A stretch of DNA of 58,982 nt, counting the filler, from Jimgerdemannia flammicorona (lineage: Eukaryota), in assembly GCA_003990765.1 (NCBI GenBank). It is 3 parts of 3 records of this genome, joined end to end, with 100 filler letters (N's around TTAATTAATTAA, not from the genome) between each part and the next. Parts side by side here need not be neighbours in the genome. Positions count along the whole stretch, not along the records: positions 19,707 to 39,294 come from RBNJ01001901.1; 2 more parts are not named here. One strand, given 5' to 3'. Both the position numbers and the translations under genes were made by a program. The notes under the pieces are model-generated. The model was not told the origin of the DNA, did not search any database, and was given only the letters and a program-made list of their open reading frames with translations. Shown one piece after another: positions 1-58,982 of the stretch (its first letter is position 1; the number at the start of each line of letters is the position of its first letter).

Positions 1-44
1 TTTTTTTAAAAAAAAAAATTAGCTGTGTCAACCCTAAGTGTCTG

Positions 45-770
45 AGTAAGGGGTAGGGAGCAATTGTTAGAATATTTGTGGTCGCGGCTGGCATCGATGA
101 TCTAGAGTGCAATGTATTCCAGCCATTACATTATCGCCCAATCCCTTAAAATCCATAGACAATTCTCAGCCACAAGATTAATTCCGGAAAGGCAGGACGT
201 CCATCGGAAGTGGTTGATGTGGCAAATGGAGATATCAGTTTGACAGATTTTCAGACCGATGCGAGGTTCGTGTGTAACACATGCAGATCATATTTCCTAC
301 GTAATGGCTAGAGTCGGGGACCAAGGCTGACAATTTGTGAATTCGATGGCGGAGGTGCAATTTTATGGGGCACCTTCCTAATTTTTGCTTGGCCCGCGGG
401 AGCTATTGCTTCCGGAAGGAAAGCGAATCGAAATATGCTTGGTACTGGGTGAAGCGTGACGCTTTCTGGGTCTTGATGAGGATTCGGACGTTTCCTCATC
501 ATGGGGTTCCCTAGTACAAAGAGATTCTGTCATGCGTGGGCCCACCCCAGTGAAAGAGAGGTGATAGGGGAACCAGACAACGAAGCCATGGATGCGCCCG
601 AAGTTCCCGGTTCCCCAACCACCCGTTTGAGGTGTCCGAGCGTTTGTTCTCTTGGATTCTATCTACGCAAGGCTTGAATCAATTTTCAATTCTTTAACTG
701 TTTGTATTATTCCGTTCCATTCGCCTACCCGAAAAACCGAATGGTCTTATAAGTGATCATTGGCACACAA
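45..770. repeat. Copy 1 of a diverged local direct duplication (possible minus-strand gene relic)
   Basis: Collinear blocks shared with 1768-2705: gagtaagggg/tagggag..ggctggcatcg, gatatcagtttgacagat, ccagacaacgaa(g/a)ccatggat, gcgtttgttctcttg, aagtgatcattg. Confidence 0.7.
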
Positions 771-1767
771 ACAACATTAGTCCGCTAGTAAGGGTCACCT
801 TGGCGGCTCTTCATGACCCTATGGACCTCTGGATTGCGCTGACGTCACTAGATTAACGTTCACCCAGGCCCCTCTGGGACCTCGAATTTCGGAGGGCACT
901 ATAAACGCATTATTTGAGGAATTTATGCAACAGCATAAACATAGAGTCAGTTTTAGATGATACGGCCGATTGCTCTCAGCCTGCGGGTGACTGGGCCGAT
1001 TGCAGGTGACTGGACCGATTGCTGCGGATGATTCGGCCGATCGCTCTCTGCCTCTGGTTGGCGGAAAGCCTACTTGATCGGTGGTCCCATGCAGGGTCGT
1101 GTAAAACGGGGGTGGCTCCGCCACGCGAATTTTGTGACTGGCATTTATGTGAGCTTCGTTTGTGTGGGCTTCTATGTCGACTTGCTTCAGCTGTTTTCTG
1201 ACATGAAACCCGCCATCTGTCGCTCAACCTAGGTAAGTGTTATCTCCGCATTACAAACCCCCGCTCTTTGAAATAACTCTGCGGTATTATTAATGTCACT
1301 TATAACCTCCGTATGTCAGTCGATCCCCGGTTTACAGCATGAGTCGCACAAGATGCATTACGATGCAATAGCTAGATCCTAGTGCATGTATGTTTCGGTG
1401 CGGCTATGCAGACGCGCCACTAACTGCCTTATTTGCCCAACTCTCTGTCGGACAACATAATTATGGGGCGCAATTTTCACAAACATGCTTTATAGCTCAT
1501 GGACATAGGGCATGTTTTGAAAAATTGCATATAATTACCTGACTGAACGAGTTTTGCAGGCGCCACTGACGACACTATTTGTCCTCCTCCCTGTCAGACG
1601 ACATATATCTGATTTTCCAATTTCGGACAAAAGCCGATTCCTTCCGCAATCGCGCACTCCTATCCAAGTGCCGGATAACGACTGACTGGACGAGCTTGGG
1701 ATCCGTGTGCGAGAAACTGTCATGCCATAGTAGTGCCATATATTTTTCACACGACCTCTGTGAATCG

Positions 1768-2705
1768 GAGTAAGGGTAGGGGAACAGCATCGTTGGGATA
1801 TTGGTGTTCGTGGCTGGCATCGCTAAATACCTAGAATGCATGTATTCTAGATATGGGGTCAGTAGCCAATTCTCAGCTGTCCAGACCACACAGATCTAAA
1901 GGCACCTCGCCTAATTGGGAGATGCGATAAGATAAGGTGCACGCAGTCGGGATATCAGTTTGACAGATCATGCAGACTGTTTTGCTAATTTATCGGTTTT
2001 GGGAACTGCGGCGAGGAAAATTTCTAGTTTGGGTCTCAGGGATTAAGTTCGCGCTATTCTCGTCCTTAACTTCCGCAGATTTATGTGAGACCGTTCAGCT
2101 ATAAAATAGTTTCTATAGTGTATTAATTTATTCGGTTTGTTATCTATTACTTTATTTTTTTTTTCAAAGAAGAATAATAAGGGAGGTCGTTTAGGGAGGG
2201 GGGGGGAGGGGGAGGAAAGTTGTCCAGGTGAGGCATCCTGTCCCGCGGGCCTATCGCTTTCGGAAAGAAAATCAGCAGTTTCACCGCGTTTTGGTAAACG
2301 AAATGTGCTCTTGGGACCCGGACCAGAGCGAGTCTCTGTCCCCACGAAAGGTTCTCGGCGCGGATTCGGTGCTTTCCTCCGCAGTATGCATAGTGTGTAT
2401 TGTAGGGTGTCTTTGTAGGGGTAATAGAGGACCCAGACAACGAAACCATGGATTTTCCCGAGGGAGGAGGGTCCGTTATACCGACTGAAGAACGTGTTCG
2501 ACATCCACATCCGGTCACAATACGCGCCGAATTTCTCCGCGGTTCCCTACCAGGCTGTGCGTTTGTTCTCTTGTATTCTGTCAATCCACGGTTCCTTAGA
2601 AATTCTTTAGCCGTTTGCATCGTTCCTTTCCATTCGTGTTGGTCAAAGAGAATCGGCCCGAAAAAAAACATATGGCGGTAGTAAGTGATCATTGATTGAC
2701 ACACA
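1768..2705. repeat. Copy 2 of the diverged local direct duplication
   Basis: Same blocks as 45-770 in the same order; minus-strand ORFs 1575-1889 and 2147-2713 overlap it but have no recognisable family. Confidence 0.7.
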
Positions 2706-3616
2706 TGCAACACTACGGCATCCAGACCCGTATTGTAAGAATTAAAGTGATGTCATTATTGAACCCTTGATTTCCAAAGCCTGTTTAAAACGTGAGACGC
2801 TCTCGGCCACTTTAAAGGCACGTGTTAGGTTTGTGTCCAATTTAAGGTTGTGGCGGGGGTTTTTAGAACGCTACGCAAGCCAAACGGTTCTATGCGTATC
2901 CTCGAGGCCCTTCTATACGGTTACGTAGCTTCCCTGCGTTGACCATAGTATTAGCAATACTGTGTATAATAGGGCTGTTTGTGGAGGATAATAAGAACTT
3001 CATGCATTCAGACAAGAAACGCTATATCAGAGGAATCCGTCATTTTTTCAGGCTTGGCAGGTTGCACGCTTTACCCAAAGACTTTCAACGACTTTCTTTT
3101 GGCAACAGCCCGCTCTATTTAGCGAAAATTTCGTGTGGAACATTACAGCCACCGGGAAACGATGGGATACATGCCCCAGGTAAAACAGGGTGCCCGGTAA
3201 TTTTTGCACTCCGTCTCACATGCAACATGTTCGGAGCATTTTTTTATTATTTTTTTTCTTCCGCAGAACCTCCAACGGACGCCGTTCCTGAGCCTGGTCT
3301 GTTCACGAGATAAAATTCGTAAAGGGCCTGCGCAAGCCATGCTTCGCCAAGTATATTCAGTGCCGTAACTCGCGACAAAGCTGAGTGAGAAAATATTTCC
3401 TCATACTTTTTTTTTTTTTTTTGCCTCAAATACATATACCAGCAAACACCCAAGGAAGCAAAACCGCCAAAGGTCGGAGCGAAACCTTGATCATTGACTG
3501 TGTATATACAACACTGGAAGGCGAGTTTGCTTGACAAAAAGGTATTTAGTTTGCAAAGTAACCTTGGTTGGTATCCGGGACATACAGAAGGGTATACGTT
3601 GAATCACGGAGGGTGA

Positions 3617-4542
3617 GCCAGATGGTTGTGTCAATGGCAACTGCAGGTATTGGACTGGACGCCGGATATTCGCCCTTGGGGTCGGGAGCGGGTAACAGAG
3701 TGCCCTGTTCTCAATGTGGCTAACGCCAAGTAAATTAAGAGAACAGAATACCAACCTATGCATTCAGCTCATTCCGACCACTCTACCTTGCCACTATTCT
3801 GACCACTCTGCCTTTCCACCATGCCGCTTGGACTCCAAGGACCCCTCCCCCGAGCACGACTCTGACTTCCGAACACACCACAACGACCTCCCTCCTCGAC
3901 AACCTCTTCTTTCCCCCTCTCCTTCCGCCCTGCGATGTAACCACTGATCTTCTGTCCGAAACGTGCTCTCGTCGGATTCACACATCGTGCTCCAATAGCC
4001 ATAACCAGCACAACCGTTCCAGTCCGCATTGGGAAGTGTCCTCGCACACTGTGTCCCGTGACCTTTCCATCCCCCACCTGCAACCTTGCATGATCCGGTA
4101 CAAACTTCGAGTTCAGGAACGCTTGTGTCGTCGCAAATTCCCATTCAATAATGATACACTGGAATCGGAGGAGTAGTTGGACAAGAGGGGAGAGGGAGGA
4201 AGGGTTGTGCCGGCGACGTGGGTGTCCAGTTCTTTCAGGCCCGGAAGAACGTTTTATGGGAATCAGAGCCTCGGTCGATCCGGCAAAGGAGAGAGAGGGA
4301 AAGGGATGAGAGGTTAAGGTGGTATGTATTGTGTGACATATTAGTTTTGCTGTGTATTGGAACACGACCTCATGTTTATTATATTCTTACACATACCCCA
4401 TGCCATTCAATCATGCATGCATAAGACAATTCACGAGGACGACAACCACAATGACACCGTCATCGGCCTGATGGAGACGCTCAACATTCCTGCCACCGAC
4501 AACACTGTCGTCACGTACTGTGGATATTGCCGACTTGTGTGA
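3617..4542 (+). CDS. Possible spliced hypothetical gene or relic
   Basis: Intron-like GTAACA..GCTAAC..CAG (~3692-3767), then a long stop-free frame to ~4175 and a plausible terminal exon after ATAAG (TIHEDDNH..YCGYCRLV*). No family recognised. Confidence 0.2.
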
Positions 4543-6032
4543 CGGACCGGGAGTTAAGGGATTTGTAAATATGACGTAGTGCGTGTGTGATATTAGGGTA
4601 GACCGTGGCGATTTCCGCTTCGTGCAGGACCCAGCATTGTTATTTCCCTCCCTTTCTCGATGACCGCATCAGATTCTTCCTAAAAATTCTGTCATAATCT
4701 ATGTCATCCTTCTTCCCGTACCGTTGATTGTCGACTCCATTAACCACGTCCCGTGGACCAACAACTGGGAAGCAGCTAGGGAGACGGATGTGAAGCACTG
4801 GAAGCTATTCGAATGAATTTGGGTGGGATAGTTTACATGAGGTGGTGTTAGAATGCTGAGCTGATTTTCTTGCATGTTAGAGATATTGTATTCTCATTTA
4901 AATCTCGGGAGGGAGTACTACTGTACTGGTTTAGAATGAGGCGCTTCATCGCTTTTGCTGTGCAGTGATTTATTAATATTATTCTATTCTATTTTATTTC
5001 GTTTGCAAAATAAATTTTATGTATTTAAAAAAAAAATATGAATTCATTCTTCAATTGTTAAATCCGACCACCACCAAAGGAAATCTACTATAAAACGTGT
5101 TTAACGCTGGTCTCATCCGTGCTGGTCACGGCTCCCACACTCACCACCACATTGTCCCACTATCAACCTCCTCATGCGGGGAGACCTCGCGCCCATCAAG
5201 AAATATTGAATAATGTCTTTATAATTTCTCTCTTACGACATATAATAACCCAACGAACACACCCACAAATCCAAATCACCTCCCAAGTCCACCTCAACAC
5301 CTACATATCCTCTCTTGTTGCGTAGTACCGTCTGAGTTCTATTGTGTTAGCGACGACAGGGGACGAAGAAGGTTATGGTGAGTTCCAGCGGCATGGGCGC
5401 CGAGGACCATCTTCAGAGTGTGTACTGCTTGCATGCCGTTAAGGGAGTAAGCGGAAACGGTAGTCACGCGGGGAATTGAAATGATGGTGTCAAGGAGGGT
5501 AGGTGAGTCCTGCTCTGCGATGCAAATTGCAGAGTGGAATGGTGAAGCGCTGTGGACAGTGTGGTTTCAACAGCGTGGGCTGAACAGTTTGATACGTTTA
5601 CCTTGCTCTTTGTTTGAATGTAGAGCGAAAATACACTTGAAGGGGTCGGCGTAACAAGCCACAAAATGAAGATACTCTGTATACGATATTTTATTTGGCA
5701 ATACAATTATAATGGGTGCATCGCTTGATCATTTGTGGCTTGGCGAACGTCGCCATCAACATCAACCTTCCTCAGACCAAACTCTCTAAGCACAAATTTC
5801 TCGTCGTCGATTTTCAAAAACTTGATTGTACACTCAATTTTCCATTAACTTGATTATAAAAATATCCCACTGTTCAGGAATGAATTCTGAAATTGATTCC
5901 ACCAATGTTGGCACAGAAGTCTGTTGTAAAGAGAGGCGTTTTATTGAAGTTGCGTAGGTCGCGTATTTCTCTACATTACTGATGAATGACGTAAATCTGA
6001 TGGAATGGCGTGCTGGCATATCGAGTTGCCAT

Positions 6033-9011
6033 CCCAACACTCCTGCTCAATGAGATATGTAACCCAAAAAGAATACAACATATACCCAAAAAAAAGAATG
6101 CAAACTAGAATAAAAAGCAATGCAACGCATGTAAAAACTAGAACTGCATATAACCCAAAGAACTAGAAATCCTATATCTAAGGAATTTTCATGGGTCCAA
6201 AATACTTAAAATATCCAAAATATCCACCAGAAATACACTGTAACCCACTCAGAGATGAGAGATGTAACCAACATAGATATCAAATGTATATATAATATAT
6301 AATACAGTAAGGGAGGCTTTTTGCAGCCTGAAAAATATCCTGTGATTAATCATTAGACTGATATATAGCTCATAAGATCTATTCCTTTAGTACACTGCTT
6401 GAACTTTGGCTTTGGTCAAGGAGTCTGCAATCATACACTCTGTGGAAATGTATTCCAGGTATATGGTACTAATTTCTATACATTTACATATAAAATAATA
6501 CTGTATATTGATATACTTTATTCTGCTATAGTATACAGGATTCTTGGCAAGTATAATTATAGACTGGTTATCTTGGCATAGTATAGTACATTCTTGAGTA
6601 AAGCCAAGCTTCTTTAATAGTTTACTGAGCTATATGGCTTTCTTTGTTGTTAATGATAAAGTCTGATATTTAGCTTATATAAATAATATTGCAATAGAGA
6701 ATTACTTATGTATTTGCTATGAGATGACAGATCCTTGGTTGTCAATATAGAAGAGATACCCAGTTATAGATTAATAGTCATTTAAGTCTCTGGCCCAATC
6801 AGTATCATATGTACCAGATAGCTAGATATTATTGTCTTTACTATTACTCTTACTATTGCTCTTGTTATTGTTCTTACTATTACTCTTACTTAATCTAATA
6901 TCACTACTCAACATGAGCATATAGTATGCTGATCTCTTTAAGTATTGAAAAATTCTCTTAACAGTACTCTAATATGAATTATCATAGTAGGAGAAATACT
7001 GTGCTATCTTATTAATAATATAGAATATATCAGGTCTCATTTCTAGTATGAGATATATGAAAGAACTAACTGCTTATTAATAGGAAATATCTTTGACACT
7101 ATTCTTAGTAAGTGTATTGTTATTATTCTTAGAAATAGTGTCAGATTTCTTTAACTTTATGAAAGTATCTATAAGAGTACTGACTAGTTTATATTCACTT
7201 ATATCAAATCATTTGAGAATGACTTTGGTATATGTTTCTTATAAGAGGTGTATGGTATATATATTCCTATTACATATAATTAATATTCTCAAAAGGAAGG
7301 ATACATTACCTATATTGGTCATCTTGAATTCTCAGTATAGAGTTTTCTTTACTCTATCAAGCTTGTTCTTACTGGTAATAATAATAATATTATCTATTTA
7401 TATATTAATGAATACTATGTCATTATTATAATATTAGACATATATATAATTATCTACTTTATAACATATGAACTCATTGTCAAGAAGATGTTTTTTTTTT
7501 TTATAGTCACTTGGACTTCCTTCCTTTATTATGTCCATCTATCCCATATAATATAGTGATCCCACCCCTTATCCAATCCCCCTAGGGGGGCCCCTCCCCT
7601 CTACTCCTTTCCACCAAAAGACCACTTTGTCTAATACAATCTTCACCCTCCCACCACTCTGCTCATAGATCCTAATCACCAAACTGTACTGTCGCCCCCC
7701 CTGAGGACCCCAACCCACCCACCATCCCATCAGCAGATCCCCCAACAGCTTCTCCCACCTTGATATCTTCTTCTGTAGCCCCAAACACTACCCCTTCTCA
7801 AATATAAATAGCCAATGTCCTGCCATATCAAGAAGATATTTATCAATCCTTTTATTCTATAATTATACTATTTGTTTGATATTATATAGTCTTTTATATA
7901 ATTTGTATATAAGCTCACTATTTGAATTATCATATAGTTTATATCCTTGCAGTTGACAGATATATAGTTCAGTATCTATCTCACTATTTAGAAATACTAT
8001 CTTTATATCTATTTAATGGATTTCAAGATCATATATTGTGCTAATCACAAGGAGTATTCTAAGTGAAGTAAGCTTGAATATTAGTAAAAATATCTCATCA
8101 TATATATATCATAATTCTGCAAATAACTCTTGGCAACAAAACAAGCTTTATACTACTCTACATTGCTATCAATATTGTGCTTTATCCTATATATCCACTT
8201 AGATCTAATTACTTGACAGTTTGGTAGAAGAGATACTAGATCTCGTGTACTATTCTCAATAAGCAAATCATATTTCTTATCTATCACATATTCTCATTTC
8301 TTGTTGTCAGTATTGCTTATGGCTTCATCATATGTGTTTAGCTTACTAGATGTTACAATATATGTACATTCATATGCTTTAGCATAGCTCATATAGTCTT
8401 GATGTTACTGTCATCTAGAACTCACTAGTATGTCTCAATAACTTTCTAACTCTGAATGCATCTCTCAGTATATGTTGGAATGCTTTTGCATTTGTTTATT
8501 CTTTATAAAGATTCTTTATTATTAGAGGATTCACTGTCATCATCTTCATCTTTGATCTCAGTAATTCTTAACTTGAGTAATTCTTGCTCAGGTATATATA
8601 GTAGTTAATAATAATTTTAATTAACTACTAGAATTATTAGAGATATTGGCAGTACTGATTGAAATATAGAGATTTTTATGGGTATTTTCACACAAATCTT
8701 CTTATTATTATTTTCTTTTTCATTGAATTATATATCATATGAAATCACTATATATTTTATATATAGATTCTATAGTCTATATGATTTCTCACTATATTCA
8801 AAGAGTATGTGTTTGATTATCTTTAGCTCAAATTTATGCTGATTGATGTTACTTTTGTCAAGAATGTATATATTATATCTGAATATATATAGATGTAATA
8901 TGTTGGGCTTCATTCTACTCCATAACTTCTCAGGAGTAAGATTATCATCTTTATACTTATTATTGCCAGCTTTCTTATTTAGTAATTGAGATATATATTT
9001 ATTATAGATAT
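6033..9011 (-). mobile_element. Ty1/Copia retrotransposon, 3' part (end of integrase, RT, RNase H), heavily mutated
   Basis: Minus strand reads DNQSIIILAKNPVYYSRIKYINIQYYF..MIADSLTK (Copia RNase H), TPEKLWSRMKPNILHLYIF (post-integrase) and a PPT-like GAGCAGGAG followed by TGTTGG at ~6048-6034. Confidence 0.85.
7491..7825 (-). mobile_element. 5'-truncated non-LTR retrotransposon (LINE 3' end) inserted in the Copia
   Basis: Poly(A) tail (T-run 7491-7502) with upstream AATAAA; ORF remnant 7569-7784; target-site duplication t(g/a)tcaagaagat(g/a)t at 7478-7491 and 7826-7839. Confidence 0.8.
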
Positions 9012-10543
9012 TGTAATAGTGACTCCAGAATGATGACATCAGCACAGGAGATAGTCTTTTCTTGCAAGCCACCAGATCAGAGCACAAGAAGATCATACAG
9101 CATATGAGATGAGCAATAATGACCAACTGTGAGTCATTGTGACCACAGTACAAGCATTCTGAAGAATATAAAAGAAGGATCAAGGAACTGCAGTAGCAGC
9201 AACCAACAAGAACCACTAATCCCAAAATAGCTCAAAGACTTACCATAAATGAAATGCCTGCTGCCTGCCAAATCTCAAGGTCAAGGAATCACCAAGGTAT
9301 CTCGGTCAAGAAAAGGATATTCCAAGACATCAGAAGAGCCATGGGGACCTGCTCAAGAAGGACTCCTAGTATCAACTTGGGTACTGCAGACTCTTATCAC
9401 TTCATTCTCTACTACTGTAAAATGGAAACAAGGATCACTATTACTACTGAATGCCTCCAAATGTAGCAGGAGTATGAAATAGAAAACCTCCTCTATCAGG
9501 AGTTCCCACAGACCAGCACCCAAGAGCTACAAGATGCTACTCCCATGGATATACATGAAATGAGGACAGCTAAGAAGATTCATCAGATCTTCAGGCATGC
9601 ACTATGGTCGATCCCCAACTTGGAGTATGTCAGAGTCTCAGACTTCAGAGATCTATCATCCCACCATATCAATGCACTAGAAGCCAGAGTGGCTATAGAA
9701 GCCCAGTCCACTATTACTCTCAACAGTGAAGAAGTAGAAGACTTCTGGCATCCTATCCTTCAGGACAACCCAGACCAATTCCTGCAAGAATTGATCTCAG
9801 TATTCCAAGGCCCAAGCATCCAGATTAGACCTCCCCAAGACCCCACATTTGTTCCCTATTTTGTAGAAAAGAACCTTATAGACTGGAGAGCTCCAGATCT
9901 TGTTTCCAATTTCCCCACTAAATGTGATGATGTCATCGGCAATGATGTCATCTCATGTGATATATGCGAAACATGTGACCTATATGACAAGTTTGCAGAT
10001 CTCATCTCCTTCAGTGATGATGATGATGAGGATGAAGCTCCCATGGTCCTGAACTTTCTGCTCTAAGTTCTTTATTATACTGAATAATGTCAGCACTGGT
10101 ATTCTTATGTAACACTGAATAATGCCAGTACTGGTATTCTGAGGTGATGCAAAATTGTTCCAGCACTGGTATTTTGATGTGATACTAAATAATGCCAGCA
10201 TCCTGAACCTGTACAACCATCAGTGCCAGCCCTGGAACTTAGTAGTTTTAGTTATTGGAATTTATATTTAGCTTTATATCTTAGCAAACATTGAATTATA
10301 TTTTATATAAATACCCCTCTTATTTCCTCTGAAATAAAGTCAGTTCTGGTTTCACTTACACACACTTCCTTGCAAGTAATTTAAGAGATAATAAGACAGT
10401 TAAAGATAAGAAGTTTGAGGACTATAAGACCTTGAAAAGGCACTCCAATAAGAACTTACTTATAACAAACTTGAGTTAGTCTAAGAGATATACCTTGAAG
10501 AGAATCTGGTATATTTGAAGGACTCAGTAACTACTATATGACA
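9012..10543 (+). repeat. Gypsy-1 5' LTR
   Basis: Starts TGTAA, ends TGACA; aligns to 16237-17757; TATATAAA ~10304 and AATAAA ~10333; ~34-bp subrepeats at 10078-10200. Confidence 0.95.
9254..10066 (+). pseudogene. LTR-encoded accessory ORF (~270 aa, one in-frame stop), unknown function
   Basis: ORFs 9254-9466 and 9545-10066 share a frame and are separated by a single TAG; the copy in the 3' LTR (16479-17291) is collinear; acidic C-terminal tail. Confidence 0.7.
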
Positions 10544-10546
10544 ACT

Positions 10547-10563
10547 TGGTGCCCATTGGCTGG
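10547..10563 (+). promoter_or_regulatory. Putative primer-binding site of Gypsy-1
   Basis: TGGTGCCCATTGGCTGG 3 nt after the 5' LTR; cognate tRNA not assigned. Confidence 0.65.
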
Positions 10564-10599
10564 TAATTCAAGATGAATCCCTCACTTTCAAGCTAAAAA

Positions 10600-12030
10600 A
10601 TGAACAACCCCCACAACAACTACCCTGACTACAAGAGTCACCCCTGCAAGAATTCAAGACAAGATGGAAATGTGCCCCCCCATATTCTATAGATATACTA
10701 CTGAAGAGTCAATCCTGACCTTCATTGAAGACTTTGAACAATTTGCCACTGTATGAGCCCTTAGTATGGATGCTCAATTGGCCCTTCTACCAGTTAGCCT
10801 CAGAGAACCTGCCAGAGACAAGTTCAATGCAGCCACCATTGCTGATGCTGGTGCAGCCAAACTTGCCAACATGAAGGTCTTCCTCAGAACAACATATTAT
10901 ACTGAAGAGATCAAGCATGCTCTCAAGGATCAACTTAATACTATCTGCCAGGGACTTAGTGAAGATCCCAACTCATTCTATACCCAAATTTGCCACCAGA
11001 TTGTCTTGGCTAGCTATGATGACTGCCTCAAGGAACAAATAGCGAATTCAACCTTCCTCAAAGGAGTTCACCCTGAAATTGCCCTAGCAATCCAGTCTAC
11101 CCCAGCTGCACTGACCCTTGATCAGAAAGTAGTCTTTGTACAGAGATATTGGACTGCCAGACACCCTGCTGAACACTCAATGGAGAAAATAACTGGTATC
11201 AAAATGGAGCCATCAAAGCCAACTAGTATCTTACCTGCTATAGTCATAAACAACTAACCCCACCTACCCCCAAGACAGCCAAAGCTGATCCAGTGGAAGA
11301 ACTTGCCAAGCAGTTCACCAAGATGACTATATACCTTGGTGATATTGTTAGAGAGGTCCAAAGCACTAACAGAAGACCAGTACAGAGATTTGCAGCTGCT
11401 ACAGAAGAACGTAATATCACATGCTTCAGATGTAGAGAAGAAGGCCACTATGCAAAGAATTGCATGACCAAAACAAGATGTAAAGTCCAACCAAGCAATG
11501 CTAGCAGAACCAGAGAACAAACCAATGCAGTAGTCATTGAGGAGATTGGTGATACTGATGATGAAGAATACTACGAGGAGCTCAAATTCTACCCTGCTAC
11601 TGAAGGTACCAGAACCCGGTCCAAGCCCTATAACAAGAAAAGCAACAGCAAGCCAGTTGGAAGACCAAAGAAGACCCCAGCTGTCACTATTCAAAGTAAG
11701 ACCCAACCCAAGGAGATTGATCAAGACATGGAGTTAGATGAAGCTGCCCACCAAATTATTGAAGGCACTACTCCAGTCTCAGGAGAAAGTGAAAGCAAGA
11801 AGGAACAGAAGCTGTGCAAGACCAAGATCCACCAGTATGACATCTACAAGGATCTCAAGGAACAGAAGGTCAATGCCACTTTTGGACAGCTAGCTAAAGT
11901 CCCTGCCTTCAGACAGCAGTTGAGAGTAGGACTTGCAACTACTGCCAAGAATCAAGAGTACAAGATTGTAGAAGCTCACAATGCACAGGAAGAATCCAAG
12001 AACTCAGGTGAAGAATCTGAAGACCAGCAC
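10600..12030 (+). pseudogene. gag: Gypsy-1 gag (capsid-like region plus CCHC zinc knuckle)
   Basis: QGLSEDPNSFY..FLKGVHPEI capsid-like motif; CFRCREEGHYAKNC knuckle; stops and a frameshift. Confidence 0.85.
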
Positions 12031-15000
12031 AAGATATCAGCCTATACTCCCTGCCAGATCAAAGACTGTATCTTTGATGCCATCATTGATATTGGTGCTG
12101 GAGGATGCCTCATGAGCAAGAAGGCAATTGACTGCCTAGGTTGGGACATTGAAGAGTCCACCAAGATGGTCTATGTCACAGTAGATAGTACATGAGCTAC
12201 CCCTCTTGGCAAAATCTGAGAAGTCTCCATTAAGATAGGAGGAGCTACCATTCTAGTAGACATGATTGTTACAAGCACCACTAACTATGACATCCTCATT
12301 GGCAATCAATGACTTCACAAGGCCAAGGCCATCATTGACCTCAATGTCCAGAAGATGCAGATCAACTACAGAGGAAGAAAGGTACAAGTCTCTATCAATG
12401 TCCACAAAGGAGTCCTATCAGATATAGAGGAAGGAGATGAAGAAGACATAGAGGTCTTTATACACTCAGTGAACAAGAATAAGAGCAAGACACCTAAGCT
12501 CACAGATGAGCACTGATACAATAAGATCATTGATGGGTATGCCCCTCAAGAAAGATGCCCCCATGGTACTAGAATGTACCGCTCTGAACACCTGAATGAC
12601 TGCTGGTCCTATATCAGTAAAGTCAGGAAAATCCACCAACAGAAACATGAGTAAGAAGTAACCAAAGCAAAAAGAAAAGCCGAAGAAGATGACCAACCCC
12701 CAGAGCTTCAAGCTGACAGTAATGATGAGGAGGAACAAGAATCAGACATCACCCTCAAGGTCAAGAAGTTTCACCCTAAAGCCAAGATCCCAGAATACAA
12801 GACTGAAGGAGCTATAGGAATGGACCTTGCCAGCATTCAAGATGCTACCCTTGAACCACAGACCACTACCCTACTTGGCACTGGAATTGGAGTCAAGCTG
12901 CCAGAAAACCATGCTGGAATTATCAAGACCAGGAGCAGTCTGGCCAAAAGTGAAATCTCAGTTGAAGGAGGAGTAATTGACCCTGATTACACTGGTGAGA
13001 TCTTCCTCATAGTCAGAAATCACAACCACACCACCCCCTTCGAAGTCAAGAAGTATGACAGGATTGGCCAGATGCTGATCCATGAAATCAAGAAGCTAAA
13101 GATCATAGAAGCCATTGAACTCATCAAGACCAAGAGAGGAGAACAAGGCTTTGGATCTACTGGAAGAGGAGCCTATACCACCACCAAGATTACCGAACTT
13201 GAGCACAAGAAAGACAAGGACCAGAACAAGTACACATATACCATTGGAGAAAACTTTCCTCTGGAGGAATAACTTCTCAAGATCCTGCACCAGAATAAAG
13301 GAGTACTTGCTACAGACTTCAGGGATATCCACAATTAAGAACCCAAGTACTACTATGAAGTTGACACTAGTGATACCAAGCCTATCTACCAGAAAGCCAG
13401 ACCCATACCACCTGCCTACAGAGAGTGGCTGTGAGCCGAACTCAAGGAAATGGAAGAAGCTGGAATCATCAAGCAAGCTATCAGCCCCTGGGCCTCACCC
13501 ATTGTCCTTGCCCTGAAGAAAGGAAGTAAGCCTGGAGAGTTTGCACCAAGACTCTGTATTGACTACAGGAAGCTCAATGCCATCACCAAGAAGGATAGGC
13601 AGCCCTTGCTGAATATTCAAGAAATCCTTACCACTCTTGGAAGTGAAGCCAAATACTACACCACCTTGGATCTGTTCTCAGGCTTCCATCAGATTGGTCT
13701 CACTCAAGATGTCAGTGAGAAATCAGTCTTCATCACACCTGATGCTACCTATATCTATCTGCAAATGCCATTTGGAATATGCAATGCCCCAGTAAGTTTC
13801 CAGTGAATGATGAACAGAGTCTTCAGCAATGAGATTGGAAAATGGCTCTTTGTCTATGTTGATGATGTGATCATCTTCAGCAACACTGTATGGGAATATG
13901 TCAACACATACAGCTAGCCCTCAAGAGGCTCAAGGAGCATGGCCTCTACATCAAGCCCAAGAAATACAAGTTTGCAGCTCAAGAAATTGCCTACCTAGGA
14001 CACCTCATCAACCAGACTGAAATCCACACAGACCCTATGAAGATTGAGGCTGTTGTAGCCTACCCAAAACCCAGAACAACCACAGAAGTCCATGCCTTCC
14101 TTGGACTGGTCAGCTACTATAGAAGATTCATCAAAGGATACTCTAACATTGCAGCACCTATCTACAAGCTACTGAAGAAGGAGACCAAATTTGAATGGAC
14201 CAAGGAGTACCAAGAAACCTTCAATGAGCTCAAGACCAGATTGACCCAAGCACCTATCCTCAGAAGACCAGACTGGAACCTAGAATTCATCCTGCAGACA
14301 GATGCAAGTGCTATAGGACTTGGAGCAGTCCTAGCTCAGAAGAAAGATGGACATAAATATGTTATCTCCTATGCAAGCTGAGGTACCTGCAGAGCAGAAC
14401 AGAACTATGAGTTATGCAAGCTTGAATGCTTAGCAGTAGTCTAGGTAGTAGATAAGTTCCACTACTACCTAGCTGGGAAACACTTCACCATTCAAACAGA
14501 CCATTCTGCTCTTGCCTGGCTATTCCACACTCTGAACCCCAAAGAAATATATACAAGATGGATTTACAGGCTGCAAGAGTATGACTGTACTGTCAAGCAC
14601 TGCTCAGGAAAAACTAATATCAATGCTGATGCACTCTCAAGGACACTCTGAAACACTCTCATCAAGATTATTCAACATGAATAAGGAGCTATACTATGGA
14701 TTAATCAGCTACCTTGGGCAGCAGAAGATGCCCAACTATCTCAAACCCTGGACAATCACTATTATCAACCAGACTTGGAAACAGTTTGAATTAGACAACA
14801 CTATACTCAGAAAAGGAGGAAAGCTAGTAATACCCAAACACAAGAAGTATCAAGTAATGAAGGAAGTACATGAGCAAGGACACTTAGGAGGAATCAACAT
14901 ATATGATAAGGCAAGAAGAACTATGTGGTAGCCCAAGATGGAAGAAGACCTGCACCAATTTGTCAAAGGGTGTGACAAGTGCCAAAAACAGAAACAAGAT

Positions 15001-15870
15001 CAGCAAGACCAGGCACCTGGGTCATTAAGAATTGAGCCTATCCCCTTCCACCAATCGCAATGGATATCATTGGACCACTACCAGTAATACTATTAGGAAA
15101 CTGCTATATTATAGTTATTGTAGACCTCTTTACCAAATGGATAAAGGCAGGAGCATTACAAGAAGCCAATGCCCTCTCTATAGCTGACTTCCTATACCGA
15201 GAAATCATCTGCCACTACAAGACACCAAAGCAAATCACAACAGACCATGGAACAGAATTTTTTAATGGATTCCATGAGATAATGTATCAGAAATACAAGA
15301 TCCAGCACATCAAAACTACTGCATACCACCCTCAAGGAAATGGACAGATAGAGAGAACCAACAAGACTCTTAAGAATATCCTAGCAAAGATCTCAGAGAT
15401 ATATGAGAATTGGGATAACTATCTCTCAACCACCCTCTCCATCCTATGAGACATATGGTCACAGAGTACACATTTTACCCCAAGAGAGCTGCTCTTTGGA
15501 GAAGAAGATTCTGATAGAACCTCAGCCACAAATCTAGACCTAACTTAGAGATGGGTTGATGCAGAAATCCAGAGACTACACCAAATCAGGAAGAAGGCTG
15601 AAGATTACATTACCAAGTTACAAGCACTGATAAGGAAGAATGCAGAAAAGAATCACAAGGCCCTAGAACCCATTCAAATCAGAGAAAAGGTTCTACTGTA
15701 TTGAAATATAGTAGAAGCCTCATGGTCATGAAAACTGGAGCCCAAATGGGAAGGACTCTTCTATGTGCAAGATATCAAGGAAACTACCTTCTGGCTTAGA
15801 AAAATCTCAGAGACCATACTGCCTACTACAGTACATAGGAACAGACTCAAGAAGTACCACAAACCTATAT
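12030..15870 (+). pseudogene. pol: Gypsy-1 pol (protease, dUTPase, RT, RNase H, integrase)
   Basis: AIIDIGA (protease), [91 protein letters not shown]; many stops. Confidence 0.93.
12751..13167 (+). CDS. dut: Trimeric-type dUTPase domain in Gypsy-1 pol
   Basis: All five motifs: GMDL, RSSLA, GVIDPDYTGEI, RIGQM, RGEQGFGSTG. Confidence 0.93.
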
Positions 15871-15887
15871 AAGAGAAGCAAAATGTA

Positions 15888-16202
15888 ATGACCACCCATA
15901 AGGTTCTAGTTCGCAAATCATAACAGCATGTCCTGTGACCAGCAGGCTATCTGTCTGGACCATTCTCTAAGGGATACGGTACTGGCAACTACTCATCTGT
16001 AAGACTTTCAAAGTCAGAGGAGTTTGAACTGTCAACTGATTGGTCAAGATCAGAATCAGGCCCTTGCTCTATATGAAGAGAGCAAGTCTTCACCATTAAG
16101 CCAAAATACAAAGAGAAGATGCTAGCCCATAAACACCACTTTTTGACCCCTTACCAGAGGTTATGGGATCAGCAAATTTTTCAGAACTGAACTAATGAAT
16201 AA
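15888..16202 (+). pseudogene. Degenerate ~105-codon ORF between integrase and PPT of Gypsy-1
   Basis: ATG 15888 to TAA 16202 in one frame with four internal stops of TGA/TAA type; MTTHKVLVRKS..FTIKPKYKEKMLAHKHHFLTPYQRLWD. Confidence 0.4.
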
Positions 16203-16236
16203 GGATGCTCAGGAAGATTCTTATTCAGGAGGAAGA

Positions 16237-17757
16237 TGTAACAGTAACCCCAGAATGATAACATCAGTACAGGAGACAGTCTTTCCTTGTAAGTCACCAG
16301 ATCAGAGCACAAGAAGATCATACAGTATATGAGATGAGCAATGATGACCAACTGTGAGTCATTGTGACTATAGTACAAGCATCCTGAAGAATATAAAAGA
16401 AGGATCAAAGAACCACAGTAGCAGCAACCAACAAGAACCACCAATCCCAAAATAGCTCAAAGACTTACCACAAATGAAATGCCTGCTGCCTACCAAACCT
16501 CAAGGTCAAGGAATCACTAAGGTATCTCGGTTGAGGAAAGGATGTTCCAAGACATCAGAAGAGCCATGGGGACTCACTCAAGAAGGACTCCTAGTGTCAA
16601 CCTGGGTACTGCAGACCCTTATCACTTCATTCTCTACTGCCATGAAATGGAAACAAGGATCACCATTGCTACCAAATATCTCCAAATATAGCAGGAGTAT
16701 GAAATAAGAAACCTCCTCTGTCAGGAGTTCTCACAGGCCAGCACCCAAGAGCTACAAGATGCCACTCCCATGGATATATACGAAATAAGGACAGCTAAGA
16801 AGATCTATCAGATCTTCAGGCATGCACCATGGTCAATCCCCAACTTAGAGTATGTCAGAGTCTCAGACTTCAGAGACCTATCATCCTGCTATATCAATGT
16901 ACTAGAAGCCAGGGTGGCTACAGAAGCCCAGTCCACTATCACCCTTAACAGTGAAGAAGTAGAAGACTTCTGGCATCCTATCCTTCAGGACAACCCAGAC
17001 CAATTCCTACAAGGATTGATCTCAGTATTCCAAGGCCCAAGTATCCAGGTTAGACCTCTCTAAGACCCCACATTTGTTCCCTATTTTGTGGAAGAGAACC
17101 TCATAGACTGGAGAGCTCCAGATCTTGTTCCTGATTTCCCTGCCAAATATGATGACATCATTGGCGATGATGTCATCCCATATGACATATGTGAAATGCG
17201 CAACCTATACAATGAGTTTGCAGATCTCATCTCCTTCAGTGATGATGATGATGAGGATGAAGCTCCCATGGTTCTGAACTTTCTGCTCTAAGTTCTTTGT
17301 TATACTGAATAATGTCAGCACCAGTATTCTCATGTAATACTGGATAATGCCAGTACTGGTATTCTGAGGTGATGCAAAATTATTCCAGCACCAGCATTTT
17401 GATGTGACACTAAATAATGCTAGCATCCTGAACCTGTACAACCATCAGTGCCAGCCCTGGAACTTAGTAGTTTTAGTTATTGGAATTTATATTTAGCTTT
17501 ATATCTTAGCAACTATTGAATTATATTTTCCTCTTATTTCCTCTGAAATAAAGTCAGTTCTGGTTTCACTTACACACACTTCCTTGCAAGCAATCTAAGA
17601 GATAACAAGATAGTTAAAGATAAGAAGTTTGAGGACTATAAGACCTTAGGAAGACACTCCAATAACAACTTGCTTATAACAAACTTGAGTTAGTCTAAGA
17701 GATACACCTTGAAGAGAATCTGGTGTATTTGAAGGACTCAGTGACCACTATGTGACA
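16237..17757 (+). repeat. Gypsy-1 3' LTR (preceded by PPT AGGAGGAAGA)
   Basis: Aligns end to end with 9012-10543; differences are mostly transitions. Confidence 0.95.
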
Positions 17758-19606
17758 ATATATATTACTGTATTAATGGCTTTGGTCTAATAGGAATATC
17801 TTAGTCTGGCTACATGATCATCATCTATACTATTTCAATAACTATATGGTTAAATTGCTTGGTTATGCCATTTTATTGAGATATATAAAGAGCCATCATT
17901 TGATAGCTTATGCTACATTTAATCAAGAACTCTCTAAATATATTATTGATATATTTGTATCTGTTATCTGAGTGTATAGTATATATTCTATATTCTGCCT
18001 TATTCTTAGTGATTGTTTTAAATTCTTTGAATTTCTTTAAGGCTTCTCTCTTTACTAATAGAATATATATATATATCTTATATATATAATTATCAATAAA
18101 TATTAGAAAGTATCTCTTATCAGAATATAATAGAGTATGCATTAGGTCATATATATCTATATGAATTAGATTGAGGATCCCCAAGGCATATTTTAATCAT
18201 TCTTTGAATGATCTTCAGAAAGCTTTATTTTTCATACATATCTCACAAAAGATATTCTCTAGATATATATATACTAGTAATCCTTTCACTAAGCTGCTTC
18301 TTATCATATGTTCAAGACTTATCTTATTAATATGTCCTAAGTATTAATGCTTATATTGGATATATCAGATATAGTTATTATATAAGTAGAGACTTTTGCA
18401 CCATTGGCATATCATTGATTATAAAGATTTCCACATTTTGAAGCTATTATTAATCTTTTGTTATTATGTGAATCATATTATAATAGTACCTTTTGAATAT
18501 ATGTAGATCTCTTTATTACTAAAAGATATTATTTTTTCTATAGAGAAGAGGTTCTTTCTTATCTCCAGAGTATATAGTACATCTCCAAGAGTGGTAGTAG
18601 GCTTGATGACATTTTTGTAGAGATATATCTCTATATTTCTCTTTTCTTGAGTGTAGATAATATTGTTATCTCCTAACTTAATAAGTATAGAGTGTTTAAA
18701 AGACTCATATATAGAGAACTATTCTCTGTATAATATCATATATTGTGTGGCTCTAGAATCTATTAATTAGACATTATTGTCATTAGCTATGTTGGCAGAT
18801 TCACTATTGGCAGATGTATGGTTATTAGTAGTATTAATATCACTACTTTTTACTAGGTGAAAAGTGTTTCACTGACTGGGATTCATAGATAATAAATTGG
18901 TAGATTTGGTAGTAGATCTTACAATAGCAGAACTGGCAGAACTGGTGCTGGCAGAATTAGTAAGACTTTTTGGTCCAAAATTGTCATCTTTCTAATTAGG
19001 TTTTGTAGATATAGTAGATCTCATACTAGTGTAACTGGTAGTGGAGCTGGTAGCTTATACAAAAAATAGATTACTACTTTCATCAGTTTTAGTAGTATTT
19101 GTAGTACTATGCTTCTCTTAATAGTTCTTTCTGCTACTCCCATATTGTCAGCATTGGCTTTTACCATATTATTGCCTATTTTTAGTACTTTTCTTATCAT
19201 TTTCCCAGCTATAGCATTGCTACTTTCTATATCTATACTTGCTGCAGTATTCATAGTAACCATTATATTTGATTGATTAGCTAGACTAGTTGTCATATTA
19301 TTGAGCTTGGACTTGAGTTTGCTGACCTTATTGACTGTATTTTTGATCTTATTTCTCACCTCATCCATGAGACCCATAGAATGTCCTTTTATTATCATTG
19401 TCTTTGATATCATTTCCTTAGTATATTTCCTCATTCATAAGACTCATTATCATGTAGACATAGTCTGTAAAAGTGCTGCTCTTATATATAACTATGACAA
19501 TAACATTATATATATCCAGAAGTCTTGTTATAAGTGTTATAACCTTATCTTTATTGCTAATATAATCTGTAGACATACTGAGAGAGTTCACTTAATTTAC
19601 TTTTTT
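17758..19606 (-). mobile_element. Ty1/Copia 5' part (gag end, protease, GAG-pre-integrase, integrase), truncated by the gap
   Basis: *LIDSRATQYM (WLIDSGATQHM-like protease), LGHIN, LNLIHIDIYDLM..KRYFLIFIDNY, HSDNRYKY; continues the frame at 9007. Confidence 0.88.
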
Positions 19607-19706
19607 NNNNNNNNNNNNNNNNNNNNNNNNNNNNNNNNNNNNNNNNNNNNTTAATTAATTAANNNNNNNNNNNNNNNNNNNNNNNNNNNNNNNNNNNNNN
19701 NNNNNN
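19607..19706. other. Assembly gap/linker
   Basis: N44-TTAATTAATTAA-N44 (stops in all six frames). Confidence 0.97.
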
Positions 19707-19730
19707 AAAAAAAAAAAAAAGAAAAAAAAC

Positions 19731-19811
19731 CATGAGGCATTGGTTGAGGTTGGGGGTGACATTATATTATTAGAATTCTAGACATCAGTAATAAAGAGCA
19801 GTCTAAGGAAC

Positions 19812-19885
<74 letters not shown>
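19731..19885 (+). mobile_element. LINE 3' tail with long poly(A)
   Basis: GGGGGTGACATTATATTAT..AATAAAG..GTCTAAGGAACTAT(A)n resembles the reverse complement of 7491-7570. Confidence 0.6.
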
Positions 19886-19889
<4 letters not shown>

Positions 19890-20084
19890 TATTTCTTACT
19901 AGCCACTAAGTGGAGCTCATAATCTTTATTGTTACTTAGTTGAGAATATAGAATAGAGAAGAAGAGAACATTGTTTATTATTCTAGATAGCATATATTTA
20001 TATATTGAGTAATATAACTCAAAGATAATATAGTTATATATAAGCTATATTATTAAGATATATAATAATGAGAATTTCAACAAG

Positions 20085-20441
20085 GCTCAATTCAATTGAT
20101 TTAAATCAAATTGAGATTCAATTTAATTTAATTCAAAGTCTAATTTGAACCTAATTTTTCAAAATTCAATAACTTGACCAAAATATATTCAAATTTAATT
20201 AATTTTATCTTTTTCAATACACCTTATGATAAAGAATCTAGTATATCAAAGAATATTAAATTTGGACATATTTCCATTAAGTTATTATATTTTGAATTTG
20301 GGATAAATATTTTAAATTAAATCAGACCTCAATTTGATTTAAATTTGATTTAATTCAAATTTGATTCAAGTTCAAAATTTCAATTTGAATGACTCTTAAT
20401 TTATTTCAATTTAAATTAATTTAATTTGTTTGAGAGTACTA
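20085..20441. mobile_element. Degenerate foldback MITE related to 44258-44640
   Basis: Same internal palindrome (ttcaaaat..ataactt..aagttattatattttgaa), aatca/tgatt pentamers, right end tttgagagtacta; left TIR not found. Confidence 0.55.
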
Positions 20442-20444
20442 CTT

Positions 20445-21105
20445 ACAAAGTTGCTAATTATTGATGAGAATATTATAGTTTGTTATATATATTAATTATG
20501 ATTATATTTATTAAAATAGTTGTTCTTCTAAACTTGATAAGAATATTTTAGATCTTTCTTAGAAATATAGCTCTTATACTATCTGCTTAATAAATACCAA
20601 CTTCATAGATTCTTAAATTTCTCAGTTTAGATAGTTTACTATCTTTTTACTAAGAAGATATTCTTTAGCTCTTATGTATATCAATAATGACCTTAAAGAC
20701 CCTATCTTTAATTTGATAAGTAATATAAATAAAGATCTTATAATTATCTTTATTCTATTCACTGAAGTCTTCTTAAGTATTATTGATCTCTACTATCTTT
20801 CAGTATTAATTCTTAATGGCTTCAGATAGTTTCAATCTCATCTACTGTCTGAATATAAGAATTTCTACTAACTGTCCAAAGGTTATATAGATCTTTTATT
20901 AGCTAAGGTTCTTGAAGATGTCATACTTGAAGATTCTGCTCTTGTATAACTTCTTCTTCTTTGCTCTCTCACTGATATCTTTGACTACTTACTTGAGCTC
21001 TATATTTATCTTCATCAATCTGATTTTACTTTCAATGACTACTTCTGATTGTCTGTTTACAGGTTCCTCAGTTGGAGTCTTCTTAGGCCTTCCTGATGAT
21101 CTCTT
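20445..21105 (-). mobile_element. Heavily mutated Gypsy-1-family gag C-terminus/protease fragment
   Basis: Minus strand GRPKKTP..KLYKSRIFKYDIFKNL..TFGQLVEILIFRQ..FKVIID matches 11660-12310. Confidence 0.75.
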
Positions 21106-21106
21106 G

Positions 21107-21365
21107 TCAGATTATTATATCTTAGATAACTACTATTATATTTCAGACAACCACTGTATTTCAGATGACTGCTGCATTCTAGATAACTACTATATTCCAT
21201 ATAACTGCTATATTTCAGACAACCACTGCATTCCAGACAACTACTGCATTCCAGACAACCACTGCATTTCAGACAACCATCACATTCCAGATGACTGCTG
21301 CATTCCAGATGACTGCTATATTCTAGATGACTGCATTCCAGATGACCACCGTATTCTAGACTGTA
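21107..21365. repeat. 18-bp minisatellite (~14 copies, consensus ccagacaaccactgcatt)
   Basis: Direct inspection; produces the PDNHCI repeats in ORF 20912-21619. Confidence 0.9.
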
Positions 21366-22242
21366 TTGCCACTAGAAGCTACATTGTAATTCTCGGTTTG
21401 GTTAATGGTCATTCCCGATCGAGTGCGATGACTCAAACCCGGCGGTCTTCGACGGCCATAGATTGCGGCTTTCAGGAAAGTCTCTATGGGCGATTGACCC
21501 CCGAACTGTTGCGGCTACAAGCTATTGCCAGATCTTTTTTTTTAATTACAATTCATCTCGCATGGTTGATGGTTTGGCCTGAGAGACAGTTGCAGCGATG
21601 CGGAGAAAAACTCGATTGATTGCATGTTGATTAGAAATCGGACATGTATATACTTGTACGTTCAAAATTAATATATAGCTACGTGTGACGGAGTCCTGGC
21701 TATTCTTGGACCTGACAGATTTCTCTAGGAAAAGTCAATTCGGGTTAGTATATACAAATTCGTGGCCGCAGAGAAAGTCGCGGAACATTTCTGGGAACTG
21801 TCTAGCTATCGGCACTTGTTCAGTTCTGAGTAGATGAAGAATTTCTGTTTATTCGTAGTAACCATTACAAGCATATTGGCCGTTACATATCTAAATAAAG
21901 AATGTGGAATGTATGTGCGTATATACCTCAACAGAAGGGGAAAAGAATAGCCCGTACGCCCGAAAATTGACTCCGTCGTTCCTCTGTATACCCGTGATAA
22001 AATATTTCACTAGCTTCGATCATTCACAGTATTAAAAGGGAACGTTTATATTTTCTCTGATACAATCGGCATCTAATCTGACACAACCAGCTTGCTTGCA
22101 CGGTACTACCATGTTGCTTACATTTCAGATCTAGTTATACAATTCATTTGCTTGGGTATATTCGCACAGCAGCCATTCAGCGAAACTATTTATGTGGTTG
22201 ATAGGAAGATTTTCATGGCTTTCTGAATGCTAAAGTTGAACC

Positions 22243-22284
<42 letters not shown>

Positions 22285-22859
22285 TGTCAACGATGACGTA
22301 ATTATATACTCGCCTTTACAATGAGCGTTCGAGAAATTCTTTGACGCTAGATCAAACGGCGCCCGTTAATTGTTTGATATGCAAAACAAAACATGACAAT
22401 GACCAACGACAAACTTCCATATTAGTGATATGTCCGATAATTTGATTTAAAAGTTGAAGTTCACCGCGGCATCATGGTTAGATTCTATCTTTTGTTGACG
22501 GAAGACACTCCGATAGTTAGCCAGAGCGCGTCAACCCTACGGAACGCGGCGCTGAACGACCGAACGGCGGTCTTCCTTTTCGCGCGTACCCCAATTTCGT
22601 ATTTTATTTTATTTTATTTTGGTTCATGATTCTACCGGGTTTCTCAGACGGGGCCACATGTGACTAATTTGGTAACGACTTTGGTTCATATTTTGGTAGT
22701 AATTTTGCTTGAACACGCCACGAAAAATGTGTTTGCTCGCGAACCGATATACTACTCTCAAGATAGTCGTCGTCCGTTCGAAATGAAGGGCTCTGTTAAG
22801 ATGCATTCAATGCCCGGATACCTCACAACGCGGCAACCACTATAACGCGTGTACCCCAG

Positions 22860-25800
22860 TTTTCAATTGACGAGGCCTTCAACAACGACTTCAGCAAGTC
22901 AGCCAAAGAACCTGACAATATTCTCGCTGACACATGGCGAGTCATATCTACCTGACCTGTTGCAATCGTTCTCAACGCTCTCGAACGACACAATGATAAT
23001 ACTGACGTTTACAACCACACAGCTATCATCCTTTCCATTCCAAGATGCCCTCTGGAGAAAATTCCACGAGGCTGAGCGACGACAACTCGCAAAGCCGCTG
23101 GATGGTTCCCTACCCTTATCTGCATACAGGATCATGATACCAAACACCAAAAATACCGCCTCAGCCCCAAAACCCCCAGCCAAGGCTGATACCCCTCTGG
23201 CATTGACCGCGGGCCAGGGAAATGTTTTTGGGGCGATGGCAGATTCCCCTAGTTCTGACACACCCAACAAGGATCACAAACCCCAAGAGGAAGGAAAACC
23301 AAGGTCCACGAAATGTTTCACATGTACAAACAATATGTCTAAAACATAAAATAAAGCATGACATTGTCTTCACAACCAACTCCTCACGGTCCGTCACAAG
23401 CTTGCAAAGCCTGGGACAGACTTCGGACTTGTATGGTTTGAACTAATCGGTGTTGTTAGGTCGGTCGGCAGTTTGTGGTGGCTGTGAATACGATAATGCC
23501 GTGCTGTAGATAATGGATAATTGTATTTGTACTTGGTAGCATAGCAATTTGTTGGGAATGATATCACGACATGAAAAGCGCCTGAATTTGGCACCAGGGT
23601 GCGGTTTGCATGGAGTTAGTAAACATATTCGTGAAGATAAGGAGTGCGGCAATTATATCACTATCACTATTGTAAATGAGATGGTTGAAGTTCAGTTTAC
23701 ATAAAGGTCGTTTGACTCGCACGTCAAACGAATGGCTGTATGAATCGGCCGTAATATTGATTGATTTAAATTGCTTTGAACTTCGGATGCCAATACTCCT
23801 TATTTTCCACAAATTTGTCAGAGCATACACGTGTGACGTTGAGTAGTAAAGTTGTTTCAGCCGCAATCAGACTAGCGCGGCAAAAGGAATAGCCTCTACG
23901 CAGGGTTCATTTCTCGTGGAACATCTGGTCTGTTTTCCTCAGCAGGTCATTAATTTTTGCCGTTATTTGATCGACCTGTTCTTCCCCCAAATACAATCCC
24001 TTACGTCCTTTTCAGTGTTAAGGGTACTGTACATAGGATACGTGTGACTCCCACCAGCAAAAGATTGCATATGACCTTTTCGCTTCTTACCCGAATATTT
24101 CAGGCTAGTTAGTAATCGATCTCATTGAATGTGATGAGCCGTGCTACTCCGGCGATCGGTACGAAACCACCTGGTGTAAATTTAATGTAAGATCGACGAA
24201 ACCAAATACAGGTCACAGGTACTGCACGTTTCCACCATTCGAGAAATACTGTTATGACAGGAGTGACGAACGGAAGCCACAAAGAGCCACATGCCGTAAA
24301 TTAATATTTCCCGAATAAGCTCGCTTTGGTTTTCTGAGGGAAGCGTGTTGAGGGGTCTTCGGTCGAGCTCTCGAATGTTTTTTCCGCCAAGTTTCGTCTC
24401 TGCTGAGGTCGTTTTATTTACCATGCATTTCACTTGAGTTTGCTTCTCCAGTTATCGGATTCGATGTACATTCATCACTCTTCCGAAGCAAAACCTTTTC
24501 ACCATGAAGACGATAGACTTTGACAGAAAAGGAACCAAATGGACTCGAGGAAGGTCTGGGTCACCTGGCTCCGACGGGTGGAACGGTAAACCCGAATGAA
24601 ATTGTGACCGCTCTTTTTGCTAATTAAATATGTGGGATACTGGAATGCGATAGTATAGTATCTCCTTAATAGGTTTATGACATATATTGCATTAATGTCA
24701 ATCCGGTAATTCAGGTCATAAATGTACAAGCCCTAAGTCTAAAGTTATTCCAGAGAGTTGCCAGCGTTACACTTTCAAAGTATATAAACCAGCTCTTGCC
24801 TTCACTCTTCCCATCGTTCCTGATCCTGATGGCTCGGCTTATCTTTCTCTGGGCAATCGCGCTCGCCTTGGTTTCCATTGTCAATGCAATTACCCTAACC
24901 AGACTTTTCGAAATCCAATCTAATTCCAAGTAAGTCATCCACTTATTACCTCACCGGGATACGTCAACATACCACACTAGACATTAAAAAATGCGATTTT
25001 AATCAACTTCTTAGGAATAAGCTCTTCGCTCCGAACAAAATAGCCGTATCGTCAGCGCTTGGTCCGTTTAAATTTCCGCAAAAGGTTGATCATTTCGACA
25101 GTAACAACAATGCTACTTTCCCTCAACGCTACTGGGTCAACTCAACCAACTATCGCCCAGGCGGTCCGATCATCTTCTTTAGCGTTGGCGAGGCGGATGC
25201 GTCTCGTTATTCGGGCTATCTTATTAGAGGTGAAACGTCGTTGCTGGCGCAAAAACTCGGAGGTGTGGTCATCGTATATGAACATCGGTATTACGGCGAA
25301 AGCAATCCAGTCTCGGTACGTCGAGGTTTACACTTTTGATATTTTCAACCTCTTGCGGTATGGTGATTATTAAATGTGATGTTTCAAACCAACTTTAGGA
25401 TTTGTCGAGCAAAAATATGGTCTACCTCACCGTCGACCAATCATTGGCTGATATGGTCAACTTCATGCAAACCGTCGAGGTATGAATATAATTACTCGTA
25501 GCTGGCGACACAAACTCCTCTTCCTTTAGTAACTCAACCGGCTGTACTTCCAGATCAAAATCAACGGTAGAGCTCTTCCTCCGGCCCCCAAAACACCCTG
25601 GATCCCCATCGGTGCTTCGTACCCGGGTGCCCTTACTGCGTGGATAAAATACAAACACCCGGAGCTTGTTTTTGCCTCTATCTCCTCGTCCGGTCCCATC
25701 CAGGCCAAATACGACCTCTGGGAATATTTTGAGCCTATCCGGATGGGTGCGTCTGCACACTGCCGCGATTCCATTATCAACACTGTTAAATATGTAGATA

Positions 25801-26763
25801 AGATCTTGTTTGGCCACAACAAAAAGAGGATTCAACAGTTGAAAGCACAGTTTGGACTGGCTAATGTCACCCACAATGACGATTTTGCCGTAGGTAAGGA
25901 ACATGAAAGTCCACAGCCTGTTTACTATTGATAGAATGGTCAATAATCCTTAACCGTTCACAAAAACTACATAATGTCCCACAGCCCTCGTCATTCCCCT
26001 CTGGTTCTGGCAAAGCATCTATCCCGGCAACTCCAACCCCTTTGAAGAATTTTGCCAAGTCTTCAACAATGCCACAACACAGAGTGCTCAAGTTGCAGCC
26101 TACGCATCTTGGTACGCCGCGTACGCCGCCGCCACCTGCAAGGATAATACCATACAAGATGATTGCTTCGGCTCCTACGACCCAAAAGCTTCATTCTACA
26201 CAAAAACTGCTCTCAACAACGCTGGCAGATCGTGGACTTGGCAGACTTGCCTCGAGTTCGGATACTGGCATTCCGCTGCGCCCAAGGGCCATCCGACGCT
26301 TGTCTCCAGACTTGTCACAGCGGAATATTGGCAAAGACAATGCCCATTGTATTTCCCAGATTCCATTCTGCCGAAGAAACCGCGCACGAACTACTTCAAC
26401 AAGAATTTTGGGGGATGGAAACTCGAGGCGGACCATATCTTCTGGATTAATGGCGAGTTCGATCCTTGGAGGTCATTGAGCGTTGCCGCCCCCAATGCAC
26501 CTAAGAGACTGAGCACGGAAAAAAGCCCTAATGTTGTGATCAAGGTAATGTGTGTGAGAATGTAGATAGTGCTTTTTGAAGCTATCCAACAATCGGTCAC
26601 TGACATGCAAATACATGAACTTAAATTCATATAGGGCGCCGTGCATGGTTGGGACAACTTATGGTCACCTACAACAGTCATCCCCGAACCCATTGTCGAG
26701 GTGCATAATCAGCTTATCGCAAGTTTGAGCGGATGGCTCAAAAATTTTAATGCTACGAAATAG
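22860..26763. repeat. Segmental duplication copy A
   Basis: Collinear with 30940-33969 from 'tgacga(g/t)gccttcaacaacgacttcagcaagtcagccaaag' through the S28 gene; ~0.8 kb (23710-24495) is absent in copy B. Confidence 0.9.
24829..26763 (+). CDS. Secreted serine carboxypeptidase, family S28 (prolylcarboxypeptidase/DPP7-like), paralog A, ~503 aa
   Basis: Exons 24829-24929, 25015-25315, 25399-25479, 25554-25893, 25985-26544, 26635-26763 (GT-AG, phases consistent). Signal peptide, QKVDHF, FPQRYW, EHRYYGES, GASYPG, WQTCLEFGY, NGEFDPW, GAVHGWD. TATATAAA at ~24781. Confidence 0.93.
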
Positions 26764-27789
26764 TGTTGGTGTTGATATGATGACGCCAAATTTCTGATAA
26801 TAAACTATTAGAATTAGATATTTACTTTAATATGTTTCATTGGGAATGGGTTTAGACTGAGAAAAGCGCACCCACCAAATCGTGATTACAAGGACATCAT
26901 AAAAGCTCGCGCGCGGACGAGAGAGCTGTGAATAGTAATTAAATCAATCATCGAGTCCGAATTCCTCTCTAGTCAGAATCGCTCATAACAAAGGCTATAT
27001 TTCCGTTCGTTTTGCCTTTTCCGCATAGTACGCAAAGTCTCCAAACACGAGGCCCTGAATGTGCTCATCGCCGTCGCAAGGTGCATAGTTTCACAAAGCA
27101 CTAAAAATCATGTAAATATTCTTAATCTAGGCTGAAACGTGCTGCTCAAAAACCAATTCCCACTCCAACAAGCCTTCGCCGTTCGGGCGGTGCCGGTTCC
27201 GAAAATAAAAGGGCACCGTTGGCTCGTCTTTCAAAGACAATTGAAAATAAACAGCCACATCAACAATGCGTGGCTCCAGGTGCCACACGAACTGCTGTCG
27301 CTTCCTCCCGGAGCAAGAACATCCCATGAACCAGATCCACGTGGGGGGTTTCGATTGGCTATATGCTTATCGACTGTTATACGAATATTGTCCAAAATTA
27401 TTAATACTAAACACTTTCTTACTTGATATAATTATATTGAGGTTTTAAATATTTTTAAAATCTGCATTTACATGCGGTTCGTCGTCAGCGATAAATTATT
27501 GTATTTTGTTGCTACACGAAAAAAAAAGAACCCCCCCCCGTTCAGCTTTTGGCCGTGGTAGGGGTACGAGGCCAGCTTACATCCTGCCTAGCTCGGCAGA
27601 GCGGTCAACATCAACCCTGGTGGGTCGTAATTGCGAAAGGTTTGAGGCGAACCAACAGGCGATACCGACGCCGGGTGGTGAGCCACATGGGGAAGTCCGT
27701 CGTTGTCGGGCAAGGCAGATATGCTTGAAAGAGTTGTCAGCGTCGAAAACATGTATATACGGAATTCTTTTCTTCTTTTTTGGTACAGC

Positions 27790-28175
27790 AGTCTCCTTCC
27801 CTGCACCCCACTTAATGAACCTCCCACGTGCGATCGAGAGCATCGCGATGATGCCGGCGGACGCAGAGAACGTTACGACATGGGGAACGGGGCAGATGTC
27901 GGAGGCGGATCTGGTATGTCTTCAGATGTTTAGATTTAGATTTGGTTGGGACCTGTATTGACGGGTCAGATCTTTGTTCTCGAAAGAGCTTACAGGCCAC
28001 AATCTCTCATATCATAGGACCGCTTCCTCGCCTCATATCGGCTGCTCTCGCTGCCTTTGGCAACTATGCCGATGGAGTCGACCGACTCGGACGAACCGTG
28101 CGCGAGATGAAGCAAGAGTTGTCAGTGGGGGTTGTGATGTATGCGGGGAGGGTGGATGTCCGCTGGGTAGGCTAA
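27790..28175 (+). pseudogene. Possible spliced gene fragment of unknown product
   Basis: Two helical-looking frames joined by a GTATGT..CAG intron (~27914-27995); no start or family identified. Confidence 0.2.
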
Positions 28176-28218
28176 TTGAAACTCAGGATCCAAGGCGAGC
28201 AGGTCGTATAAATTGTTC

Positions 28219-28249
<31 letters not shown>

Positions 28250-28957
28250 GCGATTCCGACATTTTCCAGGGCTAAGAATTTTGATCGCTATGCGATAAGG
28301 GTACGGATTGCTACAATACATAGTGCATCTTTCGGCAACGCATAAACTGTTTAACAATATTATGATACTCGCTTAAAGGAGCTAACTTGAAAAAATAAGT
28401 TTCGTCAATCGGAAGGTTTGTAGCTAGTGATGGGTAATACCCGCAGAGGCAATGCACGAGGCCGGATACATGATCACAGAGTCCCTTTGCTCCACCTCGC
28501 TCTGTCTTCCTCCTTTCCTGCCACCAGCAATGCCTCTCGCGATACGTCGGGTGCAAACACTGTCAAACAAAGAAACGGCCTCCTGTTAGGTTGTAACAGA
28601 TAAAATTGTTGTTGATCCTGTTTGAGTTCTCACTTCGATGGGAACCGACAACGGAAAAATTCGGGCGTCCGGTTTGTGGGTCTGATCTCGATGATAATAG
28701 CTATGTTAATGCCTATGTCATTCACGCGCAGTTATTGCCCTCAGTCCTCAAATTGGTTCTTCGAGTCGCTCTTATTAGCCACGCGCATTTTCGTCCAGGT
28801 CGTGAGATAACACCTGAGCCAATGCGATCACCTAGAGACCATTTGTAAAGTAAAAACAACATACTCTCACCATTGAGACACCAGCTCCTCCATTTCTGGG
28901 ACGCTTATTATCAAGATACGTATATACTGGAAAGCGCACGATCTCGATCCAGAATGG

Positions 28958-29002
<45 letters not shown>

Positions 29003-30014
29003 GCGTCCTATTGGGCCAGGAGATAACGCTAATGGAAGCCGAATAACATACAGAATGTTTAGCCAAAGGATATTCAGCACAAGTATTATCTGTATCGATG
29101 CATGGGCCTCCCAACTTATTTCTACTCTTTGGGAGGATCAAGACATTTCATGCAACATTTGTAAAAGCAATATACTGATCTATCAATTCGCACAACCTTT
29201 GTCCCAGTATTTAATCCTCTCTACGTAACGCACCTCTCCATATATTGTCTTCAACCCAAGTTGAACTCATTAATTTAATCGAAAAGGTCGTTCGGAAAAC
29301 GTTGTAAGTTGTTAAAGTAGATGTAAAAGCTTGATATTTAGTTTGGGATATTTTATTTATTATTTCTGTTCACGGCCCTGGAATCCGGGCTTGTGGATGG
29401 ACGTATCAGCGCACGTCACCGGGCATGACTCCATCTCCTGTAAAATCTGGTGACAATACCTGCAGTTCAAGACCGGAGGAGGGGACGGCGCTGCTCGGCG
29501 GATTATGGAAGGCGAGGCTAAGAAAAGGGAGTACCGGAAAGCGGTTGTCGCGTTTCCTGGCAGCAGGCGGGAAAAAAAAAAAAAAAAAAAGGCAATAGAG
29601 TTGGAAGGAGCTCTACAAACAATTGTATAAGGTTATCGTGCGTAACGCGACTTTATGATGGGCGACGCATGAGAAGGACTTCAAAAGCGCGTATATTTGG
29701 TATTCGACAAAGATGCAGAAAGCGGCACCGAATACATGGTTTAGGCGTCGTCGAGACTCTTTCATTTCCGCGATACCGCCAGACTAGACTGCCTTTTATT
29801 TCAAGCGTAAGAATCCATAATTTCCTTAATAAAAATACTACCCTACGTCTGCGTCAATTTTGAGGCACGTGCTCTACATGACGTAGCATATCACATAAGC
29901 CACAATGTTGAAAATAGGGCGCATAGTTCTGAGATTTTATCCACTGTGATGCGTGGAATATCCACCAAATCAGAGATGTCGTGATCAGCCAGCAGAAGTC
30001 GTTCGCCCACCGAT

Positions 30015-30400
30015 TTTAAAGTGATGATGATCTCTTCCATCTGAATCGCTCCTGGCAGCGTTGAGGTACAAATCTTGACATTTAGGGTTGGGACATAGCG
30101 GTAGAGGTTTCAAGCGATTGGGTTAGCTGCCCTTTCATTGCTGCTCGGATATTCGGCCAACGCAATTTCCATGGCGGGGATCCTGTGCAGAATTGGAATA
30201 GACAATGAACATCCGTTTTCCGCGAATCCAAATATGAATAATTTGAGATATACTTACATTGTCTATCAAGACATTGTAACTATGCATGTCGCAATGAATG
30301 ATGCGGTATTGGTGAAGAAATTGTATTCCTTGCGCAATATCCAATGCACACTCCCACTGCAATATTTTAAATTTGCCTAGCCACGAACTGCGAACCACTG
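30015..30400 (-). pseudogene. Tyrosine-kinase-like protein kinase fragment
   Basis: ALDIAQGIQFLHQYRIIHCDMHSYNVLIDN followed by a GTAAGT donor; C-lobe remnant MEEIIITLK; no DFG or N-lobe found. Confidence 0.75.
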
Positions 30401-30939
30401 ATGACTTTGCGCTGGTAAAAATTCAGTCTCTTGCGCTTCACCCAAAAAGTTCACCACAATTAATCGCCTTGACGATGCTGTGTGTAAGCCTGATTCGGAG
30501 CGCAATCGAAATGGCAGAGTTGTAACTTCAAGGAATGAATGGACAACTAATATCTTGGGCGCTGTCTCGCCAGTCTTCGCAAGGGTTCTTTCTGTTCTCC
30601 TAAATAGTACCCCGTTTGCGCCGTGGTAGTATCGCAGTAGAGTCTAGAATACGTATGTACTGTGATGTCAGATCAGTTTGGAACAGATAGCAACCGCCTC
30701 GTTGGTCGAAGCTTTACAAGATACTTCTGACGCCAATGACAAGCCCTCTCCCAGCTCAGAATTTGCATCTTGATATTGAGGCCTTTCGTACCAATTTGGC
30801 AAGGCGATGATATTATAATATATGACCTCTCCGAAGCCCTCGCTACAGAAATGACGGTCACCAGATTGCAAAACACGGAATGGGAGGGAAATGGGAGGGC
30901 CGTTTTATTTTCCGAATCCATGGGCGGGGTCTTCCGCAT

Positions 30940-33900
30940 TTTCAATATTGACGATGCCTTCAACAACGACTTCAGCAAGTCAGCCAAAGGAACAGACAAG
31001 ATTCTCGCTGACACATGACGAGTCATCTACCTGACCTGTTACAATCGTTCTCAATGCTCTCGAACCACACAATGATAATACTGACATAATGCCGTTTACA
31101 ACCACAGAGCTATCATCCTTCCATGGTGGAAAAATTCGACGAGGCTTAGCGAATCCGCATCCAAACTCAATTTTACGATGATACTAAACACCCTCAGCCC
31201 CAAAACCCCAAGCCATGATCGGCACCTCCTTGGCATTGGGGAAATGATTTTGGGGCGGCGACGGTTGCCCCCAGTTCCGACACACACCCAACAATTCGAA
31301 CCGGAGTGTCCAAGCGCTGAGTCGGATGTACACGAAATGTTTCAAACATATTAATTTTACATGTACAAACAATATGTCTAAAACATAAAATAAACCATGT
31401 CATTGCCTTTACGACGGCAGAAACTAACTCCTCACGGTCCGTAAAGCCTGGGATATACTGCGGTCGCTGCTGCGCCCATTTGGGCTTGTACGGTTTGAAC
31501 CAATCGGTGTTGTTAGGTCGATGTGGTGGCTGTGAACACTGATATCATAGCCAGAAAAGCGTCATATGCTGACATGAACACCAGGGCGCGGTTTGCATGG
31601 AGGGGGTAAACATATACGTCTCTTTGAAAGCGCTTGAAATAAGATAAGGAGTGCGACAATTATATTACCATTACTATTGTAAATGAGCCGATTGAAATTC
31701 AGTTTACATAAAAGTATTTCACCATGAAGGCGAGAGACTTTTGACAGAACAGAAAACAAATGACTTATTCCGGGAACGAGAAGAAGGTTTGGGTCACCTG
31801 TTGAAATCTATTGCTCCGCCACTTAGAATTGTAGACCCGACGGTTTTGTTTACGTATTGTACAGTATATATCTACTCAATAGGTTTATGACATACATTGC
31901 AACCGGTAATTCAGGTAACAGATACACAAGCCCAATGTCTAAAGTTAGTTCCAGAGAGTTGCCAGCGTTACACTTTCAAAGTATATAAGAGAACCCTTGC
32001 CTCCACTCTTCCCATTGTTCCTCATCGTTCCTGAAAAACATGGCTCGGCTTATTTTCTTCTGGGCAATCGCGCTCGCCTTGATTTCCATTGTCAATGCAA
32101 CTACCCTAACCAGACTTTTTAAAAACCAATTTAATTCCAAGTAAGTCATCCACTTATTACCTCATCGGGATAAGTCGACATACCACATCAGACATTAAAA
32201 AATGAGATTTTATATCAACTTCTCAGGCGTAATCTCTTCGCTCTGAACAAACGAGCCCTATCACCACAGCTTGGTCCATTTACATTCCCGCAAAAGGTTG
32301 ATCATTTCGACTGGAACAACCATGCTACTTTCCCTCAGCGCTACTGGGTCAACTCAACCAACTATCGCCCAGGCGGTCCGATCATCTTCTTTAACGTTGG
32401 TGAGTCGGATGCGTCTGGTTTTACGGACTATCTCATTGAAGGTGAAACGTCGTTGCTGGCGCAAAGACTCGGGGGTGTGGTCATCGTATTTGAACATCGG
32501 TATTACGGCGAAAGCAACCCAGTCTCGGTATATACGTCGAAGTTCGCACTTTATGATATTTTTCAGCTTCCTTTTTTGGTTTGGCGATTATTAAATATAA
32601 TGCTTCAAACCAACTTTAGGATTTGTCAAGCAAAAATATGGTCTACCTCACCGTCGACCAATCCTTAGCTGATATGGTCAACTTCATGCAAACCGTCGAG
32701 GTATGGAATTGCCACCGAATAAAATTACCTGTAGCTGGCGACACCCTTTAGTAACTCAAACGGATGTACTTCCAGATCAAAATCAACGGTACAGCTCTTC
32801 CTCCGGCCCCTAAAACACCCTGGATCCCCATCGGTGGCTCGTATCCGGGTGCCCTTGTTGCGTGGTTAAAATACAAACATCCGGAGCTTGTTTTTGCCTC
32901 CGTCTCCTCGTCCGGTCCCGTCCAGGCGAAATACAACTTCTGGGAATATTTCGAGCCTATCCTGATGGGTGCGGATGAACACTGCCGCGATTCCATTATC
33001 AACACCATTAAATATGTGGATGAGATCTTGTTTGGTCATAACAAAAAGAATATTCAACAGTTGAAAATACAGTTTGGACTGCCTAACGTCACCCACAATG
33101 ACGATTTTGCCGCAGGTTAGGAACATGAAAGTCCACAGCCTGTTTACTACTGATAAAATGGACAATAATCTTTAACATATATACATAATGTCCCACAGCA
33201 CTTGGTATTCCTGTCTCGTTCTGGCAAAAAACCGAACCCGGCGATCCCGGCCCCTTCGAAGAATTTTGCCAAGCCTTCAACAACGCCACAACACCGAGTG
33301 CTCAAGTTGCAGCCTACGCATCTTGGACCACCGCATACGCCGCCAACGCCTGCCAGAACCAAACACAAGATGACTACTTCGGTACCCACGACCCGAAAGC
33401 TTCAAAATGCACAAACACTACTCTCAACAATGCTGACAGATCGTGGCTTTGGCAGACTTGCCTCGAGTTCGGATACTGGCAAACCGCTGCGCCCAAGGGC
33501 CATCTGACGCTCATCTCCAGGCTAGTCACACCGGATTATTTTCAAAGACAGTGCCAATTGTTTTTCCCAGTTTCCATTCTGTCTAGTAAACCGCGCACGA
33601 ACTACATCAACGAAAAGTTTGGGGGATGGAAACTCGAGGCGGACCATATCTTCTGGATTAATGGCGAATTCGATCCTTGGAGGTCATTGAGCGTTGCCGC
33701 TCCCAATGCACCTACAAGACTGAGCACGGAAAAAAGCCCTAATGTTTTGATCAAGGTAATGTATATGAATGTGGATAAGTGCAATTTGAAATTATCCAAT
33801 AATCGGTCACTGACATGCAATAAATGGACTTCAATTCATATAGGACGCCGTCCATGTTTGGGACGCCTTTTGGTCACCTACAACAACCATCCCCGAACCC

Positions 33901-33969
33901 ATCGTCGAGGTGCACAATCAACTTGTCGCAAGTTTGAGCGGATGGCTCAAAAATTTCAATACTATATAG
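30940..33969. repeat. Segmental duplication copy B
   Basis: Collinear with 22860-26763. Confidence 0.9.
32040..33969 (+). CDS. Secreted serine carboxypeptidase, family S28, paralog B, ~501 aa
   Basis: Exons 32040-32140, 32227-32527, 32620-32700, 32776-33115, 33199-33755, 33844-33969; GGSYPG, NGEFDPW, DAVHVWD; same intron positions as paralog A. Confidence 0.93.
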
Positions 33970-33971
33970 GA

Positions 33972-34092
33972 TTTTTTTTTTTTTTTTTTTGGAAATTACA
34001 ATTTCCCATTCTAGCCTTGTGCACTATCTCAGTTTCCAAGCCCCGCCTTCACCTCCGGAAACAACTTACCCAATTCCATTTTTACACCCTCA
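33972..34092 (-). mobile_element. Short poly(A)-tailed retroposed insert in the S28-B 3' UTR
   Basis: T-run directly after the stop codon; absent from paralog A, whose gttgatatg flank resumes at ~34097. Confidence 0.4.
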
Positions 34093-34474
34093 AGTAGTTG
34101 ATATGTGTTATCCTCTCAGAGAGATTGTCTGTAGTGAAAAATAGACAAAGAATTAATACAAATGAATAATAGGCAATCTAAATTAAAATAGAAAAATAAG
34201 AATATCAGTATCATAAATAATTTAAAGAGAGAGATAGATAATATAAATTATCTGAAGGGTTTGTAAAGTTTGCTGATGGCGTATTTACACGGGATTTGCA
34301 TGATGACATAATCTGGGCGAAACTGAATTATACTACCCATCCTCCCTATTACCCCCACGCACTCATCCATCCATTCTTTCGCCCCGTGTACCACTCTAGG
34401 CACCTTGCGGTTCGTTGAGGCTAGAGACTTAGGTCTCGTCGGAACTTAATGTGTCTGCACATACCACCTCCCCA

Positions 34475-34498
34475 TATATACCTCTCATACCGTCAGTT
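34475..34498 (+). promoter_or_regulatory. TATA-like and initiator-like motifs upstream of the hammerhead
   Basis: TATATA 34475-34480 and TCAGTT 34493-34498. Confidence 0.35.
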
Positions 34499-34510
34499 GC
34501 TAACTAACCC

Positions 34511-34568
34511 CGGTTTGGGTAGCCTTCCGAAGCCCACTGATGAGGCCCCTTGGCAGGGGCCGAAACCG
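34511..34568 (+). ncRNA. Type III hammerhead ribozyme
   Basis: Stem III CGGU/ACCG; cleavage triplet GUU (34513-34515); stem I UGGGU/GCCCA; core CUGAUGA 34537-34543; stem II GGCCCCU/AGGGGCC with loop UGGC; GAAA 34562-34565. Confidence 0.88.
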
Positions 34569-34984
34569 AAGGAATTGATTCTCCCTAATTTCTAACTTGC
34601 ATTCGCACCTCCCCACCACCAATGGAGTATAGTAACATCAAAGTCAAGAAAACAGATGTGACTACGATTGGCCTCAATATACACTGACACCACCAAACAA
34701 ATCCTTGTCGACGATTTTTTTTTTTTTTTTTATTATTTTTTTTTTTTGCCAGGGGCGTTGCCGGCATGGATGACATGCTCATCCGTGCTGGCAAAGTAGA
34801 TCAGGGAGCCGAGCGTTTCTGGGCAGCATGGTGAAGAGAGAGACAAGGGTCGTGTCCAAATGGTAGAAGCCAAATTTCACCAGTTTAAATCCTGCTGCCT
34901 ACATCATTTGGGCAATTAAATAATTCTCGCAAATGTTGTACCATATAATCGTAAATAAATTATTTAACAAGGACCAACTTGTTC

Positions 34985-35303
34985 ACTGGGGTGGATGGAC
35001 AGCTGGTTTTCTTGGACCAGGAGAAGGCCTATGACAGAGTCTGGCATGTGTGTGGTTGGAAGGGGTGCTGGGGTCCCCCCTGGGGTCCAGCGGGCCTTGA
35101 TAGGTCTGCTGAAAGGGAGTTGGGCAGCAATCATGGTAAATGGGCACAGGGGGGTTTTGTTCCCTCTGGGCAGTGGAGTGCCACAGGGGATCCACTGTCA
35201 CCAATCCTGTATGTATTGTCCCTGGAGCCTTTTTTGGATAGGATATGGTGAAAGGTGGGAGGGTTGGATATTTTAGAAGTTAATTAGAAGGTGAGAGCCT
35301 TCA
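34985..35303 (+). mobile_element. L1/Tx1-clade LINE reverse transcriptase fragment (oldest layer)
   Basis: LVFLDQEKAYDRV, IMVNG, GVPQGDPLSPILYVLSLEPF across frameshifts. Confidence 0.88.
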
Positions 35304-37027
35304 CACCTTTCACTGGTAACATTCAGGTGACACAAGACTCAGGCAATACTTTTTACAACATTTTTGATAATAGATGACTATTGACATAGATAGCAATGAT
35401 CACACTGGTAAGTGTGCTGGCCAGGGGGGCAGTGGTGCCTTTGGCTGGCAGCAAGTGGGGAGGAGGGGTGATGGTTTGGGGATGCCAGGGGCTGCTATGG
35501 CTGGACAAGGTACTGGTGGTAGAGGGAGGGGCAGCCTGAGGCAATGAGGAGGGGAGAGGTCAATCTTTGCTGATAAGGTCAAGATGGGGAGAATGGCCTC
35601 TGGTCTGGATGATTGACTGGGCCTGGAGAAGATATCAATGACTACTGCTAGGGGACAGGAAGGGGTGCCCAAGGGAGTGTCTGGCAGCAGGAGAGGGGGG
35701 GGAGTAGGGGCTGGAGATGTGACTGTTGATGGGGCTGTGACTGGGGATTTGGAAAAAAATCCAGATATGATAGTGGTTGATGGTTCAGGACAGGGGGTAG
35801 GCACGAGGCCTGGGGATCTGGCAGATGGGGTGATGGGCATGGTGTTGGCACTATTACTTAAGAAATCAAGGTTGGAATTCACTATCATATTGTGTTTCAG
35901 GGGCTTGGTGGTAACTGTGAGGATGATCTTGGGGCTGGTGGTACAGAAGATGAAGGGGGCAGCCTCAGTGAAGTTTTTGAAGAAGAAAGAAGGGGTTGAG
36001 GTGGGGTTTGAGGAGGAGGAAGCATTGTTGGCTACCATGGAGAAGGAGGTTATGGTGGGAGGAGTAGTGGTCCCTATGGCTCAGTGTATGCACTGAGACC
36101 CCCAGGTGGTACAGTTGACAGTATTGGATCTTCCTATGATGTTGAGGGAGAAGACCAGAGAGTTGATTGTGGGGGTGGTCAAGAAGTATGGGAATATTAT
36201 AGACATCAGGTTTAAGATCTGAGAGGGTATGGAGCTCTGGACTAGTAATGTCGATATTTAGGTGAGGCTGGCTGGAAAAGAGAATACAGGGAAGATGAGA
36301 AATTGGCCAGTGACTCTGAAGTGGGAACTAGTAGAATATAAGATCATATAGGTAAAGGGGATGCAAGAGGAGAAGAAAGATTTACTTGAGGGTCTGGAGG
36401 ATCTGGCAAAGACAGTCAAGAGGAGGTGATTGGCATGGAAGGAGTATGAAGCTAAGACAGTGTTGGAGGTAGTTGATGGAAAGAGGACCAGAATGGACTG
36501 GGTGACCTGGGAGAAGATATAAGAGAGGAGAATCCAGAAGGAGCTGCTGGAGAAGTTGGGTGGTGGTGGGGCCAGTAGCAGTACAGGGACTGAGAGAGTG
36601 GGATTGCATAAGAGTGCCTAGGCAGAGGAAAGTGGGATGGCCCAAGGAGGGACTCAGGATGAATCAAGGGAGGAGAGACAGGGCAGTGTTGAGGTAGATA
36701 TGGAAATGAGTGGTGGAGTACACCCTCAGTATAGTGTCCTGGATGGGGCAGTGGGTGAGGAGGAATTACTAGATATACCAAATGAGGAGTGGGATGAGTT
36801 GGTGAGAAGGAGTGCTTTGGTGGACCCAGAGGTGGGGGGAGAGCAGGTTGCCCAGGGTATAGCAGAGGCAGTGGATGAGGAGAAGTGGCTGTGGAAGACT
36901 CTGGAAGGGGTGGCAGCTGAGGAGCTGGGGGGAGGGGACTTCCAGGTTATAGAAGAAAGGTACTGGGAGGAAATTCTGTATGGGGAGGAGGTCCCAAGGA
37001 AGGTTAGGAATGAGATCCTGGCAGTAC
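35304..37027 (+). mobile_element. Older LINE copy: 5' UTR and degenerate ORF1
   Basis: 5' end cacctttcactggtaacattcaggtgacacaa matches 37028; GTRPGDLADGVMGMV..AASVKFLKKKEGVEVGFEE matches the intact ORF1; CpG-depleted with stops. Confidence 0.85.
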
Positions 37028-37208
37028 CATCTTTCTCCAGTAACATTCAGGTTACACAACCCTTTGGCAACACTTTCGACACAGTTTCTGGAGAAAAGCT
37101 ACTAGTATCATGGCGACCAATGAGCATCTGGAGGTGCGTACTGGGCAGGGTGGCCCTGGAGCATTTGACTGGCAGTAAGTGGGGAGAGGCCCCAGCTTGG
37201 GGGGAAGT

Positions 37209-39140
37209 ATGAGGGGCCTGCTGGTAGGGGGCCGCAGTGGAAGAGGGGGTGGAGCTGGAGGTCAAGGGTCCGGCAGGGTGAGCTTTGCGGAGAAGGTGAA
37301 GGGGGGTCGACAGGGAGCTGGACTAGAGAGCTGGCTGAGAGGGGGGAAGGTACCGGTGGCGGATTCCAGGCAGCAACCGCTTGGAGGTGCCTCTCTGGAG
37401 GGCCATAGGAGTGGAGCTGGGGGAGTAGCGGCTGGAGTGGGGACTGCTGATGGGAGTGTGACGGGTAATCTGGAAAAAAATCTAGATGGGACTGCTGATG
37501 GTGAGCCAAGCAGTGGGAAGGGCACGAGGCCCAGGGACCTGGCGGATGGTGTAACGGGACTGGTGGTGGCTCCGTTACTCAAGAAGTCGATCTCGGCATT
37601 CGCAGTCACGCTGTGCTTCAGGGGCTTAGCAGTAATGGCAAAAATAGTATTGGGGCTTATCGCTAAGCAGGTGGCAGGAGCGGCTTCGGTGAAGTTTCTG
37701 AAGGGACTGGAGGGGGTGGAGGTGGGATTTGAGGAGGTGGAACCACTGGAGGAGGCGCTGAAGGTTGGGTTGGTGGTTGGGGAGGTGTATGTTCCGATGG
37801 CAAGGTGCTTGAAATGGGATCTGAGGGTGGTCCAACTGCTGGTGAAAGGAGTACCCATGGTGACGGCGATGGAGACAAGGAAGAGAGTAGAGGATGTCAT
37901 GGCGGAGTACGGCGAGATAGTGGATATCGGATTCAGGGTCTGGGAAGGGACCGCACTCAGGACTGGGGATGTGGATGTGAGGATTCGGCTAGCTGGGAAA
38001 GAGGCTACTGGGAAGACGAGGGACTGGCCTTCGGTGTTGGTCTGGGGGGCCTTTCTATGCAAGGTGATGCGGGTGAAAGGGAGTGAAGAAGAGGAGGAAG
38101 ATTTATTGGAAGCGCTGGAGGAGCTGGATGGGGCTGTGGAATGGCGAGCTAAGGCCTGGAAGACTTTTGAGGAGTTGATGCTTCTGGAGGTGGTGGATGG
38201 AAAGAGGATTCGAGTAGACAAGGTGCAGTGGGAAAGGGCTCAAGGGTGGAAGAGGCAGAAGGATTTGCTGGCCAAGCTGGGGGGTGGTCATCAGAAGGAT
38301 GCGAGCATGAAGACGGGTACAGAAGGGGCCGGAGCGAGTGTCTGGGCTGGTGAGAGGAGTGGGAATGAAGGGGCAGGGTCCGGAAAGGCTAAGGAGGTGG
38401 AGATTAGAGACCTATATGCTGACGGCACCTTGGAGATTTGGGACGCCAGCTGGGAGAACTCCCCCATCCCTTCCCCTCTAATCAGGCGTGGCCCGGCTTC
38501 CAGGAACAAGCCTGGGGAGGACGTGACGATGCTGGGAACCCAGCAGGTGAAATTCAGTGTTCTGGAGGTGTTGGATGGGGACCAAGTGGGGGCAGCAGGG
38601 GAGGAGGAACTGGTAGATGTCCCGGAGGTGTGGGATGAGGACGCGAGTGCGGGAGCGGACACCACGATGCTGGATGGAGGGAGGCCGGCAACCCTGGGTG
38701 GTAAGGAGGTGGGGAACCTACTTTGGATGTACTGGATGATGAATAACCTAGCGGCGGATGAGCTGGGGGAGGTGGACTTGCGTGGGATGGGTGATGAGCA
38801 CTGGATGAGAATTTTGCAGGGGGAAGGAGTGGCGATGGTGCTGAAGGCAGAAATTCTCGCGGTGTACCTGGCGGAGGAAGGGTATGAGGTGGATAAGGAG
38901 AGGGAGGCAGAGTTGGCAGTGGTCGCGGGGGAGAAGGCTGAATACTGTTGGAACAGGCATCATGGGTTGCAACTTTGGCAGGAGGCTTGCATCGAGTACC
39001 GTGAGGAGTTTGAGGAGAAGGCTGATGAGGAGATGAATGAGCTGTTGACTGGACTGGAGGCTCAGAGGGCCGAAGAGGAGGAGGTGATGGCTGAACATAA
39101 TCTGGACACAGTACGGGAGGAGAGGGGCATGGAGCAGTAG
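37209..39140 (+). CDS. LINE ORF1 protein (RRM-like core, acidic C-terminus)
   Basis: Open frame 37179-39140 with first ATG at 37209; SFAEKVK, VQLLVKGVP..YGEIVDIGF..RTGDVDVRIRL resemble L1/Tx1 ORF1; lies upstream of ORF2. Confidence 0.8.
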   Translation: MRGLLVGGRSGRGGGAGGQGSGRVSFAEKVKGGRQGAGLESWLRGGKVPVADSRQQPLGGASLEGHRSGAGGVAAGVGTADGSVTGNLEKNLDGTADGEPSSGKGTRPRDLADGVTGLVVAPLLKKSISAFAVTLCFRGLAVMAKIVLGLIAKQVAGAASVKFLKGLEGVEVGFEEVEPLEEALKVGLVVGEVYVPMARCLKWDLRVVQLLVKGVPMVTAMETRKRVEDVMAEYGEIVDIGFRVWEGTALRTGDVDVRIRLAGKEATGKTRDWPSVLVWGAFLCKVMRVKGSEEEEEDLLEALEELDGAVEWRAKAWKTFEELMLLEVVDGKRIRVDKVQWERAQGWKRQKDLLAKLGGGHQKDASMKTGTEGAGASVWAGERSGNEGAGSGKAKEVEIRDLYADGTLEIWDASWENSPIPSPLIRRGPASRNKPGEDVTMLGTQQVKFSVLEVLDGDQVGAAGEEELVDVPEVWDEDASAGADTTMLDGGRPATLGGKEVGNLLWMYWMMNNLAADELGEVDLRGMGDEHWMRILQGEGVAMVLKAEILAVYLAEEGYEVDKEREAELAVVAGEKAEYCWNRHHGLQLWQEACIEYREEFEEKADEEMNELLTGLEAQRAEEEEVMAEHNLDTVREERGMEQ

Positions 39141-39170
39141 GGATTGATCGAGAACAAACCGTATTTCATT

Positions 39171-39294
39171 ATGAACAGTATAACCAACATTTTTTCTTTG
39201 AACGTGAATGGGCTTAGGGGCGCAGCTAGACGCAGGAACATTTTTCTTTGGTTGAAGGGATTGGAGGCCGATCTCTTCCTCTTGCAGGATGTCA
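39171..39294 (+). CDS. LINE ORF2 N-terminus (APE-like endonuclease), partial
   Basis: IFSLNVNGLRGAARRRNIFLWLKGLEADLFLLQDV (EEP motifs NVNGL and D..LQ[E/D]). Confidence 0.88.
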
Positions 39295-39394
39295 NNNNNN
39301 NNNNNNNNNNNNNNNNNNNNNNNNNNNNNNNNNNNNNNTTAATTAATTAANNNNNNNNNNNNNNNNNNNNNNNNNNNNNNNNNNNNNNNNNNNN
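39295..39394. other. Assembly gap/linker
   Basis: N44-TTAATTAATTAA-N44. Confidence 0.97.
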
Positions 39395-39454
39395 AAAATC
39401 AGCGGCTGCATCGTGCAAATTAGTATTTGTTGAGGCTACCGGCTCTTAGCTCAC

Positions 39455-39658
39455 CTTTGCCATCCCCTTCTCTTCCATTGCGGGTGCATACAGACGTCTC
39501 TTCCGTTCGGATATGGTTTCCCCCTTGAGGATCGACATCGTTATGTCCATCGGGATATCCTTGAGTTCCGGATAGGGATTGAAGACATAGTTCCACAACT
39601 TAACGACAGCGTAAGCGAGGGCCAGTAAGAGAGAATAGATAATGAGATTATGATCCAT
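39455..39658 (-). CDS. First exon of a probable cytochrome P450 (remainder beyond the gap)
   Basis: MDHNLIIYSLLLALAYAVVKLWNYVFNPYPELKDIP..LKGETISERKRRLYAPAMEEKGMAK then GTGAGC donor; membrane anchor plus P.EL..IP; TATAAAAA ~45 nt upstream. Heme motif not visible. Confidence 0.6.
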
Positions 39659-40581
39659 GGCGGTTGTTCTAAGCACGTCCTTGAACGTTTGCTGCAGCCT
39701 TTTTATACCATCAAAACAATTGACCGTCGGATTATAATTATCATCTGAAACGCGACGTCGATAGAAATCCCCACGCAATCCGGTTATTCATGAGTCAGTT
39801 TCCGAAACTAGGCCGCAGCTTGCTTGAGCTTCATTACCTACTTAGGCTCGCTGCTATCACATATATGTACATAGTGCAAACAATTTTTCGAGTTGCTTTG
39901 GACCATAACATTTATAGACATCAGCTATTGGAACTGAGAGTTGGTCACCCTTTCACATGACTATTCCAGGTATAGACGCCATGTAGGACCGTCTTTTTTC
40001 CTTTGTAACTCTCGCTGTGGGAAACTATTATATGATATTGTACACGTATGTTGCAGTCATGAGTTGCTGGCTCAAGACGCAGTGGAACAAAAACACAGAA
40101 GCCAACCATTATTTACTTGTTTAGTTGCTCTCCAAAGTATACATTTGCCTTATAGCCTATTACTGCAGATGTACTCATGCGGACACTGTAAGAGAATTTA
40201 GGGAGCTTTTTGCTGAAACCCACTCGCTCGAATATTGCGAATTAGTAGTACACTTCTTTTCGGTGGTGGGCTGGGTAAGTGTATAGGCATAAAAAAAAAC
40301 ATCAGTATACATGCTTTATACCACTGTATGCATCGTGTGAATCACGCAAACTGAAATTGTTCAGCCGGAATAACCATTTTGTTTGAAAGTTACGGCACCA
40401 TGTACATATTGTACACGTTATTATATTCCCAGATTTTGACTGCCTAATACAATCAGCTCGAGGTACACACAATGTTCAACCTATCATAAGTGAATGACGT
40501 CGGAACATGTCAGAATTTTGACAGGTCACGGGCCTCTGCCATTGCTTCTCGAAAACCTGTACTGCTTGATACTACATTACA

Positions 40582-41490
40582 ATGCGATTCAGCACGCTAG
40601 CTTATTCAATTGGGGTTATCGTCCTATCGGCAACCGTCGTCTTTCCAACACCTATCACCACTGCCCCTGCGCCAAATCCTAATATTCGTCCTGGTGCGAA
40701 AGTCCTCTGCAAAGAATTCTCCACCACGTGTACCTCTGCCTGCACGTCGCGGAAAACCAAGCCCGCCAAAAACGTCTGCAAGGAGACGACCCTAGTCCTA
40801 GCGAACCCGAATCCCAAACCACCCACCTACCAGTATGCACTCAACTTGGACTGTACATGCACTGGTGGCAAGGATCTCACCTCCGACGTCCTCCGGCGCA
40901 TCGGAACACCTTCCAAGCCCACGGTGACCAAAACCATCACCAATGTTGTCCAGCACACCAAGACGGTAAAGTCCATTGAGACCATCACCGCCACCGCCGC
41001 CGCGCAACACCCATACTACATCAATTTCATGGACGTGACCCTCGGCACTGCGGGCGCCAGGCGCGCCAATTATCTCAGCATCGACCGCGACCGGAACAAC
41101 GGTCTGGCCATCTACAGTGGCGATAATCCAGCGCTGGTGACCTTCCACGCACTCTCCAAGCAGGCTTCCGTCAGCCAGACCGGATATCTAGTGCACCTAC
41201 CGTCTGGGAAGTGCCTGACAGCGAAGGCGCCCTCGATACCGGTTTCCGTTGCGGCAAAGGCCCTCTATGACGGCGGGACGGTCAGCTTGGTCATCTGCGA
41301 CAGGCACGATTCGGCGCAGACCAGCTGGGTCGTGTTTAAGCCTCAATCTCCCTTGTCCGACGCGTCCAATGTCGCGTTAAAGGTCGCTGGTGTGACGTAC
41401 GAGTTCCAAAAGCCACAGCAGCTAGGGGACACGTTAATATTGGGGGTTGGACCTGCAGCGGTGCTGATTCCTCAGTTGAGATATACGTGA
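40582..41490 (+). CDS. Secreted protein, 302 aa: signal peptide, 6-Cys domain, Thr-rich linker, ricin-B-like C-terminal region
   Basis: Intronless GC3-rich ORF; MRFSTLAYSIGVIVLSATVV; C-x6-C-x3-C-x11-C..CTC; SGKCLTA..VSLVICD..QTSW. Confidence 0.8.
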   Translation: MRFSTLAYSIGVIVLSATVVFPTPITTAPAPNPNIRPGAKVLCKEFSTTCTSACTSRKTKPAKNVCKETTLVLANPNPKPPTYQYALNLDCTCTGGKDLTSDVLRRIGTPSKPTVTKTITNVVQHTKTVKSIETITATAAAQHPYYINFMDVTLGTAGARRANYLSIDRDRNNGLAIYSGDNPALVTFHALSKQASVSQTGYLVHLPSGKCLTAKAPSIPVSVAAKALYDGGTVSLVICDRHDSAQTSWVVFKPQSPLSDASNVALKVAGVTYEFQKPQQLGDTLILGVGPAAVLIPQLRYT

Positions 41491-42024
41491 TTGGGTTATC
41501 AGGGAGATCCTATTTCACCCATGAATATACAGTCCACACAGACATGAATACTAGCCTTATAAATTATATAAATAATAAATGTTTTCAATGAAGCTTGCGC
41601 CCTGCACAAGACAGAAACTTTTTTTATTCATGTCGCACTCGAGCTTTGGTTTTCACTCCATTCACCCCAGCTGCGAGTGTGTGACAAATGTGTAAGCTCC
41701 AAGATATTGATTAAAAGGGCATAAAACATTATACATGCTAACCCAACTTTTTAATTACGATTTATAGTATTATAGCATCATTCGTCTAAGCCACCGAATA
41801 CGGGACTGCGGAGACGCAGTCATCCATCAGTTTAATATCGAAATAAAATATGTACAAGATACAAAAAACGTTATGTTTCATCCCATAACAAGAGATAAAG
41901 AAACGGAAGACACTCGTGAGAGGTCTTGACTAACCTTGATCTGAAAGAAAGAACATGAACTTTGAAAAGGCCTGTGACAAAGTGTTTATGAAAAGATCCT
42001 TCTATCAATCCCCACGTTGGGCAC

Positions 42025-42393
42025 CTAGGACGTCTTCCCCTCGTGTATTTTGTCCAAGTGGTCGCGAAGTTCGGGGATTTTGCGCCTGTTCCCGTATTGA
42101 AACCTTCTCCACATAGCATCCTCTTTGTCCCGCGTGATCTCGATGCAGATAAAGGTCGGACACCCTTTGATGGGACACATGAGCTGAACTGGTAGAATTT
42201 TGTGGTGGTAATTGTAGTGCTGTCGCATGGTCTCGTGTGGGGACTCAGCCGGTTCTAGCGCCTTCGCCTGCTCGAGCACGGCCGCTGTCTGGCTATCCTC
42301 CACCTCCACGGGCACTGTAGCCTTGCACATGTTGCACGGCACGTCGAGCGTTACGATCTTTGGGAATCCCCTCAGGTTCCCCTTGGGCGGCAT
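42025..42393 (-). CDS. Small protein with two atypical C2H2-like zinc fingers, 122 aa
   Basis: ATG-initiated ORF with coding-like codon usage; CNMC..MRQHYNYHH and CPIKGC..LRDHLDKIH. Confidence 0.65.
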   Translation of the reverse strand: MPPKGNLRGFPKIVTLDVPCNMCKATVPVEVEDSQTAAVLEQAKALEPAESPHETMRQHYNYHHKILPVQLMCPIKGCPTFICIEITRDKEDAMWRRFQYGNRRKIPELRDHLDKIHEGKTS

Positions 42394-42819
42394 GACGGTC
42401 GGGATTGGTTGACTTGGCGCGTTCGGGCGGGACGGGCGGGACGGGCGGGGTAGTGCGCGGATTTGATACGGCAGATGTAGGGACGTAGGTGGGTCTGCTG
42501 GGTATGAGTTGTTTACGTCAAGACACGGAGAATTTCAAGTGTCAGTGCCGGTGGACTCCACTCCCGTGATCAATCAATCCTGTTTTTCGAGTCTTGCCCT
42601 CACTGGCGGCAGTGTTGTTAATTAGTTACTTCTGCCAACGCATCCGACCACCGACAAACGCACGACCCTTCTACACCTCGAAGTCACACATACCAGCTGA
42701 GTCACATGACGCTTCTCTTTCGCTCAAAACTTACATTAGAGAATGTACAAGTTCTGCAAAGGACTAGGTCCCAACACTAGTGCTAATCAGCCTTTTAATG
42801 TCGATAGAAGGTAATTTGT

Positions 42820-44257
42820 TATTAGATTTTAAAATATAATATATTTTAATTTTTTTTTTCTACTTTTAAATAAAGTTTATTTACTTATTATAGTCTAAAA
42901 TGCAAATCTATCTTAGACTTAATTTGATATATTTATAAGATATATGACATATTTATATAATACTAAAATTAAGATAATTATAAGTTTATCTAATTAATAT
43001 TTTCAAAATTTTAGGTTAGTTATTTATAAATAAATTTATAGTTTAAAAATTAATTTTAAATTATATAATATATAAATATTTTATTAAATATACAATTTAA
43101 AATTATATTAATAATATATTGTAAAACTGTTAAATTTAAAAGCAAAAAGTATATTATTTATTTATTTGAATAAGAGATTACATTAATTATATATTTATAT
43201 ATTAAGTTAGAATAAAGAAAATTTTAATACTTTTATATATTTTGAACTATTTTAATCTAAGATTTATTCACTCTAAATACTGAATTATTTATATCAGTTT
43301 ATTAGCTATATAGTAGCTAAGTTATAACTTTTTTTCTTATAAGTTACTTTATAACTATAGAATTTTATAATTATAAGTTTTCTTATAAGTATAAGATTTC
43401 TAACAATTGTAAAATTCTTATATCTATAAGATTAAATAACTATTAACTATAATACTATACTAATTTAAGAATTGAATTCAGATATTATGATCAAATATCT
43501 ATTTTTTTAATTTATTTTTAATTTAGATTATATATTATACTAGATTAAAGTAAAATCTAAAAATACTGAACTTACTCTACTAAGATTCTATACTATGTCT
43601 TTTTAGAATAACTACTAAAAATATCTCATAAATATTATAAAGATCTTTAAAGAATTAATTACTATTAAAATAACTAAAAAGCTATCTAAGTAATATATAC
43701 TATCTAGTTAGCTATTATCATATTATATAATATATGTAGCAACTACTTCAAAAAGTCTTTGATACTCTCTTAGTATTAAAGAAAGAGACTTGAGATAATA
43801 TTTTTAAAATTATTTATAAAAGAAGAGAAGATATTAAGAATTTATTAGTCTTTAGTTTATTTTTAAGTTACTTAAAATTAAAAGATATATATTATTAAAG
43901 ATAATTAATCAAGATACTACTCTCTTACTACTTGGCTAATACTTTTATTCTTTAAGAAATAGCTAGACAAAGTTATAGATTTTAGTATTTTATCTACTCT
44001 CTTTATTATATTAACTAAGAATTATAATATATCTTTATTAATATTAAGAAATATTTCAAACTTATATTTAGTTAACTAATAGCTTTATTCTTATTACTTA
44101 TTAGCTATAATAAATCTTACTTGATATATATGGTTTAGTTTTAATAGTATTACTTATTATATATATATAAGTATAATAGTTTAATTATATTTAACTTAGT
44201 ATAATTTTATAATTATTTGAATTTTATACTTATTTAAATATATAGCTTATATATATA
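42820..44257. repeat. Extremely AT-rich decayed repeat sequence (class unidentifiable)
   Basis: Abrupt loss of C/G and CpG, TpA-rich, no ORFs. Confidence 0.55.
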
Positions 44258-44640
44258 TAATGCTCCCAAATGAGTCGAATCGAATTAGGGATTTTTCAAT
44301 TCGAATCAATTCAAATCAAATCAAAAGTCAAATTGAATTGAGGGTCTGATTTGAACCCTAATCTTCAAAATGTAATAACTCAGCATAAACTCATCTAAAT
44401 CTAATGTACTTTAGCTTGTTAGAATCACATTAATATAGTGAATCTAACAAGTTAAAATACGTTAAATTTGGATAAGTTTTTGTCAAGTTATTATATTTTG
44501 AAAATTAAGGTTTGAATCAAACTTCGAATCAAATTGGACCTTTGATTTGATTCAAATCGAATCAAATTGGACCCTTGATTCGATCAAATCGAATCAAGTT
44601 TGGGCCAAATTTAATTTGATTTGATTCATTGGGAGCATTA
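44258..44640. mobile_element. Foldback MITE (possibly hAT-derived) in a (TA)n site
   Basis: TIRs taatgctcccaaatgagtcgaatcgaatt / aatttgatttgattcattgggagcatta; long internal inverted repeat centred ~44433; TA runs on both sides. Confidence 0.85.
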
Positions 44641-44734
44641 TATATATATATATATATTTATAGTCACTCAGACTCTCTGATATTTATTATCAAAACTCTT
44701 CTAATCCATAATATAATATAATAATCTTATCCCT

Positions 44735-45383
44735 AACCAATCTCTCTTAAGAGATCACTCTCCTACTAGTAGTGTGATTAGTTATAGTAGTACTTGATAG
44801 TTTCTCTTTTCTTAGTACTTCTGGCAGATATTATATTTTTTGAGTATATCTCAGACTTATGTTCTGAGATGGAGTTAGTATTGAAATATCATTCATAACT
44901 TTTCTTTTATGTTTACTTATCCTTAGTGGGCTTTTTGATATTCTTTTCAGATAAGGTCTTCTTATATTTTAGCAGTTATAAGAACTTTCTTTAGAGTATA
45001 GTTCCTTACTTCTGGTTTATTAAGTTTGATAAGAAAGTATATCAATATTATTGTAAGCTTTCTCTACTTTGTAATAATAGTAATTTTATAATTTTGTAGA
45101 ATAAGGATCTAGTAGATAAGAATTTAAATAGGTTTCTTATAGTTGAATAGCTATTTGAGAATAATATGGTCAATTATCAGAGTGAATTTTTTTCTGATAA
45201 GTTAGTATTTGAACCGAATAACTATCTATATAACTGTAAGATATTTCAGTTTAATACTGCTATAATTGATTTACTACTAATTAGTAGTTTAACTTATATA
45301 AGCTATTACATAGTACTACTGATTAGATTCTTCTTGAGCTAGAACTACTCTAAGACTATCTTTAGAGATATCTATGTACATAT
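44735..45383 (-). mobile_element. Older Gypsy-2-family element (host), RNase H/integrase part
   Basis: Reverse complement aligns with 52260-52910. Confidence 0.8.
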
Positions 45384-46676
45384 TGTGACAAGTAACAGAA
45401 TTATACTACTGAAATTATAAATTAGCCATATACTATATCTAGTATACTAAGCAACCAAGACTGCTTTACTGTACCAACCTGTATATTTAGTCAGAGATAC
45501 CAGAAACAGTATATTTACCTGTACTCATCAGATATACTATATCCTCAAGGTACACTGTACCCTCAAGGTACACTGTACTCTTAAGGTATACTATACCCTT
45601 AAGATACATTATACTCTTAAGGAACACTTACTATAGTTAGCAATCTATAGTTAGCAATGTAATAATCAGTAGTAACTACAACTATATAAAATACCTCAGA
45701 GATAAGAGTGAATAAATCTCAGTCCAAAATACAAATACCAAAGAAGCTTCTAAAGATTGAGCATTGGTCCTCTTTCTACTCTAGTCTACTTTCTAATATA
45801 AAGATTGATTGGTTTGTTTGCTAGATAAGTCTAAAGTTTGCTGCCAAATTCAAGAAAGAACTTTGCTACTTTTTAAAGAGAAATCTGCTACTTAAGGAAT
45901 AAGCCACTATGTTTTTGTTTACTTACCAGATAAGCCTGAAGAATCTGAGTTATCTGTATTCCTAAAGAATCTGTTATTCTTACCACAAGCCAGTCTTCTG
46001 ATATAACTTTACAGTAATTTATTGGTATAAATGAAGTCAGTCTTTGACATAACTTGCTAAGAATCTACTGTCAGTTATTATTTTTAGAAGAACTCTACTG
46101 ATTTAGAAAGAATCCATAACCTCCAAGTTATCTAAGTTATCTAAGTTATCTATATCATCTGAGTTATTAGTTTGTTCCCAGTAAGTCTGATACAGAAGAA
46201 TCTGCACCACTCTCTATTCCCAGTAAGTCACTGAGCATAATTTCCAGTAGGCTAATTAGGAGAATCTGTGTCAAATTGAGTCATCTGTCAAATTACCAGA
46301 ATATTATACATAAGAAATCTACTGTACTATATAGAAATTATCATACAGAAATCATATAAGAAAACTGCCAAATTTTCAGACCATTATATATAAGGAACCT
46401 GCTACACTATACAGAGATTGTTATACTATATAAGATTATTATATAGAAATCACATACTTTTAGAGAATGCTTGAATCACATATAAATTGCCACTATACCC
46501 AAGAATCCATCCCAATAAGGAAATCACCAGAATTGCTTACAGATATCCAGCTTTGACTATTATACCACTAAACATCAAGAATATTTTGTTACTTTTAACA
46601 AAGTAACTAGAGCTCAAGCCAAACTATATCAAACTCTCAACTTTGTAATTGTCTCTATTGAGTCAGGTATATTACA
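45384..46676 (+). repeat. Gypsy-2 5' LTR
   Basis: TGTGAC..TTACA; aligns to 54250-55508; TATATAAAA ~45684, AATAAA ~45711; 18-bp tandem unit about x5 versus about x3 in the 3' LTR. Confidence 0.93.
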
Positions 46677-46678
46677 TT

Positions 46679-46695
46679 TGGAGGCTCAACTGAGA
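46679..46695 (+). promoter_or_regulatory. Primer-binding site of Gypsy-2, tRNA-Gln-like
   Basis: TGGAGGCTCAACTGAGA resembles the complement of eukaryotic tRNA-Gln 3' ends (TGGAGG....ACCGAG). Confidence 0.6.
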
Positions 46696-46749
46696 AGATT
46701 TCAAAATTAATATGACTTTTTAGCTCACAAGAACTTATAGCCAAACTGG

Positions 46750-49700
46750 ATATATTTGATACAATACCAATCTCTGCCACTATAGAAGAACTAGTTATTA
46801 CCAGCATTTAGACAGAAAGAGAAGTAATCACTTTAAGACTTATCAATTACCCAGCATCAAAAGGATCTCAACCAAAAGTTAGTATAGTTCAAAATCTCTA
46901 ATCAGATCAACCAAACAACATAGGTAGCCCTGTTGGAGATCTTGAAGAACTTGTACAAAAACTAAAAGATCTCATTACACAAGCCCAATATCTTATAGCC
47001 AGATACCCCATACCAGTTCCACCAATCTCATTTATTGAACCTTTACTGCCAGCTCTTGCAAAATTGGAAGTAGCTCTTATAAGAATACCCAGGCTCATTC
47101 CACTTCATCTAAGGTCCAGAATATCATCCTCAAGATATCTAAGTACTCTCATCTCCAGTGATAGTTTAGAAAGCAAATCAGAGTCAGAATCTAAATCAGA
47201 ATCTGGACCAGAATCAGAATTAGAAGAAAGTGTTGATGAAATGGCCACCTCACTGCCAACTTTTGCAGGATATCTAAAGAAAGACCCCAGAGAATTCCTT
47301 GATAGAATTGAAGGAATTACAGCTCTGAGAAATCTCTCAGATGAAAGAAAAATTACCATCTATAAGGCCTAGCTCAGAGAACCAGCCAGAGAAATTTTCC
47401 ACTGAACAGCAAATGACCCACATTCAGAACTGGTGAGACAGATATAAGCAGCAGTATTTTATAAGCTAGAATATGTAGCCATGATTCACTAGCTTATCAA
47501 AAAATATGCAGAAAATGAAACCTGCCATAAGGCTTAAGAATCTATTATAGAGATAAAGAGAATTATCCAGAGCCTTCTTCACAAGAATCTAGAAGAAAAT
47601 ATATACTGCTGGGTTCAATATCATCAACCAAGACATTATAGAACCAATGACCTTTATAAATGGGATTCCTCCAAACATTGCTTAGTATATCCATACCCTA
47701 GACATCAGAAGGTCTAAAGAGCAAGTAGATGCAGTCTAAGAATTCTTTGATATCAGACAAGAAACTACCTAGAGTGATCATAATAAGAAAGAAGATAAAG
47801 AAGACATCCTGGTCAAAGTCCTACAAGGACTCCTCCAAGGACAAAAGAAATCTGAAGAAAGAAGACCAGCCAAAGAAGGAAAGAAGGACAGAAGTGAAAT
47901 CTAAGACCTCAGCTCCAAGTTAGATCAATTGATTGGACAGATTGAAAAACTTACCACACACAAAACTCAGAGTTATCCAGACAATAGAGGGTACTCCCCA
48001 TAAAGAAACCAGGGCCATCTATCCAGAGATAACAGAAGCTATCAGCAAGAAGAAAGAAGATATCCTGTTCAAGACAGAGCTCAAGTCCAATGCTTCCACT
48101 ATAGACAATTCAGATACTATACCACTGAATGTAATAACAAAAGAAGTGACCAAAGGGACTCAGAACCACCAAACTGAAGGAATGACACTCAGTACAAGAA
48201 TACTAAAGCCCATCCTATTGAAGATTTCAAAGAAGCAAGCAATAGTGAAGACTATAGTGACCTAGACTTATACTCTACCAAGATAACTACTCAGAAAACA
48301 GTCTACCTAGCAGAAAAAAGGAAGAGACCTATAGGAAGGCCATCCAGGAATATCAGCAAAAGAATCATCCAAGAAGAAGATAAAGAACATGAGAAAGAGT
48401 AAGTAGAAATACCTCCCTGAACTCTCTCACCTTTTATTCCTAAGACAAATAAGCTATCACCAGAAGATGAAGAAATAGAACAAGAAGAATGGGAACCTGC
48501 TGCCCCAAAACCTAAGAAGAAGTATACCCCAAAGACCATGCCTAGAGATATCTATAATGAAGCCTGGCAGAAGATTCAAGAAGCCAAGATAGAGGTCTCC
48601 CTTCTGCAGTTTCTGCAACTGACACTAGCTGGAGTTTAAAATAAATTGCTAAAAACCACTAGGTCTAGTACTGGCCAGGTCCCCATTCCACAGCAAGAGC
48701 CAGCTTCCATTCCTATCCAAGCTGCAGAAAGATATGTCAGTACTTACCTATATAGAGATATTGGAGAACAAAAGGCAAAAATCCTTATAGACACAGGAGT
48801 AGCTGTTTGTATTATTGCCAAGTAATTCCTGGATACCCTCTAATAGCCCATTGATGGACCATCCAACCTCAGCATTATAGTAGCAGATAGAGCCTGAACT
48901 CAACCCCTTAGAGAAATATGAACATCATTATCTCTCTGGGACACATTCAGTTCTCCATCCCAAAAACTATTGTCACTAAAGTTATTACCTATGATATGAT
49001 CCTTGGCACTAACTGAATGAAGGAAATGAATATAATTGTTGATATCAGTCAACAAGTACTTAGGTTTGACTATCAGGGCAAGAAGTACAGAGTTAAGGTA
49101 ACCAGCTATGAGCAATTGAAGAAGAAGAAGAAGATCACTATCCAGGAAGAATATGCCAGTAGTGAAGAGTCTACTACAGAGGAAAAAGAAGAATCTGAAG
49201 ATGGAAATGATTCCAGACTCAATCCCAGGATCAACCTAGTAAATAACAGACCAGAAGATAATATATAGGCCAAGAACACTGTCCTCATTACCATCAGAGC
49301 CATTGCAGGAGAAATTAAAGGATACTCTACTTACCTCAAGAGACACAAGTGTCCTGAGCACTCCTCCAAGATCATTGGGACAAGAAATTCACCCAGCACA
49401 GCCTGCCCAGAATGCAGAAAGAAGAAAAAGAAATGCAGATATATTCCAGAAATACCTGCAGCTGAAGCTGCAGAAGTACAAGCAATTTAGAGTCAAGAAT
49501 CATCTGAGGAAGAAGAAGTTCCTAACCAAGAAGTTTCTGAACAAGAAGTACTTGAAGAAAAAGAGGTCTCTGAACTCATTTCCTGAGATGACCCTTGCTG
49601 GACACTATCTGAAGACAATGACTCTTGGAATATAGAAGAAGAACCCAGTATAATCCCCATTATTCCTAAGAAAGAAACTCACCAAGAGAGGGAATTTTGG

Positions 49701-52700
49701 CTAGGAAGATGTCCACACCAAATGGTCTTCCACTCTCTCTGAGACTACTGCTACCAGTGCCATCTACTAGACCAATAGGAGAGATAGAGACCCCAGAGAC
49801 CAGAACCCCCAAATACAGTTGTACAGTTAACTACCTTCCAAGAAGTTACCACTAAGTTACAAAGCTGATTCAGAGGACAAAGTCTCTTCACCCAAATAGA
49901 AGTATATCCCTTGTCTACTCTTCTCTCAACTTATGATCAAGATGGATACTGATTCCCAAGACAACAAGAAATTAATAACCAGGAACATCATTTCTAAGTA
50001 ATGGAATATTGTAATTATAGAAGACACCCAGACTGCTGAGACTGCAGACATCAGAAGATTCACCTCAGTCATGATATTGCAATCCATACCTTGAAGAGAG
50101 AAGATAACAGAGGTCAGATCCAAAAAAGCCAAACCAAGAAGCCAGAAAGAAGGACTCTCAAGATCTATAATTTAGGAGAAGATATTCTAGCTCTTATTAG
50201 ATATGTAATCTACCAGGAATAGATAGAGGATGCCACCAACTTCATGGAAGCCCTAGACCCTACAGGAAGAAGAGGAATCAACTATCTCCAAGACCCCTCC
50301 ACTAGAGCCAGATAGCCACACCTCAACCTGAGAACCTGGAGGCTCTTTACTAGTGGAGCCTTAGCCCAAGGACAGCTCAAACTCAGCAAGAATATTGCCT
50401 AGTATACCCTACTATATCTAAAGACCAAACCCCCCAACCAAAGCTCACCCAGAAGATATAGGATATGATCTTTACAGTCTGAAGGATGAATTCATCAAGC
50501 CTGGAAAAACATTCATAATCAGAACCAGACTAGCCATATAGCCACCCTGAGAAGCTTATATATAACTGACCTCAAGATCTAGACTTACCAGACAAGGAAT
50601 AACTGTAGAAGGAGGAACTATTGACCCAGAATATATAGGCGAAATCAAGGTCATTCTACACAACAATAGTACAGAATGGCACCAAATTATTAGAGGACAG
50701 AAGATTACCCAAGCAGTCTTCATGAAGGTCAAGACCCTATAATTATAAGAAGTCTCCAAACTGACTGAAGGAATAAGACAGGCCAAAGGATTTGGAAGTT
50801 CAGATAAGAAAAAAGTACATCTCCTTCAAGTCAACCACCTCAAGAGGAATGTTTCTCAGCAAGTGTACTACCAATCAGTCAAACTGTACAAAAATCTCAT
50901 CTTAGAGCCTGGAGAACAAACCACCTTTGAAATCTTTATACCATCTGATTCCAGAAATCTTTTCTTTGAACCCAATGAAGATATCCCACACCTAGATATA
51001 GAAGGATACACATTCTCTGATAAGATAAATCCAGTATATTTCTGAGCAACCAACCAAAGTTGAGAAACTATCATCTTACCAAAAGAAATCATTATAGGAC
51101 ATTTGGTGCCTTTTCTCAACTGAACTCATAGAGAAGTTTATAAATAAACTTATTGAGAAATGGCAAAAGGTCTCAGAAGAAAGGAAAGGCCCCTCTGTGA
51201 CCCAGGAGATAGTGAAGCCTTCTACCAATATTGGAGAAAAATTGATACCACAACAATGGCAACAACTAGTAGAACTCCTCAACAAATATCAAGATATCTT
51301 CACTACTAATTATAGTAATCTGCCATATAACCCATCATATCACTATAGCATAAATATAGAAAATGCAACATCTATCCAGCAGAAACCCTATAGAATACCT
51401 CATTACCTAAAGACATTCAAAAAGGAGCACATTTAAGAACTCTTAGACAATGGAGTCATCTGACCCTCAACTAGTCCTTGGGCTAGTCCTATACTTATTA
51501 TACTAAAGAAAGAAGAATAGAGACTCTATGTAGATTACAGAAAACTCAATTCAGTTACTGAAAAGGATACCTATCCTTTGCCCAGAATTGATGACCTTTT
51601 GGATCAGTTACAAGATACCAGATACTTCAGTATGGACCTTTTCACAGGATTCTATGAAATCTCCATAGACCCTAAAGATATTCAAAAGACAGCCTTTCTT
51701 GCTCTAGGAAAACTGTTTGAATATCTCTGAATGCTCTTTGAAGTTTGCAATATACCTTCCACCTTTCAGAGGATGATGAATTCAGTCTATGCCTCTTTGA
51801 TCCACTATTGCTTGATTGTATATATGGACAATTCCAACATCTATTCAGCAAATTTTGAAGAACACCTATACCACCTAGAGGAATTCTTCAAGCTCACCCA
51901 CAAGAACCACTTGAGACTGAATGCAAAGAAATGCTACTTTGGGAAACAGAAACTTGAATTCCTTAGATTCATAGTTTCAAAAGAAGGAATCCATACAGAT
52001 CTGAAGAAAACTGAGAAGATCAACAATTGGTCAGTACCCAAGATCCTGAAGAAAATACTATCATTCCTGATATTAGTATCCTACTACAGAAGATTTATCA
52101 AGGACTTTGCCCAAATCGCTGCCCTAATCCAAGTCCTTCTCAAGAAAGAAGTACTTTACAAATAGACAGAATCACAAGAGAAAGCCTTCAAAAAACTCAA
52201 GAACTGCATGACTATAGTACTAATCCTTGTATATCCCAATCTACAAAAGCCATTCATCTTATATACAGATGCTTCCAAAGATGGCCTAGGAGCAGTCCTA
52301 GCCCAAGAAGAATCTGACCAACAATACCATATAATAGCTTATATAAGCTGAGCTACCAATTAGTAGTAGATGAACTATGGCAGTACCAAACTGGAATACC
52401 TTGCAGTTATATGGGCAGTTATTTTGTTCAAGCATTACCTCATTGGAAAAAGATTTACCCTGATTACAGACCATGCAGTTCTCAAATAACTATTCAACTA
52501 TAAGAAACCCACTGAAATTCTAGCCTGCTAGATTCTTATTCTTTAGAATTACAAAATCACCATCATCTACAAAGCAGGAAAAGCTCACAACAACATTGAT
52601 GTACTTTCTTGCCAGTCCTAATAAATCAGAAGAAGGGTGTCTCAAGGAACTATACTCTAAAGGAAGTTTCTCAGACTATCAAGGCCCAAGAAGATCTCAT

Positions 52701-53690
52701 CTGAAAGGAATACCAGAAAGCCCACTAAGGATAAGTAAATATAGAAAAAAAGTTATGAACAATATACCAACATTGGCTCAATCTTAGAATACAAGTCTGG
52801 AACATACTTAAGAAATGTGACACCTGCCAGAAATACTAAGGAAGGATAAACTACCAAGCACTACTGCAACCAATCACATCATTAGACAATATCTTTTAGA
52901 GATGGGGAGTAGATGTAATTAGACCCCTACCAGTTATACCAAGAAGAAACAAATACATTCTTGTATTTATAGAATATCTGACTAAGTGGCCTGAGGCTTT
53001 TCCAATAGAAATCACAGATATCTTAACCATTGTAGGCCTTCTTTATAGACTCACACTCAGATATATAGACCCCCAGCAGAACTCATCTCTGACTGAGGTA
53101 CAGAATTCATCAATAATATAATCACAAGTTATATTCAAATTTATAAGATCCACCTCAAACAGACTACATCATACCACTCTCAGATTAATAGTATGATAGA
53201 AAGAATGAATCAGACCATTAAGAAAGAACTTGCCCAAGTTAGTCCTATCAATTGAAACTTCTGCTTATCTGAGATCCTATGGAAAATTTAAAATACCCCT
53301 GCTATCTCTACCAAACAAAAGCTATTCGAAATGATGTTTGTCAAAAAAAAACCAGAACTACTGATCATGAGAATCTTGGAGACCTTCTCAAGAAGACAGA
53401 ACAGTTATATAATCAGGCCTAAGTTCAGATTACCAATGCCCAAAAAAGACAAAAGAAGTACTATGACCAGAAATAGAAAAACCAGAAGATCAAGATTGGA
53501 GATCAAGTATATACTAGTTTAGAGAAGCATGATTGAAACAAACTTTGCTACCAAATTGGAGCCTAAATGGGAAGGACCTTATCTTGTGCACAATATCAGA
53601 GGAACCAGTATCTACATATTTAAGAGACATGGATGGATAAATCCTAAGAACACTAGTACACACCAATTACCTCAAGATATATCTTTTCCA
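46750..53690 (+). pseudogene. Gypsy-2 gag-pol relic
   Basis: LPTFAG..DPREFLDRIE (gag), ILIDTG (PR), SPWASP, VDYRKLN, YPLPRIDDLL, YMDN, YTDASKDGLGAVLAQ, WGVDV, EYLTKWPEA, KLEPKWEGPY. Confidence 0.9.
50410..50805 (+). pseudogene. dut: dUTPase domain in Gypsy-2 pol
   Basis: GYDLYS, SRSRLTRQGITVEGGTIDPEYIGEIKVILHN, KITQAVF, RQAKGFGSSD. Confidence 0.88.
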
Positions 53691-53749
53691 TCATAAACCA
53701 GACAATTGACCAGTACCTCTAGACCCCTGTTCTGAGTTCATTCTAATCA

Positions 53750-54209
53750 CTTCTAGTTTCCCTTTCACAATTTCAACAAGTCAATGGAAACCCCCTTCAA
53801 CAAATCAAGATCTATCAAGAGAACCTCACCTTGGCCAGATATTTACTATAAGTCCACCAACTGCAGGCCTACTATGCAATTGGAGAACAGTTACAGAACC
53901 TCTCAGTAGCAGACCTGATCTACATCAGAAACTCCACTAGTCTCACCCAGAAAAATACCACTACTGCAGACAGAGTATATATATACAATCTACAAATGAA
54001 ATGTCCCAGTATTGACACAGGCACAATTCCTTCCAAATGATATTTAAAACATAAACCCTGCCACCTACTGGAGCATTATCAACCATGTTGAGATCTTGTT
54101 TCTAGAGGAAGAAGAAGAACCCATTGAATGGAGTAACTCTGATCTAAATGAAGATACTGGTTTGGATATTGATGCTGAAGATGCTTATGCACATTGGAAT
54201 AATGACTAA
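53750..54209 (+). pseudogene. Gypsy-2 accessory ORF (ORF3) between integrase and PPT
   Basis: PLQQIKIYQENL..LQAYYAIGEQL..TTADRVY/TIYK*NVPVLTQAQFLPNDI*NIN..acidic tail..WNND*. Confidence 0.6.
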
Positions 54210-54249
54210 AGGATTGTCTAAGAACAGACTATCCTTTAGTAGGGGCTGA

Positions 54250-55508
54250 TATGATGAGCAACAGAATTATATTGCTGAAATCATAAATTAGCCATATACT
54301 ATATCTAGTACACTAAGCAACCAAGACTGCTTTACTGTACCAACTTGTATATTTAGCCAGAGATACCAGAAATAGTATGTTTACCTGTACTCTCCAGGTA
54401 TATTATATCCTCAAGATACACTATACCCTTAAAGTATACTGTACTCTCAAGAAACACTTGCTATAGTTAGCAATCTATAGTTAGCAACATAGTAACCAGT
54501 AGTAATTATAACTATATAAAATACCCCAGAGACAAGAGTGAATAAACCTCAGCCTGAAATACAAATACCAAAGAAGCCTCTAAAGATTGAGCATTAGTCT
54601 TCTTTCCACTCTATTCTACTTTCTAATACAAAGATTGATTGATTTGCTTACTAGATAAGCCTGAAGTTTGTCATCAAGTTCAAGGAAGAACTTTTCTGCC
54701 TTTTGAAGAGAAATCTGCTGCTTAAGGAATAAGTCACTATATTTTGGTTCACTTACTAGATAAGTCTGAAGAATCTGAGTTACTCATATTCCCAGAGAAT
54801 CTATTATTCTTACCACAAGCCAGTCTTCTGATACAACTTCACAGTGATCTATTTATATAAATGAAGCCAGTCTTTGACATAACTTGCCAAGAATCTGCCA
54901 TCAGTTATTATTCCCAGAAGAACCCCACTGATTTAAAAAGAATCTGCAACCTCTGAGTTACCCAAGTTATCTAAGTTATCTATGCCATCTGAGTTATTAG
55001 TTTGTTCCCAGTGAGCCTAGTGCAGAAGAATCCACACCACTCTCTATTCCCAGTAAGCTACTGAGTATAATTTCCAGTGAACCAATTTAGGAGAATTTAT
55101 GTCAAATTGAGTCATTTGTCAAATTATCAGAATGTTATATATAAGGAATCTACTATACTATACAGAGATTGTCATATAGAGATTATATAAGGAAGCTGCC
55201 AAATTGCCAGACCATTATGCATAAGGAACCTGCTATACTACACAAAGATCATCATACTATACAAGATCATCATACAGAAATTGTATACTTTTAGAGAATA
55301 TCTATATTATATATAAATCACTACTATATCCAAGAATCTGTCCCAATAAAGAAATCACCAGAATCACTTGCAGATATCTAGCTTTGACTATTATACCACT
55401 AAATATTAAGAATATTTTGTTGCTTTTAACAAAGTAACTGAGACTCAAGTCAAACTACATCAAACCTCTAATCTTATAATTTATCTCTATTGAATCAGGC
55501 ATATTACA
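54250..55508 (+). repeat. Gypsy-2 3' LTR
   Basis: Aligns with 45384-46676 (initial TG mutated to TA); purine-rich AGTAGGGG upstream. Confidence 0.93.
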
Positions 55509-58500
55509 CTATATACAAGATAAATAACTTTTACAGATTAGATTATATAAGAATTGGTACTATGGTTATATAGTACTTGAGTTCTTGAAGGCTAATTATT
55601 ATAGCTTTATTCATTTATATAATACTTCTTTCTTGAGAAAAGTTTAAATTAGGGCAGTAATTTGGATAAAGTCCTTGATAAATCTTCTATAGTAGGATAC
55701 TAGCTTTAGAAATAATAGTATTTCCTTCTGAGTCTTAGATACTGGCCAGTTGTTGATCTTCTTGATTTTCTTTAGATCTATATAGATTTTTTCTTTAAAA
55801 ATAATAAATCTAAGAAATTTGAGTTTCTGTTTTCTAAAGTAATATTTCTTAGTATTGAGCCTCAGATAGTTCTTGTAGATGAGCTGGAAGAATTCTTTTA
55901 GATAGTGTAGATATTCTTTAAAATTTACTGAATAGATATTAGAATTATCTATATATATAATTAAATAGTAATATATTAGTGAGATATAGACTGAGTTTAT
56001 TATTCTCTAAAAGATTGGAAGTATATTATAGAGTCTAAAGAGTATTTAGAGATATTTAAACAATTTTTCTAAAATAAGAAAAGCTATTATCTAAATGTTC
56101 TTGAAGTCTATAGAGATCTCAGAGAATCTTGTAAAAGGATCCATACTACTGAAGTATATATCTGATATCTTATAATTGATCTAGGAGATTATCAATTCTG
56201 GGCAAAGGATAGGTATCTTTTTCTATTACTAAATTGAGTTTTCTGTAGTCTATACAGAGTTTCTATCCTTCTTTCTTATATAATAAGTATAGGGCTAGCC
56301 TAGAGACTAAATAACTCTATTGTCTAAAAGTTCCTAAATATATTCCTTCTTGAATATCTTTAGGTGATGGGGTATTCTATAAGATTTCTACTAGATAGGT
56401 GTTATATTTTCTATATTTATACTATAGTAGTATAATAAGTTATATGGCAGATTACTATAGTCTATAGTAAAGATATCCTGATATTTTATAAAGAAGTTCT
56501 GTAAGTTGCTACTATTGCTAAAGGGTCAATTCTTCTTCAATATTAGTAGAAGACTTTACTTTCTCCTAAATCACAGAAAGGTCTTTCTTTTCTTCTAAGA
56601 CCTTCTGCTATTTTTTAATAAGTTTAGTTTATAAACTTCTCTGTATATCTGACTGAGATAGGATACTAGATAGTCTATAATAGTTCCTTTTGGCAGAATG
56701 AGACTATCTCAGCCTTGATATATTACTCAAGAGTATACAGAATTTATCTTATTAGGAAATATATATTCTTATTTATTTAGGTTCTTAATATTCTTATTGA
56801 GTTTAAAGAAGAGGTTTCTGGGATTAGATGGTGTAAAAATTTTGAAGATAGTCTGTTCTTTTGATTCTAGAATGAGATTTTTATATAGCTTAACTAATTG
56901 GCAATATACTTATTAAGAAGTATTCTTCTTAAAATAGTTGACCTAGAGGAGATATACTTCTTTCTTATCTAAGCTTCCAAATCATTTAGTTTGTCTTGTA
57001 CCTTAAGTCAGTTTAAAGACCTCTTGTAGTTAGAGAGTCTTGATCTTTATAAAGATTGCTTATATAATCTTTTACTTTTTTTTTTTTATCTTTTAAGCAC
57101 TCAGATCCTTTATTAACTAAACTATAACAAATATATAGTTCTTATATCACACTGGTAGCTCTAACCCCATCTACCCCCCCCTCCCCCCTACTTTACTCTA
57201 ATACATATGTATACTTCTACTTCTTTACTCCTACTCTTTCAAAAACAACTATACTATTAACTACAGCAACTTACTCACCACTCCTCTCATATATCTCTTT
57301 TATCAGATACTGATAGTGACCTTCTGAGGGCCCCATCTCCTCTACCAGCCAGACAGAATGTCTACCATCAGCTCCTCTCACCTTACTACCTTTTTTCCTA
57401 AGACTATCTATCTCTCATCCTTAAATATATATAGCCAGTAATTAGCTAGCACTATCTATACTACCAATATCCATCCAACAGTAAGTCACTCATTACCAAT
57501 ATACTCTACCAACCACTCTCTTAAGTTATCTCATCTATGTATATTCTTTTTTCTTTATAGATTTAGTTCTATTCTATACTACTATTATTTTGAATGATCT
57601 TGATTTTACTTGTGTATCTAGGGTCTATTTTTTCTCTTTCTATAGTTATTCCTTATCTAGCAAGTCTAGATATTGAGGTTAGTTAGATATAAGTTTCTTT
57701 AAGTAGCTATATAGCTAGTTCTATACTAAGTACTATTGCTCTTTTAGACTTGATAGATTTATTTCTGAGATTGTGAAGATTATATCCTATATCTTCCTAA
57801 TGAGCTTTTATTTGGGGTTTGGCCTTGAGATATAGTAATATATACTTGTAGACAATATCTTTACTAAGTTTGGATTGTCCTTGAGCTGATACTCTAGTAG
57901 ATATAAGCCTTCAGACTCTAAGATTGAGGTGTGACCATCTGGCTCCAGTAGAGGAGTCTTAGAGATAATTAATTACTTTTTTTTCCATAGAATCTAGAGC
58001 TTCTATAAATTTGATAGTATCTTCTATCTATTCTTGATAAGTTTTATATCTGATAAGAGCTATGATGTTATTTACTAAATTATAGATCTTGAGAGCTTTT
58101 TTATTTAATTTCTTGGCTTAGTTTCTTTAAATCTGAGCTCTGTCATCTCCTTTCTTTAGTATATATATAGTAATATCTTGACTATAGTGAATATTCTAAT
58201 ATAGATAGTCTTAGCAGTCTAAGTGTTTTCTATGATTACAATATTTTATTACTCAAAAATACAGTTCTTAGTTATTAACTTCTTGCTATCTTAAGAATCA
58301 GTATTCACCCTTATTATAAGTTAAAAGAAGAGTAGCTAAGAGCTGTACTTCTGTTTAGGTAAAGTGACTTTATCTATTGGCTTATATTTTCAATATTGTG
58401 ATAGTTTCTTAAAAGATAGTTATCTATATAATTGTGATTGAGGATTCTGATCTGCAGTATCTCTATCTTTCTTGTTAGTCCAATAGATAGCACTGATAAA

Positions 58501-58950
58501 GAGTAGAAGACCTTTTGATACTGGTATCTTGCTAGCTAAAAGACTCTTTTCTGGTATATTTTTCATCTTGAGATAATAATAACTATATTTGATTCTTTTT
58601 CAGCATTTCAGTAGTTATCTTCTAGCAGTATCTAGCAAGAGTCATTCTAGGAGATAAATTCAGAGAGTTTCTCCTATTTAGGTACTTCTTGTTCAGGAGA
58701 TTTTTTATTAGATTCTTTTTGATCCCAGATTACTTACACTGCTACAGCTTTAGTTATAGATATCTTTAGAGAGTAATTGTATTTTTTCTTCTTTTTTCTA
58801 TACTCAGGACAGATTGTACTAAGCAAATTTCTTATTTTAATAATCTTGAAGGAATATTCAGAGTACTTATATCTTTTGAGACAGATGGAGTATCCTTCAA
58901 CTTATCCTAAAATAGCTCTAATTGTGATGAAAATAGTATCTTTGATCTAT
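55509..58950 (-). mobile_element. Older Gypsy-2-family element (host): RT, dUTPase and PR-dUTPase spacer, heavily mutated
   Basis: Reverse complement is collinear with ~49200-52270 (e.g. cagattgatgacc/DTYPLPRID, dUTPase segments). Confidence 0.85.
57076..57537 (-). mobile_element. 5'-truncated LINE 3' end inserted in the host dUTPase
   Basis: T-run with upstream AATAAA on the minus strand; similarity to 7491-7825 (ctgagg(a/g)cccc); degenerate TSD tatataatctttt 57061-57073 / tgtatattctttt 57538-57550. Confidence 0.7.
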
Positions 58951-58982
58951 ATATATATTTTTTTTTTTTTTTTTTTTTTTTT

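Follow-up and report, generated by a model that had tools for sequence, protein, structure and literature searches.

In the window, by which we mean the whole stretch of 58,982 bases of Jimgerdemannia flammicorona DNA that was analysed, we found a complete type III hammerhead ribozyme motif, and copies related to it are present in RNA assemblies of the same fungus. The reading that we prefer, and to which we give a probability of about 0.5, is that of a solitary and probably decaying or weak copy of a dispersed, transcribed, hammerhead-bearing short-repeat family in the nuclear DNA of Endogonales (Mucoromycota). Membership in a multi-copy family is indicated by the occurrence of the sister copies in RNA contigs, and the motif itself is, by descent, highly probably a true hammerhead. 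The family would be retrozyme-like in its logic but outside the definition of a retrozyme.

Results

By direct reading, the plus strand carries all hammerhead core nucleotides together with three helices in type III order, helices I and II being closed by loops and helix III being open (Table 1). Helix I pairs U34516–U34520 with G34532–A34536 (5 bp, one of them the closing U·G) and the 11 nt of loop I are AGCCUUCCGAA. Helix II pairs G34544–U34550 with A34555–C34561, and helix III consists of 4 bp between C34511–U34514 and A34565–G34568 with ACCG as its 3' strand, the A15.1–U16.1 pair (A34565–U34514) included. The G10.1–C11.1 pair is G34544–C34561 and H17 is U34515, a non-G that results in the triplet GUU, so that core, pairs and H17 are all as RF00008 has them. 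A GCC in loop I is complementary to a GGC in loop II. The original prediction had claimed a complete type III hammerhead with stems I, II and III paired and a GCC/GGC contact between the two loops; every core nucleotide, the three paired stems and the complementarity were indeed found. In RNA of the plus strand helices I–III would form around the CUGAUGA/GAA core, and self-cleavage is predicted between U34515 and U34516. Such a cut would leave a 2',3'-cyclic phosphate on the upstream product and a 5'-OH on an RNA that retains nearly the whole ribozyme.

Table 1: Features at and around the hammerhead motif (positions along the window).
Feature	Position	Strand	Basis
First Peptidase_S28 gene of tandem pair	~24748-26755		Pfam, repeats
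Peptidase_S28 gene, expressed, spliced, second of tandem pair	31949..34257	+	Pfam, repeats, spliced RNA contigs
Left copy of perfect 10-nt direct repeat CACCTCCCCA	34465..34474	.	repeat comparison
Candidate inserted unit, 131 nt between the repeat copies	34475..34605	+	inferred from bracket
Upstream flank common to RNA sister copy, CCTYTC(A)TACCGTCARTTGYTWAC	34481..34507	+	alignment vs shuffles
Type III hammerhead ribozyme motif	34508..34571	+	RF00008 34.5 bits, full model 1-54; sequence read
Helix I UGGGU/GCCCA with 11-nt loop I	34516..34536	+	sequence read, fold evaluation
Catalytic core CUGAUGA (C3-A9)	34537..34543	+	sequence read, RF00008 alignment
Helix II, 7 bp, loop UGGC	34544..34561	+	sequence read, RF00008, fold evaluation
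Second core strand GAA (G12 A13 A14)	34562-34564	+	sequence read, RF00008 alignment
Right copy of 10-nt direct repeat CACCTCCCCA	34606..34615	.	repeat comparison
Poly-T run (the window has several long homopolymer runs)	34715..34752	.	repeat reading
Purine-rich LINE-like fragments	34753..39294	+	read-through translations, repeats; Pfam matches under cut-offs

A scan with Rfam at gathering scores gave no match. Below this level RF00008 (Hammerhead_3) aligns with all 54 model positions over 34508–34571 (+). The score is 34.5 bits, the gathering score being 48.5; the E-value is 9.5e-06 for 501 bases and rises to 0.0011 when both strands of the whole window are scanned for 4227 families. This match is the top of 16 window matches at E<=10 and the sole ribozyme among them; a ribozyme of another Rfam class or on the opposite strand was not found in the 58,982 bases at this threshold. 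The gathering score of RF00008 appears to be strict, as none of four other full-consensus hammerheads from metagenomes reached it. The Hammerhead_3 search that had been proposed as a check gave a match to the full model with a score below the gathering score.

Folding of the isolated 71-nt RNA resulted in a minimum-energy structure other than the hammerhead (z -1.31; 20 of 200 shuffles fold equally well). The hammerhead fold was evaluated at -22.9 kcal/mol, or -24.9 with extra pairs, versus -26.5 for a rod-like alternative in which helix I and loop I are paired with the 3' strand of helix II, and helix I had a mean pair probability of 0.04–0.18 in the ensembles predicted for six sequence contexts. 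GUU is a weaker hammerhead triplet than GUC. With this triplet and a helix III of 4 bp, and with another fold predicted to dominate over the catalytic one, the window copy looks weak.

Of eight RNA runs found, the assemblies of four were aligned to positions 31800–36200 at 80% likeness. Two of these (X1 and X2), each from a different study, belong to the fungus itself and two (X3 and X4) are root metatranscriptomes, the latter covering only the S28 protease gene in this region. All four data sets consist of contigs, in which strand and true ends are unreadable and the hammerhead strand is not assignable as the transcribed one. X1 and X2 are derived from RNA, since they show GT..AG joints in the S28 gene (32140/32227, 32526/32619, 32698/32774, 33112/33196 and 33753/33842; five to six per run). 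One contig of X1 and three of X2 match the ribozyme, and they do so only from ~34506 or 34531 to 34568/34569; beyond the match they continue as unlike sequence for 13–247 nt before and 141–255 nt behind it (13 letters before and 141 behind in X1, 247 or ~109 before and ~255 behind in X2).

The loose ends of these sister copies read CCGGUC|UGGGC AGCC(C/U)U and are followed by the matched part A GCCCA CUGAUGA, again in type III order. Compared to the window the sister copies have GUC for the GUU triplet (U17 to C17) and C-G for U·G at the top of helix I. Their loop I is four letters shorter with AGCC kept, the same 4 bp of helix III are kept as well, and the visible parts hold no double-sided compensatory change. 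Judged from the letters, all visible differences are of a kind that a hammerhead tolerates. The sister contigs account for a depth of 25 (X1) and 80 (X2) in the bin 34446–34592, and the bins 34299–34445 and 34593–34886 have zero X1/X2 depth, holes that prove nothing. Sister RNA depth is of about the same order as that of the adjacent mRNA, depth being a poor measure. With regard to a tandem or circular arrangement, no back-joints are listed for the sister contigs, and contigs cannot show circularity. From the sequences we conclude that sister copies of the window motif are expressed in this fungus, with the caveat that only 13–30 letters of each flank are visible. The 38 nt of core and helix II (34530–34567) are also 95% identical to marine type II hammerheads (L020, L023 and L039); as this match can be convergent, the claim of a family rests on the few visible flank letters.

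These letters were compared with shuffled sequences. An X2 sister contig aligned to 34481–34504 with a score of 26, which was equalled in 3 of 2000 shuffles and at 1 of 2000 places drawn at random from the window, and the stretch 34497–34525 reached a score of 30 against the sister copy, equalled by none of 2000 shuffles. The downstream loose ends of the sister copies gave no significant similarity (scores equalled by 1495 and 209 of 2000 shuffles). The alignments indicate that the upstream flank outside the ribozyme is homologous between the window and the sister copy. This flank includes CGUCAGU (34491–34497), which is complementary to ACUGAUG of the core (34536–34542); a 7-nt complement was equalled in 82 of 5000 shuffles, and the probability predicted for the anti-core helix is 0.05–0.9, depending on the chosen RNA ends. 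The segment may dampen cleavage, an idea that remains a lead because the sister copy reads CGTCAAT here and has one A·C mismatch.

The original prediction had placed the hammerhead behind a TATA/Inr-like promoter and in front of an ATG. TATATA (34475–34480), TCAGTT (34493–34498) and the ATG (34622) are all present at these positions, the ATG opening a frame of 21 codons only. The reading of the elements as a promoter is weakened, as the one sister copy with visible upstream sequence has ACAACC instead of TATATACC; the TATA box is thus not a feature of the family. The contig of this copy runs 247 nt further upstream, so that the hammerhead of that locus lies within a longer RNA. An intron reading (CTAAC at 34500–34508 and TAG at 34520–34522, with TACTAAC...CAG in one sister copy) was rejected because the sole upstream GT (GTCAGT, 34492) leads to an intron of 31 nt and a third copy is without the branch-point motif.

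A perfect 10-nt direct repeat brackets a stretch of 131 nt, in which the hammerhead has a central position 33 nt from the left and 34 nt from the right end. Comparable brackets occurred at 158 of 8384 sampled window positions (1.9%) and at 18 of 3938 (0.46%) where the GC content is >0.42. A target-site duplication of 10 bp has a length typical for LINE-type integration. The bracket is suggestive of an insertion with target-site duplication, and only suggestive because it was found after the fact and in a C-rich tract. The unit has a CpG observed/expected of 0.74 and the S28 gene one of 1.0, while the LINE-like stretch is at 0.33 and LTR elements are at 0.03–0.05; on the small number of six CpG in the unit this agrees with the earlier view that the element retains CpG and is young or low-copy. 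Neither a poly-A tail nor an inverted terminal repeat was seen at the 131-nt unit, the latter being checked by eye, and for want of the inverted repeat a MITE reading was dropped. Two further readings were rejected: for a solo LTR the TG...CA candidates are flanked by 4-bp matches only, which is chance level, and for an element on the minus strand with the poly-T run at its end the search for a target-site duplication gave 7-8-mers only. The 10-nt terminal repeat is also readable as a 1.07-mer of a 141-nt circle; the RNA contigs are without back-joints.

Upstream of the motif lies the second of two tandem genes for S28 peptidases, which are repeated at an offset of ~7.2 kb with Pfam E-values of 1e-18 to 1e-21. 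The Pfam and repeat span of this second gene is 31949–34097 and its RNA contigs end between 34172, where adapter letters follow, and 34257. One of its exons is 99% identical to a Jimgerdemannia flammicorona protein, the next relatives being from the same species and from Endogone, and a protein-atlas comparison of the exon confirmed the family, though not the taxon. The original prediction had drawn the ribozyme-bearing unit from 34100 to 34710. As the RNA contigs of the S28 gene run to 34172–34257, overlapping this proposed start, 34100–34257 is the 3' end of the gene and a unit with these limits is not supported. The remaining 34258–34712 is not repeated within the window except for the poly-T.

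Downstream, the read-through translations of 34753–39294 contain no Pfam domain at E<=0.001. Weaker matches are a reverse transcriptase (RT) piece at ~34940–35320 (RVT_1, E 0.033, 14.3 bits, cut-off 29.6) and an endonuclease-like start at 39141–39294 beside an N run (Exo_endo_phos, E 0.15, 12.2 bits, cut-off 24.5). Two ORF1-like copies (35304–36027 and 37028–37748) are 67% identical to each other, and the stretch includes an ORF of 653 aa at 37179–39140 whose best protein-atlas score of 0.87 is under the lead level of 0.9. RNA contigs over the LINE-like stretch show many variant letters. The location at the edge of a LINE cluster holds weakly, and only for the downstream side with its weakly recognisable LINE pieces; the upstream neighbours are protease genes and not LINEs. 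LTR elements with RT, RNase H, dUTPase and zinc knuckle are located elsewhere in the window, and runs of N occupy 19607–19706 and 39295–39394.

Other sequence collections were searched as well. A degenerate core pattern found 68 loci in metagenome contigs, which by their printed flanks are mostly type II hammerheads of aquatic bacteria or phages with a few type III look-alikes among them (L037, L053, L042, L046 and L008). BLAST of 34100–34760 against these 68 loci gave matches confined to 34512–34570, and none of the loci is therefore a relative of the element. L037 and L053 lacked a long ORF, repeats and an Rfam match at gathering score. In viral contigs the loop I variant of the window was found at 0 loci, and a looser pattern matched four contigs of phage size with unrelated flanks. 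The scan of prokaryote genomes resulted in a single unrelated match in a Niastella MAG.

Discussion

According to the reading that we prefer, the family would spread, or would once have spread, as a small non-autonomous element. LINE-type reverse transcription would be the likeliest mobiliser, since a 131-nt insertion with a 10-bp duplication resembling a target-site duplication adjoins a LINE pile. By analogy to retrozymes and other repeat-borne hammerheads, the ribozyme may trim the element RNA from longer host transcripts. A more specific version of this idea, in which undescribed mobile DNA-encoded units of ~130 nt in Endogonales combine a type III hammerhead with a conserved anti-core segment, are copied by LINEs and are abundantly transcribed, is doubtful in our view. 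If true, the units would be to fungi, in miniature, what retrozymes are to plants, and they may form a chromosomal reservoir or graveyard for fungal viroid-like RNAs. The original prediction of an unannotated retroelement terminus, a retrozyme-like unit or an integrated viroid-like RNA was right in so far as sister copies in RNA point to a multi-copy ribozyme element. A complete retrozyme and a two-polarity viroid-like integrant are both excluded at this locus, since a second hammerhead, an LTR-like direct repeat and a ribozyme on the minus strand are missing from the 59 kb.

The contigs that hold the sister copies measure at least ~400 nt and differ in their flanks from the window, whereas the upstream flank next to the ribozyme is conserved. 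Both would also suit a non-mobile family of host non-coding or UTR ribozymes, in which the hammerhead is a regulated processing site and CGUCAGU masks the core until the RNA refolds. We regard such a family as unlikely: the 7-nt anti-core complement and its predicted dominance of up to 0.9 in some contexts speak for masking, but the complement of the sister copy is interrupted by the A·C mismatch, the predictions vary from 0.05 upwards with the choice of ends, and the flanks of the window copy are without RNA cover, although such holes prove nothing. It is quite improbable that the hammerhead is the processing ribozyme of the adjacent LINE family, its 5'-edge cut freeing the element RNA from read-through transcripts. 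The ORF1-like 5' parts at ~35304 and ~37028 are not preceded by a hammerhead (Rfam, E<=10), the motif is followed by poly-T and an internal RT fragment instead of ORF1, and a comparison of 34258–34712 with the LINE copies found no similarity. These points stand against same-strand LINE-like pieces that begin 180 nt downstream, a type III geometry that places the cut at the 5' edge of the ribozyme, and the precedent of ribozyme-processed LINE 5' ends (PMC13725137, PMC3088659).

A chance or convergent motif without function, with the RNA matches being unrelated hammerheads in the same samples, would explain the score under the gathering score of RF00008, the near-identical core and helix II in unrelated aquatic type II hammerheads and the minimum-energy fold that differs from the hammerhead. 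This we also hold to be improbable, and to about the same degree as a LINE-processing ribozyme, given the window E-value of 0.0011 over 4227 families, RNA copies with type III order and a common flank rarely matched by shuffles or random places, and a gathering score that is strict enough to reject full-consensus hammerheads from metagenomes. An integrated fragment of a viroid-like RNA, an ambivirus or another ribozyme-bearing replicon, in which case the RNA contigs would represent the replicon, is very improbable. Infectious circular RNAs usually have hammerheads of type III (PMC13725137), and the depth of the RNA copies is of the order of the adjacent mRNA, though depth measures poorly. Against a replicon, Rfam found no ribozyme on the opposite strand or nearby, viral contigs gave 0 matches with the loop I variant and four looser ones of phage size with unrelated flanks, the RNA contigs show neither back-joints nor circular permutation, and in one screen ambiviruses were far commoner in Basidiomycota than in Mucoromycota (PMC10237039).

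Plant retrozymes, described by Cervera et al. 2016 (via PMC10886601 and PMC9695139), are non-autonomous LTR retroelements with type III hammerheads. They carry two hammerheads in LTR-like repeats of ~350 bp, a core of 600–1000 nt, a primer-binding site and a polypurine tract, and they yield circular RNAs (PMC10886601, PMC9695139). The family proposed here would resemble them in that its type III hammerhead is encoded by DNA and belongs to a transcribed, non-coding element present in multiple copies. Unlike retrozymes, which have their two hammerheads in direct LTR-like repeats, the 59-kb window has one hammerhead (58,982 bases, E<=10) and no LTR-like repeat, the candidate unit is 131 nt and the host is a fungus. 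Hammerheads associated with repeats have been reported by Perreault et al. 2011 (PMC3088659) for Schistosoma, Dolichopoda, Xenopus, Aedes, Nematostella and the fungus Yarrowia lipolytica. Several copies on interspersed repeats are a common trait of these and the present family, for which Yarrowia lipolytica is a fungal precedent (PMC3088659). The repeat-associated families of eukaryotes are mostly of type I according to the same source, whereas the window motif is of type III and its host belongs to Mucoromycota.

In Penelope-like elements minimal type I hammerheads are located in the terminal repeats (Cervera and de la Pena 2014, via PMC13159263 and PMC13725137). Like these motifs in retroelement flanks, the window motif is close to retroelement debris, but it is of type III, whereas the Penelope motifs are of type I and stand beside a Penelope-type RT; neither a Penelope RT nor a GIY-YIG nuclease was found in the read-through translations of 34753–39294. 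HDV-like ribozymes are known from the 5' ends of R2 and other non-LTR retrotransposons (via PMC3088659 and PMC13725137). The motif resembles them in a cut at its own 5' edge and in the adjacent LINE sequence. It differs in ribozyme class, and the LINE-like copies of the window do not begin with a hammerhead, those from ~35304 and ~37028 being without a ribozyme.

Type III hammerheads are present in viroids, satellite RNAs, ambiviruses, mitoviruses and obelisks (RF00008; PMC13725137). The window motif is similar to the viroid type in its core, helix order, short helix III and competing non-catalytic fold. Unlike RNA replicons, which usually have a ribozyme per polarity, it is chromosomal, single and flanked by host genes, and a minus-strand ribozyme is absent from the window.

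According to Lopez-Galiano et al. 2026 (PMC13725137), DNA-encoded hammerheads of eukaryotes are mostly of type I and found in animals, while type III is linked to infectious circular RNAs and, through cited work, to plant retrozymes. Repeat-associated genomic hammerheads are thus already known, and it is the combination of lineage and topology that is unreported in the literature searched. By their titles and abstracts, the papers searched report no genomic hammerhead family in Mucoromycota, and those among the matches listed describe no fungal retrozyme. A transcribed type III family in Endogonales, if true, would extend repeat-borne type III hammerheads to fungi; a merely decaying solo copy would be an ordinary relic. 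In a root-associated early-diverging fungus the locus hints at a small repeat family that carries a ribozyme, and families of this kind have so far been reported chiefly from plants and animals. Together with the sister RNAs it bears on two questions, whether ribozyme-processed or circular RNAs arise from the DNA of fungi themselves and whether such elements have kinship with fungal viroid-like RNAs and ambiviruses. In the untranslated regions of mycoviruses ribozymes can drive translation (PMC13725137). Rfam hammerhead matches have also been filtered out of transcript sets of Agaricomycetes (PMC8893723), and such matches therefore exist in fungal genomes, undescribed in the part of that paper which deals with them.

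Hammerhead motifs in metagenome contigs

Two metagenome contigs of 4–5 kb, L037 and L053, have a full-consensus type III hammerhead in common and are homologous in the flanks of the motif. Neither contig contains a long ORF, repeats or a match above the Rfam gathering threshold, and the two may represent eukaryotic genomic hammerhead loci from another organism. Three further loci matching the degenerate core pattern (L020, L023 and L039) are 95% identical over 38 nt, comprising core and helix II, to the type III hammerhead at 34508–34571 (+) of J. flammicorona; they are marine type II hammerheads. Thus, short hammerhead matches across samples have to be read with caution, as they can be convergent.

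Sequence surroundings of the fungal hammerhead

Within the conserved upstream flank, positions 34491–34497 are complementary over 7 nt to the catalytic core (34536–34542), and this pairing could keep the fungal hammerhead inactive in long transcripts. Two Peptidase_S28 genes form a tandem pair with an offset of ~7.2 kb and a blockwise identity of 83–93%. The second of them is expressed and spliced in the RNA runs of organism A from two studies (X1 and X2), and contigs with 95–99% likeness to the S28 gene are present in the root metatranscriptomes X3 and X4. The CpG observed/expected ratio is 1.0 in the S28 gene versus 0.03–0.05 in the LTR retroelements, and this extreme depletion suggests that the decay of repeats in J. 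flammicorona is methylation-driven or RIP-like.

Features located in the window and in the metagenome contigs
Feature	Position	Strand	Remarks
Peptidase_S28 gene, first of pair	24748–26755
Peptidase_S28 gene, second of pair	31949–34097
LTR retroelements	9012–17758, 44000–58900		zinc knuckle, dUTPase, RT, RNase H
Full-consensus type III hammerhead	L037:1270–1302	(-)	metagenome contig
Full-consensus type III hammerhead	L053:3001–3033	(-)	metagenome contig
A or T homopolymer runs	19815–19885, 22253–22281, 28221–28249, 28957–28998, 34715–34752, 58957–58982
18-nt tandem repeat array	21111–21352		~10 or more copies; within 238-aa open frame (20903–21619)
Near-perfect 16-bp hairpin	34757–34794		immediately 3' of poly-T

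At many intergenic junctions of the window, homopolymer runs of A or T reach an unusual length (30–70 nt), several of the T runs being followed immediately by GC; retroposon tails or microsatellites are candidate origins. For the hairpin, Rfam returned only spurious microRNA-like matches. Both filler joins (19607–19706 and 39295–39394) consist of two 44-nt N stretches with 12 bases between them, and the pair at 39295–39394 marks the exact place where the LINE endonuclease-like frame begins.

Follow-up and report, generated by a model that had tools for sequence, protein, structure and literature searches.

The stretch between the integrase and the 3' LTR of Gypsy-2, a Ty3/Gypsy retrotransposon of Jimgerdemannia flammicorona, is a decayed copy of a genuine third gene. 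The gene is very likely homologous across three Gypsy families of the genome, and we suggest, with a probability of about 0.4, that its product regulates the LTR of its own element.

Organisation of the elements in the window

The window (the whole stretch of 58,982 nucleotides that was analysed, with runs of N at 19607-19706 and 39295-39394) holds two full-length, decayed Ty3/Gypsy elements, Gypsy-1 (9012-17757) and Gypsy-2 (45384-55508), whose features described below all lie on the plus strand. The genome searched comprises 231 Mb in 35,354 contigs. Paired LTRs, a polypurine tract (PPT) and gag followed by PR-RT-RH-IN identify the host elements as Ty3/Gypsy, and the domain order in both is gag, protease, dUTPase, RT, RNase H and integrase. 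A chromodomain at the C-terminus of the integrase is absent from the translations of Gypsy-1 and Gypsy-2, as read by eye, and past the last integrase motif the pol frame runs on for about 20 codons in Gypsy-1 and for a few in Gypsy-2.

Gypsy-1 is flanked on each side by the 4-nt sequence ATAT. Its 5' LTR (9012-10543) encloses a whole cassette, with a TATAAAAG box (9167-9174) situated 87 nt 5' of the start of an ORF of about 270 residues (9254-10066) that lies in U3 and has one internal stop in this copy. Four CCAG-N2-CTGG palindromes (10090-10235) are found 5' of the main LTR TATA box (10306). The dUTPase (12778-13167; Pfam PF00692, E-value 2.5e-29) lies between protease and RT. The PPT (16226-16236) directly precedes the 3' LTR (16237-17757), in which the second TATA box is at 16392 and the ORF (16479-17291) has three internal stops.

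The 5' LTR of Gypsy-2 (45384-46676) has five palindromic units of a U3 array at 45520-45608. The decayed dUTPase, RT and RNase H regions (50420-52620, ends approximate) are followed by a decayed integrase (52650-53710), which lacks a chromodomain and stops a few codons past the start of the accessory gene, ORF3 (53693-54209). A TATA-like box, TATTTAAG (53617-53624), lies within the integrase frame 76 nt 5' of the ORF3 start and is a candidate internal promoter. The PPT (54238-54249) and the 3' LTR (54250-55508) follow; this LTR is without ORF3 inside and has three decayed palindromic units of the same array, of TGTAC-N7-GTACA type and spaced by 18 bp, at 54386-54438.

Several other regions of the window were also noted. 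The stretch of about 1.3 kb between protease and dUTPase of Gypsy-2 (49100-50400) has acidic stretches and Cys/His motifs, is kept in sister copies and gives no Pfam match for the part scanned. Older Gypsy-2-like fragments of 70-76% identity lie on the minus strand on either side of Gypsy-2 (44773-45366 and 55509-58954), and may be a single element split by the Gypsy-2 insertion. A tandem pair of serine carboxypeptidase S28 genes (PF05577; 24748-26755 and 31949-33964), about 83-92% alike and not depleted in CpG, represents host genes rather than LTRs. The G-rich region 35400-39140 (GC skew 0.4-0.56) has an open frame of 653 residues with no convincing Pfam match, and 18-nt tandem repeats are arrayed at 21111-21345 within an open frame of 238 residues.

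The third gene of Gypsy-2

Five in-frame stops and a 4-nt insertion near 53975 disrupt the window copy of ORF3. Both parts of the motif string that a sequence-only reading had assigned to this protein, AYYAIG...TADRVY and IYK*...DI*NI, are present, but they are not in one frame, as the string spans the insertion (about 53975-53978). The acidic tail runs in the frame of IYK*...DI*NI to a TAA at 54207-54209. The start of the gene lies upstream of the 53750 given before, at 53693, where the window has ATA and other copies have ATG. The gene begins over the last codons of pol and ends about 30 nt short of the PPT, and intact sister copies encode 171 residues.

A search of the genome with a 98-residue ORF3 probe gave 1311 first-look candidates, 150 of which were scored. 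ORF3 lies 3' of an integrase in 19 and 5' of an LTR in 18 of 20 regions picked for open frames. Three Gypsy-2 subfamilies, a (to which the window copy belongs), b and c, are distinguished, and 79 of the 84 copies were classed. The net transversion divergence between the ORF3 subfamilies at codon positions 1, 2 and 3 is 0.051/0.022/0.129, 0.103/0.038/0.170 and 0.081/0.045/0.144 in the three comparisons. Since this divergence is mostly at third positions and includes transversions, which C-to-T decay does not make, it shows that ORF3 was under purifying selection. Stop counts per subfamily were left unused, as the copies had been picked for open frames and the non-coding control of the same comparison failed. 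The frame in which ORF3 runs over the end of pol is +1 in subfamilies a and c but +2 in subfamily b, which speaks against a fixed fusion.

The gene within U3 of Gypsy-1

In the window element, as in all four whole elements fetched, both LTRs have the Gypsy-1 ORF in their U3, and each Gypsy-1 LTR contains a TATA box, UTR, ORF and an AATAAA. Stop-free natural copies read EYEIGNLL, in agreement with the ancestral glycine that had been deduced from the GAA and AGA codons of the two LTRs. Four of four environmental runs, from four studies, place the left edge of the LTR at 9012 and show the PPT as a loose end; they cover the ORF apart from part of its variable tail, where coverage is thin. A nef-like read-through from the end of pol across the PPT into this ORF was considered and is ruled out by 1-nt indel variants and by the fixed TATA box and stop 5' of the start.

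A decayed LTR of a divergent Gypsy-1 subfamily (L087:210-1790), apparently solo, has the ORF and the TATA box inside and no pol match adjoining. An excess of solo LTRs is not demonstrated by the first-look candidates, 3474 for the LTR ORF and 2381 for RT/RH, which are not copy numbers.

Homology of the two protein types

The genes of Gypsy-1, Gypsy-2 and Gypsy-3, a third family described in the next section, very probably form one homologous family. The helical domain proposed from sequence to be shared by the two dUTPase-bearing families is supported by profile controls, HMM ranking, bridging proteins and the series of helices. BLASTP reveals no match between Gypsy-2 ORF3 and the Gypsy-1 LTR protein. 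Alignment of the profiles of the reconstructed proteins, which had been suggested as a check, gives scores above the shuffled controls, although the direct match is weak (probability 17-21% over 44 columns) and needs bridging sequences. As the alignments deepen, the hhalign E-value falls from 0.15 to 0.016 and to 0.001-0.0015, always in the register given by the earlier reading. The score of 29.5 compares with 15.2 +/- 2.6 (maximum 21.9) for 40 block-shuffled alignments and with 12.1 for the reversed one.

HMMs were ranked against six-frame translations of the fetched loci (3.8 million residues). Gypsy-2 ORF3 takes 39 of the 40 top non-self places with an HMM of Gypsy-1/3 only, and Gypsy-1/3 ORFs take 28 of the 40 top places with an HMM of Gypsy-2 only, these being counts of related copies and not of independent events. 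A joint profile searched against 1.84 billion representatives gave 13 matches, two of which (P0019 and P0022) were discarded as spurious, repetitive proteins. Three metagenomic outgroups (P0020, P0021 and P0023) reach 32-39 bits with the HMM of Gypsy-2 only. They align to the Gypsy-2 type at 98.7% and, by hhalign, to the Gypsy-1/3 type at 78.6-85.4% (E-values 6e-6 to 2e-5), a bridge that is biased because these proteins were first found with the joint profile. P0021 alone matches both types of ORF in the genome; of its 100 matches, each of them weak (E-values 0.08-0.76), at least 19 coincide with Gypsy-3 ORFs. P0023 was not found in the metagenome contigs searched, neither P0021 nor the Gypsy-1/3 alignment has a match in the viral contigs searched, and a second metagenome scan gave one locus.

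Structure prediction, also suggested earlier, bears out the relationship, as AlphaFold models built from separate alignments show the same series of six helices (17-34, 50-83, 97-110, 114-119, 124-129 and 132-145 in one; 18-30, 54-83, 100-113, 117-122, 128-132 and 136-149 in the other). The mean pLDDT values are 79 and 49.8, the latter being that of the Gypsy-1/3 model, which is of low confidence. The shared part comprises about 130 residues, in addition to which proteins of the Gypsy-1/3 type have another region, about 100 residues long. That the Gypsy-2 type and the Gypsy-1/3 type are two unrelated genes, alike by chance or by convergence of amphipathic helices, would be in keeping with the missing BLASTP match, the low direct hhalign probability and a branch that, at about 4 changes per column, is the longest in the ORF tree. 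It is very improbable given the shuffled and reversed controls, the reciprocal HMM rankings, the bridging outgroups and the common helix series, to which the same spacing from TATA box to start and the same slot before the PPT may be added.

No match to a known family was obtained in Pfam, in PDB sequences (best E-values 0.26-0.44) or in the ESM Atlas. Fold searches with Foldseek against PDB and BFVD (none at E 0.001) and with VIA-align (best Z 3.7 and 3.8) gave no match either, which does not amount to proof of a new fold. At L143:2044-3416 a P0010-like ORF occurs twice, in inverted orientation and with no pol match close by, and a further Gypsy-2-type subfamily is about 60% identical to P0014.

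Gypsy-3 and exchange between lineages

Gypsy-3 was found by a search of the genome with a distant protein of the Gypsy-1 type. It has the order gag-dUTPase-PR-RT-RH-IN-chromodomain between LTRs of 800 bp, its dUTPase preceding the protease, unlike that of Gypsy-1 and Gypsy-2, and it is a chromovirus (PF00385, E-value 1.3e-12 in L153). Its accessory ORF is external to the LTR and has a stop codon that abuts the PPT, and the two full elements (L162 and L163) have two LTRs and one ORF each. This ORF shares 34-37% identity with the LTR protein of Gypsy-1 (BLASTP E-value 9e-51).

Two other regions of Gypsy-3 were noted. About 650 nt between the chromodomain stop and the accessory ORF (L153:6700-7350) are kept among copies, and a second small ORF is possible there, one frame being protein-like and having its stops where codons are prone to decay. 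A long open N-terminal extension of over 300 residues with no Pfam match precedes gag (L163:7378-8349, minus strand).

Gypsy-1 and Gypsy-2 are 40-41% identical in RT and 34% in IN, with ORFs that are barely alignable, and Gypsy-1 and Gypsy-3 are 37% identical in RT, 24-32% in IN and 34-37% in the ORF. The ORF identity between Gypsy-1 and Gypsy-3 thus equals that of their RT and exceeds most of their IN matches. Since ORF3 evolves faster than pol within Gypsy-2, a Gypsy-1/3 ORF as close as the RT suggests exchange of the cassette. An RT tree of 17 rows chosen from the fetched loci groups Gypsy-3 with two other RTs apart from Gypsy-1 and Gypsy-2 (99/97), and an ORF tree of 15 rows chosen likewise joins Gypsy-1 with Gypsy-3 (100/100). 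As the three RT lineages are nearly equidistant, a swap between lineages is likely and falls short of proof, and ancient paralogy or a long Gypsy-2 branch could imitate it. On balance we favour the accessory gene having been swapped between Gypsy lineages.

The gene had earlier been proposed to have moved between the 3' internal region and U3. Both of these positions hold, but the closest relative of the Gypsy-1 gene is the ORF before the PPT in the chromodomain-bearing Gypsy-3 and not ORF3 of Gypsy-2; the gene therefore probably changed lineage in addition to entering U3. In a metagenomic contig (L190) the ORF stop lies against a Gypsy-3-like PPT and TG, but there is a TATAAAAG box, and the 5' UTR matches that of a Gypsy-1 LTR copy at 20 of 20 nt. 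Judged from this arrangement, L190 appears to be an intermediate between the pre-PPT and in-LTR states. Since the gene precedes the PPT in L190 and in two of the three families, this location is probably the older state.

It is likely that a cassette of TATA box, UTR and ORF crossed between lineages and was then enclosed in U3. The exchange between a chromovirus and a non-chromovirus would have taken place by recombination, and the enclosure would have followed when plus-strand priming came to lie 5' of the cassette. The notion of a family-wide third gene holds within a limited range, namely the three Gypsy families described here and a single metagenomic contig.

Promoter-like sequences of the cassette

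A TATA-like box is found 75-87 nt 5' of the start codon in all three families, and 80 nt 5' of the ORF start in L190. TATAAAAG is present in 39 of 39 Gypsy-1 sequences, TATAAA(T/A) in 35 of 35 Gypsy-3 sequences and TATTTAAG in at least 79 of 83 distinct Gypsy-2 copies, these being counts of distinct strings, a few of which may be one place fetched twice. The Gypsy-2 box makes the weakest case for a promoter, its conservation not being independent of the integrase because it also encodes Tyr-Leu-Arg, and C-to-T decay favours TA-rich words, a caveat for this box. The mobile unit, as far as the conserved arrangement indicates, appears to be the cassette of TATA box, UTR and ORF, which is more than a domain, and the accessory gene probably has its own promoter. 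A short mRNA would be transcribed from the internal TATA promoter and would end at the LTR poly(A) site.

Protein features, U3 arrays and possible function

Both proteins have acidic tails, as had been observed from the sequence. The last 45 residues comprise 17-18 D/E, 0-3 K/R and 7-9 W/F/Y/L in Gypsy-2, P0010 and Gypsy-1; the tails of the outgroups P0021 and P0023 are weakly acidic, with 7 and 9 D/E. The tail is unstructured in the models, and acidic activation domains typically combine acidic residues with aromatic ones and leucine, as the Gypsy-1 and Gypsy-2 tails do. The conserved core, with about as many K/R as D/E, is not strongly basic.

The product is not an env protein, and the absence of a transmembrane segment or signal peptide reported earlier is upheld by a simple window test, in which the maximum 19-residue Kyte-Doolittle mean is at most 1.17 in nine of nine proteins. 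A role as env substitute or movement protein, helping particles to pass between cells or nuclei, could be imagined from the long amphipathic helix in the model and from the env slot of the gene, which is also that of the plant aORF-3S genes in the available part of their description (PMC7264820). It is highly unlikely for proteins with no hydrophobic segment, no signal peptide-like start and no viral structural match.

Palindromic arrays in U3 differ between the elements. Arrays of at least two TGTAC-N7-GTACA units are present in 25 of 37 sequences of subfamily a, 25 of 30 of b and none of 15 of c, and arrays of at least two TGTCC-N3-GGACA units in 15 of 15 of c and none of 67 of a and b. CCAG-N2-CTGG arrays (at least two units) are found in 25 of 32 Gypsy-1 sequences. 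No repeated palindrome is found in U3 of Gypsy-3, where none of the top 10 exceeds 0.9 per copy in 33 stretches. Subfamilies b and c are indistinguishable in RNase H and IN beyond the decay within each class: over 19 loci, they differ by 0.095 in RNase H (within-class 0.094 and 0.088) and 0.079 in IN (0.089 and 0.067). The same loci differ by 0.261 in ORF3 and 0.268 in U3. The RT row for subfamily c was left out, its within-class value of 0.26 being inflated, probably by one interrupted locus. Residues 89-90 of the presumed recognition helix were tried as a subfamily-c difference and found wrong, the separating positions being 72, 76, 85, 103, 104, 116, 118 and 120-122.

LTR retrotransposons are thought to depend on host factors for transcription, and repeats in U3 are commonly sites for such factors. 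The helical, acidic-tailed product is predicted to bind the family-specific repeats in its own LTR, where the bound protein would activate its element or shield it from silencing. By analogy with Tas or VANC, we tentatively propose that the protein may be a regulator of its own LTR, acting as a self-activator or as an anti-silencer. A fuller version of this proposal is doubtful as a whole; it adds that the protein is a helical, sequence-specific regulator of new fold carried on a promoter-gene cassette, and that cassette and U3 array co-diversify, were traded between chromovirus and non-chromovirus and came to lie in the LTR in one lineage. Several observations count against the regulator model: Gypsy-3 has no such array, the core is not basic overall, and the acidic tails of two outgroups are weak. 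ORF3 also lies next to U3, so that recombination would carry the two along together even if they did not co-evolve, and linkage alone can account for their co-segregation; moreover, subfamilies a and b share an array though their ORF3s are 30% apart.

Accessory proteins that act on RNA are exemplified by Rev of lentiviruses. With the same gene family and cassette, the product could act in the export, packaging or stabilising of genomic RNA, which is consistent with the lack of transmembrane segments and with Arg/Lys and aromatic residues conserved on one helix (R-x-x-A-x-K/R-I/L-Y/H). The Gypsy class offers a precedent in CERV of Cer1, in the part of the account available (PMC10309623). This role is improbable, as it leaves the acidic aromatic tail and the co-segregating U3 arrays unexplained and no RNA-binding fold or family was matched in the Pfam and fold searches.

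Another potential role, which is unlikely though it accounts for Gypsy-3 being without a U3 array, is to counter host defence by contact with proteins of the RNA silencing or methylation machinery, the acidic tail serving to dock and DNA not being read. Host pressure on the elements is strong, the observed/expected ratio of CpG being 0.05 and 0.01 in the two elements as against 0.98 in the peptidase region; the rapid divergence and apparent swapping would suit an arms race, and a short D-L-I-x-F motif is kept in the Gypsy-1/3 tails. A general suppressor, however, need not differ between subfamilies having the same pol.

Comparison with known systems

To our knowledge, most extra ORFs of LTR retrotransposons have no known function. 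Extra sense ORFs between pol and the 3' LTR are already known, and the available parts of the literature describe the plant aORF-3S (PMC7264820), bdelloid ORF3s that co-occur with dUTPase and are common to unrelated lineages (PMC5408684), and an 'add. ORF' and dUTPases in fungal Gypsy elements (PMC2864245). Gypsy-2 and Gypsy-3 fit the positional class of aORF-3S and Gypsy-1, with its ORF inside U3, does not. The present genes are like aORF-3S and bdelloid ORF3 in slot, orientation and presence in most copies; they differ in having no transmembrane segment, no match to env, GDSL esterase or DEDDy exonuclease, and their own TATA box instead of splicing, and one family has the gene in U3. Searches of the open-access literature, supplements aside, gave no account of the family or of an ORF lying within the U3 of a Gypsy element, a point on which the list of elements in the supplement of PMC2864245 could bear, and the available part of 10.1101/2023.09.13.557621 contains no description of the family.

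Tas (Bel1) of foamy viruses, according to the part of PMC517496 available, is expressed from an internal promoter near the 3' end, has a C-terminal acidic activation domain and binds both the internal promoter and the LTR. A TATA box and an acidic tail are likewise seen here, from sequence alone, whereas DNA binding is only predicted. There is no sequence match through Pfam, PDB or BFVD, and the host elements are Ty3/Gypsy without env. The ORF promoter and U3 also share no element beyond chance, the ORF promoter and U3 of Gypsy-3 having 8 7-mers in common, equal to a rough chance estimate of about 9. The targets of VANC in the VANDAL transposons of Arabidopsis are tandem repeats that differ between related elements (PMC5735166, in the part available), as the U3 arrays differ between subfamilies with different ORF3; VANDALs are DNA transposons, there is no sequence match, and Gypsy-3 shows no array. 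The sag ORF of MMTV lies mostly in U3, has promoters including one within U3 and is kept in solo LTRs, as the available part of PMC4667437 describes. The likeness of the Gypsy-1 ORF, present in U3 of both LTRs, to this betaretroviral superantigen is positional only, without similarity of sequence, and here the prior state is probably the one seen in relatives whose gene is not enclosed by the LTR.

The pre-PPT and in-LTR states, linked by the 20-nt UTR match, indicate a route by which a coding gene may enter an LTR, as in MMTV sag. The natural matched sets (three ORF3 subfamilies, two types of array and a Gypsy-1 type) make a comparison of cognate and swapped binding straightforward. Should the proposed function fail, a new and abundant family of accessory proteins with an unmatched fold remains. 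If the product is a regulator, every LTR of the Gypsy-1 type would carry both a regulator and its sites, a retrotransposon counterpart of Tas and VANC, and an activator or demethylation factor so compact and retargetable would be of use as a tool as well.
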